In this document: positions 1 to 64,000 of the stretch, in pieces
Position numbering within the stretch: the stretch's first letter is position 1
Layout of the letters: each line of letters begins with the position of its first letter
NCBI GenBank assembly: GCA_965195285.1
Contig: CBDAFS010000012.1
Coordinates: 64,001 to 128,000 of the forward strand
Direction of reading: 5' to 3'
DNA: 64,000 nt
Origin: an uncultured Aminicenantes bacterium
Lineage (GTDB): Bacteria; Acidobacteriota; Aminicenantia; UBA2199
Translations under genes and position numbers: made by a program
The notes under the pieces: generated by a model
Database searches by the model: none
What the model was told of the DNA's origin: nothing
The model's input: only the letters and a program-made list of their open reading frames with translations

Positions 1-1
1 T

Positions 2-886
2 AATATCAACATCGGTGACAAAGAAGCGTTTGATCAGGGATTTGATAAGTTTTCAACCTTTACCTACCGCGGTGCGCCGGCCATCAACCAGCAGGTAAAG
101 GAATGGGCCGATGAAATTAAAAGCCGGGAACGGTATTTCCTGTACTTGCATTACATGGATCCCCATCAACCCTTTTTTGAACGGAAACCCTGGTATCAAA
201 AGCAGGATGATCCTCGTGATAACCAGGTGGCCATGTATGACAGTGAAATTAATTATGCGGATCAACATATCCGGGAACTCCATGAGTTGTTTAACTGGTC
301 GGAGAATACCCTGATTGTGGTGACCTCTGATCACGGTGAAGAGCTCTGGGATCATGGCCTGAAAGGACACGGTTATTCCCTGTTCCGGGAAGTCATTCAT
401 GTCCCCCTGATGTTTTATTATCCCGGTGGTCAATTCAGTGCCGGAACCATAAAAGAGAATGTCAGCCTTATCGATGTGCTGCCCACCCTGAACGAATTTC
501 TGGGATTGCCTCCGGACAAGGAGCATGAGGGAATCAGTCTGTTGCCCCGGATTATCGGGAGTGAACTGCAGTTACCCCAGCGGTTTTTATTTGCCCATCT
601 GGTGGATCACAGTTTTTCAGAAAAAATGGCAGAGACCGAATCCACTCTCTATGAAAACTGGCATTTTATCAAGAATTTTTCCGGTTCCTGGTATTTATAC
701 AATCTGAAACTCGATCCCGGTGAAAAATACAACCAGCAGGTCGGAGATCACGGAATTGCCCGCCGGCTTTTTGCCCGCTACCGTGGATTCAAAAAAAAGT
801 GCCGGATTTTCAAACATGATAGTACCTCTTTTTATCTGGATGAAAAACAGATTGAGAAATTGAAAACACTGGGTTATGTGAAGTAG
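2..886 (+). CDS. Sulfatase-family hydrolase, 5' truncated by the window edge
   Basis: Frame is open from base 2. Contains FLYLHYMDPH, YDSEINYAD, TSDHGE, GHG and HVPL motifs typical of sulfatase C-terminal halves. Confidence 0.85.
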   Translation, partial: NINIGDKEAFDQGFDKFSTFTYRGAPAINQQVKEWADEIKSRERYFLYLHYMDPHQPFFERKPWYQKQDDPRDNQVAMYDSEINYADQHIRELHELFNWSENTLIVVTSDHGEELWDHGLKGHGYSLFREVIHVPLMFYYPGGQFSAGTIKENVSLIDVLPTLNEFLGLPPDKEHEGISLLPRIIGSELQLPQRFLFAHLVDHSFSEKMAETESTLYENWHFIKNFSGSWYLYNLKLDPGEKYNQQVGDHGIARRLFARYRGFKKKCRIFKHDSTSFYLDEKQIEKLKTLGYVK

Positions 887-914
887 TTTAAATTGGCATT
901 AATGGGGTTCAAGG

Positions 915-943
915 TTGACTTTTGGGTTCCACTTAAGTATAAT
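915..943 (+). promoter_or_regulatory. Sigma70-type promoter
   Basis: TTGACT-17 bp-TATAAT upstream of AAGGAG RBS and ATG 977. Confidence 0.65.
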
Positions 944-976
944 TCCATATCTTTTAAAGGAAAAAAGGAGTTGTTG

Positions 977-2956
977 ATGAGAAAAATCAATTTATCTGTA
1001 CTCATTATTTCAATGATCATGGTTGTTGGGATGAATGCATATGCTCAGACTGATGATACTTCGAAAAAGGGGTGTCCGGAGTATATTGATTATTTAAAGG
1101 CAAACAAAGAAATCATAAACTATAACACTTATGGCTTAATTGAAGGCATTGAAGAAGTCGTGCTCAAAATTTATTCCCATAAGGAGTCACAGGATCAACT
1201 TTTAGGGAGCCTGCAGGATTTTTTATATACCCGCTATGAAGTCAAGGAATTTTCCGAAGATCAAATCGTCATTTCCATTTATTTCCCGGTTTCCCGGAAA
1301 ACTGAGACGAAAGCTATTGTTGCCCCGGTAACCGCAAAGGAAATGAAGCCGGAAAAGACACCGGAAACCCGGGAACCTGAGGCCGTGATAGTGATTCTGC
1401 CCCAGCCGGAACCGGAGAAAGAGGACTGCCCCGGCAGGGTGAAAGTCCAGGTCAGGAAGATCGGATATCAGGTTTTCAAGGAGTATAAATATTTTGAGGA
1501 AAGTTTATCATTTGACAGGGATGTTGAATTGAGAACCCAGCTGACCGCCAGTGTTAAAGAGGTGGCGGTTGCTGACGGTGACCGGGTACAGGAGGGCCAG
1601 ATTCTGGTTCGGCTTGATTCCGGTGTGATCGAAAAAGAGATCAAAAGCGTGGAAGAGTTAATAAAAAACTGGAAGACTATTTTATTCAAACGTCAAAACT
1701 GGAAGGTCCGAAGCCCGAGAGCTGAAAAGCAGGCCCAGGAAAAAATCCAGGAGAGTGAAATCCTGCTGGCTCAGAAAATGGAAGACCTGTCCAAAACCCA
1801 GATCAAAGCACCCTTTGACGGCAAGGTGATTTATATAATTCCAGAGGGTGAACCCCTGGAAATCGGTGCCACGGTACTGAGGATGGTGTCCGATAAATTG
1901 ATGAAAGTATCGGTTCCGGTTGTTGATTCAGGATTGTTTTCCCAGGGAATGGATGTCCGGATTTCCTCGACCGAAGTGGAAGGTGAATTCCCGGGAAGGG
2001 TCAGCAAAACCGAGACCGAAACCAAAATAGTATTGAGGAATGAGGATTTGAAATTGTCAGAGGGCATGAAGGTCAATTTCCGGGTTCTGTACAGGGAATA
2101 TGATCAGGCCATGGTGATTCCGGAAAAAGAGGTCTTGAAAGATGATTCCGGTTATTATGTTTTTGTGGTGGATGCCAAACGGGCTGCCCTGCGCAGGCTC
2201 AACGTCGGCGTCATTGAATCCGGAATGGTACATGTGCTTTCCGGGATCAATATCGGTGAGGAAGTGATTGCCACCGGTTTGAATTGCCTTCAGGATCGAA
2301 AGAAAATCAAGGTGATGATCTGGGATGCCGTGCTAGGGAAATTGAGGCCAAGAAAAAAGAAAGAAATCATTGAAGCCCCGGTTATTCAGCCGGAAGAGAT
2401 TGAAATTCCGGTTGAACGGGTCATTAAAAAGAAAAATTATTGGCGGGTTGGCGGCGGACTGGGAGCCTGTATCGGAACCGGCAGTGTGTTCTCTGATGTC
2501 TATGGTAGTTTTGTTCCGGCCGGTTTTATTACCGCTTCCTTCACCATTAACGAGAAGGTTGAAATCTTCTTTTCTACTTCCTATATCACTGCCAGCGGTA
2601 AGGCCACGGAACTGGATGACAAGGTCACTCTGACCATGATCCCGATTTATATCGGAGCAAAAATCCATTTGAACAAGATAAAAAAGTTTACTCCCTTTGT
2701 CGGTGCGGCAATGTCCAGGTACAATACCAAGGAATCATTTCCGGCAGGGAATGAATATCATGAGACCACCAGTTACCGTTCCAATTTTGGAGGTTCGGGT
2801 TTTGTAGGGACCTATTTTCCGATCGGTAAAAAGCTCGATTTGACCGTGACCCTGAAATATGATTTCAGCCAGGTTGCCATGGAAGAAGGCGAGGAAAAGG
2901 TTGATCTTTCCGGCTTCAGGCTGTTGATCGGCGTTACCTATATCCTGGGCCGCTGA
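977..2956 (+). CDS. Secreted RND/HlyD-type periplasmic adaptor fused to a C-terminal outer-membrane beta-barrel
   Basis: Signal peptide (MRKINLSVLII...AYA); lipoyl-like halves VADGDRVQEGQILVRLD and IKAPFDGKV; membrane-proximal domain (SGINIGEEVI); C-terminal ~170 aa of amphipathic strands (TPFVGA, GFRLLIGVTY). Start moved from 893 to RBS-supported 977. Confidence 0.75.
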   Translation: MRKINLSVLIISMIMVVGMNAYAQTDDTSKKGCPEYIDYLKANKEIINYNTYGLIEGIEEVVLKIYSHKESQDQLLGSLQDFLYTRYEVKEFSEDQIVISIYFPVSRKTETKAIVAPVTAKEMKPEKTPETREPEAVIVILPQPEPEKEDCPGRVKVQVRKIGYQVFKEYKYFEESLSFDRDVELRTQLTASVKEVAVADGDRVQEGQILVRLDSGVIEKEIKSVEELIKNWKTILFKRQNWKVRSPRAEKQAQEKIQESEILLAQKMEDLSKTQIKAPFDGKVIYIIPEGEPLEIGATVLRMVSDKLMKVSVPVVDSGLFSQGMDVRISSTEVEGEFPGRVSKTETETKIVLRNEDLKLSEGMKVNFRVLYREYDQAMVIPEKEVLKDDSGYYVFVVDAKRAALRRLNVGVIESGMVHVLSGINIGEEVIATGLNCLQDRKKIKVMIWDAVLGKLRPRKKKEIIEAPVIQPEEIEIPVERVIKKKNYWRVGGGLGACIGTGSVFSDVYGSFVPAGFITASFTINEKVEIFFSTSYITASGKATELDDKVTLTMIPIYIGAKIHLNKIKKFTPFVGAAMSRYNTKESFPAGNEYHETTSYRSNFGGSGFVGTYFPIGKKLDLTVTLKYDFSQVAMEEGEEKVDLSGFRLLIGVTYILGR

Positions 2957-2964
2957 AATCCCGA
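2947..2964 (+). repeat. Left copy of 18-bp direct repeat (GGGCCGCTGAAATCCCGA), overlapping the stop codon of the upstream gene
   Basis: 17/18 identical to 4753-4770. Confidence 0.8.
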
Positions 2965-3077
2965 TTTATAATAATTTCCAAACTTACAAGTACCAATCTT
3001 CATTTCTTATGTAAGAATTTAAGAATTTGATGGTTCTGGGACAGTCTCGTAGACTTCTCTGACAGAAGTCGCACAAA

Positions 3078-3563
3078 TCATTTTATGAATCTCTCATCAT
3101 CTTTTGTTTTTGAAAGTTTATATATATTTTTCTCAAGCCATCCTATTTTCTCTACTTTTCTTATGTCGAATTCAGGTATATACGGTTTTATATCCAGAAG
3201 AGGGGTTCCATCTACAATATCTACCTCTTGAATATGTAGTATATTATCTTCAATCCTGATAAGACGAACTACAGAGATACCGACCGGATTTGGTCTACTC
3301 GGACCTCGTATTGCAAAAACTCCGTGTACTTCGCTATCCATATATGGTTTTACTTTTAAGGGCATCTCCTTGGATAAATGAAAGTGATATATCAAAATAA
3401 TGTGAGAAAAGCCTTCCAAATCTTTTAAACCCTCGACATATTTTGGAAATAGCTCAACTGTTCCATCAATATTTTTAGCACCTGCAGGTTGTATAGGTGT
3501 TCCTTTAGGTTCTTTAAATTGAGAATGAACAACTCCGATTGGCTTGTACTTTATCTCATTCAT
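3078..3563 (-). CDS. tsaA: tRNA t6A37 N6-methyltransferase TrmO/TsaA family
   Basis: PIGVVHS, GLKDLEGFSHI, GVFAIRGPSRPNPVG and DGTPLLDIKPY motifs. Confidence 0.9.
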   Translation of the reverse strand: MNEIKYKPIGVVHSQFKEPKGTPIQPAGAKNIDGTVELFPKYVEGLKDLEGFSHIILIYHFHLSKEMPLKVKPYMDSEVHGVFAIRGPSRPNPVGISVVRLIRIEDNILHIQEVDIVDGTPLLDIKPYIPEFDIRKVEKIGWLEKNIYKLSKTKDDERFIK

Positions 3564-3734
3564 AATTTTATCTTTTTATATATGCAATTTTCGATAACGA
3601 CCGTATATATTCATTGTTCTTACACCGCCAATTGGTGGTATATAAACAATTGTTTATATTTTTCAACTACAGTTGTACCACATCTATCTAAAAATATCAT
3701 CTACAGGATTCCTTGTTTATTTATAGTATTTATA

Positions 3735-3777
3735 GGGACGTTGCTTGGAAAAGGGGGACGTTGCTTGACATCGTGAC
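3735..3777 (+). repeat. Left end of RAYT-like element: partial copy (3735-3747) plus full 24-bp inverted repeat (3754-3777)
   Basis: GGGACGTTGCTTG-GAAAAG-GGGGACGTTGCTTGACATCGTGAC. The first 17 bp of the full copy are the exact reverse complement of 4726-4742. Confidence 0.85.
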
Positions 3778-3793
3778 ATTTATTTGATATTTT
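3765..3793 (+). promoter_or_regulatory. Putative transposase promoter with -35 inside the left inverted repeat
   Basis: TTGACA (3765-3770)-17 bp-TATTTT (3788-3793) with TGn extension. The predicted +1 falls near ATG 3799. Confidence 0.5.
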
Positions 3794-3798
3794 TTTTC

Positions 3799-4716
3799 AT
3801 GCGTCACCCTAGAATTACTTACAAAGATGCCTTTCACCATGTTATGAATAGGGGAATTAATGGTGAGAAGATATTTGAATCTTCAAAAGATAAAAAATAT
3901 TTTCTTGAATTGGTTTTAGAGAAATCAAAGATTTTAAAAATCAGGATTCTTGCTTGTTGTATTTTAGATAATCACTTTCATCTAATAATTCAAAATTGTT
4001 CAGGTAAGATGAGTGAATTCTTGAAAAGGATAAATAGCCAATATGGATATTATTATAGGAAGAATGTAGGAGGGCATGGATATGTATTTCATGGGAGATA
4101 TAAATCAACATTAATTCAGGAAGACGAATATTTAAAAATGTCACTTTTATATTTATTTCTCAATCCTGTTCGTTCTGGCATCGTATCAAATCCATTTGAA
4201 TACAACTGGTCAAGTATTCAAGAATTGTATTTAGCGAGACGAACCAGAAAACTAACGGATTATAAATTCATAGAGGGATTATTTGGAGACCGAGTGAATT
4301 TAGTGGATAGCTTGAATATTTGGATGAATAAAGAGTTACCAATAGAACAAAATCGTTTTGGAAATTTTTTGGGTGACAATAAATTCCTGCCCAAATCACT
4401 TAATCTATATAATAGAAGGAGAAAAAAAGGAATAAGTCGTAGGATGAGAATTTTTGATCAATATTTTAAAGGAGCCACTCAAATCATATCAGAATTTGAG
4501 AATGAAAAAGGAGTTACGTTGGACAAAGTTGATTTTGTTAGTATAGAAGGTAAGGGATTGAGGGGAGAATTATTGGTGCGATTAAAGGATGAAGGTGGCT
4601 TGAAATATACAGAAATTATTAACTATCCATGGTTTGAATCCTTGAAGTATAATTCTTTAGGTCAGGTCTATAAAAGAACAAAAGTGAAACTAAATAACAA
4701 GGTGAAAATAAAATAA
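3799..4716 (+). CDS. REP-associated tyrosine transposase-like protein (Y1_Tnp, HUH)
   Basis: HHVMNRG, DNHFHL (HUH), GYVFHGRYKS, YLFLNPVRSG (catalytic Tyr helix) and YNWSS motifs, plus a C-terminal extension. Confidence 0.9.
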   Translation: MRHPRITYKDAFHHVMNRGINGEKIFESSKDKKYFLELVLEKSKILKIRILACCILDNHFHLIIQNCSGKMSEFLKRINSQYGYYYRKNVGGHGYVFHGRYKSTLIQEDEYLKMSLLYLFLNPVRSGIVSNPFEYNWSSIQELYLARRTRKLTDYKFIEGLFGDRVNLVDSLNIWMNKELPIEQNRFGNFLGDNKFLPKSLNLYNRRRKKGISRRMRIFDQYFKGATQIISEFENEKGVTLDKVDFVSIEGKGLRGELLVRLKDEGGLKYTEIINYPWFESLKYNSLGQVYKRTKVKLNNKVKIK

Positions 4717-4718
4717 CC

Positions 4719-4742
4719 GTCATACTGTCAAGCAACGTCCCC
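4719..4742 (-). repeat. Right inverted repeat of RAYT-like element
   Basis: GTCATACTGTCAAGCAACGTCCCC begins 2 bp after the transposase stop codon. Confidence 0.85.
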
Positions 4743-4752
4743 ATCTTCATTA

Positions 4753-4770
4753 GGGCCGCTGAGATCCCGA
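4753..4770 (+). repeat. Right copy of 18-bp direct repeat (GGGCCGCTGAGATCCCGA)
   Basis: 17/18 identical to 2947-2964; lies 10 bp outside the right inverted repeat. Confidence 0.8.
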
Positions 4771-4898
4771 ATCGTTTCCCAAAAGGTAGATTTCTGCTTG
4801 TTGGTATAGGAAATAATTTTATTAAGAAAAAAAGAAAAATTCTATTGACATTCTTTTTTTAATATACTATTTATATGGTAGAAACAAAGGAGCTAATA

Positions 4899-5138
4899 AT
4901 GAGTGATATCAAAAAAAAGGATGATACCAAGATCGAAAGCCGCCGTGAATTTATGAAGAAGATTTCCAAATGGTCAAAGGTGGCATTGGCAACGGCAGTT
5001 GGAATTACTACATTCGGTTCCTTAGCCTGTCCTCGTTATAGTGATTATTACGAGTCGGCCGGGTATTGTGATTGGTATGGTCAGGATTATTATACCTACA
5101 GTTCCTACTGTAACTACACCAATTACGGAGATTATTAA
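4899..5138 (+). CDS. Small Tat-leader, Tyr-rich peptide (putative RiPP precursor or lipopeptide)
   Basis: AAGGAG RBS; SRREFMKK twin-arginine motif; hydrophobic stretch ending SLAC; 36-aa tail with 12 Tyr. Confidence 0.75.
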   Translation: MSDIKKKDDTKIESRREFMKKISKWSKVALATAVGITTFGSLACPRYSDYYESAGYCDWYGQDYYTYSSYCNYTNYGDY

Positions 5139-5272
5139 ACCCTTCATTATTAACGTTATTTTTAACTCCCGGTTTTTTCACTTATTAAATCAGTTTTATC
5201 CCTTATATTTTCGTTAGAGAAATTTTCCCCGAAGTATTATCTACATAAAGATTGGATCGAACGTCCCGGAAT

Positions 5273-5809
5273 TCAGACCAGGTCCATACCCATTTCAATG
5301 GCCCGTTCATTGAGGGGAATTAAATGATGATGGCGCTTGGGCAGTGTATCCTTCAAGGCTATCAAAAGGGATTCTTTCTTGACCACATTTTTTAATTTAA
5401 CCAGGCTGCCCAGCAGAAGCATGTTCATGACTTTTACATTTTTCAGTTCATTGGTTGCCTTCTCAACCGCGGGCAGAGCAATAACGGTGATATCGGTTCG
5501 GACCGGGGCTTCTTTGATATGGGTGCTTTCCCAGATCATCATACCACCCTTCTTGACCCGGGGTTCGAATTTTTTCAGAGAGGGCTGATTGAGCACAACG
5601 GCAATGTCATATTCGCTGACAATAGGAGATGAGATGGGCTCGTCGCTGATATTGACCATGCAATTGGCCGTCCCTCCCCGCATTTCCGGGCCATAGGAAG
5701 GCATCCAGCTAACTTCCTTGCCTTCTTTCATGGCTGCATAGGCCAGCAGGGTTCCCATTGAAAGCACTCCCTGGCCTCCGAATCCGGCAAAAATCATTTC
5801 CTGTAGCAT
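5273..5809 (-). CDS. 2-oxoacid:ferredoxin oxidoreductase gamma subunit
   Basis: AGFGGQGVL and PSYGPEMRGGTA motifs. Start corrected to 5809 (TAATG coupling with the beta subunit). Confidence 0.92.
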   Translation of the reverse strand: MLQEMIFAGFGGQGVLSMGTLLAYAAMKEGKEVSWMPSYGPEMRGGTANCMVNISDEPISSPIVSEYDIAVVLNQPSLKKFEPRVKKGGMMIWESTHIKEAPVRTDITVIALPAVEKATNELKNVKVMNMLLLGSLVKLKNVVKKESLLIALKDTLPKRHHHLIPLNERAIEMGMDLV

Positions 5810-6573
5810 TATTCCATCTCCTCCTTGGGCGGTTCTTTGAATACACCGAGAGGAAAATAGGGGAATACTTTTTCTTTCAGCCATTCCAGGGATTCTTCCG
5901 GTGTACATTTCCAGTTGGACGGGCAATTTGAAGCCACCTCTACGAATGTGGTGCCTACTCCCTTCATTTGGATTTTAAAGGCCTTTTCGATTGCCTTTCG
6001 GGCTTTTCGGGTGTGGGCCGGGGTATCGCAACTGACCCGTTCTGAATAGACCACGCCATCGAACCGGGATACCAGTTCAGCCATTTTCATGGGCATTCCG
6101 GTCTTGGACATTTCCCGGCCATAGGGGGTAGTGGTGGTTTTCTGTCCGTCCAGGGTTGTCGGGGCCATCTGGCCTCCGGTCATGCCGTAAATACCGTTAT
6201 TGATAAAGATAAAGGTGAAGTTTTCTCCCCGGTTACAGGCGTGAATGGTTTCGGCGATGCCGATGGCGGCCAGGTCACCGTCACCCTGATATGAAAAAAC
6301 GATTTTATCGGGCAGCATGCGTTTGATACCAGTGGCTACGGCTGCAGCCCTTCCATGGGCGGCTTCCTGCATATCAATATCCATGTAGTCATAGGCAAAC
6401 ACCGAACATCCGACCGGGCAGACCCCGATGATTTTGTCCTGAATGTCCAAATCTTCAACAATTTCCATTAAAATCTTATGGATGGTGGAATGAAAACAAC
6501 CCGGACAGTAGTGCATGCGTTTGGGGAGGAGGGTAGCGGGTTTTTTATATATTTGTTCGTATCCTGGTTTCAT
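5809..6573 (-). CDS. 2-oxoacid:ferredoxin oxidoreductase beta (TPP-binding) subunit
   Basis: YCPGC, VGC, HGRA and GDGD...NNGIYGMTGGQ motifs. Confidence 0.93.
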   Translation of the reverse strand: MKPGYEQIYKKPATLLPKRMHYCPGCFHSTIHKILMEIVEDLDIQDKIIGVCPVGCSVFAYDYMDIDMQEAAHGRAAAVATGIKRMLPDKIVFSYQGDGDLAAIGIAETIHACNRGENFTFIFINNGIYGMTGGQMAPTTLDGQKTTTTPYGREMSKTGMPMKMAELVSRFDGVVYSERVSCDTPAHTRKARKAIEKAFKIQMKGVGTTFVEVASNCPSNWKCTPEESLEWLKEKVFPYFPLGVFKEPPKEEME

Positions 6574-6582
6574 GGTTGTCTC

Positions 6583-7641
6583 CTAAAGTAAATTTTCCCG
6601 GATATGGTTCAATATCTCATCAGGTGTGGGAACAATTCCTCCGGTTCGACCGTAGAAATGAACAGGTTTCTGTCCATTTACCGATAACCTGACATCTTCT
6701 ACCATTTGTCCGGCATTCATCTCAATAGAAATGAAGAATCGGGTCTGGGGGCGTCCGGCCAGCTCCTCAATTGGCTTTTCCGGGTAGGGCCATAGGGTAA
6801 TGGGTCTGAAAAGTCCCATTTTTATTCCCTCACTCCGGGCCGTATCCACAACCTTTTTGGAGATTCTCGAGCACAATCCGAAGCTTACGATCACAAATTC
6901 GGCATCTTCCAGCTTGTATTCCTCATATCGGACCTCGTTCTCCTTTATTTTTTTATACTTTTCCTGCAGTTTCAAATTGACTTTTTCCATCACTTCGGCC
7001 TGGATAAAAAGAGAAGTAATGATGTTCCTTTCCCGGTTTGATGTTTTTCCGGTAGTGGCCCAGGGTTTGTCGGGTGTGTAGGGGATCGGATCGGGAAGCA
7101 CCACCTTTTCCATCATCTGACCGATGGCGCCATCGGATAACAGCATGGCCGGGGTCCTGTATTGATCTGCCAGTTTAAAGGCCAGGAAGATATGGTCCAC
7201 CATTTCCTGGACCGAGTTGGGCGCAAGTACAATTAAATGGTAATCTCCGTGTCCTCCTCCTTTGACTGCCTGGAAATAATCGCTCTGACTGGGCTGGATG
7301 GTCCCCAATCCCGGGCCGCCTCGGGTAACATTGGCAAAGACACAAGGAAGTTCTGCACAGGCAATGTATGAAACCCCTTCCTGCATCAATGAAAATCCGG
7401 GAGAAGAGGTGGTGGTCATGACCCGGGCACCGGCAGCGGCGGCCCCGTAAACCATATTTACCGATGCCACTTCGCTTTCCGCCTGAATCAATACGTAATT
7501 GTAGTTGGGTTCCTGCATGGCCAGATATTCCACCACTTCGGATTGAGGCGTGATGGGATACCCGAAATAAGCCTGAAGACCGGAACGAATCGCTGCTTCC
7601 CCGAGGGCTTCGTTTCCTTTCATAAATCTTGTTTCAGCCAA
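6583..7641 (-). CDS. vorB: 2-oxoacid:ferredoxin oxidoreductase alpha subunit (VorB-like)
   Basis: GNEA, GYPITPQSE, QAESE, TSSPG and EMNAGQ motifs; TTG start after GGAGG. Confidence 0.9.
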   Translation of the reverse strand: MAETRFMKGNEALGEAAIRSGLQAYFGYPITPQSEVVEYLAMQEPNYNYVLIQAESEVASVNMVYGAAAAGARVMTTTSSPGFSLMQEGVSYIACAELPCVFANVTRGGPGLGTIQPSQSDYFQAVKGGGHGDYHLIVLAPNSVQEMVDHIFLAFKLADQYRTPAMLLSDGAIGQMMEKVVLPDPIPYTPDKPWATTGKTSNRERNIITSLFIQAEVMEKVNLKLQEKYKKIKENEVRYEEYKLEDAEFVIVSFGLCSRISKKVVDTARSEGIKMGLFRPITLWPYPEKPIEELAGRPQTRFFISIEMNAGQMVEDVRLSVNGQKPVHFYGRTGGIVPTPDEILNHIRENLL

Positions 7642-7764
7642 TTTTTCCTCCGTTAAAAAACATTCTATCTGAATCAGATAATTTGCGAAAAAGTAAAATC
7701 AATGATGAGGAAATAACTCCGTTGAATGTCGGTGAATAGGTAGCATAATTTCAGGGAGAAGACA

Positions 7765-7989
7765 TTAACTGACTTTTTTGAAAACAGTGATGGCTGCATC
7801 AGGACATATGATGGCACAGTTTTGGCAGGCAATACATTTCTCTTCATCAGCCAGATAGGCGTAATGCAGTCCGTAATTGTTGGTATCCGATGTGTTCAGG
7901 GCCAGGCATTCGGTTGGACAGTGCAAGACACAGAGATTGCAGCCCTTGCATGTTTCAACGGAAATTTCAACATATCCTTTGGCAGGCAT
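7765..7989 (-). CDS. 2x[4Fe-4S] ferredoxin (delta subunit)
   Basis: CKGCNLCVLHCP and CIACQNCAIICP; RBS AAGGAGG before ATG 7989. Confidence 0.92.
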   Translation of the reverse strand: MPAKGYVEISVETCKGCNLCVLHCPTECLALNTSDTNNYGLHYAYLADEEKCIACQNCAIICPDAAITVFKKVS

Positions 7990-8100
7990 GTCTTCCTCCT
8001 TATTAAATATATTTTTAACATTTTTTCCAGGAGATTTCAAGTTTAAAAACCCAAAAATATAATTATTTCACGGGCTGAGGTTTTCCTGAATGAATGACTG

Positions 8101-9819
8101 CTACGGATTGGGGGGGCGCTTGGTACGATCAATGATATTGGTAAAGGGAAAGGGGATTTCAATGCCTTTTTGGTCAAAGGTTTTTTTAATACGGGTTTTT
8201 ATTTCACGGTCAATACCCCATTGTTTGCCGGGAACGGTTTTGGCCAGGATACGGAAATTGATGGACGAATCCCCGAATGACAGAATACCCTGCGGAACCG
8301 GTTCTTCGATTAACAGGGGATGCCACTCCCGGTCCTCATAAATATCGTGACATATTTGTTTTAATACAGACAGCACATTTTCACTGCTCTCATTATAACT
8401 TACTCCAACTTCAATGACGGCTCGGGACCACTGATGGGTGAGGTTCGATACATTGGTAATGCTGCCGTTGCGTATAATATGCAGGGTTCCGTTCAAAGAC
8501 CGGAGCCGGATGGTACGCAGAGAGATATTCTCCACCGAACCGCTTTTTCCGTCAATCTCCGCCACGTCACCTAGGGCCAGCTGTTCCTCCATGAGCATGA
8601 AGAAACCGGCCACAATATCCTTTACCAGTGATTGGGCACCGAAACCAATGGCCAGCGAGACACCTCCTGCGGCCAACAGGAAGGGAGCATAGTCAATGTT
8701 CAGTTCACCCAGTACCCACAGAACGGCCAGAACCCATAGGGTAATCTTGATGATGGAGAGAGTGATGGAGAACAGGGTCTGGTAACGTTGTTTTCGGTGG
8801 CCGGAGATGCCTGTATTCAGATCGATTCTTTTGATTATTCGTTTTCCCATCTGTCGGAAAATCCTGATCAACAGGACAACCAGAAAAAAGGCAATGATGA
8901 TGATGATAATCCCCTTCAGTATTTTTTTCTGGAAATCATTTTGCCGTTGTTTTTTCAGAGAGGTAATTTCCCTTTTTATATCTTGGCTTTTTTGCTTGAA
9001 GGTGTCTATCCGGTTTTCGGACAAATAGATGAAGGTTCTGGTGGTATTCAACCGGGGGATTTCCAGGCCGTTCAGGCGGATTTCCCTGACCTGAGCGGCA
9101 GTCCGGTGCAGCAGCTGTTCGAAGGCATTCTTTGAAAGTTTTGATTTGATTTTTGATTCCCGAATTTCAGCGGTCTTTTCTTCTATTTTTGCTTCCTGTT
9201 CTTTTTGACGGTTTCCCAGGCCTGCCAGTTTTTTGGTCTCACTTTCCAGATCATTGGACAGGATAACCTGTTTTTCCTCCAGCCTTTTGATTCGGGTAGA
9301 GATATTGATGACCTGATTGCCCCTCTGATCGATCTCCTTTTTTTCTTTATCAATTTCATTGGCCCTGTCCAGGGCCCGGACCCTTTCCTGTTCATTTTCC
9401 AGTCTGTTGATCAACAGGGCGATATGATTGATTTCCTTTTGAATGAGCAGGATACTGTTCTCACCGTCTCCGGAGAATTGTCCGAATTTTGACATGATTC
9501 GGTTTCGATGCTCCGGGTGTTCTTGGAAATATTTTAATAAAAAAGGAAAAATCTGGTCCTCTACCAGATTATAACGGTCGATGAGCAGGTTGAATTTTCT
9601 CTTGTTGAAATCGATACGCTCGATCAACTGGTTGGTTCTCTCCAATTTTTCGAATTCGGGAAATTTATTGGGTGCATATTCATCCAGGGTCAATACCTGG
9701 TTCTTCAATTCCCGCAGTTTCAATTCCATTTTTTGGAGCTCCCCGGGAATCCAGCTCTGGGGGAAGAGAATAACGCCGGTCAGTAATAAGCCCAAAAAAG
9801 TTGCTTGTCTTTTTTTCAT
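8101..9819 (-). CDS. MscS-family mechanosensitive channel with long N-terminal periplasmic coiled-coil
   Basis: AGGVSLAIGFGAQSLVKD, GDVAEIDGKSGSVE and GIEIPFP motifs; N-terminal signal peptide. Confidence 0.88.
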   Translation of the reverse strand: MKKRQATFLGLLLTGVILFPQSWIPGELQKMELKLRELKNQVLTLDEYAPNKFPEFEKLERTNQLIERIDFNKRKFNLLIDRYNLVEDQIFPFLLKYFQEHPEHRNRIMSKFGQFSGDGENSILLIQKEINHIALLINRLENEQERVRALDRANEIDKEKKEIDQRGNQVINISTRIKRLEEKQVILSNDLESETKKLAGLGNRQKEQEAKIEEKTAEIRESKIKSKLSKNAFEQLLHRTAAQVREIRLNGLEIPRLNTTRTFIYLSENRIDTFKQKSQDIKREITSLKKQRQNDFQKKILKGIIIIIIAFFLVVLLIRIFRQMGKRIIKRIDLNTGISGHRKQRYQTLFSITLSIIKITLWVLAVLWVLGELNIDYAPFLLAAGGVSLAIGFGAQSLVKDIVAGFFMLMEEQLALGDVAEIDGKSGSVENISLRTIRLRSLNGTLHIIRNGSITNVSNLTHQWSRAVIEVGVSYNESSENVLSVLKQICHDIYEDREWHPLLIEEPVPQGILSFGDSSINFRILAKTVPGKQWGIDREIKTRIKKTFDQKGIEIPFPFTNIIDRTKRPPNP

Positions 9820-10030
9820 TTTAATGTCCTCTCAATGATAATGAATTTTTATCAACCACTTGTTGATCGGTCCGGTACCCGAGCCGCACCATCTATGGGA
9901 AATTATATATCTATTTCCGGTAAAAAACAATAAAAAGTGGCAAGTGTTCCACTGCCTGAACCAATATTGTTGGGTCTGCGTAGCAATTATAGAAAACATA
10001 TGGGATAATAGTGAATGACCAGGAGGTTAA

Positions 10031-11374
10031 ATGAAACCAAAAAAGGACATGAAGCGTCGTGGTTTTTTGAAACATTCGGTATTCGGCATGGCCGGATTGG
10101 GTTTGTTGTCCGGTCCGACCGGTTTGAAATGTAATCAGGTCTCTGCAGACCTGAAACCGGAGCCGAAAATTCGGGAGTACCGTACCTTGGGGAGAACCGG
10201 GTTCAGGGTGTCGGATATAGGGGGTGGATTTCTTAAAGATGCGGGTTTGATCAAGGCCATGTTAACATCCGGGGTAAACTATATTGATACGGCCGAGAGC
10301 TACGGCAACCAGAAGGTTATCGGGGAGTCAATCCGGGATTTTGACCGAAAGAAAATATTTATCACCTCTAAACTGGAAATCAAGGAAGATGTCTCCAAGG
10401 AGGGATTCCTGAAGCGGACCCATACATGTCTTGAAGAATTGCAGACCGATTATATCGACTGCATGATGATGCACATGCCCGAGAAGCGTGAAACCCTGAA
10501 AACCGAGGGATTTCATGCTGCCATGGAACAGTTGAAGAAAGAGGGACGCATCCGTTTTGTGGGTGTATCCCATCACGGATCATTCTGGTTTCTCGATCCC
10601 GAAGAATCCATGGAAAATGTGCTCCTGGAGGCCGCTGCAGACGGGCGTTTTGATCTCATGCTGCTGGCCTACAATTTTCTCAAAATGGATGGCGGGCAGA
10701 AGGTTCTGGAGGTCTGCCAGCAAAAACAAATCGGAACCGCCCTGATGAAAACCAAACCGGTTAACACCTACCATAAAATTAAGTCACGGGTTGAGCAGTT
10801 GAAAAAAGAGGGTGAGAAAGTTCATGAACTCTATATGAAAGGGTTGGAACGGTATCAGAAAATAGCCCAGGGTGCCGAGGATTTCATCCGCAAGTATCAC
10901 TTGTCAAATCCGGAGGACATTCGCAATGCAGCGGTTTGTTTTGTGCTCAGCGAGCCCCGGGTCAATACCGTGTGTTGTTCGATGCGAAATTTTGAAGACC
11001 TGGAAAGATTTGTTGGCCTGTCCGGACAGCGTCTGACCGGGAATGACCGGAAAATGCTGGCCGCTTATCAGACTCATTGCGGCCAGCTCTACTGCCGTCA
11101 TGCCTGCGGACGCTGTGAGCCTGTTTGCCCACGGCAGGTCCCGGTCAATACCATCATGCGCTATGATCATTATTTTGTAGCCCAAGGCCGAGAAAAGGAA
11201 GCCATGGAATATTATGCCGCCATCCCCGGTAATAAAGCCGATAGCTGCCTGGAATGTTCCGGTTATTGCGAGGAGGCCTGTCCCTACGGGGTACCCATTC
11301 AGGGTATGCTGTGCATGGCCCATGAGAATTTATCCCTATCCCCTTTTTCCAAGGTGGGGAGTGTCAATTTTTGA
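10031..11374 (+). CDS. Tat-exported aldo/keto reductase with C-terminal 4Fe-4S dicluster
   Basis: KRRGFLK; YRTLGRTG, IDTAESY, ITSK; CRHACGRCEPVCP and CLECSGYCEEACP. Confidence 0.88.
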   Translation: MKPKKDMKRRGFLKHSVFGMAGLGLLSGPTGLKCNQVSADLKPEPKIREYRTLGRTGFRVSDIGGGFLKDAGLIKAMLTSGVNYIDTAESYGNQKVIGESIRDFDRKKIFITSKLEIKEDVSKEGFLKRTHTCLEELQTDYIDCMMMHMPEKRETLKTEGFHAAMEQLKKEGRIRFVGVSHHGSFWFLDPEESMENVLLEAAADGRFDLMLLAYNFLKMDGGQKVLEVCQQKQIGTALMKTKPVNTYHKIKSRVEQLKKEGEKVHELYMKGLERYQKIAQGAEDFIRKYHLSNPEDIRNAAVCFVLSEPRVNTVCCSMRNFEDLERFVGLSGQRLTGNDRKMLAAYQTHCGQLYCRHACGRCEPVCPRQVPVNTIMRYDHYFVAQGREKEAMEYYAAIPGNKADSCLECSGYCEEACPYGVPIQGMLCMAHENLSLSPFSKVGSVNF

Positions 11375-11375
11375 C

Positions 11376-11405
11376 TTGACATTTGGAATTTTGATCACTT
11401 ATAAT
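11376..11405 (+). promoter_or_regulatory. Sigma70-type promoter
   Basis: TTGACA-18 bp-TATAAT upstream of AAGGAG and ATG 11423. Confidence 0.6.
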
Positions 11406-11422
11406 ATCCCAAGGAGAGTCAA

Positions 11423-11848
11423 ATGAAAAAATATTCACTATTGATCGTTTTTATTATTGGTGTCTCCTTTTTTATAAGCGCCCAGGAACCGGTTCTCAAC
11501 CTGGGCAAGATTTACTTTCCCAGCTCATTTGTCCATGCCCAAAAAGACTATCAAAAAGGTACATACAGGGTTTTCCTGGCCACCACGGGTGAAGTTCCCT
11601 ATTTTAAAGTCTTTAACCGCAAGAATGAGTTTCTATTTGAAGAGATGGCCATTGTCAAACCGTACACGGGAAAGTATAAGAAATTCAAATACAGGCTGAA
11701 AAAAGGAGTATTAAGGGGATATGAGTACTTCAGAATACGGGTGACCCGGCCGGATAATATTTATCTGGCATTTTTCTTTTTGAAAAAAAGAGTTGTCAAG
11801 GAAGAGAAACCCAAGAAGCCCCCGGAAGATAAATCAGCCACTGACTAA
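11423..11848 (+). CDS. Hypothetical secreted basic protein
   Basis: RBS, promoter and signal peptide; no recognised domain. Confidence 0.7.
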   Translation: MKKYSLLIVFIIGVSFFISAQEPVLNLGKIYFPSSFVHAQKDYQKGTYRVFLATTGEVPYFKVFNRKNEFLFEEMAIVKPYTGKYKKFKYRLKKGVLRGYEYFRIRVTRPDNIYLAFFFLKKRVVKEEKPKKPPEDKSATD

Positions 11849-14172
11849 TTGTCTTTGGTGGTATTGTCGGTGTAATAATAATCAACTATTCTGGACCGGT
11901 CCTCTTCAGTACAGAATTCAAGGGGTTCGGTGCCGGTCAGAAATGACTCCATAAAAGGATACAGACAATCCGGTGTGAGTAACGTGCCGGTATATTTATC
12001 AATTTCGACCATGATCACACCCGATGGTTTCCTGAACTGCTGGGTCTCATCATATGTTTCCAGGTATTTTTCCATGAATTTCACAAATACGGGACAGGCA
12101 GCCTGGGAGCCGGTTTCCTTATCACCCAGGGTTCTTTTGATATCGAATCCAACCCAGACCCCGACAGTGATGGAGGGGGCGAAGCCGATAAACCAGGCAT
12201 CGGTATAATCGTCGGTGGTCCCGGTTTTACCGCCGATGGGAGCTTTCAGCCATTTGGCCCGCCAGCCGGTCCCGCTTTTAACCACCCCGCGCATTAGATA
12301 ATTCATCAGGAACGCCGTATCCTGTTCAAGTGCCTGTTTGCGGTCCGGGAAATTTTCTTCGATGAGGTTGTTGTTCTGATCCCGGATGGCTCTGATCAGG
12401 TAGGGATTGACCCGGATTCCCAGGTTGGGAAATACTGTATAGGCAGCCACCATTTCATTTAAAGTGACCTCAAAAACCCCAAGGGAAATGGCCATATAGG
12501 GTTTGATATCCGAGGTGATCCCGAATTTCCTGGCATATTCGACGATTTTTTCCGGACCCAGTTGCTCTACAATCCGGGCGGTACAGGCATTTCTGGATAA
12601 TTCGAATGCTCTCCTCAGGGTCAGGGGGCCCTTGAAACTCTTGTCTTCATTCTGGGGTTCCCATAACTCGTTCTGCCACTCGTCAAAGTAGGCAAAGGGT
12701 TCATCTTCGATGATGGTTGCCGGGGTGTAGCCGTTTTCCAGGGCAGCCGTATATACGATCGGTTTGAAGGTGGAACCGGTTTGACGAAGGGCCTGCGTGG
12801 CATTGTTCCACTTACTTTTTTCAAAGGAGTAGCCACCCACCATAGCCTTTATTTCTCCGGTCTTATTTTCCACCACCAGTATGGCGCCCTGTACTTCGGG
12901 CTCCTGTTCCAGGCCCAGATTCAGGGTTTTGGTTTTCTCATCGATATCCAGTATCTTGAAGAGTGTCACGTCCCCCTTTTTTAAAATCCGGTTCAGGGAT
13001 TTCCGGGTCCAGGCCGCATCGGCAGCCTTCAGCTGCCCTTGACGGGTGTCCACTCGAATGATTGCCTGGCGGCTGTTGACACTGAGCACAATACCGCTGA
13101 CGATATGGTCTTTTTCGAATTTCAGGTTTTTCCAGTCCGGGAGGACGTGCTCATTGATATCGAGTTGATTTTGCAGCAGATTGAATAGTTTATGATCCGT
13201 ACGCCATCCCCTTCGTTTGCTCAAATTCCTCAGACCTTCCCTCAACGATGCCTCGGCCAATTTTTGCATCTCGGAATTCAGGGTGCTGTAAACTTTTAAT
13301 CCTCCCTGGTAGAGGAGGATCTCACCGAACTTGGTTTCGATATATTTTCGGGTTTCCTCAAGGAAGTAATCGCCGATGGATTCTTTGACGGTTTCATGGG
13401 GCTCGCCGGGAAGTTCCTCCTTGATAGCCAGGTCATATTGGTTGCGGTCAATATAGTTGAGAAAAAGCATTCGCTGCAGTATCTGGTTTCTTTTTACCCG
13501 GCAGTTTTCAGGATTGGTAAACACATTGAAGAGCCGGTTGGGATTAGGATTGATGGCTGCCAGTAGAGTGGCTTCGGAAACGGTGATATCCTTGATGTGT
13601 TTTCCGAAGTAATACTGGGAGGCCGCTTCGACCCCGTAAACACTGGCCCCGAGAAAGATTTTATTCAGGTAGAAACTCAGAATTTGATCCTTGGAATATT
13701 TTCTCTCGATCTGAATGGCCAGCAGCATTTCGTTGAATTTCCGGGAAACGGATACTTCACGGGTCAGGAATAGATCCCTGGCTAACTGCTGGGTGATCGA
13801 ACTGCCTCCGCCCTTTCTTTTTCCGAAAATGATTCCGGTTATGGCCCGGAAAACACCCTTGAAATTAATGCCCCAGTGGGAATAAAATTCCTTGTCTTCG
13901 GCGGCCACGAAGGCTTCCTTGACGATATCCGGTATTTCGGAACTTTTCAGCACTTTTCTTTTCTCAATTGCAAATTCCTTGATCAGCATGCCCTTGTCAT
14001 TGTAAACAGTGGTCATGACCACCGGCTTAATATCTTCAAGGTTTTTGATCTGGTTGGGAAATCCCTTCTGGTAAACCAGAATGATTCCGACCAGGGAACC
14101 GATCAGCATGGTGAATACAATGCTGAGGAAAAACAGAATGATTTTCAGGTTTTTTAAAAGAAAATATTTCAT
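11845..14172 (-). CDS. mrcA: Penicillin-binding protein 1A (transglycosylase/transpeptidase)
   Basis: EDKEFYSH, GGSSITQQ, RKFNE; STFK, SRN and KTGTT transpeptidase motifs. Confidence 0.93.
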   Translation of the reverse strand: MKYFLLKNLKIILFFLSIVFTMLIGSLVGIILVYQKGFPNQIKNLEDIKPVVMTTVYNDKGMLIKEFAIEKRKVLKSSEIPDIVKEAFVAAEDKEFYSHWGINFKGVFRAITGIIFGKRKGGGSSITQQLARDLFLTREVSVSRKFNEMLLAIQIERKYSKDQILSFYLNKIFLGASVYGVEAASQYYFGKHIKDITVSEATLLAAINPNPNRLFNVFTNPENCRVKRNQILQRMLFLNYIDRNQYDLAIKEELPGEPHETVKESIGDYFLEETRKYIETKFGEILLYQGGLKVYSTLNSEMQKLAEASLREGLRNLSKRRGWRTDHKLFNLLQNQLDINEHVLPDWKNLKFEKDHIVSGIVLSVNSRQAIIRVDTRQGQLKAADAAWTRKSLNRILKKGDVTLFKILDIDEKTKTLNLGLEQEPEVQGAILVVENKTGEIKAMVGGYSFEKSKWNNATQALRQTGSTFKPIVYTAALENGYTPATIIEDEPFAYFDEWQNELWEPQNEDKSFKGPLTLRRAFELSRNACTARIVEQLGPEKIVEYARKFGITSDIKPYMAISLGVFEVTLNEMVAAYTVFPNLGIRVNPYLIRAIRDQNNNLIEENFPDRKQALEQDTAFLMNYLMRGVVKSGTGWRAKWLKAPIGGKTGTTDDYTDAWFIGFAPSITVGVWVGFDIKRTLGDKETGSQAACPVFVKFMEKYLETYDETQQFRKPSGVIMVEIDKYTGTLLTPDCLYPFMESFLTGTEPLEFCTEEDRSRIVDYYYTDNTTKDN

Positions 14173-14261
14173 ATTCTATTTGATAGTATAACACAGCCGC
14201 AGGTTTTAGAAAAGTATCCCGGCCCGGGAAGGCCGTGAGGGCCTGAAAGACACCGGCTTTT

Positions 14262-15254
14262 TCAGGGGAGGGTGCGGAGGAAACTGCGCTTGGCGATTTC
14301 GGCCAGTAAAAATATGATCAGGGCGATCAGGATAAAATAGGGGTAGAGATCCCGGGCCCGGGAGTATTTTTTGGTAGAGACTTCGGATTTCTCCCAGCGA
14401 TTGATTTCGGAGAATACCTGCTGCAGTGAATCCTTGTCTGTAGCCCGAAAATAGAGGCCGCCGGTGTCGTTAGCAATCTGCTGCAACAGGGCCTCATCGA
14501 TCTCCACGTTTACCATGATGTACTGTCTGCGGCCGAACTGATCGGTAATGGGAAACCGGGCTTCTCCTCTTTTACCCACCCCGATGGCATACACTTTGAT
14601 GTTGAAATCCCTGGCAATTTTGGCTGCATCCCGCGGATCGATTTCCCCCCGGTTGTTGACTCCGTCGGTCAGCAGGATAATGATTTTGGTTTTGGTCTTG
14701 GCATGGCGTATCCGGTTGACCGAGGTGGCCAGGGCCATACCCAGGGCCGTACCGTCTTCCAGCTCTCCGATGGAGGTTTCCCTTAGTACATATCTAAGTA
14801 ATTCGTAATCAATGGTCAGTGGACACTTGGTGTAGGAGGTGCCGGCAAAAATCACCAGCCCGATCCGGTCGTTTTGTCGCTCATTGATAAAATTGGATAT
14901 GACATCCTTGGCCACTTCCAGTCGGTTCTTGGGTTTGAAGTCTATCGAGGCCATGGAACCGGAAATGTCCAGGGTAATAAGGATATCAATCCCCTGCTTC
15001 TTTTCAATCTGATAATAATTCATCAGCTGGGGCCTGGCCAGAGCCAGGATGAATAAGACCAGGGCCAACAGTTTGAAGAAAAATAAATTTTTGGTCAGGC
15101 GCACTTTCAGGGACTGGCTGGAATCTGCCAGCAGTTTCTTGGAGGAAAAGAAAACAAAGCGTTTTCCCCTTTTTTGCATGAGGAAATGCCAGTAGATCAG
15201 CACCGGGACCATGATCAGCCCGATTAAAACAAGTTTATTGTGCCATTGAAACAT
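14262..15254 (-). CDS. batA: BatA-like VWA domain membrane protein
   Basis: ALARPQ, DISGS (MIDAS), GTALG, LLTDG and TGGLYFRA motifs. Confidence 0.88.
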   Translation of the reverse strand: MFQWHNKLVLIGLIMVPVLIYWHFLMQKRGKRFVFFSSKKLLADSSQSLKVRLTKNLFFFKLLALVLFILALARPQLMNYYQIEKKQGIDILITLDISGSMASIDFKPKNRLEVAKDVISNFINERQNDRIGLVIFAGTSYTKCPLTIDYELLRYVLRETSIGELEDGTALGMALATSVNRIRHAKTKTKIIILLTDGVNNRGEIDPRDAAKIARDFNIKVYAIGVGKRGEARFPITDQFGRRQYIMVNVEIDEALLQQIANDTGGLYFRATDKDSLQQVFSEINRWEKSEVSTKKYSRARDLYPYFILIALIIFLLAEIAKRSFLRTLP

Positions 15255-16173
15255 CTTGGTCTTTATTTTCCTCGATTACGATGGCTTTTTGTATTGATAT
15301 GATGGACTCGATCCCGGACTTTACTGCTTCAAGATCCGAGGAACCCGGCCGGAATTTGGCAAATTTCACCAGATCCGCTGTGGCGAATATAAATTCAAGG
15401 TTCTGTTGGATGGTGGTATTTTCTTCATTACGCTCCACATACATCATGGTTTCGGCAGTGGTCAGATCCTCGGCATTGAATCCGTATTCCCGTTGGAGAT
15501 AATTTTTGATTATTTCGGTTAAGGCGATGAAAAATTGTTTTGCCCGGCCTTTTTCAAGCCAATTCTTTTTGAATAGTTCACTGATGGATGATTCCAGTTC
15601 TTCCAGGGGAGAGAGAAGGAGTAGGGGCCTGGATTTTGTCTGTTGCTTTTTCTTGCGGATAAACAGGAAAATTAAAACCACCAGTAAACCCAGGGCCAGA
15701 AGTAAAAAGGCATACTTTAAGACATAAAACGGATTGCCCCGAATGGAAATCAAGTCCTTGATATCCTTGATGTCTTGATCTGATTTTTCCAATACGGATT
15801 TTATTTTGATATCCAGTGAATTGGTCGTTTTTTCCTCAACAATTTTGTGATCTCGGATCGTTTTTACCCGAAAGGGCCCGATGGTATGATTCCCGGTTGA
15901 AAAAAAAGAGACCACCTCATGGATTTCGAATACGGTGTGCTCCCTGGATTTCCGGCCGGGGAAATGATGCTTTGAAATCGATTCGAAGTTTTTCTCAAGA
16001 ATATCCACTTGGATATTATTGATTTCCAGAGTGGTTTTTACGACAATTTTCAGGGTAATCCGGTCCCCGATGGTGGCGATATTTTCAGATGCGGACAGGG
16101 AAACCTGGAGTTCAGGATACAGCAATCCGGTGGCAAGCAGGAAAAAAAGCAGTAAAGGCAGTATGGTTCTCAT
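15235..16173 (-). CDS. Bat-operon accessory membrane protein (BatD/DUF4381-like)
   Basis: Signal peptide, Ig-like region, one TM helix, TTAE and ADLVKFAK motifs; sits between DUF58 and batA. Confidence 0.75.
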   Translation of the reverse strand: MRTILPLLLFFLLATGLLYPELQVSLSASENIATIGDRITLKIVVKTTLEINNIQVDILEKNFESISKHHFPGRKSREHTVFEIHEVVSFFSTGNHTIGPFRVKTIRDHKIVEEKTTNSLDIKIKSVLEKSDQDIKDIKDLISIRGNPFYVLKYAFLLLALGLLVVLIFLFIRKKKQQTKSRPLLLLSPLEELESSISELFKKNWLEKGRAKQFFIALTEIIKNYLQREYGFNAEDLTTAETMMYVERNEENTTIQQNLEFIFATADLVKFAKFRPGSSDLEAVKSGIESIISIQKAIVIEENKDQDVSMAQ

Positions 16174-17051
16174 TTTTGATATTTTTTCTTTCTTCTCAGA
16201 AAGAAATTAAACAGGGGTTTTTCGTAATCTTTTTCCCGGTCAATATTGATGTGATCCACATTGTATTTATTGAAAAGTTCGGTCAGGAAATCACGGTTTC
16301 CATTCAAAATGTCCTGGAATTTCTGCCTGGTTTTTTTTAAAGAAAAATCCGTAAAAAATTCCTGTCCACTTTCACAATCTTTTAAAATGAATAACCCTTT
16401 TTTAGGGGGGACCAATTCCCTCTGATCCGATATGTTAATCGCAATCAGATCATGTTTCTGGCTGGCAATTTTAAGGGATTTGGTAAAACCGCTGTCAATG
16501 AAATCGGATATCAGGAATATGATGGCCTTTTTTTTGATCACCTTGTTTAAATACACCAGACCGTTATCAATGGATGTTCCCTTGCCTTCGGGTTTAAATG
16601 TCAGGATTTCCCGGATGATTCGCAGCAGATGGGTTTTTCCCTTTTTGGGAGGGATGTAGCGTTCGATTTGATGGGTGAATATAAGTAAACCGACCTTATC
16701 GTTGTTGAGCATGGCCGTAAAGGAAATAATGGCCGAGATTTCCGCGGCAATTTCTTTTTTGCTCTTGGCTCCGGAAAAGAATCCAAGGGAGGCAGACAGG
16801 TCAATGGCCAGGATAACGGTTAATTCCCTTTCCTCAACGAATTGCTTGATATATAGCTTTCCCATTCTTGAGGACACATTCCAGTCAATAAAGCGGATAT
16901 CATCCCCGAAGATGTATTCCCTGACCTCCGAAAACTCCATGCCCCGACCCTTGAAGGCCGAGTGGTATTCACCGGCTAGAGTCTCTTTGGAGGATTTTTT
17001 GGAGATGATTTCGATTCTCTTTATTTTTTTAAAAATTTCAGTTGATATCAT
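16170..17051 (-). CDS. DUF58 domain protein
   Basis: GMEFSEVREY, GDDIRFIDWN, EERE, DLSAS and ISDF motifs. Confidence 0.9.
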   Translation of the reverse strand: MISTEIFKKIKRIEIISKKSSKETLAGEYHSAFKGRGMEFSEVREYIFGDDIRFIDWNVSSRMGKLYIKQFVEERELTVILAIDLSASLGFFSGAKSKKEIAAEISAIISFTAMLNNDKVGLLIFTHQIERYIPPKKGKTHLLRIIREILTFKPEGKGTSIDNGLVYLNKVIKKKAIIFLISDFIDSGFTKSLKIASQKHDLIAINISDQRELVPPKKGLFILKDCESGQEFFTDFSLKKTRQKFQDILNGNRDFLTELFNKYNVDHINIDREKDYEKPLFNFFLRRKKKYQK

Positions 17052-17196
17052 TACCGATTATTGGCCCCGGGCCGTTAGGCCATTATATAAAAAATTTAAA
17101 AAAAATTCAATCCGGTTATTACTGATTTAAATCCGATTGGATTGGTTTATTTTTCATTTCGGTTGTGTTATAATACCGCTATATAAGGCAGTGGAG

Positions 17197-17907
17197 ATGG
17201 AAAATTCAATTGATTATATGGTCAAATGCTGGCGTTGTATGGCCGAATTTAATGCCATGGAAGCCACTTTCTGCAACCATCCCGGCCCCTCGAAAATTTG
17301 TCCCTTTTGCCTGGCCTGTTTATGCCAAGCCCCTGAGAAATATCAGCAAAAATTTTGGGAAAACAGCCCCCGGGAGTTGCTGAAAGAAAAACTGGTCATG
17401 GAGAACAAGGCCAGTATGAAACTGGGTGAGATTTTAATCAGGGCCGGGAAGATTACCACGGTTCAATTGAAGGATGCCATCTATAAACAAAAAGTGATCC
17501 GCAAGCCTCTGGGAGAAATTATTATCATGATGGATTTACTCACACCGGATGAATTGGAATTGTACCTGATTGACCAGAAGCAGATGGACGATATCGAGCT
17601 GAAGGACCTTAAAATAAATGTCGGCCTGGTTGAACGGATCGGGATTGATTTCTGTTCACTTAACCGGGTCATACCCCTGGAGATCTTTACACTGGACAAT
17701 GTGGAAGTCCTTCGCCTGGCGGTCACGCCGGGGGTGGATTTGAGCCAGTTGAAAATGAATGAACGGATCAAGGAGTTTACTGTGATTTCCTATAGTGCCA
17801 GCCCCGAGGAAATCGACAGTGTCCTGCGCACCTTCAAAGGAGATGTGGATGATAAGGACATACTGGTACTGGATGATGAGTCGGACCGTAAAACGGATCC
17901 CGGCTAA
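17197..17907 (+). CDS. Cys-rich Zn-finger plus MshEN/GSPII_N domain protein (no ATPase domain)
   Basis: CWRC...FC...CPFCLACLC; tandem KLGEILIRAGKIT...Q and PLGEIIIMMDLL motifs. Confidence 0.7.
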   Translation: MENSIDYMVKCWRCMAEFNAMEATFCNHPGPSKICPFCLACLCQAPEKYQQKFWENSPRELLKEKLVMENKASMKLGEILIRAGKITTVQLKDAIYKQKVIRKPLGEIIIMMDLLTPDELELYLIDQKQMDDIELKDLKINVGLVERIGIDFCSLNRVIPLEIFTLDNVEVLRLAVTPGVDLSQLKMNERIKEFTVISYSASPEEIDSVLRTFKGDVDDKDILVLDDESDRKTDPG

Positions 17908-20261
17908 TGAAAAACCCGATCCAGGAGCCGTTTCAGAATAAAACTCGCCGCTGATTTGGGATTTCCCTCACTCCGGACCGGGGGGCCGATACAGGAGGGA
18001 CAGCCGCGGCTGCAATTACAGTTTTCGATACTCTGTAAAACCAGATCCAGAAGTTCCTCTATTTTTTCATACAGGACCTCTGAAAACCCAATGCCATTGG
18101 GATAATTGTCATAAATATAAATATTGGGCTCGAATTGATAGATTGTTTTTTCAGCTTTTTGAAGGATCATTTTTTTGGCGGTATTGAGGTTGATTTTCGA
18201 TTTACTGATGTTGTCTTCAACGGACACACCGACATCCCGGGGAGCACACATCAGGATAACCGTACTGCTGTGCCTAAGCAGATGGGCAATCCCATAAACC
18301 GCTTCCACTTTTTCTTCCGGTGAAATATCAACAGACCGAATTAATTCTTCCTTGATGGTGATCCAGAAAGCAGTGGTATGCATTTCCTGCTGGGGAAGTT
18401 GAAGATCGCCGGCACCGACGTTTTCATTGGTGAAATATTTTAATTTCTTGAATCCCACCACTTGAGAAAACACATGAACATCACCGTAGGAAAAATGATA
18501 GTTGGCCTGGCGGGTATCATCAAATAAATCCAGAATGGAAATTTTAGTATGGGTAATGGCATCGGTATAATAGTCCGAGTCGGACTGGCGGACATAGGCT
18601 TTCCGGTTTTCGTAGTCAAATTCCTCCACAACATACTGTTCCCCTTCCAGGATATAGATGGCTTTGGCATGAAGGGTTTCCAGTGCGGAGGAAAAATCCA
18701 CTTCGGCAATGACCTTATGTTCACCGGTGCGGTCCACCACTACAAAGTTGTCCGAGGTGATGCGGTTGATGCTCACCGCATCCGCCGGGTACCCCTCTTC
18801 GGTCCAGAACCATTTGTCCTGTTTTTTAAATAGCACTTTGTTTTCAGCCAGGTAATTCAGGATTTCTTCCAGGTTTTCCCGGCCGAAATATTCGGTTTCA
18901 ACAAAGGGAAGTTCAAAAGAGGCGCATTTGATATGTTCGATCAGAATGGTCAGATTATCCGGATTAATCCGGCCTATTTCCGGGGACCTGCCGGTAAAAT
19001 ATTCGGGGTGATTGACGATGAACTGGTTGACCGGGGAGGATGAGGAAATCAGGATGCCAATGGATTTTGAAGAGCGCCTGCCGGCTCTTCCCATGCGCTG
19101 CCAGGTTGAGGATATGGTGCCCGGATAGGCAGCCAGTATAGCCACATCCAGGGAACCGATATCGATTCCCAGTTCCAGGGCATTGGTGGATACCACGGCC
19201 CGGATCTTACCTTCCCGCAGTCCTTTTTCTATTTCTCGTCGTTTATGGGGGAGATAACCGCCCCGGTATCCCCGGATTTTGCCCCGGTCGGTCAGTCCCT
19301 TTTCAAAATCGCTCTTCAGGTACTTGACCAGGATTTCGGTGATAAGGCGGGTATTGGCAAAAGTGATGACCTGAAGATCATTCTTCAAAATTATGCCGGC
19401 AATTAACCGGGTAATTGACACATAGGATTTACGGATACCCAGCTGTTTGTTGACTACCGGGGGGTTGAAGAAGACGATGTATTTTTCACCATGGGGGGAA
19501 CCGCTCTGATCAATCAGAACCACTTCCTGCTCGATCAATCCCTGAGCCAGTTCTCTGGGATTGGCAATGGTGGCCGAGGACATGATGAATACAGGATCGG
19601 AACCGTAGAACCGACATATCCGCCTCAGGCGGCGCATGATATTGCTCATATGGGAACCGAAAACCCCGGTATATGAATGGAGTTCATCGATGATGACATA
19701 TTCAAGGTTTTCGAACAGATTGATCCATTTGGTGTGGTGGGGCAGGATACCGGAATGCAGCATATATGGATTGGTGAGGACGATCTGGGCATTTTTGCGG
19801 ATTGATTTTCGCATGCTTTGGGGGGTATCACCATCATAAGTGTAAAGTGCCAGTCGGTCTCCGAGTAGCCGGTTTAACTCAAATAACTCCGATAATTGGT
19901 CCTGGGACAGGGCCTTGGTGGGAAATAAATATAGTGATTTAGAGCTGGGTTTGTTATTCAGGGCATTCAGGGTAACGGCATTGTATATCAGGGTTTTTCC
20001 AGAGGCCGTGGGAGTAGCGACCACCACATGCTTTCGGTTCAGAATTTCATTGATGGCCTGGGTCTGATGGGAGAATAATTGTTTGATTCCTTTCTTTTTA
20101 TAGACTTCCACTACCTCGGGATTCAGATTTTCCGGAAAATCGAAAAACTCACCCGGAAAGGCATCAATCTTGAAAATGCTGGCCTGGCTCAAGAGGTCAT
20201 TCTTCAGCTTCAGGATATCCTTCAAGGCCCGTTCGATTTTAATATTTTTATCCTCATCCAT
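17904..20261 (-). CDS. DEAH-box helicase with DUF1998 (YprA/MrfA/Hrq1 type)
   Basis: TPTASGKT, PTKALSQDQ, DELH, SATIAN, ALELGIDIG, QRMGRAGR and C-terminal CNCSRGCPSC. Start placed at MDEDK. Confidence 0.9.
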   Translation of the reverse strand: MDEDKNIKIERALKDILKLKNDLLSQASIFKIDAFPGEFFDFPENLNPEVVEVYKKKGIKQLFSHQTQAINEILNRKHVVVATPTASGKTLIYNAVTLNALNNKPSSKSLYLFPTKALSQDQLSELFELNRLLGDRLALYTYDGDTPQSMRKSIRKNAQIVLTNPYMLHSGILPHHTKWINLFENLEYVIIDELHSYTGVFGSHMSNIMRRLRRICRFYGSDPVFIMSSATIANPRELAQGLIEQEVVLIDQSGSPHGEKYIVFFNPPVVNKQLGIRKSYVSITRLIAGIILKNDLQVITFANTRLITEILVKYLKSDFEKGLTDRGKIRGYRGGYLPHKRREIEKGLREGKIRAVVSTNALELGIDIGSLDVAILAAYPGTISSTWQRMGRAGRRSSKSIGILISSSSPVNQFIVNHPEYFTGRSPEIGRINPDNLTILIEHIKCASFELPFVETEYFGRENLEEILNYLAENKVLFKKQDKWFWTEEGYPADAVSINRITSDNFVVVDRTGEHKVIAEVDFSSALETLHAKAIYILEGEQYVVEEFDYENRKAYVRQSDSDYYTDAITHTKISILDLFDDTRQANYHFSYGDVHVFSQVVGFKKLKYFTNENVGAGDLQLPQQEMHTTAFWITIKEELIRSVDISPEEKVEAVYGIAHLLRHSSTVILMCAPRDVGVSVEDNISKSKINLNTAKKMILQKAEKTIYQFEPNIYIYDNYPNGIGFSEVLYEKIEELLDLVLQSIENCNCSRGCPSCIGPPVRSEGNPKSAASFILKRLLDRVFH

Positions 20262-20365
20262 GCTGCTAAGATAGCATAAAAAAAACCAATAGTAAAATAC
20301 TGGCTTTAAAAAAACATGTGATGATATCTCGCTCATATATATATGACAAAGATGTTGTAATATAA

Positions 20366-20394
20366 TTGACATTTTCAACAATCTATATTACTAT
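20366..20394 (+). promoter_or_regulatory. Sigma70-type promoter of clpB
   Basis: TTGACA-17 bp-TACTAT upstream of AAGGAG. Confidence 0.6.
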
Positions 20395-20412
20395 TTATAT
20401 GGATAAGGAGAA

Positions 20413-22983
20413 ATGATTATGAATCACCAAGCGTTCACACTGAAGTCGAACAGCGTCATTGAGGCCAGTGTCAGCCTGGCCCGTGAATATGGCCAGCAGG
20501 AAGTCCATCCCCTCCACCTGGCCCGTGCGATATTATCGGATTCTGAAAATATGGTTCCGGAAGTGATCAAAAAAATAGGCATAGATGTTTCGCAGATTGG
20601 CAACCGGCTGGAAGAAGAGATAATTAAAATCCCGGTAGTACAGGGTGCAGATCAGTATGTCGGTAAAAGTTTCAAGGATGTACTTCAGCATTCCGAGAAA
20701 ATTTCCAAACAATTTAAGGATGATTATATATCAACCGAGCACCTTTTCATTGCCATCCTGGAAAAAAAGGGAGAGGCTGCGGATGTATTAAAATCCGAAG
20801 GTATCACCGTTGAAAAATTTTATGAGGCTCTGATGCAGATCCGGGGAACCCAGAAAATCACCGATCAGAATCCCGAGGAAAAAATGCAGGCCCTGAAAAA
20901 GTATTCCCGCGACCTGGTTCAACTGGCCCGGGAGGGCAAATTGGACCCTGTGATCGGCAGGGACGAGGAAATACGCCGGGTCATGCAGGTGCTGGTAAGA
21001 AGGAAAAAAAACAACCCGGTATTAATCGGGGAAGCGGGTGTGGGAAAAACCGCTATAGTGGAGGGGATCGCCCTGCGTATCGTTCAAAAAGATGTCCCGG
21101 AAGTACTGAAAGACAAGCGAATTGTGTCCCTGGAAATCGGAAGTCTGCTGGCAGGGGCAAAGTATAGGGGAGAGTTTGAGGATCGGTTAAAAGCGGTTAT
21201 CAAGGAGGTCACGGAATCGGATGGTGAAATCATTCTTTTCATCGATGAACTTCATACTATTGTGGGTGCCGGAGCCGCCGAAGGGGCGGTGGATGCCTCC
21301 AATATGCTCAAGCCATCCCTGGCCAGGGGAGAATTGAGGGCCATCGGTGCTACGACTTTGAATGAATACAAAAAATACATTGAAAAGGATCCGGCCCTTG
21401 AGAGGCGGTTCCAACCGGTTTTTGTAAAGGAACCCTCGGTTGAGGAAACCATTTCCATTTTAAGAGGGTTGAAAGAGAAGTATGAAATACACCACGGTAT
21501 CAAGGTGACTGATGCGGCCCTGATCTCGGCAGCCACCCTGTCCAACCGCTATATCAGTGACCGTTTTCTGCCCGATAAAGCCATTGACCTGGTGGATGAA
21601 GCCTCTTCCAGGCTTCGAATCGAGATGGATTCCCTGCCCGAAGAACTGGATGAACTGGAACGAAAGATCATGCAACTGGAAATTGAGAAACAGGCCCTGA
21701 AAAAAGAAAACAGTTCCGATGCCAAAGAAAAGTTAAAAATTCTGGTCAATGATCTGGAGGATCTGAAAGTAAAGAGCAGCCATATTAGGGAACACTGGAA
21801 ACAGGAGAAGACATTGATCGGTCGCCTGCAGGATTTGAAGGCGGAGATTGACGAACTGAAGAATCAGCAGCAGGATGCCGAGCGTAGGAACGACTATGAG
21901 CGTGCCTCCCAGATCCAATACGGGGATATTCCGGAGAGAAACAGCCAGATCGATACCGTTCAAAAAGAGCTGAAGAAATTGCAGAAAGAAAAAAAAATAT
22001 TGACCGAGGAGATTACCGAAGATGATATTGCCGAAGTGGTTTCCAAGTGGACCGGTATCCCGGTCAGCAAGATGTTGAAGGGGGAAAAGGATAAATTATT
22101 GCGAATGGAAGAGGTATTGAAAAACCGGGTGGTGGGACAGGATGAAGCTGTTGAGGCGGTATCGAGGGTAATCCGGCGTAGCAAGGCCGGGCTGAATGAC
22201 CCGGGCCGTCCAATTGGCAGTTTTTTGTTTCTGGGGCCCACCGGGGTAGGCAAGACCGAACTGGCCAAAACCCTGAGTGAATTCATCTTTAACAGTGAAA
22301 AGGCCATGATCAGACTGGATATGTCCGAATATATGGAAAAACATTCGGTGGCCAAGCTCATCGGCGCCCCGCCGGGTTATGTGGGATATGAGGAAGGGGG
22401 GCAGCTAACCGAGGCAGTCAAGCGCAGGCCTTATGCCTTGATTCTGCTGGATGAGATCGAAAAAGCTCACCCCGATGTGTTTAATATTCTGCTCCAGATC
22501 CTGGAGGACGGACGACTGACCGATAGTAAGGGAAAAACCATTAATTTCGCCAATGCCATTGTGATCATGACTTCCAACCTGGGTTCTGAAATTATTCAGA
22601 ACAAAACCGACTATGAAGCCATTAAAAAAGAGTTGGATGAACTGCTGTTTAAATATTTCAAGCCGGAATTTCTCAACCGCATCGATGATATCATCACTTT
22701 CAGGCCACTGTCTCCGGAAATCATCAAAATAATTGCCCGGATCCAGATCGGATACCTGGCGCGGCAGCTCCAGAATTTAAACATAAAAATAGAGGTGACC
22801 GATGCCGCCCTGGACATGATTGCCCGGAAGGGATTCAATTCTTCCCTGGGAGCCCGGCCCTTAAGGCGGGTCATTCAGCGGGAAATCCAGGATAAGCTCT
22901 CAATCCTGATACTGGAAGGCAAATTGAAATCCGGTTCCTCAATCAAAGTTGATTATCAAAAGGACCAATTTACCTTTGAATAA
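20413..22983 (+). CDS. clpB: ATP-dependent disaggregase ClpB
   Basis: Two AAA+ modules ([16 protein letters not shown]), KYRGEFE and GYVG pore loops, long middle coiled-coil. Confidence 0.96.
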
Positions 22984-22999
22984 AAAGGGAGTGAAGCTC

Positions 23000-23281
23000 C
23001 TATTTTTCCTGGGATTTTAATAGAAGTTCGCCGGCTGATATTTTTTTAAACAGGTTAAAATCGATTCTTAGTTCATGTAATTCAGGAGTGCAGACTTCTT
23101 TTTGATACAAAAGGTAAAGTTCCAATTCTTCCGGAATTAACAGCCCCATCATGATCAGAATTTCACCGATTTTTTTCTTGTATACCTGTTGTTTTTCAAT
23201 GGCCTCGTCCAGGTGGTGTTCACTGATTTTTTGGACGCTTAACAGGATTTCTCCCAGTCTTTGGTGAGTCTTATTTTCCAT
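23000..23281 (-). CDS. Small stand-alone MshEN-domain protein
   Basis: RLGEILLSVQKIS...LDEAIEKQ and KIGEILIMMGLL motifs; clear paralog of the 17197 ORF. Confidence 0.7.
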   Translation of the reverse strand: MENKTHQRLGEILLSVQKISEHHLDEAIEKQQVYKKKIGEILIMMGLLIPEELELYLLYQKEVCTPELHELRIDFNLFKKISAGELLLKSQEK

Positions 23282-23603
23282 AGGCAATTCCAACCAGGCC
23301 TCCCAGAACCAGGGGGATCATGAAGCATAAAGACAGACAGAGACTTCCCTTTCGGGCAATGGCACCCAGAACCGGAAGGGCGGTCATGCTGGTGCTCAGA
23401 AAAAATATGGTTATCCCAAGGGTGACCGTGGATATGATGATGGCTATGAAGGCGGTTTGATGGTTGTTGGCTTTCCTGCTGCCTGAAAACCCGGCCACAA
23501 AAGAACCCACAACCGGCAGCCAGAACAATACAAAAGCAAGGATCCACATCACCAGAACCGTGGGTAATAGATTTGTTTGAGATAATTTAGAAAGCGATGA
23601 CAT
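23271..23603 (-). CDS. Small hydrophobic membrane protein (about 3-4 TM)
   Basis: Hydrophobic segments with LPVVGSFVAGFSG; overlaps the start of the downstream MshEN gene. Confidence 0.7.
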   Translation of the reverse strand: MSSLSKLSQTNLLPTVLVMWILAFVLFWLPVVGSFVAGFSGSRKANNHQTAFIAIIISTVTLGITIFFLSTSMTALPVLGAIARKGSLCLSLCFMIPLVLGGLVGIAYGK

Positions 23604-23733
23604 GCTCAGCTATACCTTTTATCCGATATAAGCCTTTTCCATCCCTCCCCAGCTGCTCAATATATACAACTGCCTTCCTTTCCATTCCACCTAAAAAAAC
23701 TGGGTCTTTTATAGACTATTGTTATTATATCCT

Positions 23734-23749
23734 AGCAATATTCCTGCCA
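23734..23749 (-). promoter_or_regulatory. Sigma54 (-24/-12) promoter
   Basis: Minus strand reads TGGCAGGAATATTGCT (GG-N10-GC); divergent from a sigma54 activator gene. Confidence 0.7.
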
Positions 23750-23915
23750 AATTCATAAAAAGTAGATTGTATTTTATTTTATGCCGGAAAATCCGGAATG
23801 TTTCCAAAACGTTGATAACAGGCTGTTCTGAGTCTAAGATTGCGATCCGATTCAAACCTCGTAATCCGGACCATGACCGGGATGTGTCAGCGGAGCTATT
23901 TGGTTGAACGAAGAT

Positions 23916-23956
23916 TATAAACTGTCTATAAACTGTATTTACTGAGTTTATAAACA
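23916..23956. promoter_or_regulatory. Putative enhancer (UAS) or operator
   Basis: Inverted repeat TGTCTATAAACT-10 bp-AGTTTATAAACA (11/12) plus direct repeat TATAAACTGT at 23916 and 23927. Confidence 0.55.
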
Positions 23957-23990
23957 AATGGTTGAAAAAAATGATTTCCTGATATAAAAT

Positions 23991-25817
23991 ATGGTTATGA
24001 AATATTTACTATACTACGTGGATGGGTTCATTAAAAAATTCCCACTTCGAAAAGCCTCATTAACCATCGGAAGGGGAGAAGAGAATGATCTCTGGATGGA
24101 TGATGATTTCTTGTCCAGAAAGCATTTGAAGGTCCAGGTTAAAGAAAATCATATCATCATCAATGATTTACATTCGACCAATGGGACCTATGTCAATCAT
24201 GCCAAAATAAACCAGGCTGAGATTCAACTGGATGATTCTTTCAGGCTGGGCAGCTTGGAGTTCTATTTGAAAGAAGGATCGGATAAGGAATTTAAGACCG
24301 TAGCAGAATTGATTCCGATTTTCAGTAAAATCAAAAAAGATCATGAAAAGAATTTCAACGGGGAAAAAACCCGTTATATCCAGGACATTTTCCATGAAAC
24401 CTTGAAGCAGTTTTTACACAGCGGCTTGAAGAAAAACGATCTGAATGAATTATTGCAGGAACTGTCCTCCTATTTGATCAACCTGAATGTCCCCGGGAGT
24501 TTTTATCTGATCTCCCGGGAGGGAAAGGATTTCAATATACAGATGGCGGTAGATGATAAATCCGAGACACTGGACTGTTTAAAAAGGATAATCAAGAAAA
24601 ATGTGAAGTTTCTGGTTAAAAATTTGAGCGGTATCCCGCTACCCAAGAAAATGGGATATTTTAATGCCTATCCGGTGAATGTGGCTACAGAACAAACCGT
24701 GTTGATTTATCTGTCCCCGGGAGAGCATTCGAATCAAAGTAAAAAACTTGAAAAATTTATGATCATTTTGGCCAAAGAACTCTCTCTCCTGATGCAATTG
24801 TTGATGGAAAAAAAAGAGTTGTTCCGGGAGCCTTCGAACACCTTTGAGGAGAAAAAACCCGATTTTAAATATTCGATAGGAATTGTGACCGGAAGTCCCG
24901 TCATGAAAGATCTAATCAAGCAGACTCGAAAAATTGCCAACAGTGATCTCTTCATTTTGATCCAGGGAGAAAGTGGCACTGGCAAAGAGCTATTTGCCAA
25001 GTTGATCCATTATTGTTCGAAAAGAAGACAGCAAAAATTTGTGGCCATCAACTGTGCGGCTATCCCCGATAATTTATTGGAGTCGGAATTGTTTGGATAT
25101 GAAAAAGGTGCTTTTACCGGCGCTTTCAAGAATAAACCGGGAAAACTGGAACTGTCTTCCGGAGGGACACTGGTCCTGGATGAAATCGGGAATATGCCTC
25201 TGTCCCTGCAGGCAAAGCTATTGAGAGCCCTGCAGGAATATGAGTTTTACCGGCTGGGAAGTTCGACTCCCATTAAGGTGGATCTGCGGATTATCTCATT
25301 GACCAATTTAGATATAAACCAGATTTTGGGTGAGCATAAAATTCGGGAAGATCTGTATTACCGCCTGGCCCATCATGTGATTTCCATACCGCCCCTGAGG
25401 GAAAGAAAAGAGGACATCTCCTCCTTGATCACCCATTTTACCCAGGTATACAGTAAAAAAGCCAATAAGGAAATTAAAAGTTTTTCACTGCCCGCCTTTG
25501 AGATGTTGAAAAAATATGACTGGCCCGGAAATGTCAGGCAACTTGAAAATGAAATCAACCGGCTGGTGAACCTGTGTGATGACGGGGATGTGATCCGCGA
25601 TGATATGATCTCCGTCACGATAAGAACCCGGACCGGTAAAGCCCAGGCCAATGGGTTTTCTTTTTCAGGCCATGAGACAAAAAACGAAAAACAGTGGATT
25701 TTAAAGTTACTGGAAAAAAACAAATGGAATAAATCAGAAACCGCCCGGGAAATGAATATGACCTACCAGGGACTGCATAAGAAGATGAAGCGGCTGGGGA
25801 TCAAAAAGAAGAAATAA
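23991..25817 (+). CDS. FHA-domain sigma54-dependent Fis-family transcriptional activator
   Basis: FHA motifs IGR, SRKH and STNGT; GESGTGKE, GAFTGA, LDEIG and WPGNVRQL; C-terminal HTH. Confidence 0.92.
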   Translation: MVMKYLLYYVDGFIKKFPLRKASLTIGRGEENDLWMDDDFLSRKHLKVQVKENHIIINDLHSTNGTYVNHAKINQAEIQLDDSFRLGSLEFYLKEGSDKEFKTVAELIPIFSKIKKDHEKNFNGEKTRYIQDIFHETLKQFLHSGLKKNDLNELLQELSSYLINLNVPGSFYLISREGKDFNIQMAVDDKSETLDCLKRIIKKNVKFLVKNLSGIPLPKKMGYFNAYPVNVATEQTVLIYLSPGEHSNQSKKLEKFMIILAKELSLLMQLLMEKKELFREPSNTFEEKKPDFKYSIGIVTGSPVMKDLIKQTRKIANSDLFILIQGESGTGKELFAKLIHYCSKRRQQKFVAINCAAIPDNLLESELFGYEKGAFTGAFKNKPGKLELSSGGTLVLDEIGNMPLSLQAKLLRALQEYEFYRLGSSTPIKVDLRIISLTNLDINQILGEHKIREDLYYRLAHHVISIPPLRERKEDISSLITHFTQVYSKKANKEIKSFSLPAFEMLKKYDWPGNVRQLENEINRLVNLCDDGDVIRDDMISVTIRTRTGKAQANGFSFSGHETKNEKQWILKLLEKNKWNKSETAREMNMTYQGLHKKMKRLGIKKKK

Positions 25818-25826
25818 GCGGCCGGG

Positions 25827-26615
25827 ATGAAATTGAAGAAACCAGGAATTTTACTGTTTTCGTTGATGGCTTGGTTTTTCCTCAATGCTTGCTCCCGGAC
25901 CCAGCAGATCATGGTGAATCCTTTGGATTCCCCGGGGGACCTGAAAGCCGGAAAGATTCAGGACCAAGGACATTCAGATGAACCAATGGTCATTTACGAA
26001 GAAGTAGAAGAGGGAGGGATTAAAAAATCAGTTGATTTCGGGCCTTTTCTGGAGGACCAGGAAGTCCAAACCGGGGTGGCTTCGTGGTACGGAGGCAAAT
26101 TTCACGGCCGCCGTACCGCCAATGGCGAGATTTACAACAAGCACCGCCTGACCGCTGCCCACCGTACCCTGCCTTTCAATTCCATTGTGGAAGTGGTCAA
26201 TCTGGATAACCGAAAAAAGATCATTGTGCGTATCAATGACCGGGGACCCTTCATTAAAAATCGCATCATTGATCTTTCCTTGAAGGCAGCCAGAATGCTT
26301 GACATGACTGAAAGGGGCACGGTACCGGTCCGCATCCGGGTGATTCAGGCCGCTTCTGTCTCCGGTTCTGCCATGTCTCCTGATCCCGGAAAGGGCTATT
26401 GTCTGCAGGCCGGGGCTTTTGCCAGCGAGGCCAATGCCCGGAGTTTGTTAAAACGATTAAATGCGGATCAGAATCAGCTCAAATTTAATATGGTTTTTCA
26501 AAACGATTTTTATAAAATTATTTCCGAAATGATCTCCACCCGACAGTCAGCCGAGAAGTGGCTGCGCATTCTGGCCCGGAATGGGTTTGACGTATTTATA
26601 AAAGAGTATTATTAG
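25827..26615 (+). CDS. rlpA: Septal lytic transglycosylase RlpA lipoprotein with SPOR domain
   Basis: Lipobox LNAC; ASWYG, TAAHRTLP, RINDRGP and RIIDLS; SPOR motif LQAGAF. Confidence 0.93.
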   Translation: MKLKKPGILLFSLMAWFFLNACSRTQQIMVNPLDSPGDLKAGKIQDQGHSDEPMVIYEEVEEGGIKKSVDFGPFLEDQEVQTGVASWYGGKFHGRRTANGEIYNKHRLTAAHRTLPFNSIVEVVNLDNRKKIIVRINDRGPFIKNRIIDLSLKAARMLDMTERGTVPVRIRVIQAASVSGSAMSPDPGKGYCLQAGAFASEANARSLLKRLNADQNQLKFNMVFQNDFYKIISEMISTRQSAEKWLRILARNGFDVFIKEYY

Positions 26616-26643
26616 CAGTCAGGGAAAGGTCGTCCGATGGAGG

Positions 26644-28374
26644 TTACAGTAAAGACAACAAGGTCAGGAATATGAAAGTTCCCAGGATGGCCAGGACCAG
26701 GAATTGAATGGCCGGACGGTAGCGATCCGGTGTGTACGTTTTATCGACAGATTTTTCAACCAGGATATAGGGGTTTTTGCCGAAAGCCACCAGCTTATCC
26801 ACCAGACCAAAGGCCTGTTTCTCCACCCAGTCAAAGATATTGGATATAGAATCAACAAACAGCTTGCGGGCCAGTTTGGACGGCCGCCGGTAGAACCAGT
26901 CGGTGTCCAGGGAGATGGTAGCATGGGGTTCCAGTTTTTTGCGCAGAATCCAGAAGCCAATAAAGGTGAAAATTAAAATCTGTATCGCTTCCACCAGATG
27001 GTGGCTGGTGAAAGGATTCCAGTTGTGAAGATGGTAGGTGGGCAGGTATTGATATAGAAGTGAAGGGGCAATTCCGTGCAAAATACAGAAAAAAGCCACG
27101 ATAGCCATACCGATATGCATATTGGCTGGCGGCTTCTGGACCTTCACGTTTTTATCCTTTTTAGTGGAGAACCAGGTAAAATAGGGAAGCTTGATGCCTA
27201 CGCTGAGAAAAGTTCCCACCGCAGCCAGGTTCAGGAACAAATAGGCCAGGCTGTAATGGGCTTCCAGTGCACCGGCCACCACCATGGACTTGCTGATGAA
27301 TCCGTTAAACAATGGAAATCCGGAGATGGAAAAGGCAGCGATCATGTAAAGCCAGAAAGTCCTGGGCATGGCCCGGTACAATCCCCCCAATTCGGTCAGT
27401 TTGCTCTTGCCGGTGGTGTGCAAGACCATACCGGCCCCCATGAACAGCAGGGCCTTGTACAGGATATGGCTGAAAGCATGGGCAGCCGATCCATCCATGG
27501 ACATGAAACTTCCGATGCCCACTCCGGCGACCATATAGCCTACCTGGCTGATGATATGATAGGCCAGGATTCCCCGGATATCATTGGATAAAATAGCGAA
27601 AATAACCCCGTAAACCGTCATGATGGTTCCGAAGATCAATAAGATTTCCCAGCCCGGGAATAAACGAAGCAGCACGTAAACGGCGGACTTGGTAGTGAAA
27701 GCACTCAGAAAGACAGCGCCGGTGACCGTGGCTTTGGGATAGGCATCCGAAAGCCAGGCATGGAGCGGAGGCACAGCAGCATTGATGACCACACCCAGCA
27801 GGATAAGCCAGGATGAAAATGATCCCGGTGACAATTTTCCGGATATCAATATATTTCCAGGCAGGATTGAAATATGCATGATGATACCGGCGAACAGTAA
27901 TCCGCCTCCCAGAACATGGTATAGCAGGTAGCGCATGCCGGCTTTCCGGGATTCAGGGGTGCGCCTGGCCCATATCAGGTAGGTGGAGGCCACGGCCATG
28001 ATTTCCCAGTACATGAAGAGGGTAAAGAAATCACCGGCAAAGGTCACCCCGATGGCACTCCCGGCATACAGGAGTGCGGCTACTTGCTGTCCGGTTTCCC
28101 TGATATGAAAGGAATAAATACTCCCGGCAAAGGCAATGAAAGCAAAAATGATTCCGAATATCCGGCTCAAGGTATCAATTTTGAAGATGATGAGCGGGTA
28201 ATTCATGATCTGAAGGGTAGTCTGGGATCCGTCCGGCAGGACCATTATCTGGGCCAGGGTGGCCAGGGTAAATACCAGCATGGCCACCGGACGGATTTTC
28301 CGGGTTAAAAAGGGAAGCAGGCAGGCGCCGGCAATCATGATAAAGGCAGGGGGAATTACCCATTCAGTCAGCAT
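26644..28374 (-). CDS. Mrp Na+/H+ antiporter large subunit (MrpA/D-like)
   Basis: YWEIMA, LHAWLSDAYP, SQVGYM and HILYKALLF motifs. Confidence 0.88.
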   Translation of the reverse strand: MLTEWVIPPAFIMIAGACLLPFLTRKIRPVAMLVFTLATLAQIMVLPDGSQTTLQIMNYPLIIFKIDTLSRIFGIIFAFIAFAGSIYSFHIRETGQQVAALLYAGSAIGVTFAGDFFTLFMYWEIMAVASTYLIWARRTPESRKAGMRYLLYHVLGGGLLFAGIIMHISILPGNILISGKLSPGSFSSWLILLGVVINAAVPPLHAWLSDAYPKATVTGAVFLSAFTTKSAVYVLLRLFPGWEILLIFGTIMTVYGVIFAILSNDIRGILAYHIISQVGYMVAGVGIGSFMSMDGSAAHAFSHILYKALLFMGAGMVLHTTGKSKLTELGGLYRAMPRTFWLYMIAAFSISGFPLFNGFISKSMVVAGALEAHYSLAYLFLNLAAVGTFLSVGIKLPYFTWFSTKKDKNVKVQKPPANMHIGMAIVAFFCILHGIAPSLLYQYLPTYHLHNWNPFTSHHLVEAIQILIFTFIGFWILRKKLEPHATISLDTDWFYRRPSKLARKLFVDSISNIFDWVEKQAFGLVDKLVAFGKNPYILVEKSVDKTYTPDRYRPAIQFLVLAILGTFIFLTLLSLL

Positions 28375-28585
28375 CGTAATAGTCCTCTTTTTGATTCAAA
28401 AATAACTTTCCCAGGGTTTTCGCCACCACAATCAGGGCCAGGCAGCCAGCAAATCCAAACAGAATCCAGAAAGCCGGAATTTGATTCCACCAGTGATGAT
28501 GACCGGAATCATGATGTGTGCTGAATTCAACCACCAGGGAAGACAGGGTCAGCAACGACAGCCCGATCCAGTACCATTTTTTCAT
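28364..28585 (-). CDS. Small 2-TM protein of the Mrp operon
   Basis: Coupled to both neighbours; IPAFWILFGF and EDYY motifs. Confidence 0.75.
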   Translation of the reverse strand: MKKWYWIGLSLLTLSSLVVEFSTHHDSGHHHWWNQIPAFWILFGFAGCLALIVVAKTLGKLFLNQKEDYYDAD

Positions 28586-30084
28586 TATCCCACCACTCCT
28601 GTTATATTGGAGGCGATTTTTGTGGCCAGCTGATAGAAATGCAGCCAGAGATCCGGATAAAGGCCGAAAAGCAGTGAAAGGATTGCTGTAATCACCAGGG
28701 GGACCACCATGAAGGGACTGGCCTCTTTTTTGCCTTCCAGATTCCGGGGTTCTCTGAAAAAAGACCGGTAAATAATGGGAAAGAAATAGGCGGCATTCAG
28801 CAAACCGCTGATCACCAGGATAAACAATGGGATCAGATTATCCGATTGAATGGAACCCAGTCCCAGATACCATTTACTGACGAATCCGTTAATGGGCGGT
28901 ATTCCGGCCAGCCCGATGGCGCCCATGGTAAAAGCCCCCATGGTCCAGGGCATGATCTTACCGATACCATCCAGTTCACTGATATTCTCACGGTGCAGGT
29001 TCACATATATGGCCCCGGCGCAAAAGAAGAGAGTAATCTTCATGGTAGCATGAAAAGCGATATGCATCATGCCGCCGGTGAATCCGGCCGGGGATAATAG
29101 GGCAGCTCCCAGAACAATGTAGGACAGGTGGCCAATGGTGGAATAGGCCAGCAGTCGTTTCAGGTTATCCTGTTTGAGAGCGATTAAAGAAGCCAGAATA
29201 ATGGTAATTCCGGCCAGAACCAGGAGTATATGGTTTAGACCGAATTGGCGCATCAGGGACGGTCCGAACACAAAACCCACCAGACGAATAACCCCGAAAA
29301 CACCGGATTTCACCACGGCGACCGCATGCAGAAGGGCACTCACCGGGGTTGGGGCAGCCATGGCTGTGGGAAGCCAGCTGTGAATGGGCATGATCGCTGC
29401 CTTTACCCCCACTCCCCCCAGGAATAGCAGGAAGAGAATGGTGGCGATTGACGGTGACAGCAGGTCTTGGGGAAAAAGTCCGCCAGCCTTGAAATCCAGG
29501 GTACCGGCAATCTGATAAGTGATCAGGGTGGCGGCTATCAGTAACAATCCGGCAGAGAGTGTATATAGTAGATATTTGCGGCCGGCGCGGATGGCTACCG
29601 GTGTTTCCTTGTGAATAACAAGGGGATAGGTGGCGATGGTCAGGATTTCATAAAATATGATAAAGGTCAGCAGGTTGGCTGAGAAGGCAATACCGATGGT
29701 GGCGGACAGGCAGACCGCAAAAAAAGCAAAATACCGGGTTTGCTTGTGTTCGTTCAATCCCCTCATATAGCCAATGGAATAAAAAGAAGTGAAGATCCAC
29801 AGCCCGGATGCGATCAGGGCAAAAAACACACCGAAGGGGTCGGCTTTCAGGGCCAGTTTGATTCCCGGGGCCAGTTCGAACAGGCTGATTTCCGCGGTCC
29901 GGTTGGCCACTGCTCCGGGCAGCAGGGTCAATACCAGGCCGAATTTTACCAGACTGGCTGAAATGGTCCAGAATTCACGCAGGTTTCGATTCCGGGTACT
30001 GAAGAGTATCAGGGGAACCGCCACCAGCGAAACCAGAACCGCCAGTATCGGGGTCAATGAGTGGTATATTTCTGCGCTGTTCAT
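28585..30084 (-). CDS. mrpD: Mrp antiporter subunit D-like
   Basis: FYEIL, HSWLPTAM-AAPTPVSALLHA and KRLLAYST motifs. Confidence 0.88.
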   Translation of the reverse strand: MNSAEIYHSLTPILAVLVSLVAVPLILFSTRNRNLREFWTISASLVKFGLVLTLLPGAVANRTAEISLFELAPGIKLALKADPFGVFFALIASGLWIFTSFYSIGYMRGLNEHKQTRYFAFFAVCLSATIGIAFSANLLTFIIFYEILTIATYPLVIHKETPVAIRAGRKYLLYTLSAGLLLIAATLITYQIAGTLDFKAGGLFPQDLLSPSIATILFLLFLGGVGVKAAIMPIHSWLPTAMAAPTPVSALLHAVAVVKSGVFGVIRLVGFVFGPSLMRQFGLNHILLVLAGITIILASLIALKQDNLKRLLAYSTIGHLSYIVLGAALLSPAGFTGGMMHIAFHATMKITLFFCAGAIYVNLHRENISELDGIGKIMPWTMGAFTMGAIGLAGIPPINGFVSKWYLGLGSIQSDNLIPLFILVISGLLNAAYFFPIIYRSFFREPRNLEGKKEASPFMVVPLVITAILSLLFGLYPDLWLHFYQLATKIASNITGVVG

Positions 30085-30090
30085 TGTTTT

Positions 30091-31584
30091 TTACCCCATT
30101 CCCCCCGGAATAATCTTTTGGATGATACCCTTTACGATAAAGGCATTGAGCAATCCGATAACCAGGATGGCGATGGCCAGAATGATTGTGGGGACCAGCA
30201 TGCTTGGATAGGCCTCTGATCTTTTTATTTTTTCGGTTTGGTTCTTTTCGGCATCAAGTGGCCTCAGGTAAATTTTTTCCAGGATTCGGAAGAAATAAAC
30301 CGCATTCAACAAACTGCTGATGAGAATAACGGTCAGAAATATCCAGTTCGAGTTTTTTATGGTGCCCAGGGCCAGGTACCATTTGCTGAAAAATCCCACA
30401 GTGGGAGGAAGGCCGACCATGGAAAGTGCGGCTACGGTAAAGGCAGCGGTTGTCCAGGGCATCTGTTTCCGGATAGAATCAGTGAATCGATTGATGTTGG
30501 AGTGTCCCAGTTTGATCCTGAAATTTCCTGCCACCAGAAACAGGCAGGCCTTCATCAGCGCATGGTTCATGACATGAAGTACTGCCCCGATCAGACCCAG
30601 CGGGTTGGCCAAACCGATACCCAGTCCGATATAGCCAACCTGAGCAATGCTGCTGTAGGCCAGCATGCGTTTCATTTCCTTCTGGGCAATGGCCATGATC
30701 GAACCGTAAATGATGCCGATGGCAGACAACCAGCCGAGTACCTGGGTCAGAGGGAGCATTTTATTGACCAATGAAATCCCGAATATGAAAAACAATATCC
30801 GGATGATGACATAAGCGCCGATTTTGGTACCGGTCGGAGCGACCAGTGCGGCTGTTGAAGAGGGGGCATAGGTGTAGGAATCCGGCAGCCAGCCATGAAG
30901 GGGAAACATGGCCATTTTAATGGCCATTCCAATGACCATCAGAATAAGGCCCACGATTACCGTGTGTTCCTGGTAAATATGGGGCAAGATCATCTTGATG
31001 TCTGCCATATTCAGGGAACCGGTAGTCATAAACAGGAATCCGGTACCCAGTAAATAAAATGAGGCACCAATGGTGCCCATGATCAAGTATCTGAAGGCGG
31101 CGATCGGTGATTTTTTCTCACCGATGGCGATCATACCGTACAGGGCCAGGGAGCTGATCTCCAGGAATACGTAAAGATTGAAAAAATCCCCGGTCAGTAC
31201 AATGCCGTTGAATCCGCAGAGCATCAGCATTACCACGGCATAATAGGGTGTTCGCTTATTCGGGTGTTCATTTTCGACTACCCGTTTGCTGTGAATCAAA
31301 ACCAGAAAAGCGATCGAGTTGATAACCAGGACAATAAATGCGGAAAGCGGATCCAGAACATATTCAATTCCTATGGGCGGTGCCCAGCCACCGAAAAAAT
31401 AGCGGACAGATCCTTTTTGCAGGACCAGCAGTATATTGTAAACCGATATAAACACGGAAATCAGCGAGGCCAGCAGGCTGAACGGGAAGGCGATCCAGTT
31501 TTTTCTGGAGGCAATAATGGGGATCAGTGCACCCGTACCCAGAAATATCAGCGGTATCAAAGCGGGTGTGTTACTCAGTGTCAT
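30091..31584 (-). CDS. mrpD: Mrp antiporter subunit D
   Basis: DFFNLYVFLE, KMAMFPLHGWLPD and KRMLAYSS motifs. Confidence 0.9.
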   Translation of the reverse strand: MTLSNTPALIPLIFLGTGALIPIIASRKNWIAFPFSLLASLISVFISVYNILLVLQKGSVRYFFGGWAPPIGIEYVLDPLSAFIVLVINSIAFLVLIHSKRVVENEHPNKRTPYYAVVMLMLCGFNGIVLTGDFFNLYVFLEISSLALYGMIAIGEKKSPIAAFRYLIMGTIGASFYLLGTGFLFMTTGSLNMADIKMILPHIYQEHTVIVGLILMVIGMAIKMAMFPLHGWLPDSYTYAPSSTAALVAPTGTKIGAYVIIRILFFIFGISLVNKMLPLTQVLGWLSAIGIIYGSIMAIAQKEMKRMLAYSSIAQVGYIGLGIGLANPLGLIGAVLHVMNHALMKACLFLVAGNFRIKLGHSNINRFTDSIRKQMPWTTAAFTVAALSMVGLPPTVGFFSKWYLALGTIKNSNWIFLTVILISSLLNAVYFFRILEKIYLRPLDAEKNQTEKIKRSEAYPSMLVPTIILAIAILVIGLLNAFIVKGIIQKIIPGGMG

Positions 31585-31957
31585 CCTCCTTTTTCAGCTT
31601 TTTGGACAGTATGCTTTCATCCAGGGTTTTGTAGCGTTTGTAGATACTGATGACCAGTGCAAAAGCCACGCCAATAGTGGCCACACCCACCACAATGGCG
31701 GTCAGCATGAGGGTATGGGGCAGGGGATTTATGTATTTCGACGTATCGGTGGCACCGATGGCCGGATCCAGAACCGGAACCGTGGCACCCCACTTTGAGG
31801 AGGTTGCAATGTAGAAGATAATGATCGAAACCTGAAAGATGGTCATGCCGATGAGTTTTTTAACCAGATTTTTTTTAAAAATCATCCCCCAGAGTCCCAG
31901 GGTCATCAGGGCAAACATGAACCAGTAGGCGTAATGCCCCAGAAAAAAATCAAGCAT
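31571..31957 (-). CDS. mrpC: Mrp antiporter subunit C
   Basis: NLVKKLIG and NPLPHTLMLTAIVVG motifs. Confidence 0.9.
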   Translation of the reverse strand: MLDFFLGHYAYWFMFALMTLGLWGMIFKKNLVKKLIGMTIFQVSIIIFYIATSSKWGATVPVLDPAIGATDTSKYINPLPHTLMLTAIVVGVATIGVAFALVISIYKRYKTLDESILSKKLKKEDDTE

Positions 31958-32387
31958 CGGGATCTCCTTCCAACAGGTCATCGTATATGGCGACCAGGAT
32001 GCCCATCACCGCCAGTCCGACACCAATCTCAACCAGCAACACCCCGATGAACCGGGTGTGAGAGGCAATTTCGGACAGGGATAAAAATTCATAATTGAGA
32101 AAGGTTCCGCCCATCAGCATGGCAGTAAAACCTGTGGCAAAATAGATCAGCACTCCGATGGAGCCCAGAGGCGTTCCCCAGCTCCTCTTGAATTGAAGCT
32201 GGGCAATTTCGCTCCCCATTGCCAGCCGGATCAATAAAAGACTGGCAGCCAGCATGGTTCCGCCCTGAAAACCACCGCCCGGACTGTAATGTCCATGAAA
32301 TATGATGTACAGGGCAAAGAGCATGATAAAGGGAGATACGATACGGCTTACCAGACCCACTATGGGATTGTCTTCATTTCTGATCAT
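31950..32387 (-). CDS. mrpB: Mrp antiporter subunit B
   Basis: GHYSPGGGFQGG motif. Confidence 0.9.
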   Translation of the reverse strand: MIRNEDNPIVGLVSRIVSPFIMLFALYIIFHGHYSPGGGFQGGTMLAASLLLIRLAMGSEIAQLQFKRSWGTPLGSIGVLIYFATGFTAMLMGGTFLNYEFLSLSEIASHTRFIGVLLVEIGVGLAVMGILVAIYDDLLEGDPDA

Positions 32388-32685
32388 TGGCAGTTCGCTT
32401 TTTCCTCAGAAGTAGAAAGCAGATTAAACCGGCGGTCAGAATGACCGTCTCTTCTCCCAGGGTATCATAACCCCGGTAATCGGCTAATATGACGGTTACC
32501 ATGTTGTGGGTGTGATCATCCCGGTCGGCATAATGGATATAATAGGAAGGGGCATTTATTGATCCGGCAAGGCTTTTTTCCCGGTGCATCCGCGCATTGG
32601 CATCTCCCCGATTGGGGAAGCCCAGCGAGGCATAAATCATCAGGATAAAAAAGGTGATCAAAATAATGTAATTTCCAACCTTCAA
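32374..32685 (-). CDS. MrpA C-terminal fragment / MbhE-like subunit
   Basis: NMVTVILADYRGYDTLGE motif. Confidence 0.88.
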   Translation of the reverse strand: MKVGNYIILITFFILMIYASLGFPNRGDANARMHREKSLAGSINAPSYYIHYADRDDHTHNMVTVILADYRGYDTLGEETVILTAGLICFLLLRKKRTANDQK

Positions 32686-32927
32686 TCCGTACTCCTTCGA
32701 CTGGTTTTAAATATCAAAATGATAAACAATACACCGGTTATCCCGGCACCGATCACGGCTTCGGTAAAACCGACATCCACTGCTCCCATGGCAATATAGA
32801 GCAGGGCGGAAATGAAGCTGAAAACCGTTAAACTCACCACCGCGGTTAACAGGTTTTTGACTGTCAGGGCCACAACTGCCGTGATCAGCAGAAAAACAAA
32901 CAGGGTGATTTCTATTTCCGGGTGCAT
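32682..32927 (-). CDS. DUF4040 / MbhD-like subunit
   Basis: AVDVGFTEAVIGAG motif. Confidence 0.88.
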   Translation of the reverse strand: MHPEIEITLFVFLLITAVVALTVKNLLTAVVSLTVFSFISALLYIAMGAVDVGFTEAVIGAGITGVLFIILIFKTSRRSTD

Positions 32928-33263
32928 TTATTTTTTCCTTTCCCTGACATTTATTTTCTGGTCTTTTTTAAACCAGGGCCTTAATCGAAACCGGAAGGCA
33001 GCCCGGGTGAGTGCATTGGTGGCCGTGGGATTGGTCAGGGTCACAAAAATGATCATAATAACCAATTTGGCGCTGTTTATGGTAAATCCTTCATAAATAA
33101 TCAAACCGGTGATCACCAGCATGATTCCCAGGGTGTCACTTTTGCCGGTGGCATGGGCCCGGGAATAAAAATCAGGCAGCCGAATCAGCCCGATACTGCC
33201 GATGAGCAGAAAGAAAGCCCCGAAACTGATAATAATGACGGATAGTATTGTTTTCAATTCCAT
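32928..33263 (-). CDS. mrpG: Mrp antiporter subunit G
   Basis: RLPDFYSRAHATGKSDTLG motif. Confidence 0.9.
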   Translation of the reverse strand: MELKTILSVIIISFGAFFLLIGSIGLIRLPDFYSRAHATGKSDTLGIMLVITGLIIYEGFTINSAKLVIMIIFVTLTNPTATNALTRAAFRFRLRPWFKKDQKINVRERKK

Positions 33264-33535
33264 CAGTCCTTCCTCGGCAGTCGGGTACCCAGATACTTGG
33301 CAATGGCAATGGTTCCGATGAAATTCAGGGTGGTATAGGCCAGGGTAATATCGATGAACATGTCTATTCTTCCGAAAACAAAACCGATGATTAAAATCAA
33401 AACCATGGTTTTGGTGGCAATGGTCCCGGCTCCCAGCATTCGGTCAAACAGGGTGGGGCCGGCGATTACTCGGTATAGCGGTATAAATATGATCACCGTT
33501 AGTATGACCGAGAGGTAAACAAAGTATTGATGCAT
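33263..33535 (-). CDS. mrpF: Mrp antiporter subunit F
   Basis: GPTLFDR and FIGTIAIAKYL motifs. Confidence 0.9.
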   Translation of the reverse strand: MHQYFVYLSVILTVIIFIPLYRVIAGPTLFDRMLGAGTIATKTMVLILIIGFVFGRIDMFIDITLAYTTLNFIGTIAIAKYLGTRLPRKD

Positions 33536-34107
33536 CAGATTTCCCTCGCTGATTTCATGATTTTGATTCCGGTAATCACTTCTCTGGGTTTGCTTCCGTA
33601 CAGCTTGGCAACCTGTTCGGGCAGGGTGCCGTCGATAATCCCGGAGGATGACACATCCATCAGGGCATGCACCAGAAATTCATCACCGCTGATCCGGATG
33701 GTAATGGTTCCCGGGGTCAGGGTGATGGAGTTTCCCAGGATGACTTTTGATCCCATGGTGGGTAACTTGGTTCTGAAGGTCAACAAAGCCGGATCAATGG
33801 GCATCTTGGGGTGAAGCACCACATAGGCAACCTGCAGGCTGGCCACAACGATCTGCCAGATCAACCAGGGAATATAGAGTATGACAAAACGAAAGTAGTT
33901 TAAGGGGGTGGTAATGGGTGAGGTCTTGAATACCTCATTGGTAAAGAAATAGTATTTTCTCAGACGCAGGTTGAGTATGATGATCACAATTGAAGAGACA
34001 ACCCCCATGGAAATATGAAACAAATCATAATGACCGCTCAGGAGCAGCCAGAATCCCATCAGTAAGAAAAATTGAACAACAGTTTTCAAAAAGAAAATTT
34101 GCTTCAA
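33535..34107 (-). CDS. mrpE: Mrp antiporter subunit E
   Basis: NSITLTPGT and LVHAL motifs. Confidence 0.9.
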   Translation of the reverse strand: MKQIFFLKTVVQFFLLMGFWLLLSGHYDLFHISMGVVSSIVIIILNLRLRKYYFFTNEVFKTSPITTPLNYFRFVILYIPWLIWQIVVASLQVAYVVLHPKMPIDPALLTFRTKLPTMGSKVILGNSITLTPGTITIRISGDEFLVHALMDVSSSGIIDGTLPEQVAKLYGSKPREVITGIKIMKSAREI

Positions 34108-34169
34108 TTAATTCCTCTACTATGATGTTGTTGAACCAAAAATTGGCAGATATAAAAAAAATAGTTAAC

Positions 34170-34198
34170 ATTGTAATTAATTTTATTTTTAATGTCAA
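34170..34198 (-). promoter_or_regulatory. Sigma70-type promoter of the mrp operon
   Basis: Minus strand TTGACA-17 bp-TACAAT. Confidence 0.65.
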
Positions 34199-34217
34199 GT
34201 CAGAAAAACCCTTCATG

Positions 34218-34246
34218 TTGACTTTGGCTCAATGAATTGATACATT
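34218..34246 (+). promoter_or_regulatory. Sigma70-type promoter of fhs
   Basis: TTGACT-17 bp-TACATT with TGn extension. Confidence 0.55.
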
Positions 34247-34268
34247 GGACGTATCTGAGGAGGATCCC

Positions 34269-35921
34269 ATGAAATCGGATATTGAAATTGCCCGTCAGGC
34301 ATCTCTGGTGAAGATCAAGGAGATCAGAGAGAACCTCAATATAAAGGAAGAAGAATTCTGGTCCTTTGGCCGGTATAAAGGTAAAGTGTCATTGCGTCTG
34401 AATGAGCGGCTGAAGCATAGTCCGGAGGGGAAACTCATAGTGGTCACCGCCATTACCCCTACCAAGTTCGGAGAAGGAAAAACCACCACATCCATCGGTC
34501 TGTCCATGGGCATCAATAAGTTAGGGAAATCATCGATTGTTACCATCCGGGAGCCTTCTCTGGGTCCGGTCTTCGGAGTCAAGGGCGGGGCAGCTGGAGG
34601 CGGATTTTCCCAGGTGCTGCCCATGGAAGATATCAACCTGCATTTTACCGGTGATATACATGCCATCACCTCAGCCAATAATCTGCTGGCCGGAGTCATT
34701 GATAACCATATCCATTTTTCCAACACATTGAGGCTTGATACCCGCAAGATTATGTGGAAGCGAGCCATGGATATGAATGACCGGAACCTTCGAAATCTGG
34801 TAGTGGGCCTGGGCGGGAAAAAGCAGGGGTATCCCCGGGAGGACGGGTTTATCATCTCAGCTGCATCTGAAATCATGGCCATATTAACCCTGTCCCAGAA
34901 TGTCGGAGATTTAAAGGAGAGGCTGGGTGAAATTCTGGTCGGCTTTGCCCGGAATGATCAGCCCGTATTTGCCAGGGATTTTCGTATCTGCGGGGCCATG
35001 TCTGTGGTGCTCAGGGAAGCCATCAACCCCAACCTGGTCCAGACCATTGAGAATACGCCGGCTTTTGTTCACAGCGGTCCCTTTGCCAATATATCCTTTG
35101 GCACAAACAGTATTGTGGCTACCAAGATGGCCTTGAAACTCAGTGATTATGTAGTCACCGAGTGCGGGTTCGGATCGGACCTTGGTTTTGAGAAATATAT
35201 TGACCTGGTTTCCCGGTTTGCCGGTTATAAAATTCATGCCGTGGTGGTGGTTGCCACAGTCAGGGCCTTGAAGCATCAGGGTGGTGGTGGTGATCTGCCG
35301 GCCCTGAAACAGGGATTAGCCAATCTGGGTAAACACATCGAGAATGTCAGTTCACTGGGCTTTTCTCCGATTGTGGCGGTAAATGTGTTTCCGGATGATC
35401 TGTCCCGGGAACTGGACTGCATTACCGACTATTGTACCCGCAAGGGTGTGGCTGTGGAGTTGAGTGAAGCCTATGAAAGGGGAGGTGAGGGCTCAATGGC
35501 CCTGGCCAGAAAAGTAACGGCCATTGCCGATCAATCACGGGGTCAATTCGAGCGGATCTACGAGTTGGAAGATTCAATCCAAGAGAAAATAGAAAAAGTG
35601 GCCCTGAAAGTTTATGGAGCGGATGGGGTTATCTATTCCTGGGATGCCAAGAAGAAGCTCAAGTTGATCTCCAAGATGGGGCTCGATCATTTCCCCATCT
35701 GCATTGCCAAAACCCCTCTATCGCTCTCGGACAATAAGAAAAAACTGAATGTCCCCACCGGATGGCGGTTGAATGTCAATGAGATCAACATTGCCCACGG
35801 AGCCGGTTATGTGATTCCGATTTCCGGTGATGTCATGCTGATGCCCGGATTGCCACGGGTTCCATCGGCAGAGCATATTGATATTGATCCTGAAACCTGT
35901 CAGATCTCAGGGCTTTCTTAA
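34269..35921 (+). CDS. fhs: Formate--tetrahydrofolate ligase
   Basis: TPTKFGEGKTT, KGGAAGGG, INLHFTGD, GPFANI and MPGLP motifs; RBS GAGGAGG. Confidence 0.96.
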   Translation: MKSDIEIARQASLVKIKEIRENLNIKEEEFWSFGRYKGKVSLRLNERLKHSPEGKLIVVTAITPTKFGEGKTTTSIGLSMGINKLGKSSIVTIREPSLGPVFGVKGGAAGGGFSQVLPMEDINLHFTGDIHAITSANNLLAGVIDNHIHFSNTLRLDTRKIMWKRAMDMNDRNLRNLVVGLGGKKQGYPREDGFIISAASEIMAILTLSQNVGDLKERLGEILVGFARNDQPVFARDFRICGAMSVVLREAINPNLVQTIENTPAFVHSGPFANISFGTNSIVATKMALKLSDYVVTECGFGSDLGFEKYIDLVSRFAGYKIHAVVVVATVRALKHQGGGGDLPALKQGLANLGKHIENVSSLGFSPIVAVNVFPDDLSRELDCITDYCTRKGVAVELSEAYERGGEGSMALARKVTAIADQSRGQFERIYELEDSIQEKIEKVALKVYGADGVIYSWDAKKKLKLISKMGLDHFPICIAKTPLSLSDNKKKLNVPTGWRLNVNEINIAHGAGYVIPISGDVMLMPGLPRVPSAEHIDIDPETCQISGLS

Positions 35922-35938
35922 CCATAATAAATATAAAA

Positions 35939-35961
35939 GTCAAACGAAGATTCGATCCTTT
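35939..35961 (-). repeat. Junction motif, inverted relative to 40785-40807
   Basis: GTCAAACGAAGAT is a 13-bp exact reverse complement of 40795-40807; 19/23 match overall. Confidence 0.75.
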
Positions 35962-36066
35962 CTTATGGGGAGAATTATTTTATTCTGTCCGACATATAAA
36001 ATTAATGATTATAATTAAAAACATTGACTTTTGGAAATTCAGTATATCTAATAGATAAAGGAGGTT

Positions 36067-38568
36067 GTGATGAGAGTGTTGGGTAATAAAAAAACTATAT
36101 TTCTCCTTCTTCTTTTGTTTTTCTTTATGGCATTTTCAACTCATGGTTATGCCAGGGAAGAAAAGAGCAGTGAGGTTAAAATCTCATGGGAAGAATTTAA
36201 AAAACTATTAAATTTGGATGCTGATGAAGTCAGTCTGACCTGGGAAGAATTCAGGCAGTTAATTGCTCAGACCGGTGAAGAAAATACAATCCCATATACG
36301 GTAAAAAGCGGGAAGATCATCCTGCCTCGGGAGCAGTTCAAACAATTGCTCAACAAGATGAAACTACCCAGAGTATCTATTTTAAAACCTCCGGCAGATT
36401 ATATTATCACTAAAGCCGAATATTCGGGACAATTGGAGAATAAAACGGCTGCCATTACTGTCCGGTTTTTTCTGGAAATCTTTGAAAAAGAAAGCAGAGA
36501 CTATAGAAAAATTCCTTTTTTACCTCAATCGGTTGCTATTGAAGAGGTTTTGCTTGACGGTAAACCCGGGCTGGTTATGGAACAAAGCGGCTGGTATCAT
36601 ATCACTACTGCAGAAAAAGGGAGACATGTGTTAACAGTTAAATATTACACTCCATGCAACCTGGAAAAAGGTTCTCAAATCCTCAATATCACCATACCCA
36701 GAACTGCTATCACCCTGTTTGACCTGATAGTTCCCCTGGAAAATGTGGATATTGAAATTCCAAATGCAAAAGAATTACTAATATCACAAAAGAAAAAAAA
36801 TACCAGAATCACTGCCATACTTCCTGCTACGGATTATATTAAGGTACTTGCTCATCGTAAATATATTTCTACAAAAACGGTATCCGAAGAAACACCGGCA
36901 AAAATTTATGCTGAAACCGTCAACCTGCTTTCTATAGAAGAGGATGCAATAAGGGTTAACTGCCGGGTTAAACTGAATGTTCTTCAAAATACAATAAATC
37001 ACATTAAAACAAAAATACCCGACAAATACACTATTCTATACATTTATAAGCGTAACGGGACACGACTGCGGGACTGGAAAACCATAAAAACCGAAAATAA
37101 TGGCCAGATACTGCATATTCCATTTGATTCTCCGTTAGACGGCAGCATTGTCTTTAATATTATAGCTGAGCGTTTGTTTGAATCAGAAAAAACAGAGATT
37201 GATTTTAACGGTTTTCAGATTATCGGAGCTATCAGGGAGACTGGATATATTGGTGCGGAAAAGAAAAGCACAGCAGAGGCAACACCTACGAAAGTTGAAA
37301 AATTAGACCGTATTGATATTAAAGACCTTCCCAATGAATTGATAAATATGTCTAAACGACCTCTCCTATTCGGATTCCGTTATTTACGCCATCCTCACAA
37401 TATCTTAATGACAGTGACAAAACACAAAGAATTACCCAGTATCAGTACGGTAATTGATATGGCCAGTGTAATAACGGTTATCCTTGATAACGGTAAAATG
37501 CTAACAAAAGCAGTATTTACGATCAGGAACACATATAAGCAGTTTCTTGACTTAGAACTTCCATCCGGTTCAAAGATCTGGACAGTATATGTAGCAGGAA
37601 AAAGGGAGAATGCATCAAAAATAAAAGACAAGATATTAATCCCGCTTTCCCGTTCAAGTATGAAGGATAATATTCTGCAGAGTTTCACAGTGGATCTGAT
37701 CTATTATGGAAAGGAAGATTCTTTGAATTTTGCAGGCAGCCAGAACATTCATTTTCCAAAAACAGATGTGATGATCAGCAAAATGATCTGGTCAGTCTAT
37801 TTGCCCAGGAATTATAATTACCTCCATTTTGCAGGGAATGTGGAGAAAGAAGAGATGGCGAGTACTTTTAATCTTATTTTAGGGAAGACCCGCGGTTTCA
37901 GCCTTGATAAAGCAAGGAATTATTATGATGTAGGGATAAATATAGAAAAAGAACCACAAGATCAGAGACAGATGAGTGATTATGAACAGTCACTTCAGAG
38001 TGTGTTTAAGAACCAGTCCATCAGACAGAAGGATATAGCAGTTCAGATGCAGAATGAGGCCAACCTGGAAACCATAATCAAACAGGAAAAGAGTAAAGGG
38101 CTTGGAATGCCCGGATCAAGTGCTGAGACCTTAAAAATCGAACTCCCAACCAGCGGTCAGATTTACAGATTCAATAAGACTGTTATTGAAGGGGAATCCA
38201 TTACTCTGTATTCATATTATATTTCCAGGTCAGTCATGACACTTATTAAAATTGTAGTCATACTGATTATATTATTGTTTGTTTATCTATTGAGGAAAAA
38301 GATTAAAAATCTTTTTTACAGTATCTATAAATGGGTCGGTAACCAGGAAAAATTCTGGAGTTTTATCAAAACAAGAACCGGTTCGAGGCTTGCTCTGTTT
38401 ATAGCTGCCTTATGTTTTGTTTTTATCTCCCACGTTATTTTTACGGTATTGGTGCTGCTTTTTATTATGGCAGTATTCAAGCCAAAATGGCTGGTACCGA
38501 AAATATCCGGTGAGCAGCAAGGGTTTCCGAAAAACCCAGAAGATAATAGAGGGTCAAGTGAATCATGA
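36067..38568 (+). CDS. Large exported, C-terminally membrane-anchored hypothetical protein (paralog A)
   Basis: RBS AAGGAGG, signal peptide, beta-rich body, C-terminal TM helices; aligns by eye with the next ORF. Confidence 0.85.
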   Translation: MMRVLGNKKTIFLLLLLFFFMAFSTHGYAREEKSSEVKISWEEFKKLLNLDADEVSLTWEEFRQLIAQTGEENTIPYTVKSGKIILPREQFKQLLNKMKLPRVSILKPPADYIITKAEYSGQLENKTAAITVRFFLEIFEKESRDYRKIPFLPQSVAIEEVLLDGKPGLVMEQSGWYHITTAEKGRHVLTVKYYTPCNLEKGSQILNITIPRTAITLFDLIVPLENVDIEIPNAKELLISQKKKNTRITAILPATDYIKVLAHRKYISTKTVSEETPAKIYAETVNLLSIEEDAIRVNCRVKLNVLQNTINHIKTKIPDKYTILYIYKRNGTRLRDWKTIKTENNGQILHIPFDSPLDGSIVFNIIAERLFESEKTEIDFNGFQIIGAIRETGYIGAEKKSTAEATPTKVEKLDRIDIKDLPNELINMSKRPLLFGFRYLRHPHNILMTVTKHKELPSISTVIDMASVITVILDNGKMLTKAVFTIRNTYKQFLDLELPSGSKIWTVYVAGKRENASKIKDKILIPLSRSSMKDNILQSFTVDLIYYGKEDSLNFAGSQNIHFPKTDVMISKMIWSVYLPRNYNYLHFAGNVEKEEMASTFNLILGKTRGFSLDKARNYYDVGINIEKEPQDQRQMSDYEQSLQSVFKNQSIRQKDIAVQMQNEANLETIIKQEKSKGLGMPGSSAETLKIELPTSGQIYRFNKTVIEGESITLYSYYISRSVMTLIKIVVILIILLFVYLLRKKIKNLFYSIYKWVGNQEKFWSFIKTRTGSRLALFIAALCFVFISHVIFTVLVLLFIMAVFKPKWLVPKISGEQQGFPKNPEDNRGSSES

Positions 38569-40775
38569 ACAATAACAAATGTAAATATTTAATTATTATC
38601 CTGTTATTTTTCTTGTTTGCAGGCAATAACATTATCTTCAGCCAATCTACAGATAAGGAAGGTATTACTCTGACCTGGAAGGACCTGCAGAAACTCCTCA
38701 ATCTTAATGCCAATAAAATAGAGATCACATGGGAGGGATTCAGGAAACTTCTTAAACAGACCGGGGCCCGGATGGATATGGTTTTTGAGATCAAAGACGG
38801 GATAGTGACTATCAAGCGGGAACAATTCAGGCAGATCCTCAAAAAAATGAAACCTGTTGAGAAAATTGTGGTGGATCCGCCCAAAGACTATATTATTACA
38901 GAAGCGGAATATTATGGAACAGCAGGGAATAAGAATAGCAACTTTTCTGCCATATTTAAGATCTATGTTTTTGATCGAAAAAACCCGGTTTATATTAATA
39001 TTCCGATTATTCACACCAATTTTGCATTAAAAGATATCCGCGTTAATAAAAAGCCTGCGCTAATTCACACCAGAGGGGCCTGGCATAATCTCATCCTGAA
39101 CCGGAAAGGCTTATATCGGGTTAAAGCTGTTTTTTCAATTGGAAACAATAAACAAAGCCTTTATCTTCCCGTTATTCGTTCAAATATCAACCGTTTGGAT
39201 TTCACCGTATTAAATAATAATCTGGAGATAAATGTTGATCCGTCCATAAATGTAAAAAGAAAAAACACAAGTAACAAGACTCAAATCCATACTAATTTCC
39301 CCCCGACAAGCAAGCTCCTGATTAACTGGACCAGAAGGACAGAGAAGAGGGAAAAACAGCCCCCATTCTTTTATGCCAATACCCGTTCGTTAATTTCAGC
39401 GGAGGCTGATATTCTGCGGGTTAAAACCCGTGTTAATCTGGATATTATTCAGAGTACACTCGACAGGGTTTCCCTGGTGGTGCCGGAGAATTATGAAGTG
39501 ATAAAAATCGATGGCGTGGCAGACAGCGAGTGGTGGGTAAGGAAAACCGCTATTGGAAGGGTTCTGGAGATCCATTTCAGGTATGATGTTGACCGTACTA
39601 TCGGGTTTACCGTATATGCAGAACGAATGATGACTGCAGAAACTATTGCTGCTGATTTTACCGGTTTTAAGGTGATTAAAGCCAGAAGAGAGACCGGGGA
39701 TTTAGGGATTGTTTCCGAAAGTTCGGTACAGGTTAACATAGATGAGAAAGATAATTCCGGACTGGAAAAAATAGAATTTCATAAACTGCCGAAAGGTTTT
39801 CTACATATATCATCACGTCCGATCCTGTCTGCCTTTAAATATATCAAACACCCTTTCAAGCTCCTTGTTCGTATAACCAAACATGACCGGGTAGAGGGTA
39901 TTTCCACAGTAATTGAGTCTGCTGATATAACCTCACTTTTTTTAAAGGAAGGTAAAATGATCTATCATATTATGTATAGGGTACTGAATACCTATAAACA
40001 GTTCATGGAACTGGAACTGCCAAAAGATTCAATTATCTGGACTGTTTATGTAGATAATAAAAGGGGAAAAGCATCCAGCAATAAGAAAGGAAAAGTGTTG
40101 ATCCCTTTGATACGTTCTTCTGGCAATGGGGAAAACATAAGGCCTTTTAATGTTGAGTTGATTTATACCTTACCCATAGATAAATTCAGAATATTCGGTA
40201 AAGGAGAGTGTTTTATTCCTTCCTGTGATATTTTTATAAATAAAATGAGAGTTTCACTGCACATACCCCAGGGATATGGTTATAATTTTGATAAAACCGG
40301 ATGGGAGGAAGAGAAACCACCAGATTCCAGGCAAAAAAGAAAAGAAGATATATCAAGAATTTCATCTTTTGAAGAAAAAACCGATAGATACAAACAAATT
40401 GAAAAAGCAATTACAGTTGATAGTAAAGCACCTTTGAGTAAAAAAACAGATGAGACAGTAAAAGAAACTAAAGAAGGGGGCGTATCGGGTGGAGTGGTTG
40501 CAGGGGAATTAACTCCGCCTCCATCAGGAAAAGTTCAGAGAAAACCAAGATCCGGAATTGTTACCGGACCTGCAGGCCTCAGCTCAATAAAGGTTTATCT
40601 TCCCTTGTCCGGTATACGGTTTGTATTTTCTAAAAAAATTGTTGATAAAAACGAGAAATTTTCTTTACGGTTTTCTTATTTCAGCCAGTGGTTAAAAACC
40701 GGAATTATATACCTGTTTGTTTTTATAATTGTTATTGGTATAGCCATTATTATCAGGCGCAAATTTAAAAAATAA
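38565..40775 (+). CDS. Large exported, C-terminally membrane-anchored hypothetical protein (paralog B)
   Basis: ATGA overlap with paralog A; shares PP.DYIIT.AEY, RETG, NTYKQF..LELP and LP.SG motifs. Confidence 0.85.
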   Translation: MNNNKCKYLIIILLFFLFAGNNIIFSQSTDKEGITLTWKDLQKLLNLNANKIEITWEGFRKLLKQTGARMDMVFEIKDGIVTIKREQFRQILKKMKPVEKIVVDPPKDYIITEAEYYGTAGNKNSNFSAIFKIYVFDRKNPVYINIPIIHTNFALKDIRVNKKPALIHTRGAWHNLILNRKGLYRVKAVFSIGNNKQSLYLPVIRSNINRLDFTVLNNNLEINVDPSINVKRKNTSNKTQIHTNFPPTSKLLINWTRRTEKREKQPPFFYANTRSLISAEADILRVKTRVNLDIIQSTLDRVSLVVPENYEVIKIDGVADSEWWVRKTAIGRVLEIHFRYDVDRTIGFTVYAERMMTAETIAADFTGFKVIKARRETGDLGIVSESSVQVNIDEKDNSGLEKIEFHKLPKGFLHISSRPILSAFKYIKHPFKLLVRITKHDRVEGISTVIESADITSLFLKEGKMIYHIMYRVLNTYKQFMELELPKDSIIWTVYVDNKRGKASSNKKGKVLIPLIRSSGNGENIRPFNVELIYTLPIDKFRIFGKGECFIPSCDIFINKMRVSLHIPQGYGYNFDKTGWEEEKPPDSRQKRKEDISRISSFEEKTDRYKQIEKAITVDSKAPLSKKTDETVKETKEGGVSGGVVAGELTPPPSGKVQRKPRSGIVTGPAGLSSIKVYLPLSGIRFVFSKKIVDKNEKFSLRFSYFSQWLKTGIIYLFVFIIVIGIAIIIRRKFKK

Positions 40776-40784
40776 AAATAAGAT

Positions 40785-40807
40785 AAGGGGTCAGATCTTC
40801 GTTTGAC
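40785..40807 (+). repeat. Junction motif AAGGGGTCAGATCTTCGTTTGAC
   Basis: AAGGGGTCAGATCTT recurs exactly at 44364-44378; inverted partner at 35939. Confidence 0.8.
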
Positions 40808-40834
40808 GTTTAAAAACACAATTCTTTTATTTTC

Positions 40835-41046
40835 TTATTCTTCTATGTTTTCAAGAATATGCCGGCGCAACTTTTCAAAAGCCAGCGCTCCTGTTATATG
40901 CCCCTTTTCCAGCACTGTTATTAAGCGTTCGTCATAACACTGTTTTTGATCAAGTTATCCATTTTTGATTTGTCATAAGATTGAGCATTTAGCTCAAATG
41001 CCATAAATAAGAAGAGTAATGTGATTAATGTTAATTTTATTTTCAT
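40835..41046 (-). pseudogene. Deletion remnant of a secreted protein gene
   Basis: AAGGAGG RBS then MKIKLTLITLLFLFMAFELNAQSYDKSKMDNL..., stopping after 41 aa (40921). An overlapping frame encodes a C-terminus-like ...LITVLEKGHITGALAFEKLRRHILENIEE*. Confidence 0.5.
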
Positions 41047-41292
41047 TTTTTATTCCTCCTTGTTTTTTATCTCTTTTGGAAATTAACGTCGTAGGAAAAT
41101 CTTTTTTTCATCTTAATGAAATATTAGGGAAATTATTGTTCATTGTCAAAAAAGAAGGCGGAACCCATTCTATTTATCTTTCTGTCTACCTTTTCCAATC
41201 CTGCATAGAGGGGTAGGGCCAGTGTGTTGTGACCCCTTTTGTTTCAGAAACCCCTTAAAAAACAGGGACAATTTAATTGCTTCAATCTGTCA

Positions 41293-44247
41293 TTACCTTT
41301 GGACAGGTTCCAAATGTTGGTCTAGCCAATTAAGTACTTCTTTAATAAGTTGATTTCGAGGCACAAAATGTCCTGAATCATAGGTGATTTTTCGTTTAAG
41401 TTTCTGTGATGTTCCGAGTAGTTCAAACATTGGTCTTTGAGATGTTTTGTATATAAAACTGGCATCATATTTTCCATTTAACATGAGTACCGGAATCTTC
41501 ATGCGAGGAAGAAAAGTAAAGGGATCAACTTCCGGAAGATGCTTTTTGGAACTCAGCCCGGCAACATATAGGACACATACCTTAATACGTTTTTCAATAG
41601 CGACCATTAAGGGGCCCAATCGGCCTCCCCAACTGAAACCGTAATAGGCGAGTTTGGCCGTATCGATATCGATGCGGGTTTCCAGATAATCAATAGACCG
41701 CGCTAAATCTTTGTACCATTGAATCACATGTTCTTTGTAGGCAATTTCACTTTGGGAAGTTGATCTTTCCTTATAACGGCGCTCATAAGTACCCTTGAAA
41801 ACAGGATAGATCACCGCACGTCCATCTCTTACAATAAAATCTATATTATTGAGAGTCAACAACGATGTACTGGACAACATACGGAGGGCGGAAGCACCTG
41901 GAAAATACACGACAACCTGATAGGGTGGTTTAATATTGTTGGGAAGAAAAAGGTAGGCAATAACACGCTCATTACCATAGGCGGCATCAAATGAAATCTT
42001 TTGTTTTATCCAGATTTCTTTACTATGGTCTTCAGATTCGATTACTGCATTCAAATCTGTCTTATCATAAGCGTACATCCTCTTAAAAATCTCAAATTCT
42101 TGATCAGATACCGGCTGTTCACTCATAAAATCTCTGGGAACTTTTGATTTTATCGGACTTTTGAGAATCGTCAGGTTTTCATCGGTTTCATGATAAGTAA
42201 CACAACGAAATCCATTCATTGGAGACCGATCAAACGACGGCTGCGAATAATGCTTATCAGTGAACATATAAGGCGGGTCGCTCCAACCACCCCCTAAGGT
42301 AAGACGTTGCCCACTCAGGCTGCTTTTATTCCAGCACCATTCCCGTGCATTGCCGGCCATATCATGAGTTCCGAAGGAACTCATCGCATGATTGGTGCCC
42401 TTCGGAAGGGAACCGGAATTGTTGAAATTGCTTGCCAGAATTACAAATGAATTACCATGGGACATGTCGAATTCCCCGAGCATTTTTGGAAGACGCTGAC
42501 GAGTATCTAGTCCCGCAGCCCTTCTCCAGTGGTAATAGGTTGGCAGTGACTTTCCCATAAAATCAGCATAGGCTTCCGCTTCATACCAACACACACCCGT
42601 TACCGGATAATCACCCTCGCCCTCCGGATAATCCCCGGCTTGCCATGTGGCCGGGCCGGGCCGACCGGTCTGATCAATGAATAGAGCAACGGCTTCGTTC
42701 CAGGAAAGGGTTTGTTCATCTTTCATGAAAGATTGTTTCCAGTACTGCTTATTTCTATATCCACCACTATCTACAAACCTCTTATATTCACTATTAGTAA
42801 CCTCATATTTATCAATTAGATAGTCTTTGATTTGCACTTCATGGATATCTTCACGATTTTGAAGGGTTACCTGAATTCTCACACTGGGTATACGCACCAT
42901 GGACTCAGGAATATTTCCATTCTCATCAAGCAGGTAACGCCTTTGATTAAGTTGATCCGAACTCGTTGCGTCATAAATGGTTCGGAATCCTTTTTTCTCA
43001 ATTTTTATTCTGGAAAAACCAATCGGAAATCTGATGTTATCCAGTGGTGTTACTCCGGCATATTGCCAATCTTCCCCGTCTTTTGCGTTATATTCTTTCC
43101 AGAATATATTTGCATTGTTTGGTTCTGAACGAATAGTAAGATACCTCGAGAAGCGCGGCCAGAGTTTGACCAGCATGGGATCGTCAGGGATATGTTGCTT
43201 TGCCTTTGTGGCCAATTTAAAAGCAGTACTATAATGACCCTCTTCGGCAAGCCGTTCGATTTCAGGTATAACTTCATTTTTTGCCTCACGGATTTCAGTA
43301 AGACGATGAGTAAACCGTATCAGGAGAAAAGAAATTGCGAGAATAATAAGAGTAAATGGAATAGCAAGTTTTGGCTTTTTGAATAATTTTAATATGTTCT
43401 TTATCTTTTTAAACCGAATGGGTGGTGTTTTAGACGTGGGTTGAAAATTCATCAGGTCCTTTAAGAGTTCGGTTATGGTAGAATAGCGTGATTTCGGATC
43501 TTTTTCGAGCGACCGAAGAATGATTCGTTCAAAATCTTCCGGTAGATTATTTTGAAATTCTCTTGGATGTTTCGGGTCCTCATTCATAATCGAATACACC
43601 ACCGCCTGTTCATATTCTCCCTTAAAAGGTAATTGTTCTGCAATCATTTCGTATAAAATCACTCCAAAAGACCAGATATCTGTTTTATAATCCACTTCGT
43701 CTCCACTCGCTTGCTCCGGAGACATATAGGCTACGGTTCCAAGTGTAGATTGTGTTTTGGTCAATTTAGTTCGTCCGGACAACTTGGCTAAACCAAAGTC
43801 AAGAATTTTTACTACGCCCTCAGTTGTGATAAAAATATTAGCAGGTTTTATATCTCTATGGATGATTCCTTTTTTATGTGCTTTTTCCAAACCTTCTGAT
43901 ATTTGGATCGATATATCAACCGTTTCATCAAAATTTAATGTTCTCCGGCTAATTTTTTCCTTTAGTGTTTCGCCTTCATAATAATCCATACATATGAAAA
44001 AGCGCCCATCATCAGTTTTATTTATTTCATGAATAGTGCAAATGTTATTGTGTTGGAGTGATGATGCAGATTGGGCCTCACGAATGAAACGTTCCTCGGT
44101 TTCTTTGTCTCTGGTCAATTCCGGTGGTAAAAACTTTAACGCTACATTGCGTTTTAGGTTGGTGTCCTCAGCTTTGTAAACCACTCCCATACCACCGGAA
44201 CCAATTATGTCGAGAATTTTATAATTAGAAATGGTTTTGCCAATCAT
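41293..44247 (-). CDS. Ser/Thr protein kinase - TM - FGE-sulfatase (SUMF1) - alpha/beta hydrolase fusion
   Basis: GSGGMGVVY, HRDIKPAN, DFG and YMSPEQ; YEVTN, DMAGNAREW and GFRC; GFSWGG with Asp (GKYD) and His (SGH). Confidence 0.9.
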   Translation of the reverse strand: MIGKTISNYKILDIIGSGGMGVVYKAEDTNLKRNVALKFLPPELTRDKETEERFIREAQSASSLQHNNICTIHEINKTDDGRFFICMDYYEGETLKEKISRRTLNFDETVDISIQISEGLEKAHKKGIIHRDIKPANIFITTEGVVKILDFGLAKLSGRTKLTKTQSTLGTVAYMSPEQASGDEVDYKTDIWSFGVILYEMIAEQLPFKGEYEQAVVYSIMNEDPKHPREFQNNLPEDFERIILRSLEKDPKSRYSTITELLKDLMNFQPTSKTPPIRFKKIKNILKLFKKPKLAIPFTLIILAISFLLIRFTHRLTEIREAKNEVIPEIERLAEEGHYSTAFKLATKAKQHIPDDPMLVKLWPRFSRYLTIRSEPNNANIFWKEYNAKDGEDWQYAGVTPLDNIRFPIGFSRIKIEKKGFRTIYDATSSDQLNQRRYLLDENGNIPESMVRIPSVRIQVTLQNREDIHEVQIKDYLIDKYEVTNSEYKRFVDSGGYRNKQYWKQSFMKDEQTLSWNEAVALFIDQTGRPGPATWQAGDYPEGEGDYPVTGVCWYEAEAYADFMGKSLPTYYHWRRAAGLDTRQRLPKMLGEFDMSHGNSFVILASNFNNSGSLPKGTNHAMSSFGTHDMAGNAREWCWNKSSLSGQRLTLGGGWSDPPYMFTDKHYSQPSFDRSPMNGFRCVTYHETDENLTILKSPIKSKVPRDFMSEQPVSDQEFEIFKRMYAYDKTDLNAVIESEDHSKEIWIKQKISFDAAYGNERVIAYLFLPNNIKPPYQVVVYFPGASALRMLSSTSLLTLNNIDFIVRDGRAVIYPVFKGTYERRYKERSTSQSEIAYKEHVIQWYKDLARSIDYLETRIDIDTAKLAYYGFSWGGRLGPLMVAIEKRIKVCVLYVAGLSSKKHLPEVDPFTFLPRMKIPVLMLNGKYDASFIYKTSQRPMFELLGTSQKLKRKITYDSGHFVPRNQLIKEVLNWLDQHLEPVQR

Positions 44248-44353
44248 TATTACCTCGTAAATTATTTAAAAATTCTACCACTTTTAGATCTGATTTTTAT
44301 AACAGTATAACACAACGATAACCGGATTTAAACGCCTTATGGATTTTCAAAGA

Positions 44354-44411
44354 GGGGTCCAAAAAGGGGTCAGATCTTGGATTTTGCATTGTTAATTAAA
44401 AGACCTGACCC
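44354..44411. repeat. REPIN-like hairpin GGGTCAGATCTT-21 nt-AAGACCTGACCC preceded by a partial GGGGTC copy
   Basis: 11/12 inverted match between 44367-44378 and 44400-44411. Confidence 0.8.
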
Positions 44412-44424
44412 AGAATATGAATAA

Positions 44425-45672
44425 TTAAAAACTGTATTTAATCTTTACATATACCATGTCGTTTTTATTGAACTGTCCGAACATGCCTTTGTCGCCGGTA
44501 AAAATATTTGCTCCGAGCAACACATCAAAACCGTCAAAAAGTTTATAGGTCACTTTTCCGCGTATAAGCGCATCTCCATTATTCAGGCCTACATAAGTGA
44601 ACAATTCAAGGAACAATGTTTCCCTTAACAAATCTTTGGAAGCGAGAAAAGTCATCATATTTTCCGCACGGTCATTTAAAATCGGATCTTCATAATCCAG
44701 TATCAGCTGCTGAATGAACTGAATGCTCATTTTAATATCCAACAGTGTAAAATCAACTCCGAGCAGGTAATGTAAATAATTTTTTTCAACTACCCCTTCT
44801 TCAAGCATGGGATCCTCTGATAAAAAATATTTTCCAAAATACCAAGCCCCTTCTCCTTTTATTACGAAGCTTCCGAGTGTTGTACCAAAACTCCCCCCGA
44901 CAAGCCCTAAACGGTGGTGCTCCGGAATAACTGTTATCGAGTCGGGCTGCAATGTTACCGGATCAATATTCTTTACTGTATGCATTGTAGGGTCATCATC
45001 CCACATATATCCACCCATAATGTCGAAGTCCAGTGCAGAGGTCACAGCGGAATATTTGAGGAATACTTCACTGTTCTTAACGCTTTTGGATACCTCCTCC
45101 CTGGAATAATCAAACTCAGGTTGAAGCGGAAGATCAAACCCGGGATTCCATATTGAATCCTCATCCGGGAACCTGGTGGGTGTAAAAACCGGTACCCAGA
45201 CAAACTCAATAGTACTATCACCTATATAGTAATCAGCTTTTAGGGATGTTATCCCAATCCGGATCTCATCAAATTCGGGAAGCAAAAATTCCCTGAGGTC
45301 TTTAGGTGAGATAACATCAGTGATAAAAACCCCGTCTGCTTTTCCCCAAATGATCTGCTGCTTTCCGATCCGGATATCCATCGAATTAAAAAAAATATCA
45401 ATATAGGCCTGGCGCAGCCCTATCTCCAGGTCCTGATCCGGATACTGGTAAATGTAAGGATTGACTTTAAATGCTATTTTCTCTTTTGAATGATCCAGGT
45501 TTAAATTAAATGTGTTCTGGATTATGGCAAAATCGTTTCCGGCTGATAACAGTATCCCGGAATAATTCCTTACATAACCGGTAAGGTTAAGTGAGCCTGC
45601 ATTTAATCCAACCAAAGGAGTCAGCAGGAATACCAATATCCCTACTGTTATAAATGTTCGGTTCCGCATCAC
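44425..45672 (-). CDS. Outer-membrane beta-barrel (DUF1302-like)
   Basis: Signal peptide, LRQAYID, IRIGKQQIIWGKADG, C-terminal KYSF. Confidence 0.75.
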   Translation of the reverse strand: MMRNRTFITVGILVFLLTPLVGLNAGSLNLTGYVRNYSGILLSAGNDFAIIQNTFNLNLDHSKEKIAFKVNPYIYQYPDQDLEIGLRQAYIDIFFNSMDIRIGKQQIIWGKADGVFITDVISPKDLREFLLPEFDEIRIGITSLKADYYIGDSTIEFVWVPVFTPTRFPDEDSIWNPGFDLPLQPEFDYSREEVSKSVKNSEVFLKYSAVTSALDFDIMGGYMWDDDPTMHTVKNIDPVTLQPDSITVIPEHHRLGLVGGSFGTTLGSFVIKGEGAWYFGKYFLSEDPMLEEGVVEKNYLHYLLGVDFTLLDIKMSIQFIQQLILDYEDPILNDRAENMMTFLASKDLLRETLFLELFTYVGLNNGDALIRGKVTYKLFDGFDVLLGANIFTGDKGMFGQFNKNDMVYVKIKYSF

Positions 45673-46451
45673 AGGCCTCTCTTCATCATCCTTTCGGTAA
45701 ACTGTCTGGCCGGAATACCTGTATTAATCATCATATCTGAAAGTTCCATCAGTGTTGAGTGTTTTTTCTGAACATTGTACATCTCAGAATCGAGGATCGT
45801 CCAGAATCCGCTGATTTTTTCATGTTTCCTGATTTTCAGAATCTTTAACAATTCTCCGTCTTCATCATAGAATTCCCTTTGTAACCCTATCCATTTATCT
45901 TTAATAATCCAGGTTATTGTCCGCGAATACATATATTCCTCATCTTTTGTTTTACTCTCAACAACATAACAGTCTTCACCTTTGAAGTTCTCTTCCCTTA
46001 ATAACCTGTGGTTATCCTCATTGGGATGCCTATCACCAAGATCATCATAAGTAAAATCCGAACCCATAAAATAATCACTTTTACTGTCACTGGAAATTCT
46101 TTTTACCCTTTTAAGAGCTGGCAGATAAATCCACTGGTCATCATCTTTCCCCTCTTCAACATAACTCCAGTTCATAAATGATGTATTTCTTACATCAGCT
46201 GGTGAAATAAAGAACATAATACTCTTCTCTACTTTTCCGAAATCCTTGGTAAACTGTTTTATCTTTCTAACCCGTTTATTTCCATGAGAATTGATAAGGG
46301 TCATGGTAAGATTACCCCTGCTGTCATTCCCATCATCCCGGTTATAAACTTTTTCCATGATCTGTAATCCTGTATGTTCCGCTCCGGTTACCGTGAGTAC
46401 CGGCAGAAGAATAAAACTTAAAACCAAAATCTGAATTCTTTTTACTGACAT
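45669..46451 (-). CDS. Outer-membrane lipoprotein-sorting protein (LolA-like)
   Basis: SPADVRNT, DDQWIYLPALKRVKRI and FMGSDFTYDD motifs. Confidence 0.88.
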   Translation of the reverse strand: MSVKRIQILVLSFILLPVLTVTGAEHTGLQIMEKVYNRDDGNDSRGNLTMTLINSHGNKRVRKIKQFTKDFGKVEKSIMFFISPADVRNTSFMNWSYVEEGKDDDQWIYLPALKRVKRISSDSKSDYFMGSDFTYDDLGDRHPNEDNHRLLREENFKGEDCYVVESKTKDEEYMYSRTITWIIKDKWIGLQREFYDEDGELLKILKIRKHEKISGFWTILDSEMYNVQKKHSTLMELSDMMINTGIPARQFTERMMKRGL

Positions 46452-46452
46452 T

Positions 46453-48768
46453 TCAAACCTCCTGTTTTCTGTTTGTTTTGTTTTTATCTTTTTTAAAATA
46501 TAGATTTGACATGTAAAGAAGCAGATACATTATTGAAACAGTGCCGACAAAACTTGTGAACATATTCATGGATACAAGTGCTCCGAGTGACCGGTTAGGC
46601 GGGAAAGCGGAGAATAAAAGTACTAAAAATCCTGTAATTACAACAAGGGCATTAAACACTATGGCCCTACCGGAGTGCTGCATAGTAAGTTCTCTTGCAA
46701 TAATCTTATCCCCTGTTTCAATAGAATATATCTTATATCTTTCAATAAAATGAACCGCATAATCAATCCCTATTCCGACTGCAATACTGGATAACAACGC
46801 TGTAGTTGTGCTCAGGGGAATATTGAATAATCCCATTACCCCGAAACTTATCAATGCAGTGATAACGATAGGGACAGACCCGATAAATCCTGCAAGAACT
46901 TTTTTAAACATTATCGAGAGGAGAATTATGATCATTACAAGTGATATCAACAGGCTCAATATCTGCCCCAATAGTATCAGGTCGGTAAAAACAAGCCCCT
47001 TGTATCCGGAACCTGCATAGTTGATCTTAACTCCAAGTTCATTTAGCTTCGTCATATACCTCTCAATAACTCCTATTGCACTCTTCATCACTTTTGAGTC
47101 ATCACTTTTCAGCTGGAGAATAACATTCATTTTTTTATAATCATAATTTACAACCTTCCAGAGATTCTCAGGATCTCCTGACATTTCGTATAGAAGCAGA
47201 TATTGAGCAACCAGATTTTTTGAATCAGGAATAGAATTGAACTCTTCTTTATCCGCATGCATCACCTTATTCATTCTTTTCAGGTAATCGGTAAGAGAGA
47301 AAGAATTACCCACCATCTCCTGTTTTTCAACATCTTTCTGTATATCGTCAATAACCCTGAGAATAGCCGGGTTTTTGAAGGCATCTTTTTCCCGGGAATC
47401 GAGAATAACATTTAAAGTCGATGTGCCACCGAAATGGGAATTTATAAATTTATCAGTTTGAACAATATCACTATCCTTTTCAAACTTATCAAGGAAACTT
47501 GAATTGATCCAGACCTTTCCGATCCCTATGAAAGACAGGATAATGATCGTCAATGTGATAAAAATAGTCAGGTATTTATATTTTATTATCCATTTTGAAA
47601 ATACGGTACCAAAACTATTTTTGATTGATCTATCCTTTGTCTTATTTTTATATTTCCACCCGGGAAGCCCGACTGCCATTAATCCCGCAGGGATCAGTAA
47701 CAGTGAGAAGAACATGGCCATCACAACTCCGAATGCGGTAAATAATCCGAAATATTTTATCGGGTAAACCTGGGAAGTAATTAAAGAAATAAAACCGACT
47801 GCTGTAGTAACAGAGGTCATGACAACCGGTTTCCACATCCCGTGGAACATGTCTGCTATCGCATCAATTTTTGAAGCAGAGGGGTTTTTTTTCATGAACA
47901 GATGTAAATGACTGAAAAGATGTATCCCGTCTGCAACACCGATCGCAATCAGCATTACCGGGATCATTGTCGAAACTGAATATATCGGGATATTTAATAT
48001 TGCCATTAATCCGAATGTAAGAACAGTACTGAATAAAACTACAAGCAGCGTGAGAATGGTTGCCTTGATACTTCTTAATAACAGCAGGAGTACAATGCTG
48101 ATTAAAAGTATAACGATCGGTACCATCTTCCGCATGTCTTTCGGGCCCAGGTATGCCAGGGTTCCCTCAACTATCGGGGTTCCGGCAACATAAATCCTTT
48201 CCGGCCCCTCATATTTTTTAGAAAGTTCCAGTATCCGGTGATAAAATTCCTGTGAAAAAACATCATCTTTGATCTCTGCAATTACAAGTGTTACGCTTTC
48301 ATCTACCGATACAAGGCGCCCAAAGATCATATCATTACCACGTACTGCGGAAGCCATTTTTTCCAATTGCCCGGTACTTTTCGGAACACTCTTAAAAAAG
48401 GGCTTAACATCCATTCCGTCTTCTGTCCCTGTGATATTGTCTGCAGTGAATAGCGATGTCACATCGCTTTTTTCTATCTCTTTCATTTTCTGCAGTTCTT
48501 TTGTGAGGTCTTTTATCTTTTTAATTGTACCGGGATTATATATCCCCTGCTTATTTTCAATGGCAATAATTATCCCGTCTTTTATGTTGAACCACTCTTC
48601 GGCTTGGCTACTATAGATGAATGCAGGATGTTCCTGCGGCATATATTCATCCAGGTCGGTCTCCATCCGGGTATTTGATCTCATTGCCATAAAAAATCCG
48701 ACAATTATGATTAATATCGCCAGCAATACGATCTTATTGAATTTTGTAATCAGTTTTAATATTTTCAT
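46453..48768 (-). CDS. MMPL/RND-family transporter
   Basis: Two halves with IAIGVADGIH and VGIGIDYAVH; TTAVGF motif. Confidence 0.9.
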   Translation of the reverse strand: MKILKLITKFNKIVLLAILIIIVGFFMAMRSNTRMETDLDEYMPQEHPAFIYSSQAEEWFNIKDGIIIAIENKQGIYNPGTIKKIKDLTKELQKMKEIEKSDVTSLFTADNITGTEDGMDVKPFFKSVPKSTGQLEKMASAVRGNDMIFGRLVSVDESVTLVIAEIKDDVFSQEFYHRILELSKKYEGPERIYVAGTPIVEGTLAYLGPKDMRKMVPIVILLISIVLLLLLRSIKATILTLLVVLFSTVLTFGLMAILNIPIYSVSTMIPVMLIAIGVADGIHLFSHLHLFMKKNPSASKIDAIADMFHGMWKPVVMTSVTTAVGFISLITSQVYPIKYFGLFTAFGVVMAMFFSLLLIPAGLMAVGLPGWKYKNKTKDRSIKNSFGTVFSKWIIKYKYLTIFITLTIIILSFIGIGKVWINSSFLDKFEKDSDIVQTDKFINSHFGGTSTLNVILDSREKDAFKNPAILRVIDDIQKDVEKQEMVGNSFSLTDYLKRMNKVMHADKEEFNSIPDSKNLVAQYLLLYEMSGDPENLWKVVNYDYKKMNVILQLKSDDSKVMKSAIGVIERYMTKLNELGVKINYAGSGYKGLVFTDLILLGQILSLLISLVMIIILLSIMFKKVLAGFIGSVPIVITALISFGVMGLFNIPLSTTTALLSSIAVGIGIDYAVHFIERYKIYSIETGDKIIARELTMQHSGRAIVFNALVVITGFLVLLFSAFPPNRSLGALVSMNMFTSFVGTVSIMYLLLYMSNLYFKKDKNKTNRKQEV

Positions 48769-48823
48769 TATTTTTACTCCTTTATGCAGTTAATACCAAT
48801 TACCATTTGCGGTAATAAAAATC

Positions 48824-49417
48824 TTATCTGCGATTTTCTGTTATTAATATCTTTATGGTATTCCAAAATTTTATCCCCTGTTTTTCAATATTAAAAGAGT
48901 GATTTGATAACCTCCATTTTTTAACTATCAGCCTTAATCCACCCATTATAATATTGGTAATCTGCTCCTCATGAATATCACTCCTGATCTCTGATTTTTT
49001 CTGTCCATCCCGGATTATTACCAGTATTCTATCAAAATTTGATCTCATTATTGAAAATATCTTTTTTGCCAGTTTTTTATCATCCCTGAATATTTCCTCG
49101 GAAAAGATCACAGCTGCAAAAGCAGGGTTTTTTGCAAAGTGAGAAAAATGGGTGTCAACAATTTCCCTGAGTTTATCAATCGAGGAGACTTCTTCATTCT
49201 GAATAAAGTCATTCTCAATTGGAATGAACTTTTCAAATTGCGTTAAAATAGCAATAAGGATATCCATTTTACTCTCAAAGTGCCTATATATGGCCGGTTC
49301 CGAAATTCCTATTGATCTTGAGAGGTTCTTTATTGTAAGGTTCTGTATTCCTTTTTCCGAAATAATATCGATCGAGGCTTTTATAATTTCTTCCTGTCTT
49401 TCTGTAAAAAGTTTCAT
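48824..49417 (-). CDS. TetR-family transcriptional regulator
   Basis: N-terminal HTH TIKNLSRSIGISEPAIYRHFESK. Confidence 0.92.
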   Translation of the reverse strand: MKLFTERQEEIIKASIDIISEKGIQNLTIKNLSRSIGISEPAIYRHFESKMDILIAILTQFEKFIPIENDFIQNEEVSSIDKLREIVDTHFSHFAKNPAFAAVIFSEEIFRDDKKLAKKIFSIMRSNFDRILVIIRDGQKKSEIRSDIHEEQITNIIMGGLRLIVKKWRLSNHSFNIEKQGIKFWNTIKILITENRR

Positions 49418-49433
49418 TTTTAGTTTTCCTCAT

Positions 49434-49483
49434 GTTAGTTAATATTCACTAACCACAATAATATAAAAATGTTGCGGTGTCAA
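49434..49483 (-). promoter_or_regulatory. TetR operator palindrome and promoter
   Basis: GTTAGTTAATATTCACTAAC (49434-49453, one mismatched pair) directly downstream of minus-strand TTGACA-17 bp-TATTGT. Confidence 0.7.
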
Positions 49484-49626
49484 CAAAAAAATATTTTTTT
49501 CTCATTTTTTCCCCTTTCCCTAATTTCAATATTCAAAAAATTAATAAATTAACAATCCATCCCCAATTTTTTATTGTTGGTGGTTTTATATTTGAATATC
49601 CGAAGAATTTACCCGCCTGTTCCTAT

Positions 49627-49653
49627 TGTCAAAATGTCAAGCACCGTCACCCC
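49627..49653 (-). repeat. Solo degenerate copy of the RAYT-element end
   Basis: TGTCA-AAA-TGTCAAGCACCGTCACCCC versus GTCA-TAC-TGTCAAGCAACGTCCCC at 4719. Confidence 0.7.
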
Positions 49654-49732
49654 TTGCTGACATATTGCTTTTGAAGGGTAAAATGAATCGAATTTTTGAG
49701 ACAGCCTCAAAGACTTGACCCATATTATTCTA

Positions 49733-50503
49733 TTATTGTAGTCCGGAATAGATTTTCAGAAAGTCCGGTAATCCCAGTTGTTCGGCCCGGAGGTTATTCT
49801 TGATTTTTCCGCTGCAAAAGGTCGCATTCAGTTTATCCTTTCCGTAGACCCCGCTGAGATTGTTGAACAGGGTTTTTCGTCTGGATTTGAAAGCCTGTTG
49901 CAGGAATTGATAAAATTCTCCCTGGCTCGGGATTTTGTCCTGACCGGGTCTGGGTTGAAAGTTGAATACAGTTGAGATGACATCCGGAGGCGGAGAGAAT
50001 GAACCCGGTTTGACATCGCAGATTTTTTTGGATTGAAATAGTGTCCGGAACATCAGGGACCGGGCATTATTGGACTTCGAATTGGAAATTCGAATGGTTT
50101 TGACCACAAATTCCCTCTGCATCATGAGGATTCCCCTGCGGATAAATCGGCTCTGGCGGATTATCCAGTCGATCAATTCTTTTGAAATATAAAATGGGAT
50201 ATTTCCAATCAAATTTAATTTTTCTCTGAACAATAATTTGTCCAGTTCAATGTCCAGTATATCGGCATTGATTATCAGGCAATTCTCCCGGTACTTTTTC
50301 TGGATTTCCTCGGCCAGAGACCTGTCCTTCTCCACCAGTATCAACTTGTTATTTCCCCGGTGTCGGATCAATAGATCGGATAAAATTCCCCTGCCCGGTC
50401 CGATTTCCAGAATGGGTCCTTGGGCTGGAAACAGATTTAAGATCATCTTACTGGCAATATTCTGATTGATCAGGAAATGCTGGCCCAGGGGTGTAGGATT
50501 CAT
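49733..50503 (-). CDS. rsmA: 16S rRNA m6,2A dimethyltransferase RsmA/KsgA
   Basis: LGQHFL, EIGPGRG, NIPF, FSPPPDVIS and RRKTL motifs. Confidence 0.92.
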   Translation of the reverse strand: MNPTPLGQHFLINQNIASKMILNLFPAQGPILEIGPGRGILSDLLIRHRGNNKLILVEKDRSLAEEIQKKYRENCLIINADILDIELDKLLFREKLNLIGNIPFYISKELIDWIIRQSRFIRRGILMMQREFVVKTIRISNSKSNNARSLMFRTLFQSKKICDVKPGSFSPPPDVISTVFNFQPRPGQDKIPSQGEFYQFLQQAFKSRRKTLFNNLSGVYGKDKLNATFCSGKIKNNLRAEQLGLPDFLKIYSGLQ

Positions 50504-51750
50504 GGAGACAGGACCTCGCCTTCACAGATATTTTCATTGATGAGGTGTTTGATTTTGAGTTTGACTTTCTTCTTTTTGAATCCCGTTAAGGGTGGGACTC
50601 GAACGGTCAGAAAGTTGTCGGTGACGATGAGGGAATAGTTGTCGTTTTCCTCGATCAGGATACCTTCCAGGATTTTTCCCAGGAACTTTTCCCGGTAACG
50701 CAGGCGAAGCTCGGTATTGATTTCCTTGAGAATCTTCACCCGTTTTTTAATAATGTTCTGGGCAACAGGTTCAAGATTATAAGCAGCGGTTCCCTCACGG
50801 GGTGAAAATGGGAAAACATGCAGGTAATTCAGGGGGGTTTGATTGATCAGGTCCAGGCTTTCCTGAAAATTGTTTTCACTCTCCTCGGGGAAACCCACAA
50901 TGATATCGGCACCGAAATTGGCATCCGGGAAAAACTTGGAAAAGACATTCATCATCTTTTTAAAATCATCTGACTTCAACCCCCGTTTCATTTTTCTTAA
51001 AATCGTGTTGCTGCCGCTCTGCAGGGAAAGGTGAAAACTCCGGGCCAGATTGTTTATATAGCTAAGTTCCTTGATAAAACCATACTTGATGTAGCGGGGA
51101 TCCAGAGAACTGAGCCGGATAAACTCAAGGTTTTTTATTTCACTGATTTTCTTGACCAGGTTCAGTAAGTTTTGGCGGGGAAACAGATCATAGCCATAGG
51201 AAGAGAGGTTGATTCCGGTCAGTACGATTTCCCGGTATCCCAGCAAGGCAAAATACCTGGCCCTGTCCAGTATTTCTTCCAGGGGAGAACTGGTTGATTT
51301 ACCCCTTAAATAGGGGACAATGCAGAAAGAGCACCTGTGGTTGCATCCGTCCTGGATTTTTAAAAAAATCCTGGACCTGAATGAAGAGTGAAAAATGATA
51401 TTTTCATTTTTTACCGGAAATAACTGCCTGATGGTTTCGGTCAGGCCCTGTTTTTGCTGGTTGTCAATGAATATATAATCCTTGAATCGTTCGGCCAGCC
51501 GGGCAGTTTCCTTGGTGACGGTACAGCCGGTAACAATCCATTTTTTGTGGGTGTTTTTATAGATTTTATTGATAAACCGCAAGACATCCCGTTCGGCCCT
51601 CTGGGTTACACTGCAGGTATTGATAATGCCGAAATCGGCTTCCTGGAGGGAACTGACCAGCTGGTAGCCTGAATTTTCCAATACGATGATCCATTCCTGA
51701 ACTTCTGCTTGATTGGTTCGGCAACCAAAGTATTTGACATAAAACTTCAT
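50500..51750 (-). CDS. mtaB: tRNA t6A37 methylthiotransferase MtaB (radical SAM)
   Basis: GCRTNQ, NTCSVT, TGC; KIQDGCNHRCSFC; HVFPFSPREGT. Confidence 0.88.
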   Translation of the reverse strand: MKFYVKYFGCRTNQAEVQEWIIVLENSGYQLVSSLQEADFGIINTCSVTQRAERDVLRFINKIYKNTHKKWIVTGCTVTKETARLAERFKDYIFIDNQQKQGLTETIRQLFPVKNENIIFHSSFRSRIFLKIQDGCNHRCSFCIVPYLRGKSTSSPLEEILDRARYFALLGYREIVLTGINLSSYGYDLFPRQNLLNLVKKISEIKNLEFIRLSSLDPRYIKYGFIKELSYINNLARSFHLSLQSGSNTILRKMKRGLKSDDFKKMMNVFSKFFPDANFGADIIVGFPEESENNFQESLDLINQTPLNYLHVFPFSPREGTAAYNLEPVAQNIIKKRVKILKEINTELRLRYREKFLGKILEGILIEENDNYSLIVTDNFLTVRVPPLTGFKKKKVKLKIKHLINENICEGEVLSP

Positions 51751-52250
51751 TCAGTTTTTAACTTTTTTTTGAGTTTCCGGCTTTTATCAACGACCTGCTG
51801 CTTCTGTTCCTCCCTGAAATCGGCCAGTTGCTGTTTCAGGGCAGGATTGGCTAAGGATAGAATATGGACGGCAAACAGGATAGCATTTACCCCGCCAGAG
51901 TTTCCAATTCCAAAGGTTGCCACCGGGATTCCTCCCGGCATTTGAACAATGGAATAGAGGGAATCCATTCCGGATAATTTTGAATCAATGGGAACCCCCA
52001 GAACCGGAAGCAGGGTATGGGCGGCGATAACACCGGGGAGGTGAGCCGCGCCTCCGGCTGCAGCAATGATAACCTCAATGCCTGCGTTTTCATATTTTTT
52101 GATCAGCTCCAGGGTCCTGTCCGGTGTCCGGTGAGCAGAACTGACCTCAATTTCAAAGGTGACATTGAATTTTTTTAAAAGGGAGATTCCTTTTTCCAGG
52201 TAGGGAAAGTCGGAATCGCTTCCCATGATTATACCGATTTTTGGATTCAT
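51747..52250 (-). CDS. purE: N5-CAIR mutase
   Basis: IMGSDSD, SAHRTP, AHLPGV and QMPGGIPVAT motifs. Confidence 0.96.
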   Translation of the reverse strand: MNPKIGIIMGSDSDFPYLEKGISLLKKFNVTFEIEVSSAHRTPDRTLELIKKYENAGIEVIIAAAGGAAHLPGVIAAHTLLPVLGVPIDSKLSGMDSLYSIVQMPGGIPVATFGIGNSGGVNAILFAVHILSLANPALKQQLADFREEQKQQVVDKSRKLKKKLKTE

Positions 52251-53509
52251 TTTTTTACCTTCCCTATATCGGTCCGATAATATATATTATCGAAGGTGAT
52301 AAAAGATATGGCATCATATATTTTTTTCATGGCATCCTTCAAATTGGAACTCAGGGTACAGATATTCAGTACCCGGCCGCCCGAGGTATAATAATTTTTA
52401 TCTTTGGCAGTGGTTCCGGCATGGAAAATTTCAACCCCCAGAGATTTGGCTCGCTCCAGGCCTTCGATTTTCATGCCGGTTTCGTGTTTTGAAGGGTATC
52501 CCTTGGAAGACAGCACCACACATCCGGCCACCTTTTCATCCCATTCAACCGGAATATCAAACAGACTGCCCTCGGCAGCCCCTTCCATCAAGTCCACGAT
52601 ATCACTCTTCAGTCTCAGTATGATGGCCTGGGTTTCCGGATCCCCGAATCTCACATTAAATTCCAGCACCTTGGGGCCCTCGGGAGTTATCATCAGGCCA
52701 GCATAGAGGACTCCCCTGAATTCCCTGCCTTCCCGGCGCAGGCCTTCAATCGTCGGTATGATGACTGTTTTCATAATAATCGTATAGAGGTTTTTATCAC
52801 TTTTTGGAGAAGGGGATATGGCACCCATGCCTCCGGTATTGGGTCCCCGGTCATAATCAAATATTTTTTTATAATCCATGGCCGAAACCAGAGGAATGGC
52901 CCGCTTTCCATCCGAAATGACCAGAAAAGACATCTCCTGTCCTCTTAAAAGTTCCTCGATGATAATGCGTTCTCCAGCCTTTCCGAACTTTTTTTCCACC
53001 ATAATCGAATCCACAATGGCTTCGGCCTGTTCGGGATTGTTGCAAATAAAGACCCCTTTGCCACCGGCCAGCCCATCGGCTTTCACCACCACCGGAAAGT
53101 TTGCTTTTTTCAGATGTTTTTTGGCATCACTGGGGTAGCCATAGGTAGCAAATTCAGCGGTCGGGATTTTATTTTTCTCCATAAATTCTTTGGCAAAGAT
53201 CTTTGAGCTCTCAATCATAGCCGCCATCTGGGTAGGGCCGAATATCTTCAGGTTTCTTTTGTTAAATTCATCGGCAATACCCAGCGACAGGGGGAGTTCG
53301 GGGCCAACAATGGTTAAATCAATTTTTTCCTCCTGAGCGAAGTCTGCGATTTCAATGATATTGGAGGCTTTTATATCAATTGTCTGGGCGAGCTCCTCCA
53401 TGCCTGCATTTCCGGGAATGGCATAAATTTTTTTCACTTTTTTTGATTGGGAAATTTTCCAGACCAGAGCATGTTCCCGGCCGCCCGAACCGATTACTAA
53501 AATTTTCAT
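52247..53509 (-). CDS. purD: Phosphoribosylamine--glycine ligase
   Basis: GSGGREHA, KADGLAGGKGV, NTGGMG and EFNVRFGDPE motifs. Confidence 0.96.
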   Translation of the reverse strand: MKILVIGSGGREHALVWKISQSKKVKKIYAIPGNAGMEELAQTIDIKASNIIEIADFAQEEKIDLTIVGPELPLSLGIADEFNKRNLKIFGPTQMAAMIESSKIFAKEFMEKNKIPTAEFATYGYPSDAKKHLKKANFPVVVKADGLAGGKGVFICNNPEQAEAIVDSIMVEKKFGKAGERIIIEELLRGQEMSFLVISDGKRAIPLVSAMDYKKIFDYDRGPNTGGMGAISPSPKSDKNLYTIIMKTVIIPTIEGLRREGREFRGVLYAGLMITPEGPKVLEFNVRFGDPETQAIILRLKSDIVDLMEGAAEGSLFDIPVEWDEKVAGCVVLSSKGYPSKHETGMKIEGLERAKSLGVEIFHAGTTAKDKNYYTSGGRVLNICTLSSNLKDAMKKIYDAISFITFDNIYYRTDIGKVKK

Positions 53510-53669
53510 GTTTGCTCCTTATCTAATGTCAGCACCCCATACCGCTGCAGCTGAGTATTGAAGTACAAAAATAATTTTAAAATCTATTATATACAAATTA
53601 TAAGAAAAAAACAGATCATTCTCAAGTATTTTAACCCAATGAAATTTATTTATTGGAAATAATTGAGGT

Positions 53670-53698
53670 TTGACAACCCGGATCGTTTGGGCTACCAT
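53670..53698 (+). promoter_or_regulatory. Sigma70-type promoter of the moxR operon
   Basis: TTGACA-17 bp-TACCAT. Confidence 0.55.
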
Positions 53699-53751
53699 TT
53701 TAAGTATCAGCAATGATGGGTGACATGTGTATTTTTAACAGCGAGGGCTAA

Positions 53752-54675
53752 ATGAAAGATGAAATTGATGCAGTTGTCAATCAGGTTGGCCGGATCATAC
53801 TGGGCAAGCAGAAGGAAATCAAATTGGTGATGGCCTGTTTGCTGGCCCGGGGGCATTTGTTGATCGAGGACATACCCGGGGTAGGGAAAACCACCATGGC
53901 CCAGGCACTGGCCAGAACCCTGGGGCTTCAGTACAATCGCATCCAGTTTACCAGTGACCTGCTACCTGCCGATGTGGTGGGTGTTTCTGTTTTTAATCGG
54001 GAAACCCAAAAATTCAAATTCCATCCTGGCCCGCTGTTCGGTCAGATGGTGTTGGTGGATGAGTTGAATCGGGCCACTCCCCGAACCCAGAGTGCACTGC
54101 TTGAGGCCATGGAAGAACGCCAGGTTTCAATTGATTCCATTACCTATCCGCTTCCCGAACCGTTTTTTGTCATTGCTACCCAGAATCAGCGCTACCATGT
54201 GGGGACCTTTCCCCTGCCCGAGTCTCAACTGGACCGCTTTTTCATGAGGATCCGACTGGGTTACCCGGACCATGCGGCTGAACGACAGCTCCTGACTGGC
54301 GAAAACCGGCAGGCCATGTTGAAAAAAATGAGCCCGGTCATATTGGTGTCCAGATTGCTTGAACTTCAGGAAAAAGTGATTCAGGTCCATACTTCGCCGG
54401 CTATCCTGGATTATGTTCAAAATATCATTACTGCCAGCCGCCACACCCAGCAATATCTGGGGCTCTCTCCCCGGGCTGGTATTGCCCTGCTCCATGCCGC
54501 CCAGGGCTATGCCCTTACCCAAGGCAGAGATCTGGTTTTACCCGAGGATGTTCAGCAAGTAGCCGGAAGTGTGCTGGAACACCGCTTGAACCCGGAGGGA
54601 AGCAAGGTCAAAGGGAGTGGATTCAGTGCTTCGGAAAATTTGATATCTTCATTGTCGGTTGACCCGGTTTCCTGA
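53752..54675 (+). CDS. MoxR-family AAA+ ATPase
   Basis: DIPGVGKT, RIQFTSDLLPAD, DELNRATPRTQSALLEAM and LPESQLDRF motifs. Confidence 0.93.
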   Translation: MKDEIDAVVNQVGRIILGKQKEIKLVMACLLARGHLLIEDIPGVGKTTMAQALARTLGLQYNRIQFTSDLLPADVVGVSVFNRETQKFKFHPGPLFGQMVLVDELNRATPRTQSALLEAMEERQVSIDSITYPLPEPFFVIATQNQRYHVGTFPLPESQLDRFFMRIRLGYPDHAAERQLLTGENRQAMLKKMSPVILVSRLLELQEKVIQVHTSPAILDYVQNIITASRHTQQYLGLSPRAGIALLHAAQGYALTQGRDLVLPEDVQQVAGSVLEHRLNPEGSKVKGSGFSASENLISSLSVDPVS

Positions 54676-54690
54676 ACTGTTTGATAACAG

Positions 54691-55635
54691 ATGAAGGTGG
54701 ATGCAATACATCAAGAGATGCGGGGGGTGGTGATGCAGCAGAGAGAACGCTGGCGGTTGTTCCCCACTCGCTCGGGATTGATCGGACTGGTCATACTCGT
54801 GGCCATGTTCATTGCCAGTATGAACTATGGCAATACCCTGGCTTATGTGCTCTGTTTTTTTATTCTGAGTGTAATGACGGTTTCTTCTGTTTATACGCAA
54901 TATAATTTATCCGGATTGCAGATTAAATCAATTCAAGCCCAGCCGGTGTTTGCCGGCGGTAACGTTCTTTTCAGGATCGACATTCGAAATGGATCCAGTA
55001 TGGAACGGGTAGCGGTATTCATGGCCTCACCGGACTGCCACAATCCTGGTGATTATGTGGGTCCTTTTTCTTTTCCACCCCGTATGATCACTTCAATTGA
55101 TTTCTCCATGCCCGCTCCCCGGAGGGGATTGCATACCCTGTACTCAATTACCATGGAGACCGTTTATCCACTGGGTCTGTTTCGAAAATGGGGGCTGATT
55201 CCGGTCAACCAAGAATATCTGGTTTTCCCCAGACCAGCAGGACTCCGATCATGGCCACCTCCTCTGACCATGTGGTTTGAAAATGTGGAGGGATTTCACT
55301 TCAGCGGAGGAGATGACTTTACCGGTCTCCGGTCCTACCGGCCGGGTGAGCCCCAGCACCATATTGATTGGAAGGCCTATGCCCGCGGGCGCCCTCTCAG
55401 CATCAAGGAGTTTTCCGGTGGAGGTTCGTTTCAACAGTGGTTCGAATGGTCGGTGTTATCTCAGATGTCGACCGAAGACCGCTTATCCCAGTTGACACGC
55501 TGGGTGCTGGAGGCAGACCAGCATGGCAAGGAATTCGGACTCAGGCTGCCGGGAATGGAGATAGAACCGGATTCTTCCAGCCTCCATACCCTGAGATGCC
55601 TGAAAGAATTGGCTATTTTTGATGACAAACGATGA
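54691..55635 (+). CDS. DUF58 membrane protein
   Basis: N-terminal TM helices, YPLGLF and LRSYRPGE..HIDWKA motifs. Confidence 0.88.
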   Translation: MKVDAIHQEMRGVVMQQRERWRLFPTRSGLIGLVILVAMFIASMNYGNTLAYVLCFFILSVMTVSSVYTQYNLSGLQIKSIQAQPVFAGGNVLFRIDIRNGSSMERVAVFMASPDCHNPGDYVGPFSFPPRMITSIDFSMPAPRRGLHTLYSITMETVYPLGLFRKWGLIPVNQEYLVFPRPAGLRSWPPPLTMWFENVEGFHFSGGDDFTGLRSYRPGEPQHHIDWKAYARGRPLSIKEFSGGGSFQQWFEWSVLSQMSTEDRLSQLTRWVLEADQHGKEFGLRLPGMEIEPDSSSLHTLRCLKELAIFDDKR

Positions 55636-57659
55636 AACTGGCGAATATACTGCTCTCCCCTGAGCTTCCGATTTCCCGAAGGGATCTGGGCCGTCTGATT
55701 TTTTGTCTTCTGGTTGTGGTTTTGTTTTTAATTTCCAATACTCCGCTCTGGGCCATCGCGGGTTGTTTCCTGGTGGTTCTGTGGAGGTACTATCTGATGG
55801 TCCGGGAAAAACCGCTCCCCCCCCGCAGCTTACGTCTGGTTTTGACTATTGCGGCTTTTATAGCCATTTACATTCACTACCGCTCTTTTCTGGGCCGGGA
55901 TCCGGGTATTACCGCCCTGGTGTTGCTTTCGGCCCTGAAGCTTATTGAACTTAAATCCATTCGCGATTTTCTGGTGGTGATTTTTTTATGTTATTTTCTG
56001 GTTCTGGGTGTTTGTCTATATAATCAATCGATGTTATCCATGGCATTGATGTTGGTGATGGCTGTGGGATTGACGTCCATTGTTCTGGGGGTCAATCATC
56101 CGGTCCTAGCGGAGCAGCGAAAGGCTTTCGGTAGTTTGAAACAATCGTTCAAACTGGTCCTGTTATCGCTTCCCCTGGTGGTCGTTCTTTTTTTATTATT
56201 TCCCAGAAGTTCGGGGCCGTTATGGGACCTCCCCCAGGGAGGAACCGGATTCGGACGGTCGGGATTCAGTGAGGTTATCCGCCCGGGTTATATTGCCTGG
56301 CTGGCTCAGTCCGACGAGACCGCTTTCAGGGTGACTTTTCCCGATAACAATATGCCCCCTTATTCAGATCTTTACTTTCGGGGGCTGGTACTCTGGTTTA
56401 CCGATGGGCAAGCCTGGTTTCACGGGTTTTTCCCCTATCGGAATCCCTCCCGAATACCGGTTCCCGGAAATGCCATTCACCAGGAAATCCTTCTGGAACC
56501 CCATTACAGCCGGTATCTGTTTGCTCTGGACAGGCCGGTGGTTTTCCCTTCCTGGGCAGGTCAGTTACCGGGATGGAGTTTTCGAACCAAGAAACCGGTT
56601 GAAAGGCATTTGCGGTATTCGGTTTATTCGGTTCTGCCTGTCAACTCGCCTTCAACCCTGCATCCGGCAACCAGAAAATGGGCCCTTCAGCTTCCTAAAA
56701 AATTGAACCCGCGGATCATACAACTGGGCAGAAATTTCCGACTGACTTCAGCCAATGACCGGAAAATTTTAAATGCGGTTTTGCATTATTTCAGTGATCC
56801 TGCCTTTGAGTATACCCTGAATCCCGGTTTTTTAAATCGCGATGATCCGATCGGAGATTTTCTGTTCAGAAGCCGTAAGGGATTCTGTGAACATTTTGCC
56901 TCGGCTTTTGCCCTGTTGATGAGGATTGCCGGTGTTCCCGCCCGGGTAGTGGTGGGTTTCCACGGTGGGAAGTATAATCCCATCGGGAAATACCTGGAAC
57001 TGCGCCGGGCCGATGCCCATGCTTGGGCTGAAGTGTGGATTGAAACAAGAGGTTGGCAACGTATCGATCCCACGGCTGTGGTATCACCGGAGCGGATCGA
57101 ATACGGGGCGGAAATCACCAACTCTATTTCATCTCTGGGCTTGGTTTCCGATGCCGAGCGGTCGGAAATGATTCGGCGGAGACTGAACAAGAATTTTCTG
57201 AGCAAGGTCTGGGAAACCATTGAAAATATCTGGGATAACCTGAATAGCAATTGGAATTACTGGGTGATCAGTTTTGACCAGGACCAGCAGAAAAGTTTTC
57301 TGGAAGATATTGGCTTGGTGGATTTAAGCGGTTTCACCATGGTCTTTTTGGTGGTTTTTTTGGCCGGGGTTCTCTTAAGCCTGGTTTCTCAAATTTTCAA
57401 ACGCCGTTCTTTCAGACCGGAACCCCTGATGAAAATCTATTATCGGTTCTGTCAAAAAATGGAGAGAAAGGGATTGAAACGCCGCCGGTGGGAAGGCCCC
57501 CTGGATTTTAAAAACCGCATCATCCGGAAATTCCCTGAAAGCCGGGAGACTGTTGAAGCCATCATTTATCTGTATATTGCCATGAGGTATGGAACCCGGT
57601 CACCGTCAAAGCAAAGATTGAATAAGATGAAACAGCACCTGCGCCAGTTAACCCTTTAA
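55632..57659 (+). CDS. TgpA-type transglutaminase-like membrane protein (DUF3488)
   Basis: LFPR, YFRG, GFCEHFA, HAWAEVW and DPT motifs. Confidence 0.92.
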   Translation: MKLANILLSPELPISRRDLGRLIFCLLVVVLFLISNTPLWAIAGCFLVVLWRYYLMVREKPLPPRSLRLVLTIAAFIAIYIHYRSFLGRDPGITALVLLSALKLIELKSIRDFLVVIFLCYFLVLGVCLYNQSMLSMALMLVMAVGLTSIVLGVNHPVLAEQRKAFGSLKQSFKLVLLSLPLVVVLFLLFPRSSGPLWDLPQGGTGFGRSGFSEVIRPGYIAWLAQSDETAFRVTFPDNNMPPYSDLYFRGLVLWFTDGQAWFHGFFPYRNPSRIPVPGNAIHQEILLEPHYSRYLFALDRPVVFPSWAGQLPGWSFRTKKPVERHLRYSVYSVLPVNSPSTLHPATRKWALQLPKKLNPRIIQLGRNFRLTSANDRKILNAVLHYFSDPAFEYTLNPGFLNRDDPIGDFLFRSRKGFCEHFASAFALLMRIAGVPARVVVGFHGGKYNPIGKYLELRRADAHAWAEVWIETRGWQRIDPTAVVSPERIEYGAEITNSISSLGLVSDAERSEMIRRRLNKNFLSKVWETIENIWDNLNSNWNYWVISFDQDQQKSFLEDIGLVDLSGFTMVFLVVFLAGVLLSLVSQIFKRRSFRPEPLMKIYYRFCQKMERKGLKRRRWEGPLDFKNRIIRKFPESRETVEAIIYLYIAMRYGTRSPSKQRLNKMKQHLRQLTL

Positions 57660-58565
57660 TCCGGATTTGTTCTTAAAAATGCCCTTGAGGGTATCATATT
57701 TTTCCAGCAGGATTCCCCCCACGATCAATAATAGACCGACAAATGAGGAGAATAGAATTTTTTCTCCCACCAGTTGATGAATGAAAATCAGAGAAATGAA
57801 GGGCATGATATATATCAGGATGCTGATTTTGGCTGTGGTTTCTGATAATTTCAGGGCTTTTAACCAGAAGTAGAAGGTGATGCCCATTTCAAAAAGTCCG
57901 GTATAGATGGCACCGGCTATCCCCTCTATTTCAGGAATCCGGATCGGATGGAATAGGATGAAGTAAATAAAAACAAAAAGAGTACCGAAGCAAAAGTTCA
58001 AAAACAGGCGGATCAGGGGATCTCTGTGATCCCGTGTGGTGATTAACCAGTAGAGGGACCACAGGACCGAACTGCCCAGGGCCAGGGATATGCCCAGGGG
58101 ATTTTTGATTTGCAGTAGAGCCAGTTGCCCTTCGGTGGAGATCACAATGACCCCGGCAAAGCTGATAAAAATGGCAACCAATGTACGGACTTTTACCTTT
58201 TGTTTCAGGATGGGGATGGCCAGAATAACCATGACAATCCCCCAGATCAGGTTCAGAGGTTGGGCCTGCTGGGCCGGGAGTAGTGAATAGGCCTTGAACA
58301 CAAAAAGGTAATACAGAAACGGGCTCAAAAACCCCATTAAGATGGATAGACCCAGATCATGACGGTTCAGGGCCTTTAACAATCCGGTTTTTTTCTGGGC
58401 GATCAAAATAAAATAAAGCAATAGGGTTGAAACCAGGGTAGATATCATTAGTAGCTCAATATAACTCAGATATCGCAGAGTGATTTTAAATACCGAGGCC
58501 ACCGTAGACCAGAATAGTATGGAAAGGAAGGCATAAAAATAACTTTTTTTCTGGTTGGTGACCAT
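57648..58565 (-). CDS. EamA/DMT-family transporter
   Basis: About 10 TM helices in two repeats. Confidence 0.88.
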   Translation of the reverse strand: MVTNQKKSYFYAFLSILFWSTVASVFKITLRYLSYIELLMISTLVSTLLLYFILIAQKKTGLLKALNRHDLGLSILMGFLSPFLYYLFVFKAYSLLPAQQAQPLNLIWGIVMVILAIPILKQKVKVRTLVAIFISFAGVIVISTEGQLALLQIKNPLGISLALGSSVLWSLYWLITTRDHRDPLIRLFLNFCFGTLFVFIYFILFHPIRIPEIEGIAGAIYTGLFEMGITFYFWLKALKLSETTAKISILIYIMPFISLIFIHQLVGEKILFSSFVGLLLIVGGILLEKYDTLKGIFKNKSGLKG

Positions 58566-58570
58566 GGGTT

Positions 58571-59992
58571 TCAGCGGTTCAGCTTCTCGGCCATGTTTCG
58601 GATAATCTCCCAGGCCCGGTCAACATGTTTTTTTTCAATCCGGGTCTGACCGATAACCAGACGCAGGGTGTATTTCCCATTGAGCTTGGTATGGGTCAGG
58701 TATATTTTATTTGATTTGTTGATGCTTTCCAACAGGGTCGTATTTATCCGGTTCAGAATTTCCTCATCATCTATTCCCCGGGGATGGTATCTGAAACAGA
58801 GGGTGGCCAGGGGTACCGGGGCCAACATTTCAAAATTTTCCGATTTGCTGATTTCCACTTCCAGCTCCCGGGCCCAGCGGATATGGTCCCTGATCTTTTC
58901 CTGAAGCCCCGTAACCCCGAAATGACGGATGACAAACCACAGTTTCAGGGCCCGGAATCTTCTACCCAGCTGAATTCCCCAGTCCCGGTAGTTGTTGACC
59001 CGCTGGTCTTCCGGGGTTTTTAAATATTCCGGTGAAATTTCAAAGGTCCGGATCAGGGATTCAGAGCTCTTTACAAAATAAGCCGAACAATCAAAATTGG
59101 TGAACATCCATTTGTGGGGATTGAATACAAAGCTGTCCACCTGCTCCATACCCTCGATCATCCAGCGATTCTCCGGGAGCAGGAGTGCGGTACCGGCATA
59201 GGCAGCATCTACATGGAGCCAGATATTATACTTGCGGGCGATGCGGGCGATGGGTTTAAGGGGGTCGATAGCAGTGGAGCCGGTGGTGCCGATGGCTGCC
59301 ACTATGGCCAGCGGGTTGTGGCCGTGGTCCAGATCCTCGGTGATGGCTTGCTCCAGGGCCTGGGGAATCATGGCCTGTTGCTCATCCACCCTGATTTTCC
59401 GGAGGTTGTTCTTGCCGATTCCGGCGATTTTCACATCTTTTTCAATTGAAGAGTGACTCTCCCGGGAACAGTATACCCTGAATGTTTTCTTCCCGAACAG
59501 TCCCTGCTCATTGGTTTTGAAATCAGAATGCTGTTCCCGTGCCGTTAATAATGCACACAGGGTAGCGGTTGAAGCCGTGTCTTGAATGACCCCGGAAAAA
59601 TATTCCGGGATTCCGATCATCCCCCCCAGCCATTGCATTAACCTCTCTTCCAGCTCGGCAGCAGCCGGGGAGGTCACCCAGCTCATACACTGGGCGCCCA
59701 TGGTGGCGGTCAACATCTCAGCCAAAATGGAGGGGCAGCTGTTGTTGGCGTTAAAATAGGCAAAAAACCCGGGATGTTGCCAGTGCGTCATTCCGGGCAG
59801 GATGATGGTCTTGAAATCGTTTAAAATTGTGTCCATGGATTCACCCTGCAGGGGGGGGTGTTCCGGAAGGTTCCGGATAACCTCACCGGGTTTCAGCCGG
59901 GATTTTACCGGATATTGTTCAATATTCTCAAGATATTCTGCCATCCAGTCCACCATTTCATGGGCATATTTTTTGAATTCTTCGATATTCAT
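58571..59992 (-). CDS. Group II PLP-dependent aromatic L-amino acid decarboxylase
   Basis: THWQHP, SPAAAELE, HSS, HVDAAYAG, NPHKW and GRRFRALKLW motifs. Confidence 0.92.
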   Translation of the reverse strand: MNIEEFKKYAHEMVDWMAEYLENIEQYPVKSRLKPGEVIRNLPEHPPLQGESMDTILNDFKTIILPGMTHWQHPGFFAYFNANNSCPSILAEMLTATMGAQCMSWVTSPAAAELEERLMQWLGGMIGIPEYFSGVIQDTASTATLCALLTAREQHSDFKTNEQGLFGKKTFRVYCSRESHSSIEKDVKIAGIGKNNLRKIRVDEQQAMIPQALEQAITEDLDHGHNPLAIVAAIGTTGSTAIDPLKPIARIARKYNIWLHVDAAYAGTALLLPENRWMIEGMEQVDSFVFNPHKWMFTNFDCSAYFVKSSESLIRTFEISPEYLKTPEDQRVNNYRDWGIQLGRRFRALKLWFVIRHFGVTGLQEKIRDHIRWARELEVEISKSENFEMLAPVPLATLCFRYHPRGIDDEEILNRINTTLLESINKSNKIYLTHTKLNGKYTLRLVIGQTRIEKKHVDRAWEIIRNMAEKLNR

Positions 59993-60177
59993 CGTGTCTA
60001 CTGATCGCTCCTTATTTTCTGATATTCACGCAATCATTGCGGAAGTCGGTGATTTATATTTTATCATTGATTGATATCGGGTTCAATCGGATTCAGCTGA
60101 TTCCGGTATTATTGATTTCAGGGTTGGTTGAGGCAAGTTCTTTCTTTTTCGCTGATTCCGTAATATAATGACAAGTA

Positions 60178-61488
60178 ATGTCAACCGGATACGGTAGTAA
60201 AATTTATAGAAAAAGAAAAAACCGCATGATTCCCGTACTGGTATTCACAGTGTTACTGGCGGCCATTTTATTTTTGAGATTATTCGTGGCAAAGACAGCC
60301 CGGTCGAATACCCCGGAAAGGGCTAAAATTAAAAATGAACAGAGCCTGATTTCCGAACCAGGCCCAGAAGATAAAAACCTTATTCAGTACCACTCCCGGC
60401 TATCCGGACCTGATGGGAAAGAAGCGGAATCTTTCCGGAAATCTGACGGGATGACTGACGGCCATCCGGCTGATGGTCAGCAGGAGGAGGCTGGTTTCAA
60501 TGCGCAAATCGGGAACCAGCTTCTCCAGGCCCGTTCTTACTTCCGGCACCGACAATATCGAAAAGCGCTCGAACTTTTTGAATCCATTGAAGGATCAGCT
60601 GAAAATTACTGGGTTGAAATGGGCCAGTGCCATTATTTCCTGGAAGATTTTAAGAATGCCCGGCTGTATTTTCAGAGGGCATTGCTGAGTCAGCCGGATG
60701 ATTTCGCGGCTAAGAAATTTATGGCTTTTACCTGCTATCACCTGGATCAGCTTGAAACCAGCCTGCAATTTGCCCGGGAAGCCCTTGTCATAAGCCCGGA
60801 CAAAGAACTTCAGGCTTTCATATCCAGGCTTGGCAGAGAAGTGGACCTGATGAAGGGGTATGCGGATAAACAAACACCCAATTTTAAAATCATTTTCAGC
60901 CGCAGTGAACATGGTGATATCAAACACACGGTCATTGATATTCTGAATAATGCCTACCGCACCATCGGGAAAAAATTGGGACATTTTCCGGAGAAAACCA
61001 TCTCGGTTGTACTTTATAATGAACGGCTTTTTTTTGATATCACCCGGGCCCCGGCCTGGGCGGGTGGTTTGTTTGATGGGAAAATCAGAATCCCGATCAA
61101 GGGAATCAGGGGCCGGGAAGAATTACTCAAGAGGGTGCTCTTTCACGAATATACCCATGCCCTGGTTCATGATCTGACTCCCAGCTGTCCGTTATGGATC
61201 AATGAAGGTCTGGCTGAATATTTTTCCGCCCGGTATCCGAAAGTCATTGGCCAGGTGATCCCCCTGACTCAATTGGCAAAGGGATTTTCATTCCGGGATT
61301 CGAGAATGGTGGCCCTGGCCTACCTGGAGAGTTATTCGGCTATCTCTTTTTTAATTTCAAAATTCGGCATGTACCGGATCCGGGAATTGCTGGAAGCCCT
61401 GGGTAAGGGAAGCGATTTCCCCGAGGCTTTTGAAACGGTTTTTCTGATCCGTTACGAAAAATTTCTGAAAACCTGGGGCAAATACTGA
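60178..61488 (+). CDS. TPR-containing peptidase MA-family metalloprotease-like protein
   Basis: N-terminal TM, TPR helices, HEYTH and WINEGLAEY motifs. Confidence 0.85.
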   Translation: MSTGYGSKIYRKRKNRMIPVLVFTVLLAAILFLRLFVAKTARSNTPERAKIKNEQSLISEPGPEDKNLIQYHSRLSGPDGKEAESFRKSDGMTDGHPADGQQEEAGFNAQIGNQLLQARSYFRHRQYRKALELFESIEGSAENYWVEMGQCHYFLEDFKNARLYFQRALLSQPDDFAAKKFMAFTCYHLDQLETSLQFAREALVISPDKELQAFISRLGREVDLMKGYADKQTPNFKIIFSRSEHGDIKHTVIDILNNAYRTIGKKLGHFPEKTISVVLYNERLFFDITRAPAWAGGLFDGKIRIPIKGIRGREELLKRVLFHEYTHALVHDLTPSCPLWINEGLAEYFSARYPKVIGQVIPLTQLAKGFSFRDSRMVALAYLESYSAISFLISKFGMYRIRELLEALGKGSDFPEAFETVFLIRYEKFLKTWGKY

Positions 61489-61492
61489 ATCC

Positions 61493-62134
61493 ATGACTGC
61501 GGATCCGGGAATGTATTTCACTGTGAACAAAAATACCGGACCCCGGGAGATCAGGGAAAAGGGATCCCGATTTATCGCTTTTTTATATCCGGTCAAGGGT
61601 GATTTCCAGGCTTCCAAAATTAGGAGGGACCTTTGGAAAAAACATCATGATTCCACCCATATCTGCTGGTCCTACCGGATATTTGACCCGGATGCGGAGA
61701 GATTCCGTTATGGTGATGACGGTGAACCCAGCGGGACTGCCGGGATGCCGATATATTATGAAATCAAGGGCCGGGAATATTTTAATGTCCTGTTGGTGGT
61801 GATCCGCTATTTTGGGGGAGTAAAGCTGGGAACCGGCGGTCTGGCCAAGGCTTATGCCCGGGCAGCCCGGGAGGTTCTGGCTGTTTCTCAGCCCATGGTC
61901 CAGTATGTCAGACAGAAGGTCTCGGTTTTATTTCCCTTTGGATTCACCGGTGAGATGCGACAGTTGATCCAGCAATTTTCCCTGGAAATTGTCGAGCAGG
62001 AATACACTTCAGATGGGGTCCGGATGCTTCTGGAAATCCCCCTGGTTCGACTGGAGGAAGTGAAGAGAGAATTGATTGAAAGGAGCCGGGGTTTGGTGAG
62101 ATTGAAAATTGAACCGACTGGAACCGTCGAATGA
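61493..62134 (+). CDS. yigZ: YigZ/IMPACT family protein
   Basis: KGSRF, DDGEPSGTAG and RYFGGVKLGTGGL motifs. Confidence 0.92.
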   Translation: MTADPGMYFTVNKNTGPREIREKGSRFIAFLYPVKGDFQASKIRRDLWKKHHDSTHICWSYRIFDPDAERFRYGDDGEPSGTAGMPIYYEIKGREYFNVLLVVIRYFGGVKLGTGGLAKAYARAAREVLAVSQPMVQYVRQKVSVLFPFGFTGEMRQLIQQFSLEIVEQEYTSDGVRMLLEIPLVRLEEVKRELIERSRGLVRLKIEPTGTVE

Positions 62135-63496
62135 TCATTTTTTTATACTTTTCTCAACCAGGATATCCCATTGTTTCAGTTTTCGTTTCAGGGTGGATAG
62201 GCTTAAACCCAGAGCTTCGGCAGTCCGCGTCTTGTTGTATTGAGAACGCTTGAGCACATCCAGAACATAGTCACGGATGTAAAGGTCCAGGGGGATGATC
62301 TTTTTTTCCAGGATCAGGGTTTCCGGGGATTCCCCAATGGCCGGTTCGATTTCATCGCCTAAACTATGGTAAATCAGTTTTTTCTCCAGGCGATTTCTCA
62401 ATTCCCGGACATTTCCTTTCCAGTGGAAGTTTTTCAGGTTTTCGAAAGACAAAGGAGGGGTCAACTTCTTCTTGCCCATTTTCAATATAAGTTTATTCCA
62501 TAGATGTTTGGCAATAAGGGGAATGTCCTCCTTTCTTTCTCTCAAAGGGGGAATGACAATATTAAATACGGCTATCCTGAAGTATAGATCCTCCCGGAAA
62601 CGTTTGGCATCGACTTCGGTTTTCAAGTGTTTATTGGTTGAAGCCAGGATGCGAACATCGACGTTGACTTCTTTGATTCCTCCCAGTTTGATATAAGAAC
62701 CCTCTTCCAGGACCCGTAACAATTTGGCCTGGAATTCAATGGGCATTTCCCCGATTTCATCCAGGTGTAAGATACCGAAATTGGCCATTTCAAAGAATCC
62801 GGGTTTTTCTTTATAGGCCCCGGTAAAAGCTCCTTTTTCATATCCGAAAAATTCCGATTCAAACAGGTTTTCAGGAATGGAAGCGCAGTTGACGCTGATA
62901 AATTGTTTGTCACTTCGGCTGCTCTCCAAAAAAATATTCCTGGCTATGAGTTCTTTGCCGGTTCCGGTCTCACCTTCAATCAAAACCGGACTGTCAGACT
63001 GGCTAATCAGACTGATCATTTTTCTGATTTTAACCATTTCCGGACTTTGTCCGATTATTTTATAGGCTGTCTTTTGATATGATCCCAGTACCTGCTGGGA
63101 ATATTCCAGTTGAAACAGACGGTTGGCGTTCTGGATTCTTTTCAATAGTTTTTCCAGGTCTATGGGCTTTTCAAGAAAATCAAATGCCCCTTTGCGGATA
63201 TATTCGTTTATCCGTTGATCTGATCCGTAAGCGGTCATCAGGATCATCTTGGTCTTTATATTTTTCTTCATTATGTGCTCGGAAATGGAGGTACCCTCTC
63301 CATCCGGCAATTTCTTGTCTACCAGGGCCACATGAATGGTGTGGTGCTCCAGATACCGGATGGCCTCATCGCATCGCTCGGCTGCATATACCCGATAGCC
63401 TTTGGATTCCAGAAAATCCTTCAATGAAGAAGCCAGCAGTTTATCATCTTCGGCCAGCAGCAAGGGGATCAGTTCTTTATTTGAGATTGAATTCAT
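62135..63496 (-). CDS. NtrC-type sigma54-dependent response regulator
   Basis: Receiver domain (EDD, D, TAY, KP), GETGTGKE, GAFTGA and C-terminal HTH. Confidence 0.93.
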   Translation of the reverse strand: MNSISNKELIPLLLAEDDKLLASSLKDFLESKGYRVYAAERCDEAIRYLEHHTIHVALVDKKLPDGEGTSISEHIMKKNIKTKMILMTAYGSDQRINEYIRKGAFDFLEKPIDLEKLLKRIQNANRLFQLEYSQQVLGSYQKTAYKIIGQSPEMVKIRKMISLISQSDSPVLIEGETGTGKELIARNIFLESSRSDKQFISVNCASIPENLFESEFFGYEKGAFTGAYKEKPGFFEMANFGILHLDEIGEMPIEFQAKLLRVLEEGSYIKLGGIKEVNVDVRILASTNKHLKTEVDAKRFREDLYFRIAVFNIVIPPLRERKEDIPLIAKHLWNKLILKMGKKKLTPPLSFENLKNFHWKGNVRELRNRLEKKLIYHSLGDEIEPAIGESPETLILEKKIIPLDLYIRDYVLDVLKRSQYNKTRTAEALGLSLSTLKRKLKQWDILVEKSIKK

Positions 63497-63999
63497 TTTA
63501 TTGTTTTATTGGGAATATATATTCCGAACTTGGCTCCCTTTCCGCTCTCCGGTTGCTCGGCCCTGATGGTGCCTCCCATGCGGGTCATCAGTTTCAGAGA
63601 AATGGAAAGTCCGATACCGCCCCCCCGATCCTTGGTGGTGTAGAAGGGGGAAAATATTTTTTCCATCACTTCTTCCGGGATCGGGGGCCCATTATTCCGG
63701 TATACCAGCTTGATATAGTATTCATCTATGCTTTCTATATAGAGCTTGATTTCTCCACCACTTTCAAGAATTTGAATTGAGTTTTTCAACAGATTCAGGA
63801 TGATTTGAAAGAAAGCCACTTCATCAATGGAGGCGAAAATGTCATCCTTAACCAGGTTTCTGAATCGGATACTTTTCTGTTTTAGAATTTCCTGGTTTTG
63901 ATGATACAGATCATCGATGATGGATTTTAAATCGATGGTCTTCAATTCCAGTTTGCTCTCATTGGAGATATCCCGGATGCGTTTCAAAAAAACGGACAG
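63493..63999 (-). CDS. Sensor histidine kinase (HATPase_c), 5' truncated by the window edge
   Basis: N-box NLLKNS, NNGPPI, FSPFYTTK and GGGIGLSIS; frame open to the window end. Confidence 0.9.
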   Translation of the reverse strand: MSVFLKRIRDISNESKLELKTIDLKSIIDDLYHQNQEILKQKSIRFRNLVKDDIFASIDEVAFFQIILNLLKNSIQILESGGEIKLYIESIDEYYIKLVYRNNGPPIPEEVMEKIFSPFYTTKDRGGGIGLSISLKLMTRMGGTIRAEQPESGKGAKFGIYIPNKTIK

Positions 64000-64000
64000 T

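Follow-up and report, generated by a model that had tools for sequence, protein, structure and literature searches.

A candidate RiPP precursor with a twin-arginine-like leader and a Tyr-x-Asx core in an uncultured Aminicenantes bacterium, probably modified in trans

The open reading frame (ORF) at positions 4899-5138 of the window, that is, the whole 64,000-nucleotide stretch of DNA analyzed here, is a genuine small gene under selection. It is probably the RiPP precursor of an exported, cross-linked peptide, modified in trans by an unlinked radical SAM cassette. The proposed route can be laid out as follows. (i) Synthesis: the 79-aa precursor would be made from its own promoter. (ii) Cross-linking: the Tyr/Cys/Asx core would be cross-linked in the cytoplasm by a two-enzyme cassette at C9:25657-27765 of the same genome (G000), in which enzyme B would be a SPASM enzyme of the anSME/DynA/DarE/triceptide-synthase lineage and A its uncurated partner. 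By analogy, the likeliest reaction would, in five Tyr-x-Asx triplets, join an aromatic ring to the beta-carbon of the third residue, Asp or Asn, and thioether links from the three Cys would be an alternative or an addition. (iii) Export: the twin-arginine leader would carry the rigid product over the inner membrane via Tat and would then be removed near Cys44. We infer the acting enzyme, bond type, Tat export, cleavage site and role of the product.

The features discussed below are the following:

893..2956, plus strand: adaptor-barrel gene, the upstream neighbor, encoding a periplasmic adaptor (MFP) with a fused C-terminus that resembles an outer-membrane beta-barrel
2965..4752, no strand assigned: 1.8-kb insertion with trmO (minus strand) and a Y1 transposase-like gene (plus strand)
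4845..4873, plus strand: promoter-like block, in which TTGACA (4845-4850) precedes the AT-rich TATACTATTTA
4887..4892, plus strand: Shine-Dalgarno AAGGAG, 6 nt 5' of the ATG, with AGGAG invariant in 7/7 loci
4899-5138, plus strand: peptide ORF, 79 aa, stop included in the span
4899..5027, plus strand: putative leader/signal part, residues 1-43, with a Lys-rich N-terminus, SRREFMKK, a conserved KWS motif and the uncharged stretch VALATAVGITTFGSLA
5028..5135, plus strand: core, residues 44-79, with Cys44, Cys57, Cys71, 12 Tyr, five Tyr-x-Asp/Asn triplets and the C-terminal YCNYTNYGDY
5136..5138, plus strand: stop codon TAA; homologues terminate at the same place or one residue on

Sequence and coding status of the peptide gene

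Translation of the ORF bears out what the first-pass annotation had read from the letters: SRREFMKK, a hydrophobic segment running to SLAC, 12 Tyr in 36 aa and six Tyr at i+3 spacing. SRREFMKK occupies residues 14-21 of the peptide, and residues 28-43 are uncharged, closing in S-L-A-C with Cys44. The Tyr of the 36-aa tail lie at positions 47, 50, 51, 56, 60, 64, 65, 67, 70, 73, 76 and 79, with exact i+3 spacing for six of them from 64 to 79, and the tail triplets are YSD47, YCD56, YCN70, YTN73 and YGD76. Tyr thus makes up 33% of the tail, versus 3.7% of residues in the genome's ORFs of at least 200 aa. Five or more Y-x-[DN] within 36 aa occur in just 2 of 18,865 six-frame ORFs (at least 40 aa), the peptide ORF being one of them; the other, a 58-aa ORF on contig C15, looks non-genic. 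Across close homologues, the five triplets and the three Cys either do not vary or vary only between D and N.

The frequency of aromatic-x-[DN] is not a trivial outcome of composition, as it exceeded composition-preserving shuffles in 23/23 family cores tested, which are relatives and hence non-independent (the G530 and G634 peptides were left out). For the 79-aa peptide, five such triplets compare with a shuffled mean of 2.1, and five were reached by 1.5% of 2000 shuffles. The period-3 repeat makes the reverse order, [DN]-aromatic, equally common (six in the 79-aa peptide), so the sequence does not fix the register of the functional unit.

Upstream of the gene, TTGAC and TATA.TA are invariant in 7/7 aligned loci, and the sequence farther upstream is unalignable. 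A consensus promoter scan did not call the block at 4845..4873, owing to its ambiguous spacing to the canonical -10 hexamer. Selection on the coding sequence was estimated from 28 pairs, of which 20 were saturated at synonymous sites and one was identical; the seven with estimable dS all gave dN/dS values of 0.07-0.17. Despite the saturated synonymous sites, the protein stays 61-87% identical. The first-pass annotation had allowed for an untranslated or truncated frame; instead, like its homologues, the ORF is complete, and it evolves under purifying selection. Two RNA libraries yielded contigs that span 4986-5275, and 4990-5047 together with 5119-5411, leaving the 5' third of the ORF uncovered by any RNA-library contig; they are weak evidence of expression because their strand is indeterminable. 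One X6 RNA-library contig was joined across opposite strands.

These data also bear on whether the gene is a relic, parted from its cassette, neither modified nor used now, and heading for loss. Such an origin would fit the unlinked position, shared by all four of the genus's genomes, an in-frame TAG that replaces the Tyr56 codon in one of them (L007/G401), and the mobile-element insertion just upstream in this genome. It is nevertheless very improbable given the low dN/dS of a protein conserved well beyond synonymous saturation, the invariance of the promoter-like block and Shine-Dalgarno sequence in 7/7 loci, and the RNA-library contigs that cover part of the gene. Along the same lines, a Tyr-for-TAG version of the L007/G401 sequence is represented by a cluster with 17 member sequences.

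Peptide family, leader and export

Neither Pfam nor NCBIfam holds a family that matches the peptide at E<=1, or even at E<=10. Close homologues form five clusters among 5.8 billion proteins, and a profile search returned 17 matches at E<=1e-3 among 1.84 billion representatives. Together, they define a rare metagenomic peptide family with an RR leader, a Cys after a hydrophobic stretch and an aromatic-x-[DN] core. In a 20-sequence family alignment, R15 and R16 show conservation of 90% or more. Core length ranges from 28 to 188 aa: distant members carry one to three copies of a module YC[ND]G..Q.Y...YC[ND]Y.[ND]Y.D, and members P0008 and G520 have 17 to 51 tandem aromatic-x-Asx units. Similarity extends over the leader in the G520 precursor, which is 45% identical to the 79-aa peptide (E 5e-14). 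The family may already sit, unnamed, in the networks of triceptide surveys.

When the peptide was searched against its own genome, the ORF at 4899-5138 was the sole match; the only other similarity, on contig C43 (E 1.05), falls inside an 808-aa frame. A close-homologue profile run against the phylum sample gave only four weak matches besides G000, over 27-57 profile positions. These four ORFs of 177-266 aa were read as Tat-signal or leader-only similarity and set aside.

Tat signals follow the consensus S/T-R-R-x-F-L-K, which SRREFMK (residues 14-20) fits, and RR is found within the first 60 residues of 32/34 family members. The 16-residue uncharged stretch begins only after a Lys-rich spacer, KISKWSK. 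The Pfam TAT_signal model matched none of three peptides at E<=10 and recovered four of six control Tat proteins of the genome only below threshold (12-19 bits vs 22.7); NCBIfam gave no Tat-signal match on the peptide. TatC is encoded on contig C45 (234 bits, above its cut-off), and the Tat pathway accepts folded cargo. The leader is a putative Tat signal.

The first-pass annotation had also suggested a possible lipid anchor. A lipobox closes the hydrophobic stretch with [LVI][ASTVI][GAS]C, and the S-L-A-C of the peptide departs from it with Ser at -3. The pattern is canonical in 2/34 family members, and the residue at -1 is G, A or S in 21/34, in counts for which the choice of Cys is imperfect in three or four of the 34 sequences. 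With a non-canonical lipobox, lipidation is doubtful.

Signal-peptide architecture and a Cys after a hydrophobic stretch, in a genome that encodes Lgt and LspA, are also what one would expect of an ordinary Tyr/Cys-rich small secreted protein or lipoprotein, free of radical SAM modification, that would co-occur with the cassette through common descent alone. We regard this alternative as unlikely. The scarcity of canonical lipoboxes in the family speaks against it, and the core is not predicted to fold by itself: AF2 returned no usable fold for the peptide (pLDDT 52.8), with helices in the leader only (residues 15-36). Further points on both sides come from the gene neighborhoods.

The unlinked radical SAM cassette

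The protein encoded upstream of the peptide gene matches TIGR01730 with 105 bits (cut-off 94.9), and PF13505 below its cut-off. In L007, L023, L026 and G438, this adaptor-barrel gene immediately precedes the peptide gene, and the 1.8-kb insertion, flanked by a direct repeat of ~20 bp, parts the two genes in this genome only. L007 represents the empty site, with 94% identity on either side of the insert and an 18-bp overlap, so that, as the first-pass annotation had anticipated, removal of the insert places the peptide gene behind the adaptor-barrel gene. We treat the adaptor-barrel gene as context; its tie to the peptide is positional.

The earlier reading that the window holds no maturase also stands: none of the genome's 10 SPASM matches falls in C12:64001-128000, and tblastn with A and B finds none there. 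The lack of a maturase in the window and the synteny with an envelope gene, conserved in the clade, speak for an ordinary secreted protein. A second peptide lineage (L030 and L032), with neither A nor B inside 13-19 kb, counts against the proposed pairing. Elsewhere in the family, the peptide and the enzymes are neighbors. On two metagenome contigs, the gene order is peptide, A, X, then B fused to GT9 (L027), and peptide, A, an X-like gene, then B (L031); their A proteins are 38% identical (E 9e-77). G520, from the same family as this genome but a sister genus, encodes a precursor, p228, A (53%) and B (58%) on one strand of one contig. Two more genomes have only B, of the two enzymes, beside the peptide: in G527, a Tat-leader Trp/Tyr-rich peptide directly follows a B homologue, and G530 has two such peptides ~2 kb downstream of its B homologue. 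Homologous leader-plus-core peptides directly beside A/B or B in four separate lineages argue against an ordinary secreted protein and in favor of a modified precursor.

In the present genome, A and B are adjacent at C9:25657-27765. A is 34% identical to A of L031 (E 5e-58), and B shares 34-35% identity with its counterparts in L027 and L031, against only 24% with the anSME of its own genome. Just upstream of A lies P154, homologous to p228 of G520 (E 1e-16). B is conserved within the genus, at 94% and 73% identity, and no plausible precursor was found beside the P154-A-B cassette (C9:25657-28259) when C9:18000-36000 was scanned. An intact, conserved cassette that has no other substrate gene again speaks against an unmodified secreted protein. 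Pfam revealed nothing common to the cassette neighbors of all loci; individual matches were a weak trypsin-like one in G520, an S41 peptidase in G530, and DUF3108 in G527 and G530.

Thus, the peptide gene, called an orphan in the first-pass annotation, is one by position, but a partner cassette exists on contig C9. By contig geometry, the two lie on different contigs at least 94 kb apart, so their pairing rests on co-occurrence and elimination rather than on adjacency. In none of the genus's four genomes is the peptide gene linked to the cassette. Further SPASM enzymes in the genome are without assigned substrates, including PapB-like ones on C45 and C12.

In the class sample, the peptide profile matched 8/301 genomes. 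B was found at E<=1e-45 in 9/301, namely all eight peptide-bearing genomes and G634, and 292/301 have neither; this co-occurrence spans few independent lineages (genera g1, g235 and g238, plus two genera in family f7). In G634, a candidate ORF of 59 aa, with YAN, YMN and YSN, lies ~600 nt upstream of B. In the phylum sample, 11 same-family genomes have neither the peptide nor A. Another 11 genomes of that sample carry A homologues (24-35%, tblastn), around which stretches of 7.6-17 kb contain neither B nor a Tyr-rich peptide; A is therefore not specific to such precursors.

The reading first proposed for this ORF is supported in part: a RiPP precursor modified in trans is well backed, the Tat export and the cyclophanes are putative, and the lipid anchor is weakly backed. 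The gene is genuine and very probably encodes a RiPP precursor, the unlinked enzymes are orthologous to those beside other precursors, and B is present in 8/8 peptide genomes. The genome does not lack SPASM enzymes, nor are homologues of the peptide strangers to modifying enzymes, since homologous precursors sit directly beside radical SAM/SPASM enzymes.

Enzyme type and comparison with known systems

The best NCBIfam matches of B all fall below cut-off: DynA (180 vs 450 bits), anSME (156 vs 349) and DarE (148 vs 650). Among the cyclophane-synthase models, B scores 68 bits with YhhB, 66 with GrrM/OscB, 59 with AmcB, 57 with XyeB and 52 with FxsB, all below cut-off. A profile of B found, among solved structures, anSME (4k36/4k37, E about 2e-49), the triceptide synthase ChlB (6e-19) and CteB. 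A matched no curated family; its structure model (pLDDT 86) is closest to SuiB, CteB, SkfB, ChlB and anSME. B is a SPASM-type radical SAM enzyme and A a second, uncurated SPASM-like one. The B family comprises 391 clusters. With B below every curated cut-off and A without a family, the chemistry can be assigned by analogy only. A predicted complex of B with the peptide scored 0.02, which has no bearing for or against binding.

Triceptides, RiPPs with three-residue cyclophanes installed by radical SAM/SPASM enzymes (3-CyFEs), carry aromatic-to-C-beta links on aromatic-X-X motifs (PMC11499958), and a Tyr-C3 to Lys-C-beta link on YSK is described in PMC12912966. The present family resembles triceptides (ChlB, native YDR; MicB, YSK/HAS/FTK) in a core of aromatic-X-X units, often repeated, in an anSME-related SPASM maturase with no obvious N-terminal recognition domain, and in the retrieval of ChlB by the B profile. 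It differs in that B stays under every curated cyclophane-synthase cut-off, position 3 is always Asp or Asn, the leader is Tat-like, B is accompanied by a second radical SAM enzyme (A), and the precursor is unlinked in this genus.

Dynobactin, a daropeptide made with DynA, reportedly has a Trp1-to-Asn3 link. DynA and DarE, the latter acting on darobactin, are among the best NCBIfam matches of B, yet B scores far under their cut-offs, and the cores described here are Tyr-rich with Cys and measure 28 to 188 aa versus 7-10. In darobactin, cross-links run from aromatic side chains to C-beta of the second residue after them (PMC10125368), and triceptide and daropeptide maturases have a common origin (PMC12912966). 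Nothing found here implies a relationship to BamA-binding antibiotics.

Bufferins/DAG-RiPPs (PMC13056109) are, as proposed here, modified in the cytoplasm and then exported by a general route through a signal-peptide-like leader, with a conserved Cys after a hydrophobic stretch. Theirs are MNIO enzymes and, in a Sec/SPII lipoprotein route, Sec-type signals and canonical lipoboxes, in contrast to the radical SAM enzymes, twin-arginine motif and non-canonical lipobox (32/34 members) seen here; the terms 'radical SAM', 'Tat' and 'twin-arginine' are absent from the main text of that paper. A literature search returned no paper combining twin-arginine signals with radical SAM RiPP precursors and, among the papers listed and judged by title and abstract opening, none that treats a Tat signal as a RiPP leader; one on Aminicenantes and RiPPs, judged by title, returned nothing relevant.

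A more ambitious reading can be advanced only tentatively. The peptides may form the first RiPP family in which one sequence serves as both leader and twin-arginine signal, with a two-enzyme radical SAM cassette building a cross-linked Tyr/Trp-x-Asx ladder in the cytoplasm (five units here, about 50 in relatives) for Tat export to the envelope of Aminicenantes that live uncultivated in sediment. The precursor gene of one genus would have moved beside an adaptor/outer-membrane-barrel gene, leaving the enzymes to act in trans. Radical SAM cyclophane/daropeptide RiPPs are a fast-growing source of constrained peptides, antibiotics among them, and a Tyr-x-Asp/Asn family with an uncurated second radical SAM partner would extend the known chemistry. 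A twin-arginine leader would widen the known logic of RiPP export as well; in the literature searched, signal-peptide leaders are described only for MNIO-modified RiPPs. Genome mining for precursors beside maturases would miss this gene, whose pairing was recovered by co-occurrence profiling, and one 79-aa precursor with two enzymes defines a direct test set.

The closest solved structure to B by sequence, anSME, has the same SPASM architecture. The peptide has no sulfatase motif C/S-x-P-x-R, and the genome encodes a separate, true anSME (456 bits vs the cut-off of 349) that is 24% identical to B. The presence of a sulfatase upstream in L007 and L008 had raised the idea of tyrosine sulfation or of an anSME substrate; it was dropped, given the missing motif, the true anSME elsewhere in the genome and synteny confined to one clade.

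Finally, the product could, rather than being a free natural product, serve a periplasmic enzyme as a small cross-linked subunit or cofactor carrier routed through Tat; the radical-SAM-cross-linked gamma subunit of quinohemoprotein amine dehydrogenase and the light chain of methylamine dehydrogenase offer comparisons. Thioether links could form between the three conserved Cys and Asp/Asn, and B weakly matches the quinohemoprotein amine dehydrogenase maturase (40.5 bits). The best ESM Atlas scores (0.85-0.88, below the 0.9 mark and leads only) were to a Cys-Xaa-Xaa-Xaa repeat radical SAM target and to a methylamine dehydrogenase light-chain cluster (0.85). In L007, a GMC oxidoreductase is encoded four genes upstream of the peptide. 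We give this possibility the slightest credence, as none of the loci read has dehydrogenase subunit genes next to the peptide or the cassette, and the long tandem arrays of P0008 and G520 are unlike enzyme subunits.

A selected gene for a tyrosine-rich peptide

The small ORF with a Tyr-X-Asx tail picked out in the first-pass annotation is confirmed by translation: its 36-residue tail (residues 44–79) holds 12 Tyr, including six, from residue 64 to residue 79, that recur at exactly i+3, and the five triplets YSD, YCD, YCN, YTN, and YGD, and an AAGGAG stands 6 nt 5' of the ATG. Tyr accounts for 33% of the tail versus 3.7% of long ORFs in the genome, and among 18,865 six-frame ORFs, only the peptide and one non-genic-looking ORF contain at least five Y-x-[DN] per 36 residues. 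A 310-aa secreted-looking protein encoded elsewhere in the window's genome (G000:C14:50645–51577), in which Tyr, Lys, and Pro are highly abundant and YYYY and KKTSPYKK units repeat, is unrelated to the peptide family.

Features of the peptide gene and its neighborhood (window positions)
893–2956: adaptor-barrel protein, 687 aa; RND-type periplasmic adaptor (TIGR01730, 105 bits, above cut-off) with a C-terminal outer-membrane beta-barrel-like domain (PF13505, below cut-off)
2947–2966 and 4753–4772: flanking direct repeat of ~20 bp, GGGCCGCTGA[A/G]ATCCCGA
2965–4752: 1.8-kb insert between the adaptor-barrel and peptide genes
3078–3563, − strand: trmO, within the insert
3784–4716: Y1/REP-associated tyrosine-transposase-like gene, 310 aa, within the insert
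4899–5138, + strand: peptide ORF, 79 residues
Peptide residues 14–21: SRREFMKK, in the leader
Peptide residues 28–43: uncharged leader stretch closing in S-L-A-C

The ORF is a real gene under selection. Five close homologue clusters, 64–87% identical, were found among 5.8 billion proteins, the sole named one from an Aminicenantes MAG; Cys44, Cys57, Cys71, all the triplets, and YCNYTNYGD at the C-terminus are conserved in them. A TTGAC...TATA.TA block and an AGGAG 5' of the ATG are invariant across seven loci, which are unalignable farther upstream. The dN/dS ratio is 0.07–0.17 in the 7 of 28 pairs with estimable dS, the remainder being synonymously saturated (20) or identical (1). Contigs of two metatranscriptome libraries span 4986–5275, and 4990–5047 plus 5119–5411, a weak hint of transcription because the contigs are strandless and such libraries can hold contaminating DNA. 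At one locus, L007 (10001–10240, i.e., G401:C351:4979–5215), an in-frame TAG replaces the conserved Tyr56 codon, in a MAG of the window's genus that retains intact copies of both radical SAM genes described below (A and B); a 17-sequence cluster carries Tyr at this position and is otherwise identical to the L007 peptide.

The first-pass annotation had also proposed that removing the insert would place the peptide gene right behind the adaptor-barrel gene, and L007 has exactly this arrangement, with a single repeat copy, no insert, and the two genes adjacent. The peptide gene directly follows the adaptor-barrel gene in L007 (94% identical), L023, L026, and genome G438, in all of which a 2-oxoacid:ferredoxin oxidoreductase operon is oriented convergently to it. 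In L008, the preceding gene belongs to the sulfatase family. The joining of an adaptor to a beta-barrel-like domain is an unusual fusion, and one may speculate that this protein moves the product outward; synteny confined to one clade is not by itself proof of a functional link. Farther along the window (10031–11374) lies an aldo/keto reductase whose N-terminus is of RR type and whose C-terminal part bears 4Fe-4S motifs; it has a paralogue on contig C54.

A wider family of RR-leader peptides

Searches of Pfam and NCBIfam with the peptide returned zero family matches. A profile built from the close homologues matched 17 proteins at E ≤ 1e-3, one of them at E ≤ 1e-10, among 1.84 billion representatives, and a metagenome-contig scan added 10 further loci. 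These form a wider family of RR-leader, aromatic-x-Asx peptides without a name or curated model. Members have in common an RR leader (32 of the 34 carry RR among their first 60 residues), a hydrophobic stretch that in most cases has a Cys after it, and cores of aromatic-x-Asp/Asn units, many carrying one to three copies of the module YC[ND]G..Q.Y...YC[ND]Y.[ND]Y.D. The GC content of their contigs ranges from 0.40 to 0.71; therefore, several lineages carry the family. Aromatic-x-[DN] exceeds composition-preserving shuffles in all 23 of 23 cores. In a period-3 repeat, [DN]-aromatic is equally frequent, and thus sequence by itself leaves the register unfixed.

Radical SAM enzymes and the unlinked cassette

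A check suggested at the outset, a profile search combined with neighborhood analysis for SPASM genes, was borne out: homologous precursors adjoin genes for two radical SAM enzymes, A and B, or for B.

Peptide relatives beside radical SAM genes
L027 (metagenome contig): peptide with 24 aromatic-x-[DN] units; A, radical SAM enzyme of 337 aa; X, 285 aa; B, SPASM enzyme with a fused glycosyltransferase domain
L031 (metagenome contig): peptide, A, X-like gene, B
G520 (window's taxonomic family, other genus): 241-aa precursor, 228-aa secreted p228, A, B, all on the same strand within a 52.7-kb contig
G527 (a different family within the class): Tat-leader Trp/Tyr-rich peptide (L077 9066–9296) immediately after a B homologue
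G530 (G527's family): two tandem Tat-leader Trp/Tyr-rich peptides, C73:8818–9048 and 9134–9400, with a B homologue ~2 kb upstream

The L027 and L031 enzymes are 38% identical for A (full length, E 9e-77) and 36% for B. The G520 precursor, with 51 aromatic-x-[DN] units, shares the peptide's leader (45% identical across 71 residues, E 5e-14). In G527 and G530, the cores are Trp/Tyr-x-Asp/Asn of the form CWYDDWY...WANWWNNP, and the neighboring B homologues lack A. Linkage is not universal among relatives, as L030 and L032 have neither A nor B within 13–19 kb of the peptide.

Every curated match of B falls below cut-off: the best are DynA (180 bits, cut-off 450), anSME (156, 349), and DarE (148, 650), and cyclophane synthase models score 52–68 bits. 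Against solved structures, its profile matched anSME (2e-49), the triceptide synthase ChlB (6e-19), and CteB (1e-14). The B family comprises 391 clusters at E ≤ 1e-30, whose fullest names are 'radical SAM' or 'SPASM domain' protein. A matched no curated family; it has a CxxxCxxC motif, and eight of its C-terminal Cys are invariant or nearly so. The folds nearest its confidently predicted model (pLDDT 86), SuiB, CteB, SkfB, ChlB, and anSME, are all peptide-modifying.

Across 301 genomes of the class, the family profile matches eight (all four of the window's genus, G520, G476, G527, and G530), which are relatives representing perhaps three to five independent lineages. B at E ≤ 1e-45 occurs in nine, the same eight plus G634, and 292 genomes have neither; peptide and B thus co-occur. 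The first-pass annotation had allowed that homologues might never stand with modifying enzymes, and all eight peptide-bearing genomes carry B. In G634, a candidate precursor ORF of 59 aa containing YAN, YMN, and YSN (L087 6960–7139) lies ~600 nt upstream of B, its leader Gly-Gly-type rather than twin-arginine. A is present in four of the eight (G000, G401/G484, G438, G520) and was not found in G402/G502 (B abuts a contig end), G476 (fragmented), or G527 and G530 (B only). In the phylum sample, none of 11 same-family genomes has the peptide or A, and 11 other genomes contain A homologues (24–35% identity, tblastn) with no B or Tyr-rich peptide nearby; therefore, A also serves other systems.

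The window's genome encodes an intact, orthologous cassette without an adjoining precursor.

Cassette genes in the window's genome (G000)
C9:25657–26784, − strand: B, 375 aa
C9:26785–27765, − strand: A, 326 aa

This A shares 34% identity with its L031 counterpart (E 5e-58) and 53% with the G520 one; for B, the values are 34–35% against L027/L031, 58% against G520, and just 24% against the anSME encoded in the same genome. P154, whose gene immediately precedes A, is a homologue of p228 (36% over 92 residues, E 1e-16). Since all three match their G520 counterparts, P154-A-B equals the G520 operon minus its precursor. No plausible precursor ORF was found in C9:18000–36000, and the window ORF is the only peptide match in the genome, the other hit (C43, E 1.05) lying inside an 808-aa frame. 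Peptide and cassette are on different contigs, which by their lengths puts them at least ~94 kb apart.

The same genome contains other enzymes of this class: ScmE and ScmF, neighboring radical SAM/SPASM genes of a SynChlorMet cassette (C39:88146–90411, both above NCBIfam cut-offs), a below-cut-off ScmE-like paralogue on C42, and a PapB-like radical SAM/SPASM gene ~9 kb past the end of the window (C12:137135–138568, 160 bits, below cut-off), for which an 81-aa ORF just upstream could be the precursor.

Proposed modification and export

The peptide is probably a RiPP precursor modified in trans by the unlinked cassette. B, together with A, would cross-link the core inside the cytoplasm, and the leader would subsequently work as a Tat signal. 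Dynobactin has a Trp-to-Asn link. By analogy, the likeliest bond would link Tyr, through its ring, to the beta-carbon of the Asp/Asn two positions later, sharing the aromatic-ring-to-beta-carbon logic of triceptides and darobactin-type links (PMC11499958 and PMC10125368, respectively); a Tyr-C3 to Lys-C-beta link is documented in PMC12912966. Thioethers from the three conserved Cys may form instead or in addition.

A Tat role for the leader was already proposed in the first-pass annotation. In its favor, RR persists in distant members whose leaders have otherwise diverged, the genome encodes TatC, and a folded-cargo pathway would suit a polycyclic peptide. Against a simple Tat signal counts a conserved Lys-rich spacer with KWS between the RR motif and the hydrophobic stretch, an element that may be a recognition site for the enzymes. 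The Pfam Tat model does not match the peptide, and is also sub-threshold on all six control Tat proteins of the genome. The lipid anchor suggested earlier is doubtful on sequence grounds: S-L-A-C is non-canonical, and a canonical lipobox occurs in 2 of 34 members, with G, A, or S at −1 in 21 of 34, although Lgt and LspA are present. The near-universal Cys after the hydrophobic stretch may belong to the core instead.

We found no curated model of, and no paper on, a radical SAM RiPP whose leader is of the twin-arginine type; the family may sit unnamed in published maturase networks. Signal-peptide leaders are described for bufferins and DAG-RiPPs (PMC13056109), which share a signal-peptide-like leader with the peptide but are modified by MNIO enzymes instead of the radical SAM cassette proposed here.

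Follow-up and report, generated by a model that had tools for sequence, protein, structure and literature searches.

The TIRYT transposase genes (TIRtrons) of Di Nocera et al. (2013; PMC3733652) are the TnpA-Y1 subclass 2.1 of Quentin et al. (2018; PMC6006769), where they are equated with RAYT group 1 of Bertels et al. (2017). The class is published and experimentally untested: its genes are widespread and their terminal inverted repeats (TIRs) have the consensus GGGGWSAS, and in the available text of these papers no activity or role is shown for them (PMC3733652, PMC6006769). The genome analyzed here (G000) resembles these descriptions in that a Y1/HUH core is followed by a C-terminal Bac_DnaA_C or other HTH tail, the gene lies between long inverted repeats that start with GGGGWSAS and lack GTAG hairpins, further TIRs are found in moderate numbers singly, as dimers and in groups, and several distinct genes share one genome, each with its own TIR variant. 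Within the same available text, both papers cover the genes and the repeats, with no mention of TIRs at the joints of acquired blocks; cargo turnover at one locus, flank-duplicated partial copies and a fixed internal end are likewise beyond their descriptions (PMC3733652, PMC6006769).

The REP/REPIN-RAYT systems (E. coli TnpA-REP and the Pseudomonas REPINs), as described in the accessible parts of PMC3116915, PMC3337134 and PMC5581495, are similar in that a HUH/Y1 gene stands between short repeats of its own, more copies of these are scattered through intergenic DNA, often as inverted doublets, and one enzyme type belongs to one repeat type. However, REPs are GTAG-tagged (GT[AG]G) stable palindromes, whereas the single TIRs of our locus are mostly unfolded, and RAYTs are usually single-copy, whereas this genome has 17 Y1 matches. 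Recently acquired regions of Pseudomonas are described as "REP deserts" in the part of PMC3390384 available, while the repeats here concentrate in low-GC variable regions. IS200/IS605 elements (IS608, ISDra2; single-strand "peel and paste") have the same catalytic fold, are cut at a fixed short sequence by the end, and can move any DNA between their left and right ends. They end in subterminal hairpins instead of inverted repeats and encode a transposase of about 130-150 aa; in this genome, by comparison, cargo is seldom found between inward-facing ends (4/34). In the ISCR/IS91-type rolling-circle elements of complex class 1 integrons, an HUH element end lies beside each unrelated captured gene, and such genes are stacked without an integrase. 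These elements form a separate HUH family in which the entire transposase gene is copied with each capture. They are our working analogy, with the difference that only a TIR, or a TIR with the last 10-35 codons of the gene, is left here. Integron arrays and the minimal mobile elements and dRS3/NIME of Neisseria also place strain-varying cassettes at one spot between conserved genes with short repeats at the joints, but the island studied here is without an integrase, an attC-like fold or a common orientation. Exchange in Neisseria is attributed to homologous recombination in the flanking genes.

Searches of the genome returned 17 matches to Y1_Tnp (PF01797), 16 of them above cut-off, including 13 ORFs of 290-326 aa. 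The H-x-H of the HUH motif is present in 16 of the 17 proteins (the one on contig C30 has RFH), and the catalytic Tyr in all 15 that extend to that region. Members of the class carry a C-terminal HTH of the Bac_DnaA_C, HTH_23 or HTH_28 type; of the four proteins whose tails were scanned here, two matched Bac_DnaA_C, one a weak MarR-type HTH and one nothing. Inverted ends of the form GGGG(T/A/TGA)C... enclose most Y1 genes, with about 11 of the 17 having one on each side; the upstream end is ~45 nt ahead of the start codon, and the downstream end lies at the stop codon or overlaps it. Ends of the GGGGTCAG/GGGGTCAA types agree with the published consensus GGGGWSAS, and those of the GGGGACGG and GGGGTGAC types agree at its first 6 positions only. 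Altogether, about 180 TIRs of eight families accompany the 17 Y1 matches in 3.3 Mb. The window (the whole 64,000-nt stretch of contig C12 that was analyzed) holds an intact TIRtron with inverted GGGGACGTTGCTTGACA ends and a partial upstream copy (3735-4742, + strand; Y1 ORF 3784-4716). The initial annotation had named such enzymes RAYTs, a label that we replace: they are of the TIRYT class and not classical REP-type RAYTs. In favor of its suggestion that a paralog elsewhere may serve the GGGGTC family, seven of the 17 Y1 genes are flanked by GGGGTC-type ends (C14, C31, C46, C47, C61, C3 and C15:112991). Two other assignments were rejected. For REP-RAYTs (REPtrons), the ends begin with GGGG and do not fold, and scores against NF047646 were 68.5-80.0 with a cut-off of 80, three of four falling below it; for IS200/IS605, three of four proteins scored 17.7-21.6 against NF033573 (transpos_IS200; cut-off 55), and the ends are inverted repeats.

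The locus lies between fhs (formate-tetrahydrofolate ligase; Pfam FTHFS, E 7.5e-235; 34245-35921, +) and rsmA (Pfam RrnaAD; 49733-50503, -). Among ten relatives with fhs identity of at least 72%, the two genes are 11-57 nt apart, tail to tail, in five (G001, G002, G005, G010 and G011) and 868 nt apart in one (G013); at five of five metagenome loci (fhs at least 67%) the separation is 8-488 nt. In relatives the gap is about 10-60 nt. Because fhs and rsmA adjoin tail to tail in relatives, positions 35922-49732 are an inserted island, and the 13.8-kb interval is an insertion. The GC content is 0.32-0.45 within it versus 0.45-0.51 immediately outside, its genes lie on both strands with no shared cassette orientation, and the final 1-2 codons of rsmA are not the same as in the closest relative, G003, when C-termini are compared. 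Reading the empty sites of G001 and G002 by eye, we found no GGGG-type motif. The best explanation for the interval is a mosaic in which at least three blocks were independently acquired between the converging fhs and rsmA ends.

ORFs, Pfam matches and GC content confirmed the contents of the four modules that had been read from the sequence. Module 1 (35967-40768, +) is a pair of paralogous ORFs (36067-38568 and 38565-40775) that match neither Pfam nor NCBIfam. On its left is site 1 (35934-35961, -; motif 35939-35961), a degenerate solo TIR whose tail is of the left-end type (GACTTTTAT); it differs at 3 positions from the 21-nt cross-genome TIR consensus; 9 such sites occur in the genome, compared to a mean of 0.075 for permuted controls. 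On its right is site 2, or unit R (40778-40840, +), which consists of a right-end TIR (40787-40807) with a duplicated outer flank ATAAGATAAG and is the genome's best match to the consensus (1 mismatch). Unit R retains, on the minus strand, the final codons of a TIRYT gene that has been lost (...KNCVFKRQTKI and stop, versus ...KSLCLKRQTQI and stop in the TIRYT on C31), and copies of it are found in G003, G002 and other genera. Site 1 and positions 40785-40812 form a 28-nt inverted repeat that is 82% complementary. The Y1 gene on C31 has the ends nearest to sites 1 and 2, at 2-3 mismatches; their exact TCTTCG variant was found beside none of the genome's Y1 genes. Module 2 (about 40850-41060, -) is a broken gene for a small secreted protein, a signal-peptide ORF with stops inside. 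It is followed by a short repeat that is not of the GGGG type (41092-41149, no strand), with ~90% identical copies elsewhere, six in G002 and one at C55:112499-112545.

Module 3 (41293-44247, -) encodes a Ser/Thr kinase (Pkinase), FGE-sulfatase and hydrolase fusion (Pfam). Site 3, to its left (41229-41256, -), has GGGGTCA after a partial copy; the 13-mer of this site (41230-41256) is unique in the genome, blast returned no relatives and it joined no cluster family, so that it is not validated as a family member. To the right of module 3 come a partial TIR, GGGGTCC (44354-44360, +), and sites 4 and 5, an inverted TIR doublet (44366-44411) with both arms clustering in family 11 and a fold of -7.5 kcal/mol (z -1.8). 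Exact copies of GGGGTCAGATCTT occur only twice in the 3.28-Mb genome, at 40787 and 44366, while GGGTCAGGTCTT of site 44400 (-) has 13 copies. Module 4 (44425-49417, -) is a DUF1302 barrel/LolA-like/MMPL/TetR operon (Pfam). Beyond it are a repeat absent from the earlier list, GGGGATGGATTGTTAATTTATTAATTTTTT (49535-49566, -), with copies at G003:C314 (97%), C24, C15, C40, C39 and C45; a solo TIR of the GGGGTGACGGTGCTTGACA type (49625-49655, -), 90-100% identical to Y1-flanking ends on C21, C27, C50 and C15; and site 6, a solo TIR-like end GGGTCAAGTCTTTGAGGCTGTC (49700-49721, -). The C21 end matches positions 49627-49655 at 100% over 29 nt, in line with the solo RAYT-type end proposed there. The sequence of site 6 at 49710 (-), GGGTCAAGTCTT(T), has 8 genome copies without the T and 7 with it (13-mer), whereas simple arithmetic gives about 0.1-0.4 expected copies of any 12-13-mer. 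By reading, the first 20 nt at the two sides of the MMPL block, 44366 (+) and 49721 (-), agree at 14 positions.

Five of the six boundary motifs listed initially, and the end at 49627, fall into TIR families that flank genes, with 41230-41256 standing outside. They do not make up one short repeat family, as had been thought, but at least four TIR subfamilies. Judged by sequence, we identify the island junction repeats as the terminal inverted repeats of ~300-aa Y1/HUH TIRYT transposase genes, present as solo ends, one inverted doublet and one stump of a lost transposase gene. Compared with shuffles, four of five single-end stretches fold no better (z -0.41 to +0.89), and the stretch of site 6 forms a small hairpin in its tail (z -2.9); the repeats matched no Rfam family. 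By itself, the GGGGTC hexamer shows no enrichment (802 in the genome versus ~777 expected from base composition), and the 13-mer at up to 2 mismatches was found 6 times in the window versus 2.28 expected, which is not significant (4/100 shuffles reach 6). Apart from those at the local Y1 gene, contig C12 (140 kb) has four strict members, three of them in the island and the fourth (C12:40169) beyond the window.

We then compared the locus to that of G003 (about 95% nucleotide identity). The cargo at fhs-rsmA differs between these close relatives. In G003, fhs is followed by a first R and an unknown ORF, a second R and a beta-lactamase-fold/TPR ORF, and then a third R, a solo TIR and a hydrolase ORF; the three R copies share one orientation, and each stands behind a different gene. 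Positions 43732-44359, which take in the 5' part of module 3, are 95% identical to G003:C127. This homology stops at GGGGTC, and in G003 a TIR from another subfamily begins at the same nucleotide as the G000 TIR (~44354). The MMPL operon is missing from the G003 locus, where G003:C127 links the kinase upstream region to rsmA via 64 nt. The span of module 1, on the other hand, is 92.5% identical in nucleotides (93% in amino acids) to contig C49 of G042, a member of another genus, versus only ~73% amino acid identity for fhs across genera; the homology begins 6 nt past site 1 and stops 10 nt before unit R. These identities point clearly to a recent transfer of module 1 between genera. The MMPL operon has ~74% nucleotide identity to operons of other genera over 44410/44423-49494/49499, a span bounded by site 5 and the 49535 repeat.

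Block boundaries thus coincide with TIR units: as the initial annotation had expected of a strain comparison, all seven island breakpoints versus relatives lie at or within ~40 nt of repeats. The outcome favored the initial annotation on all three of the refuting conditions that it had set, and its interpretation is supported in part. Two other G000/G003 insertion breakpoints (C55:63462/63575 and C55:67857/67913) have a TIR in neither genome, and the TIR-rich regions for the G003 comparison were picked for TIR density. The closeness of TIRs to block boundaries is also partly forced, because boundaries need short intergenic DNA and this is largely TIR-filled.

These data suggest, without proving, that new gene blocks were joined at TIRYT ends. 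In the reading that we prefer, with a probability of roughly one half, TIR termini are the physical joints where foreign DNA was spliced in or swapped, likely via a TIRYT enzyme encoded elsewhere. Such an enzyme, from among the 17 Y1 matches, would nick 6-7 nt inside the TIR, directly after GGGGWC(A), and the nick would be resealed to other DNA or would prompt repair or recombination there. That a TIRYT enzyme cuts at this position, and that such cuts rather than later repeat colonization made the joints, we infer; catalysis by the transposases, and the capture and stacking of modules by HUH enzymes that was first proposed, are likewise presumed. As the TIRs of the island belong to several subfamilies, no single enzyme would meet a matched pair.

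One potential alternative explanation is passive colonization, in which TIR units are small selfish elements or debris with a preference for intergenic DNA that is long, AT-rich and dispensable, and for the 3' ends of recently acquired genes. The blocks would have come by ordinary routes, such as illegitimate recombination, homologous recombination within neighboring genes or mobile elements since lost. We regard this as possible but rather unlikely. REPs are found mainly between unidirectionally and convergently transcribed genes, according to the available part of PMC3733652, and a pattern typical of REP-like debris is also seen here: intergenic regions with a solo TIR are long (median 406 nt versus 143 nt) and enriched between convergent genes (20/78 versus 124/1129). 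Pairs of TIRs 1.5-8 kb apart (n = 34) point inward in 4 cases, outward in 12 and in the same direction in 18, and the few inward pairs mean that cargo usually lies outside TIR brackets, as colonization would have it. The repeat-free strain breakpoints, the block copies without a TIR at some joints (G042 at the left joint of module 1, G051 at either flank of the MMPL operon), and the sharp TIR termini of 16 loci in other genomes, whose outer flanks are unrelated in a way that fits simple insertion of small units, argue in the same direction. Against colonization, the joints are tight: DNA that is neither TIR nor homologous amounts to 5-6 nt on the left of block 1 and ~2-10 nt on its right. Colonization also fits poorly with TIRs of differing subfamilies that start from the same nucleotide in G000 and G003, with divergence right past GGGGTC, and with the three co-oriented R units behind three different G003 genes. 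Finally, partial TIR copies stop at a fixed position. Of 178 TIRs, 22 are preceded by a partial copy together with a duplicated flank, and in 17 of these 22 the partial copy ends after GGGGWC(A), the same position as the G000/G003 breakpoint. The doubled architecture noted initially is real and family-wide, being present at 25/177 TIRs versus 168/6955 control GGGWC sites.

Throughout the genome, 91 of 1231 intergenic regions of at least 50 nt contain a TIR, and solo TIRs sit at GC discontinuities and are clustered, a result in favor of the initial annotation. At solo-TIR regions the lower-GC flanking gene has a median GC of 0.361 versus 0.406 elsewhere (p 1.7e-7) and the two flanking genes differ in GC by 0.081 versus 0.038 (p 2e-8), statistics that are built on crude ORF calls and include clustered sites that are not independent. 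The next intergenic region also bears a TIR in 26/85 cases versus a 7.4% baseline. In a second island (C31:165-177 kb), single-gene blocks lie between TIRs, and their G001 homologues are on five contigs.

Could the TIRs have ridden along with donor blocks, or served as RecA-type homology patches, with no TIRYT chemistry at all? We consider this improbable. The exact 21-nt TIR occurs in 16 contigs of metagenome-assembled genomes labeled with several phyla, beside Y1 proteins that share only 38-64% identity with that of C31, so patches of shared homology do exist across the community. The G036 MMPL operon is likewise bordered by a doubled TIR doublet, and a copy of the site 6 tail is found next to module 1 in G042; both are consistent with this explanation. 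However, 20-30 nt is short for RecA-dependent exchange, the TIRs on the two sides of each block differ in subfamily and orientation, and a TIR is missing from the left joint of the G042 copy.

A true integron, another site-specific recombinase system or a chance pattern is very improbable: the co-oriented repeats behind successive G003 genes and the ten co-oriented TIRs of the C31 island have an integron-like look, but Phage_integrase-family genes (PF00589) number 0 on C12 and 6 in the genome (assembly 94.9% complete), genes lie on both strands, single TIRs are unfolded (z -0.4 to +0.9 in 4/6 stretches; attC-likeness was judged from folding only) with no Rfam match, and chance is excluded by repeat copy numbers and permuted controls. 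The absence of an integrase from the island had been reported correctly, and "integron-like" survives as a loose analogy only, given the lack of integrase, common orientation and attC-like fold, the several subfamilies, the scarcity of inward pairs and the two repeat-free G000/G003 breakpoints.

Returning to TIR termini as joints, we can tentatively extend this reading to an HUH-based gene-block exchange system made of TIRYTs and TIRs, a counterpart of integrons that would act by single-strand nicking and not by tyrosine recombination; we consider the extension doubtful. A nick after GGGGWC(A) in any cognate TIR would be resealed to the equivalent TIR point on incoming or chromosomal DNA, and the DNA outside the TIR would be swapped as a result. 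Repeated rounds at the permissive tail-to-tail gap of fhs and rsmA would stack unrelated blocks, and the scars would be chimeric TIRs, stumps of transposase genes and partial ends with duplicated flanks.

Relative to the available text of the published TIRYT work, the genomes compared appear to add a relative with differing cargo at the same locus and the same repeat after each gene, an MMPL operon absent in G003 with its breakpoint at GGGGTC, and a paralog pair 92.5% identical to that of another genus from repeat to repeat; the position of solo TIRs at GC discontinuities, and their clustering, appear to be further additions. The locus points to a concrete, testable role for TIRYTs with a putative cut position, and it offers natural before and after alleles (empty fhs/rsmA sites and two cargo sets in ~95% identical genomes) as well as a block moved between genera. 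If the TIRs are only debris, the repeats still mark young DNA in this lineage, the opposite of the "REP desert" rule of Pseudomonas. If their ends are the joints, they would represent a so far unrecognized route for sediment bacteria to assemble accessory gene islands, and TIRs would be useful as island markers in metagenome-assembled genomes. If the exchange system is true, it would provide a function for a branch of the Y1 transposase superfamily that ranks among the largest and least understood, and would explain the upkeep of 17 diverged Y1 matches, mostly intact full-length genes.

Sequence comparison with relatives indicates that the interval between the convergent core genes fhs (34245-35921, + strand) and rsmA (49733-50503, - strand) is an insertion. 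A match to fhs at ≥72% identity was present in 10 of the 30 relatives searched. In five of these 10 (G001, G002, G005, G010, and G011), fhs and rsmA are convergent on one contig with a gap of 11 to 57 nt; the gap is 868 nt in G013, and the two matches lie on separate contigs in G003, G007, G014, and G016. A metagenome scan with fhs returned no strain of the same species (best identity, 75%) and was therefore used only to count empty sites: convergent rsmA followed directly in 5/5 loci with fhs at ≥67% identity (gaps of 8 to 36 nt, one of 488 nt), and no rsmA was found in the four loci tested with fhs at ∼57%. By reading, the empty sites of G001 and G002 contain no GGGG-type repeat. Among the sequencing runs listed, 21/22 hold the stretch or part of it, five of them at least half of its words and many sediment or cold-seep runs a fraction of 0.12 to 0.31; these figures are not evidence for any reading.

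The gene map of the interval proposed in the initial annotation was borne out by ORF listing and Pfam scans. After fhs come a pair of paralogous, overlapping ORFs (833 and 736 amino acids [aa]; 36067-40775; here block 1) with no Pfam or NCBIfam match, a broken gene for a small secreted protein, a 984-aa Pkinase/FGE-sulfatase/hydrolase fusion (41293-44247, - strand), and a four-gene operon encoding a DUF1302 barrel, a LolA-like protein, an MMPL protein, and a TetR regulator (44425-49417, - strand). GC content is 0.32 to 0.45 in the interval, versus 0.45 to 0.51 in the core genes on either side. At its 3' end (49733-49745), rsmA encodes ...YSGLQ* here and ...YSELTHNR* in the closest relative, G003 (locus L002), so the right joint of the island lies inside the C-terminal tail of rsmA, a tail that is variable also in G001 and G002.

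Are the motifs at the module junctions members of a real repeat family? The initial annotation had placed GGGGTC-type motifs at six sites (35939-61, 40785-807, 41230-56, 44354-79, 44400-11, and 49710-21; sites 1 to 6). Simple counts spoke against it: the 13-mer at ≤2 mismatches gave 6 matches in the window versus 2.28 expected, a number reached in 4/100 shuffles and by itself not significant, and GGGGTC as a plain hexamer shows no genome-wide enrichment (802 copies versus ∼777 expected from base composition). We clustered all 7457 GGG[AT]C-initiated 22-mers of the genome at ≤4 mismatches. Clusters of 3 to 5 members were many, as chance predicts, and eight families were clearly real, with 82, 26, 20, 16, 14, 10, 6, and 4 members (178 in total), of which 151 are intergenic although crude ORF calls cover 90% of the genome. 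A ninth cluster, nine GGGTCAGCATTTCAAATTTCTT 22-mers, was dropped because 0/9 are intergenic; all lie in coding sequence and probably represent a repeated protein segment.

Strict family members in the island are the sites at 40788 (family 5), 44367, and 44411 (both family 11). The sequence GGGGTCAGATCTT has two exact copies in 3.28 Mb, both within the island, and GGGTCAGGTCTT and GGGTCAAGTCTT have 13 and 8 exact copies in the genome. Site 1 (- strand) is without the GGGG and differs at 3 positions from the 21-nt consensus GGGGTCAAATCTTCGTTTGAC, which at 3 mismatches finds only nine genome sites, compared to a mean of 0.075 hits for 40 letter-permuted controls. Site 6 shares a 13-mer found 7 times in the genome, and the additional solo end that had been noted at 49627 (49627-55) is a family member with 90 to 100% identity to ends flanking four Y1 transposase genes. 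Thus, membership in genome-wide repeat families was confirmed at five of the six sites; 41230-56 was not validated, with no relatives found in the genome by BLAST, clustering, or 13-mer search. Site by site, every one of the four junction intergenic regions therefore has at least one validated member, and a further repeat, absent from the earlier list, lies at 49535-66. Six strict members lie on the whole 140-kb contig: besides the three of the island, two form the ends of the local Y1 gene, and a doubtful one is at C12:40169, outside the window. Separately, a 58-nt stretch without the GGGG motif (41092-41149) has ∼90% identical copies, six in G002 and one elsewhere in this genome (C55:112499-112545).

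The repeats are the terminal inverted repeats (TIRs) of a known, experimentally untouched class of transposases, TIRYT/TIRtron. We count 17 Y1_Tnp matches in the genome; 16 exceed the Pfam cut-off, and 13 are ORFs of 290 to 326 aa. Most of these genes lie between two inverted copies of a ∼22-nt motif starting GGGG(T/A)C or GGGGTGAC, one ∼45 nt 5' of the start codon and the other at the stop codon or overlapping it. Seven have GGGGTC-type ends, so the earlier guess that a paralog elsewhere serves the GGGGTC family was right. The HUH motif is intact in 16/17 matches and the catalytic tyrosine in 15/15 of those extending far enough. A full-length Y1 gene (322 aa; C30:32713-33042) has RFH replacing HUH and no clear downstream TIR, and it may be an inactive copy. 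In four Y1 proteins scanned, the NCBI model REP_Tyr_transpos fits more closely than transpos_IS200 in 4/4, with scores below the REP_Tyr_transpos cut-off in 3/4; their C-terminal tails include Bac_DnaA_C in two and a weak MarR-type HTH in one. Di Nocera et al. named the TIRYT/TIRtron class with the TIR consensus GGGGWSAS (PMC3733652), and Quentin et al. equated TIRYT with TnpA-Y1 subclass 2.1 and Bertels' RAYT group 1, noting Bac_DnaA_C/HTH tails (PMC6006769).

Folding led us to reject a reading of the TIRs as REP-like hairpins: 4/5 single-end stretches folded no better than shuffled sequence, that of site 6 forms a small hairpin in its tail (z -2.9), and the doublet at 44362-44416 reached -7.5 kcal/mol (z -1.8). 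An Rfam scan covering 35000-50500 (E ≤ 1) gave no match to the repeats; the sole hit was a sub-threshold tmRNA match within the coding region of the second paralog (40476-40526; 19.8 bits versus a gathering score of 47), most likely due to chance. Target-site duplications were not evident, by reading, in the flanks of the intact elements on contigs C31 and C49.

Site 2 is part of a ∼65-nt unit, R (40778-40840), in which a duplicated outer flank, ATAAGATAAG, and the TIR are joined to the final codons that remain of a lost TIRYT gene (- strand). These codons read ...KNCVFKRQTKI*, versus ...KSLCLKRQTQI* at the end of the intact gene on C31, whose ends are the closest in the genome to sites 1 and 2 and whose stop codon lies within TGACCCC. 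G003 (35 codons, one stop) and G002 retain longer remnants of this gene end, and G002 also has a 155-nt miniature keeping just both ends and a few codons. Relatives of the intact C31 gene (L021:163-1143, - strand) that have the exact TCTTCG-type ends are present in G002, G003, and G010. By their tails, site 1 is of the left-end type (GACTTTTAT) and site 2 of the right-end type (GACGTTTAAAAC). The exact 21-mer GGGGTCARATCTTCGTTTGAC was found on 16 contigs of metagenome-assembled genomes (L062-L077) whose titles name several phyla and include Desulfuromusa, Deltaproteobacteria, Thermodesulfobacteriota, and Aminicenantes, and the Y1 proteins that often adjoin it are only 38 to 64% identical to the C31 protein. 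Thus, either the 21-nt end is much better conserved than the enzyme or binning in these genomes is mixed.

Where do the island and its counterpart in G003, at ∼95% nucleotide identity, part? Homology ends 6 nt past the fhs stop codon (35927). In G003, the region after fhs has three copies of R, all in the same orientation. The first lies between fhs and a GGGGAC-type repeat, which is followed by an unknown 344-aa ORF; the second separates this ORF from a beta-lactamase-fold/TPR ORF; and after the third come a solo GGGGTGAC-type TIR and a hydrolase ORF. None of this cargo is in our island; conversely, searches of the G003 assembly (87% complete) detected neither the paralog pair nor the MMPL operon. 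On a second G003 contig, the 5' end of the kinase gene and its upstream region (43732-44359) are joined via 64 nt to the end of rsmA (49739), and the MMPL operon is therefore absent from that locus. The present genome (G000) and G003 agree as far as ...CAAA(A/G)AGGGGTC and differ from the following base onward, where G003 continues with a TIR of another subfamily, relatives of which lie at C62:135590 and C62:81713. The prediction that strain breakpoints coincide with the motifs held for the island: 7/7 island breakpoints fall within 40 nt of a repeat, a closeness partly forced because block ends must fall in short intergenic regions nearly filled by TIR units. Outside the island, in a part of C55 without TIRs, G003 has two insertions relative to G000, and their breakpoints carry no TIR in one genome or the other. 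Regions rich in TIRs that are mostly missing from the fragmented G003 assembly may be accessory DNA or assembly gaps and were not counted.

Single blocks also recur in other genera. Window 35967-40768 has 92.5% DNA identity to a contig of G042 (same family, different genus), and the first paralog is 93% identical to its counterpart at the protein level and was found in only 3/40 other genomes of the family; the identity of fhs across these genera is ∼73%. Homology to G042 starts 6 nt past site 1 and stops 10 nt before unit R. The G042 copy has no TIR at its left joint and, on its right flank, a doubled GGGG motif with a tail resembling site 6. In both genomes, block 1 starts with GGGGAGAATTATTTTATTCTGTCC (35967-35990; L016 4875-4898), which fits GGGGWSA; we discarded it as an end carried by the block itself, as no other copy was found in the genome or the fetched loci at ≤5 mismatches, bar one unrelated site. 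The MMPL operon has ∼74% DNA identity to operons in G036, G011, and G051 from 44410/44423 to 49494/49499, a span that runs from site 5 and stops just short of the 49535 repeat. A doubled TIR doublet flanks the copy in G036, and both flanks of the copy in G051 are free of TIRs; the G011 contig ends there and is uninformative. The island is demonstrably mosaic and recently exchanged.

The doubled architecture described in the initial annotation proved to be real and a family-wide trait. When the last 5 bases of the flank and the GGG are taken together as an 8-mer, a second copy of it lies ≤45 nt upstream in 25/177 TIRs, compared to 168/6955 unclustered GGGWC sites. Many TIRs are preceded by a tandem of the outer flank plus the first 6 to 8 nt of the TIR, e.g., tagccgGGGTCAtagccgGGGTCAGG and gaaacgGGGACgaaacgGGGACGG (in the window, 3735-3775 and 44354-44378). 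Partial upstream copies (GGGWC with ≥4/6 identical flank bases) were found at 22/178 TIRs; 17 of the 22 end after GGGGWC, GGGGWCA, or one base more, and the other five keep 14 to 21 nt. The left edge of the duplication varies (period, 10 to 49 nt); its right edge is constant and falls at the same point as the G000/G003 breakpoint. We know of no process by which a duplication would vary on the left and always stop at one point on the right. The fixed edge may be the footprint of a nick or joint immediately after GGGGWC(A). We put at about 0.5 the probability that the TIR termini are the actual joints, made or stimulated by the enzyme.

Alternatively, and with less probability, the TIRs could be later colonists of junk-tolerant DNA.

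The genome-wide statistics on TIRs rest on crude ORF calls, and clustered sites are not independent. TIRs occur in 109/2080 intergenic regions and in 91/1231 of those ≥50 nt; of the 91, 13 lie beside a Y1 gene and 78 are solo. Convergent genes flank 20/78 solo-TIR regions versus 124/1129 others. The lower-GC flanking gene has a median GC of 0.361 at solo-TIR regions versus 0.406 at others (P = 1.7e-7; for regions ≥150 nt, P = 6e-6), and the two flanking genes differ in GC by 0.081 versus 0.038 (P = 2e-8). The next region also has a TIR in 26/85 cases, versus a 7.4% baseline. This is the opposite of Pseudomonas, in which recently acquired regions are "REP deserts" (PMC3390384). A second dense array (C31:165000-177500; L030) has ten TIRs, all on the minus strand, between single genes. 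Homologues of four of these genes (77 to 84% identity) lie on four different G001 contigs, with a fifth short match on another, and one G003 match, whose start is 56 nt away from a TIR, terminates on a degenerate one. A replication-strand bias of TIR orientation, such as that of IS608-type insertion, was considered and not used as support: 114/178 TIRs are concordant with GC skew (odds ratio, 2.7; P = 0.002), an association that is modest and inflated by clustering.

If TIR termini are the joints, do they form a dedicated HUH-based cassette-exchange system? This strongest form of the reading is unlikely. Consecutive TIRs 1.5 to 8 kb apart face inward in 4/34 pairs (12 outward, 18 co-oriented), the paralog pair and the kinase gene each lie between outward-facing ends, and the island TIRs come from at least four subfamilies, all of which argues against a capture machine. 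The earlier remark that the island has no integrase agrees with our finding of no tyrosine recombinase on contig C12. The kinase domain of the fusion has 24 tblastn matches in the genome (41293-44247 and 23 others), with a TIR within 700 nt in 5 and on both sides in three; one copy (C55:75551-79159) has 3 and 4 TIRs on its two sides. With only 5/24 near a TIR, the case for kinase paralogs as preferred cargo is weak. That the TIRs act only as shared homology, or simply travel with the blocks, is improbable.

What is new, then, for this class of transposases is that its TIRs sit where the blocks of a mosaic and recently exchanged island meet, and that a recurrent end point lies inside the TIR itself.
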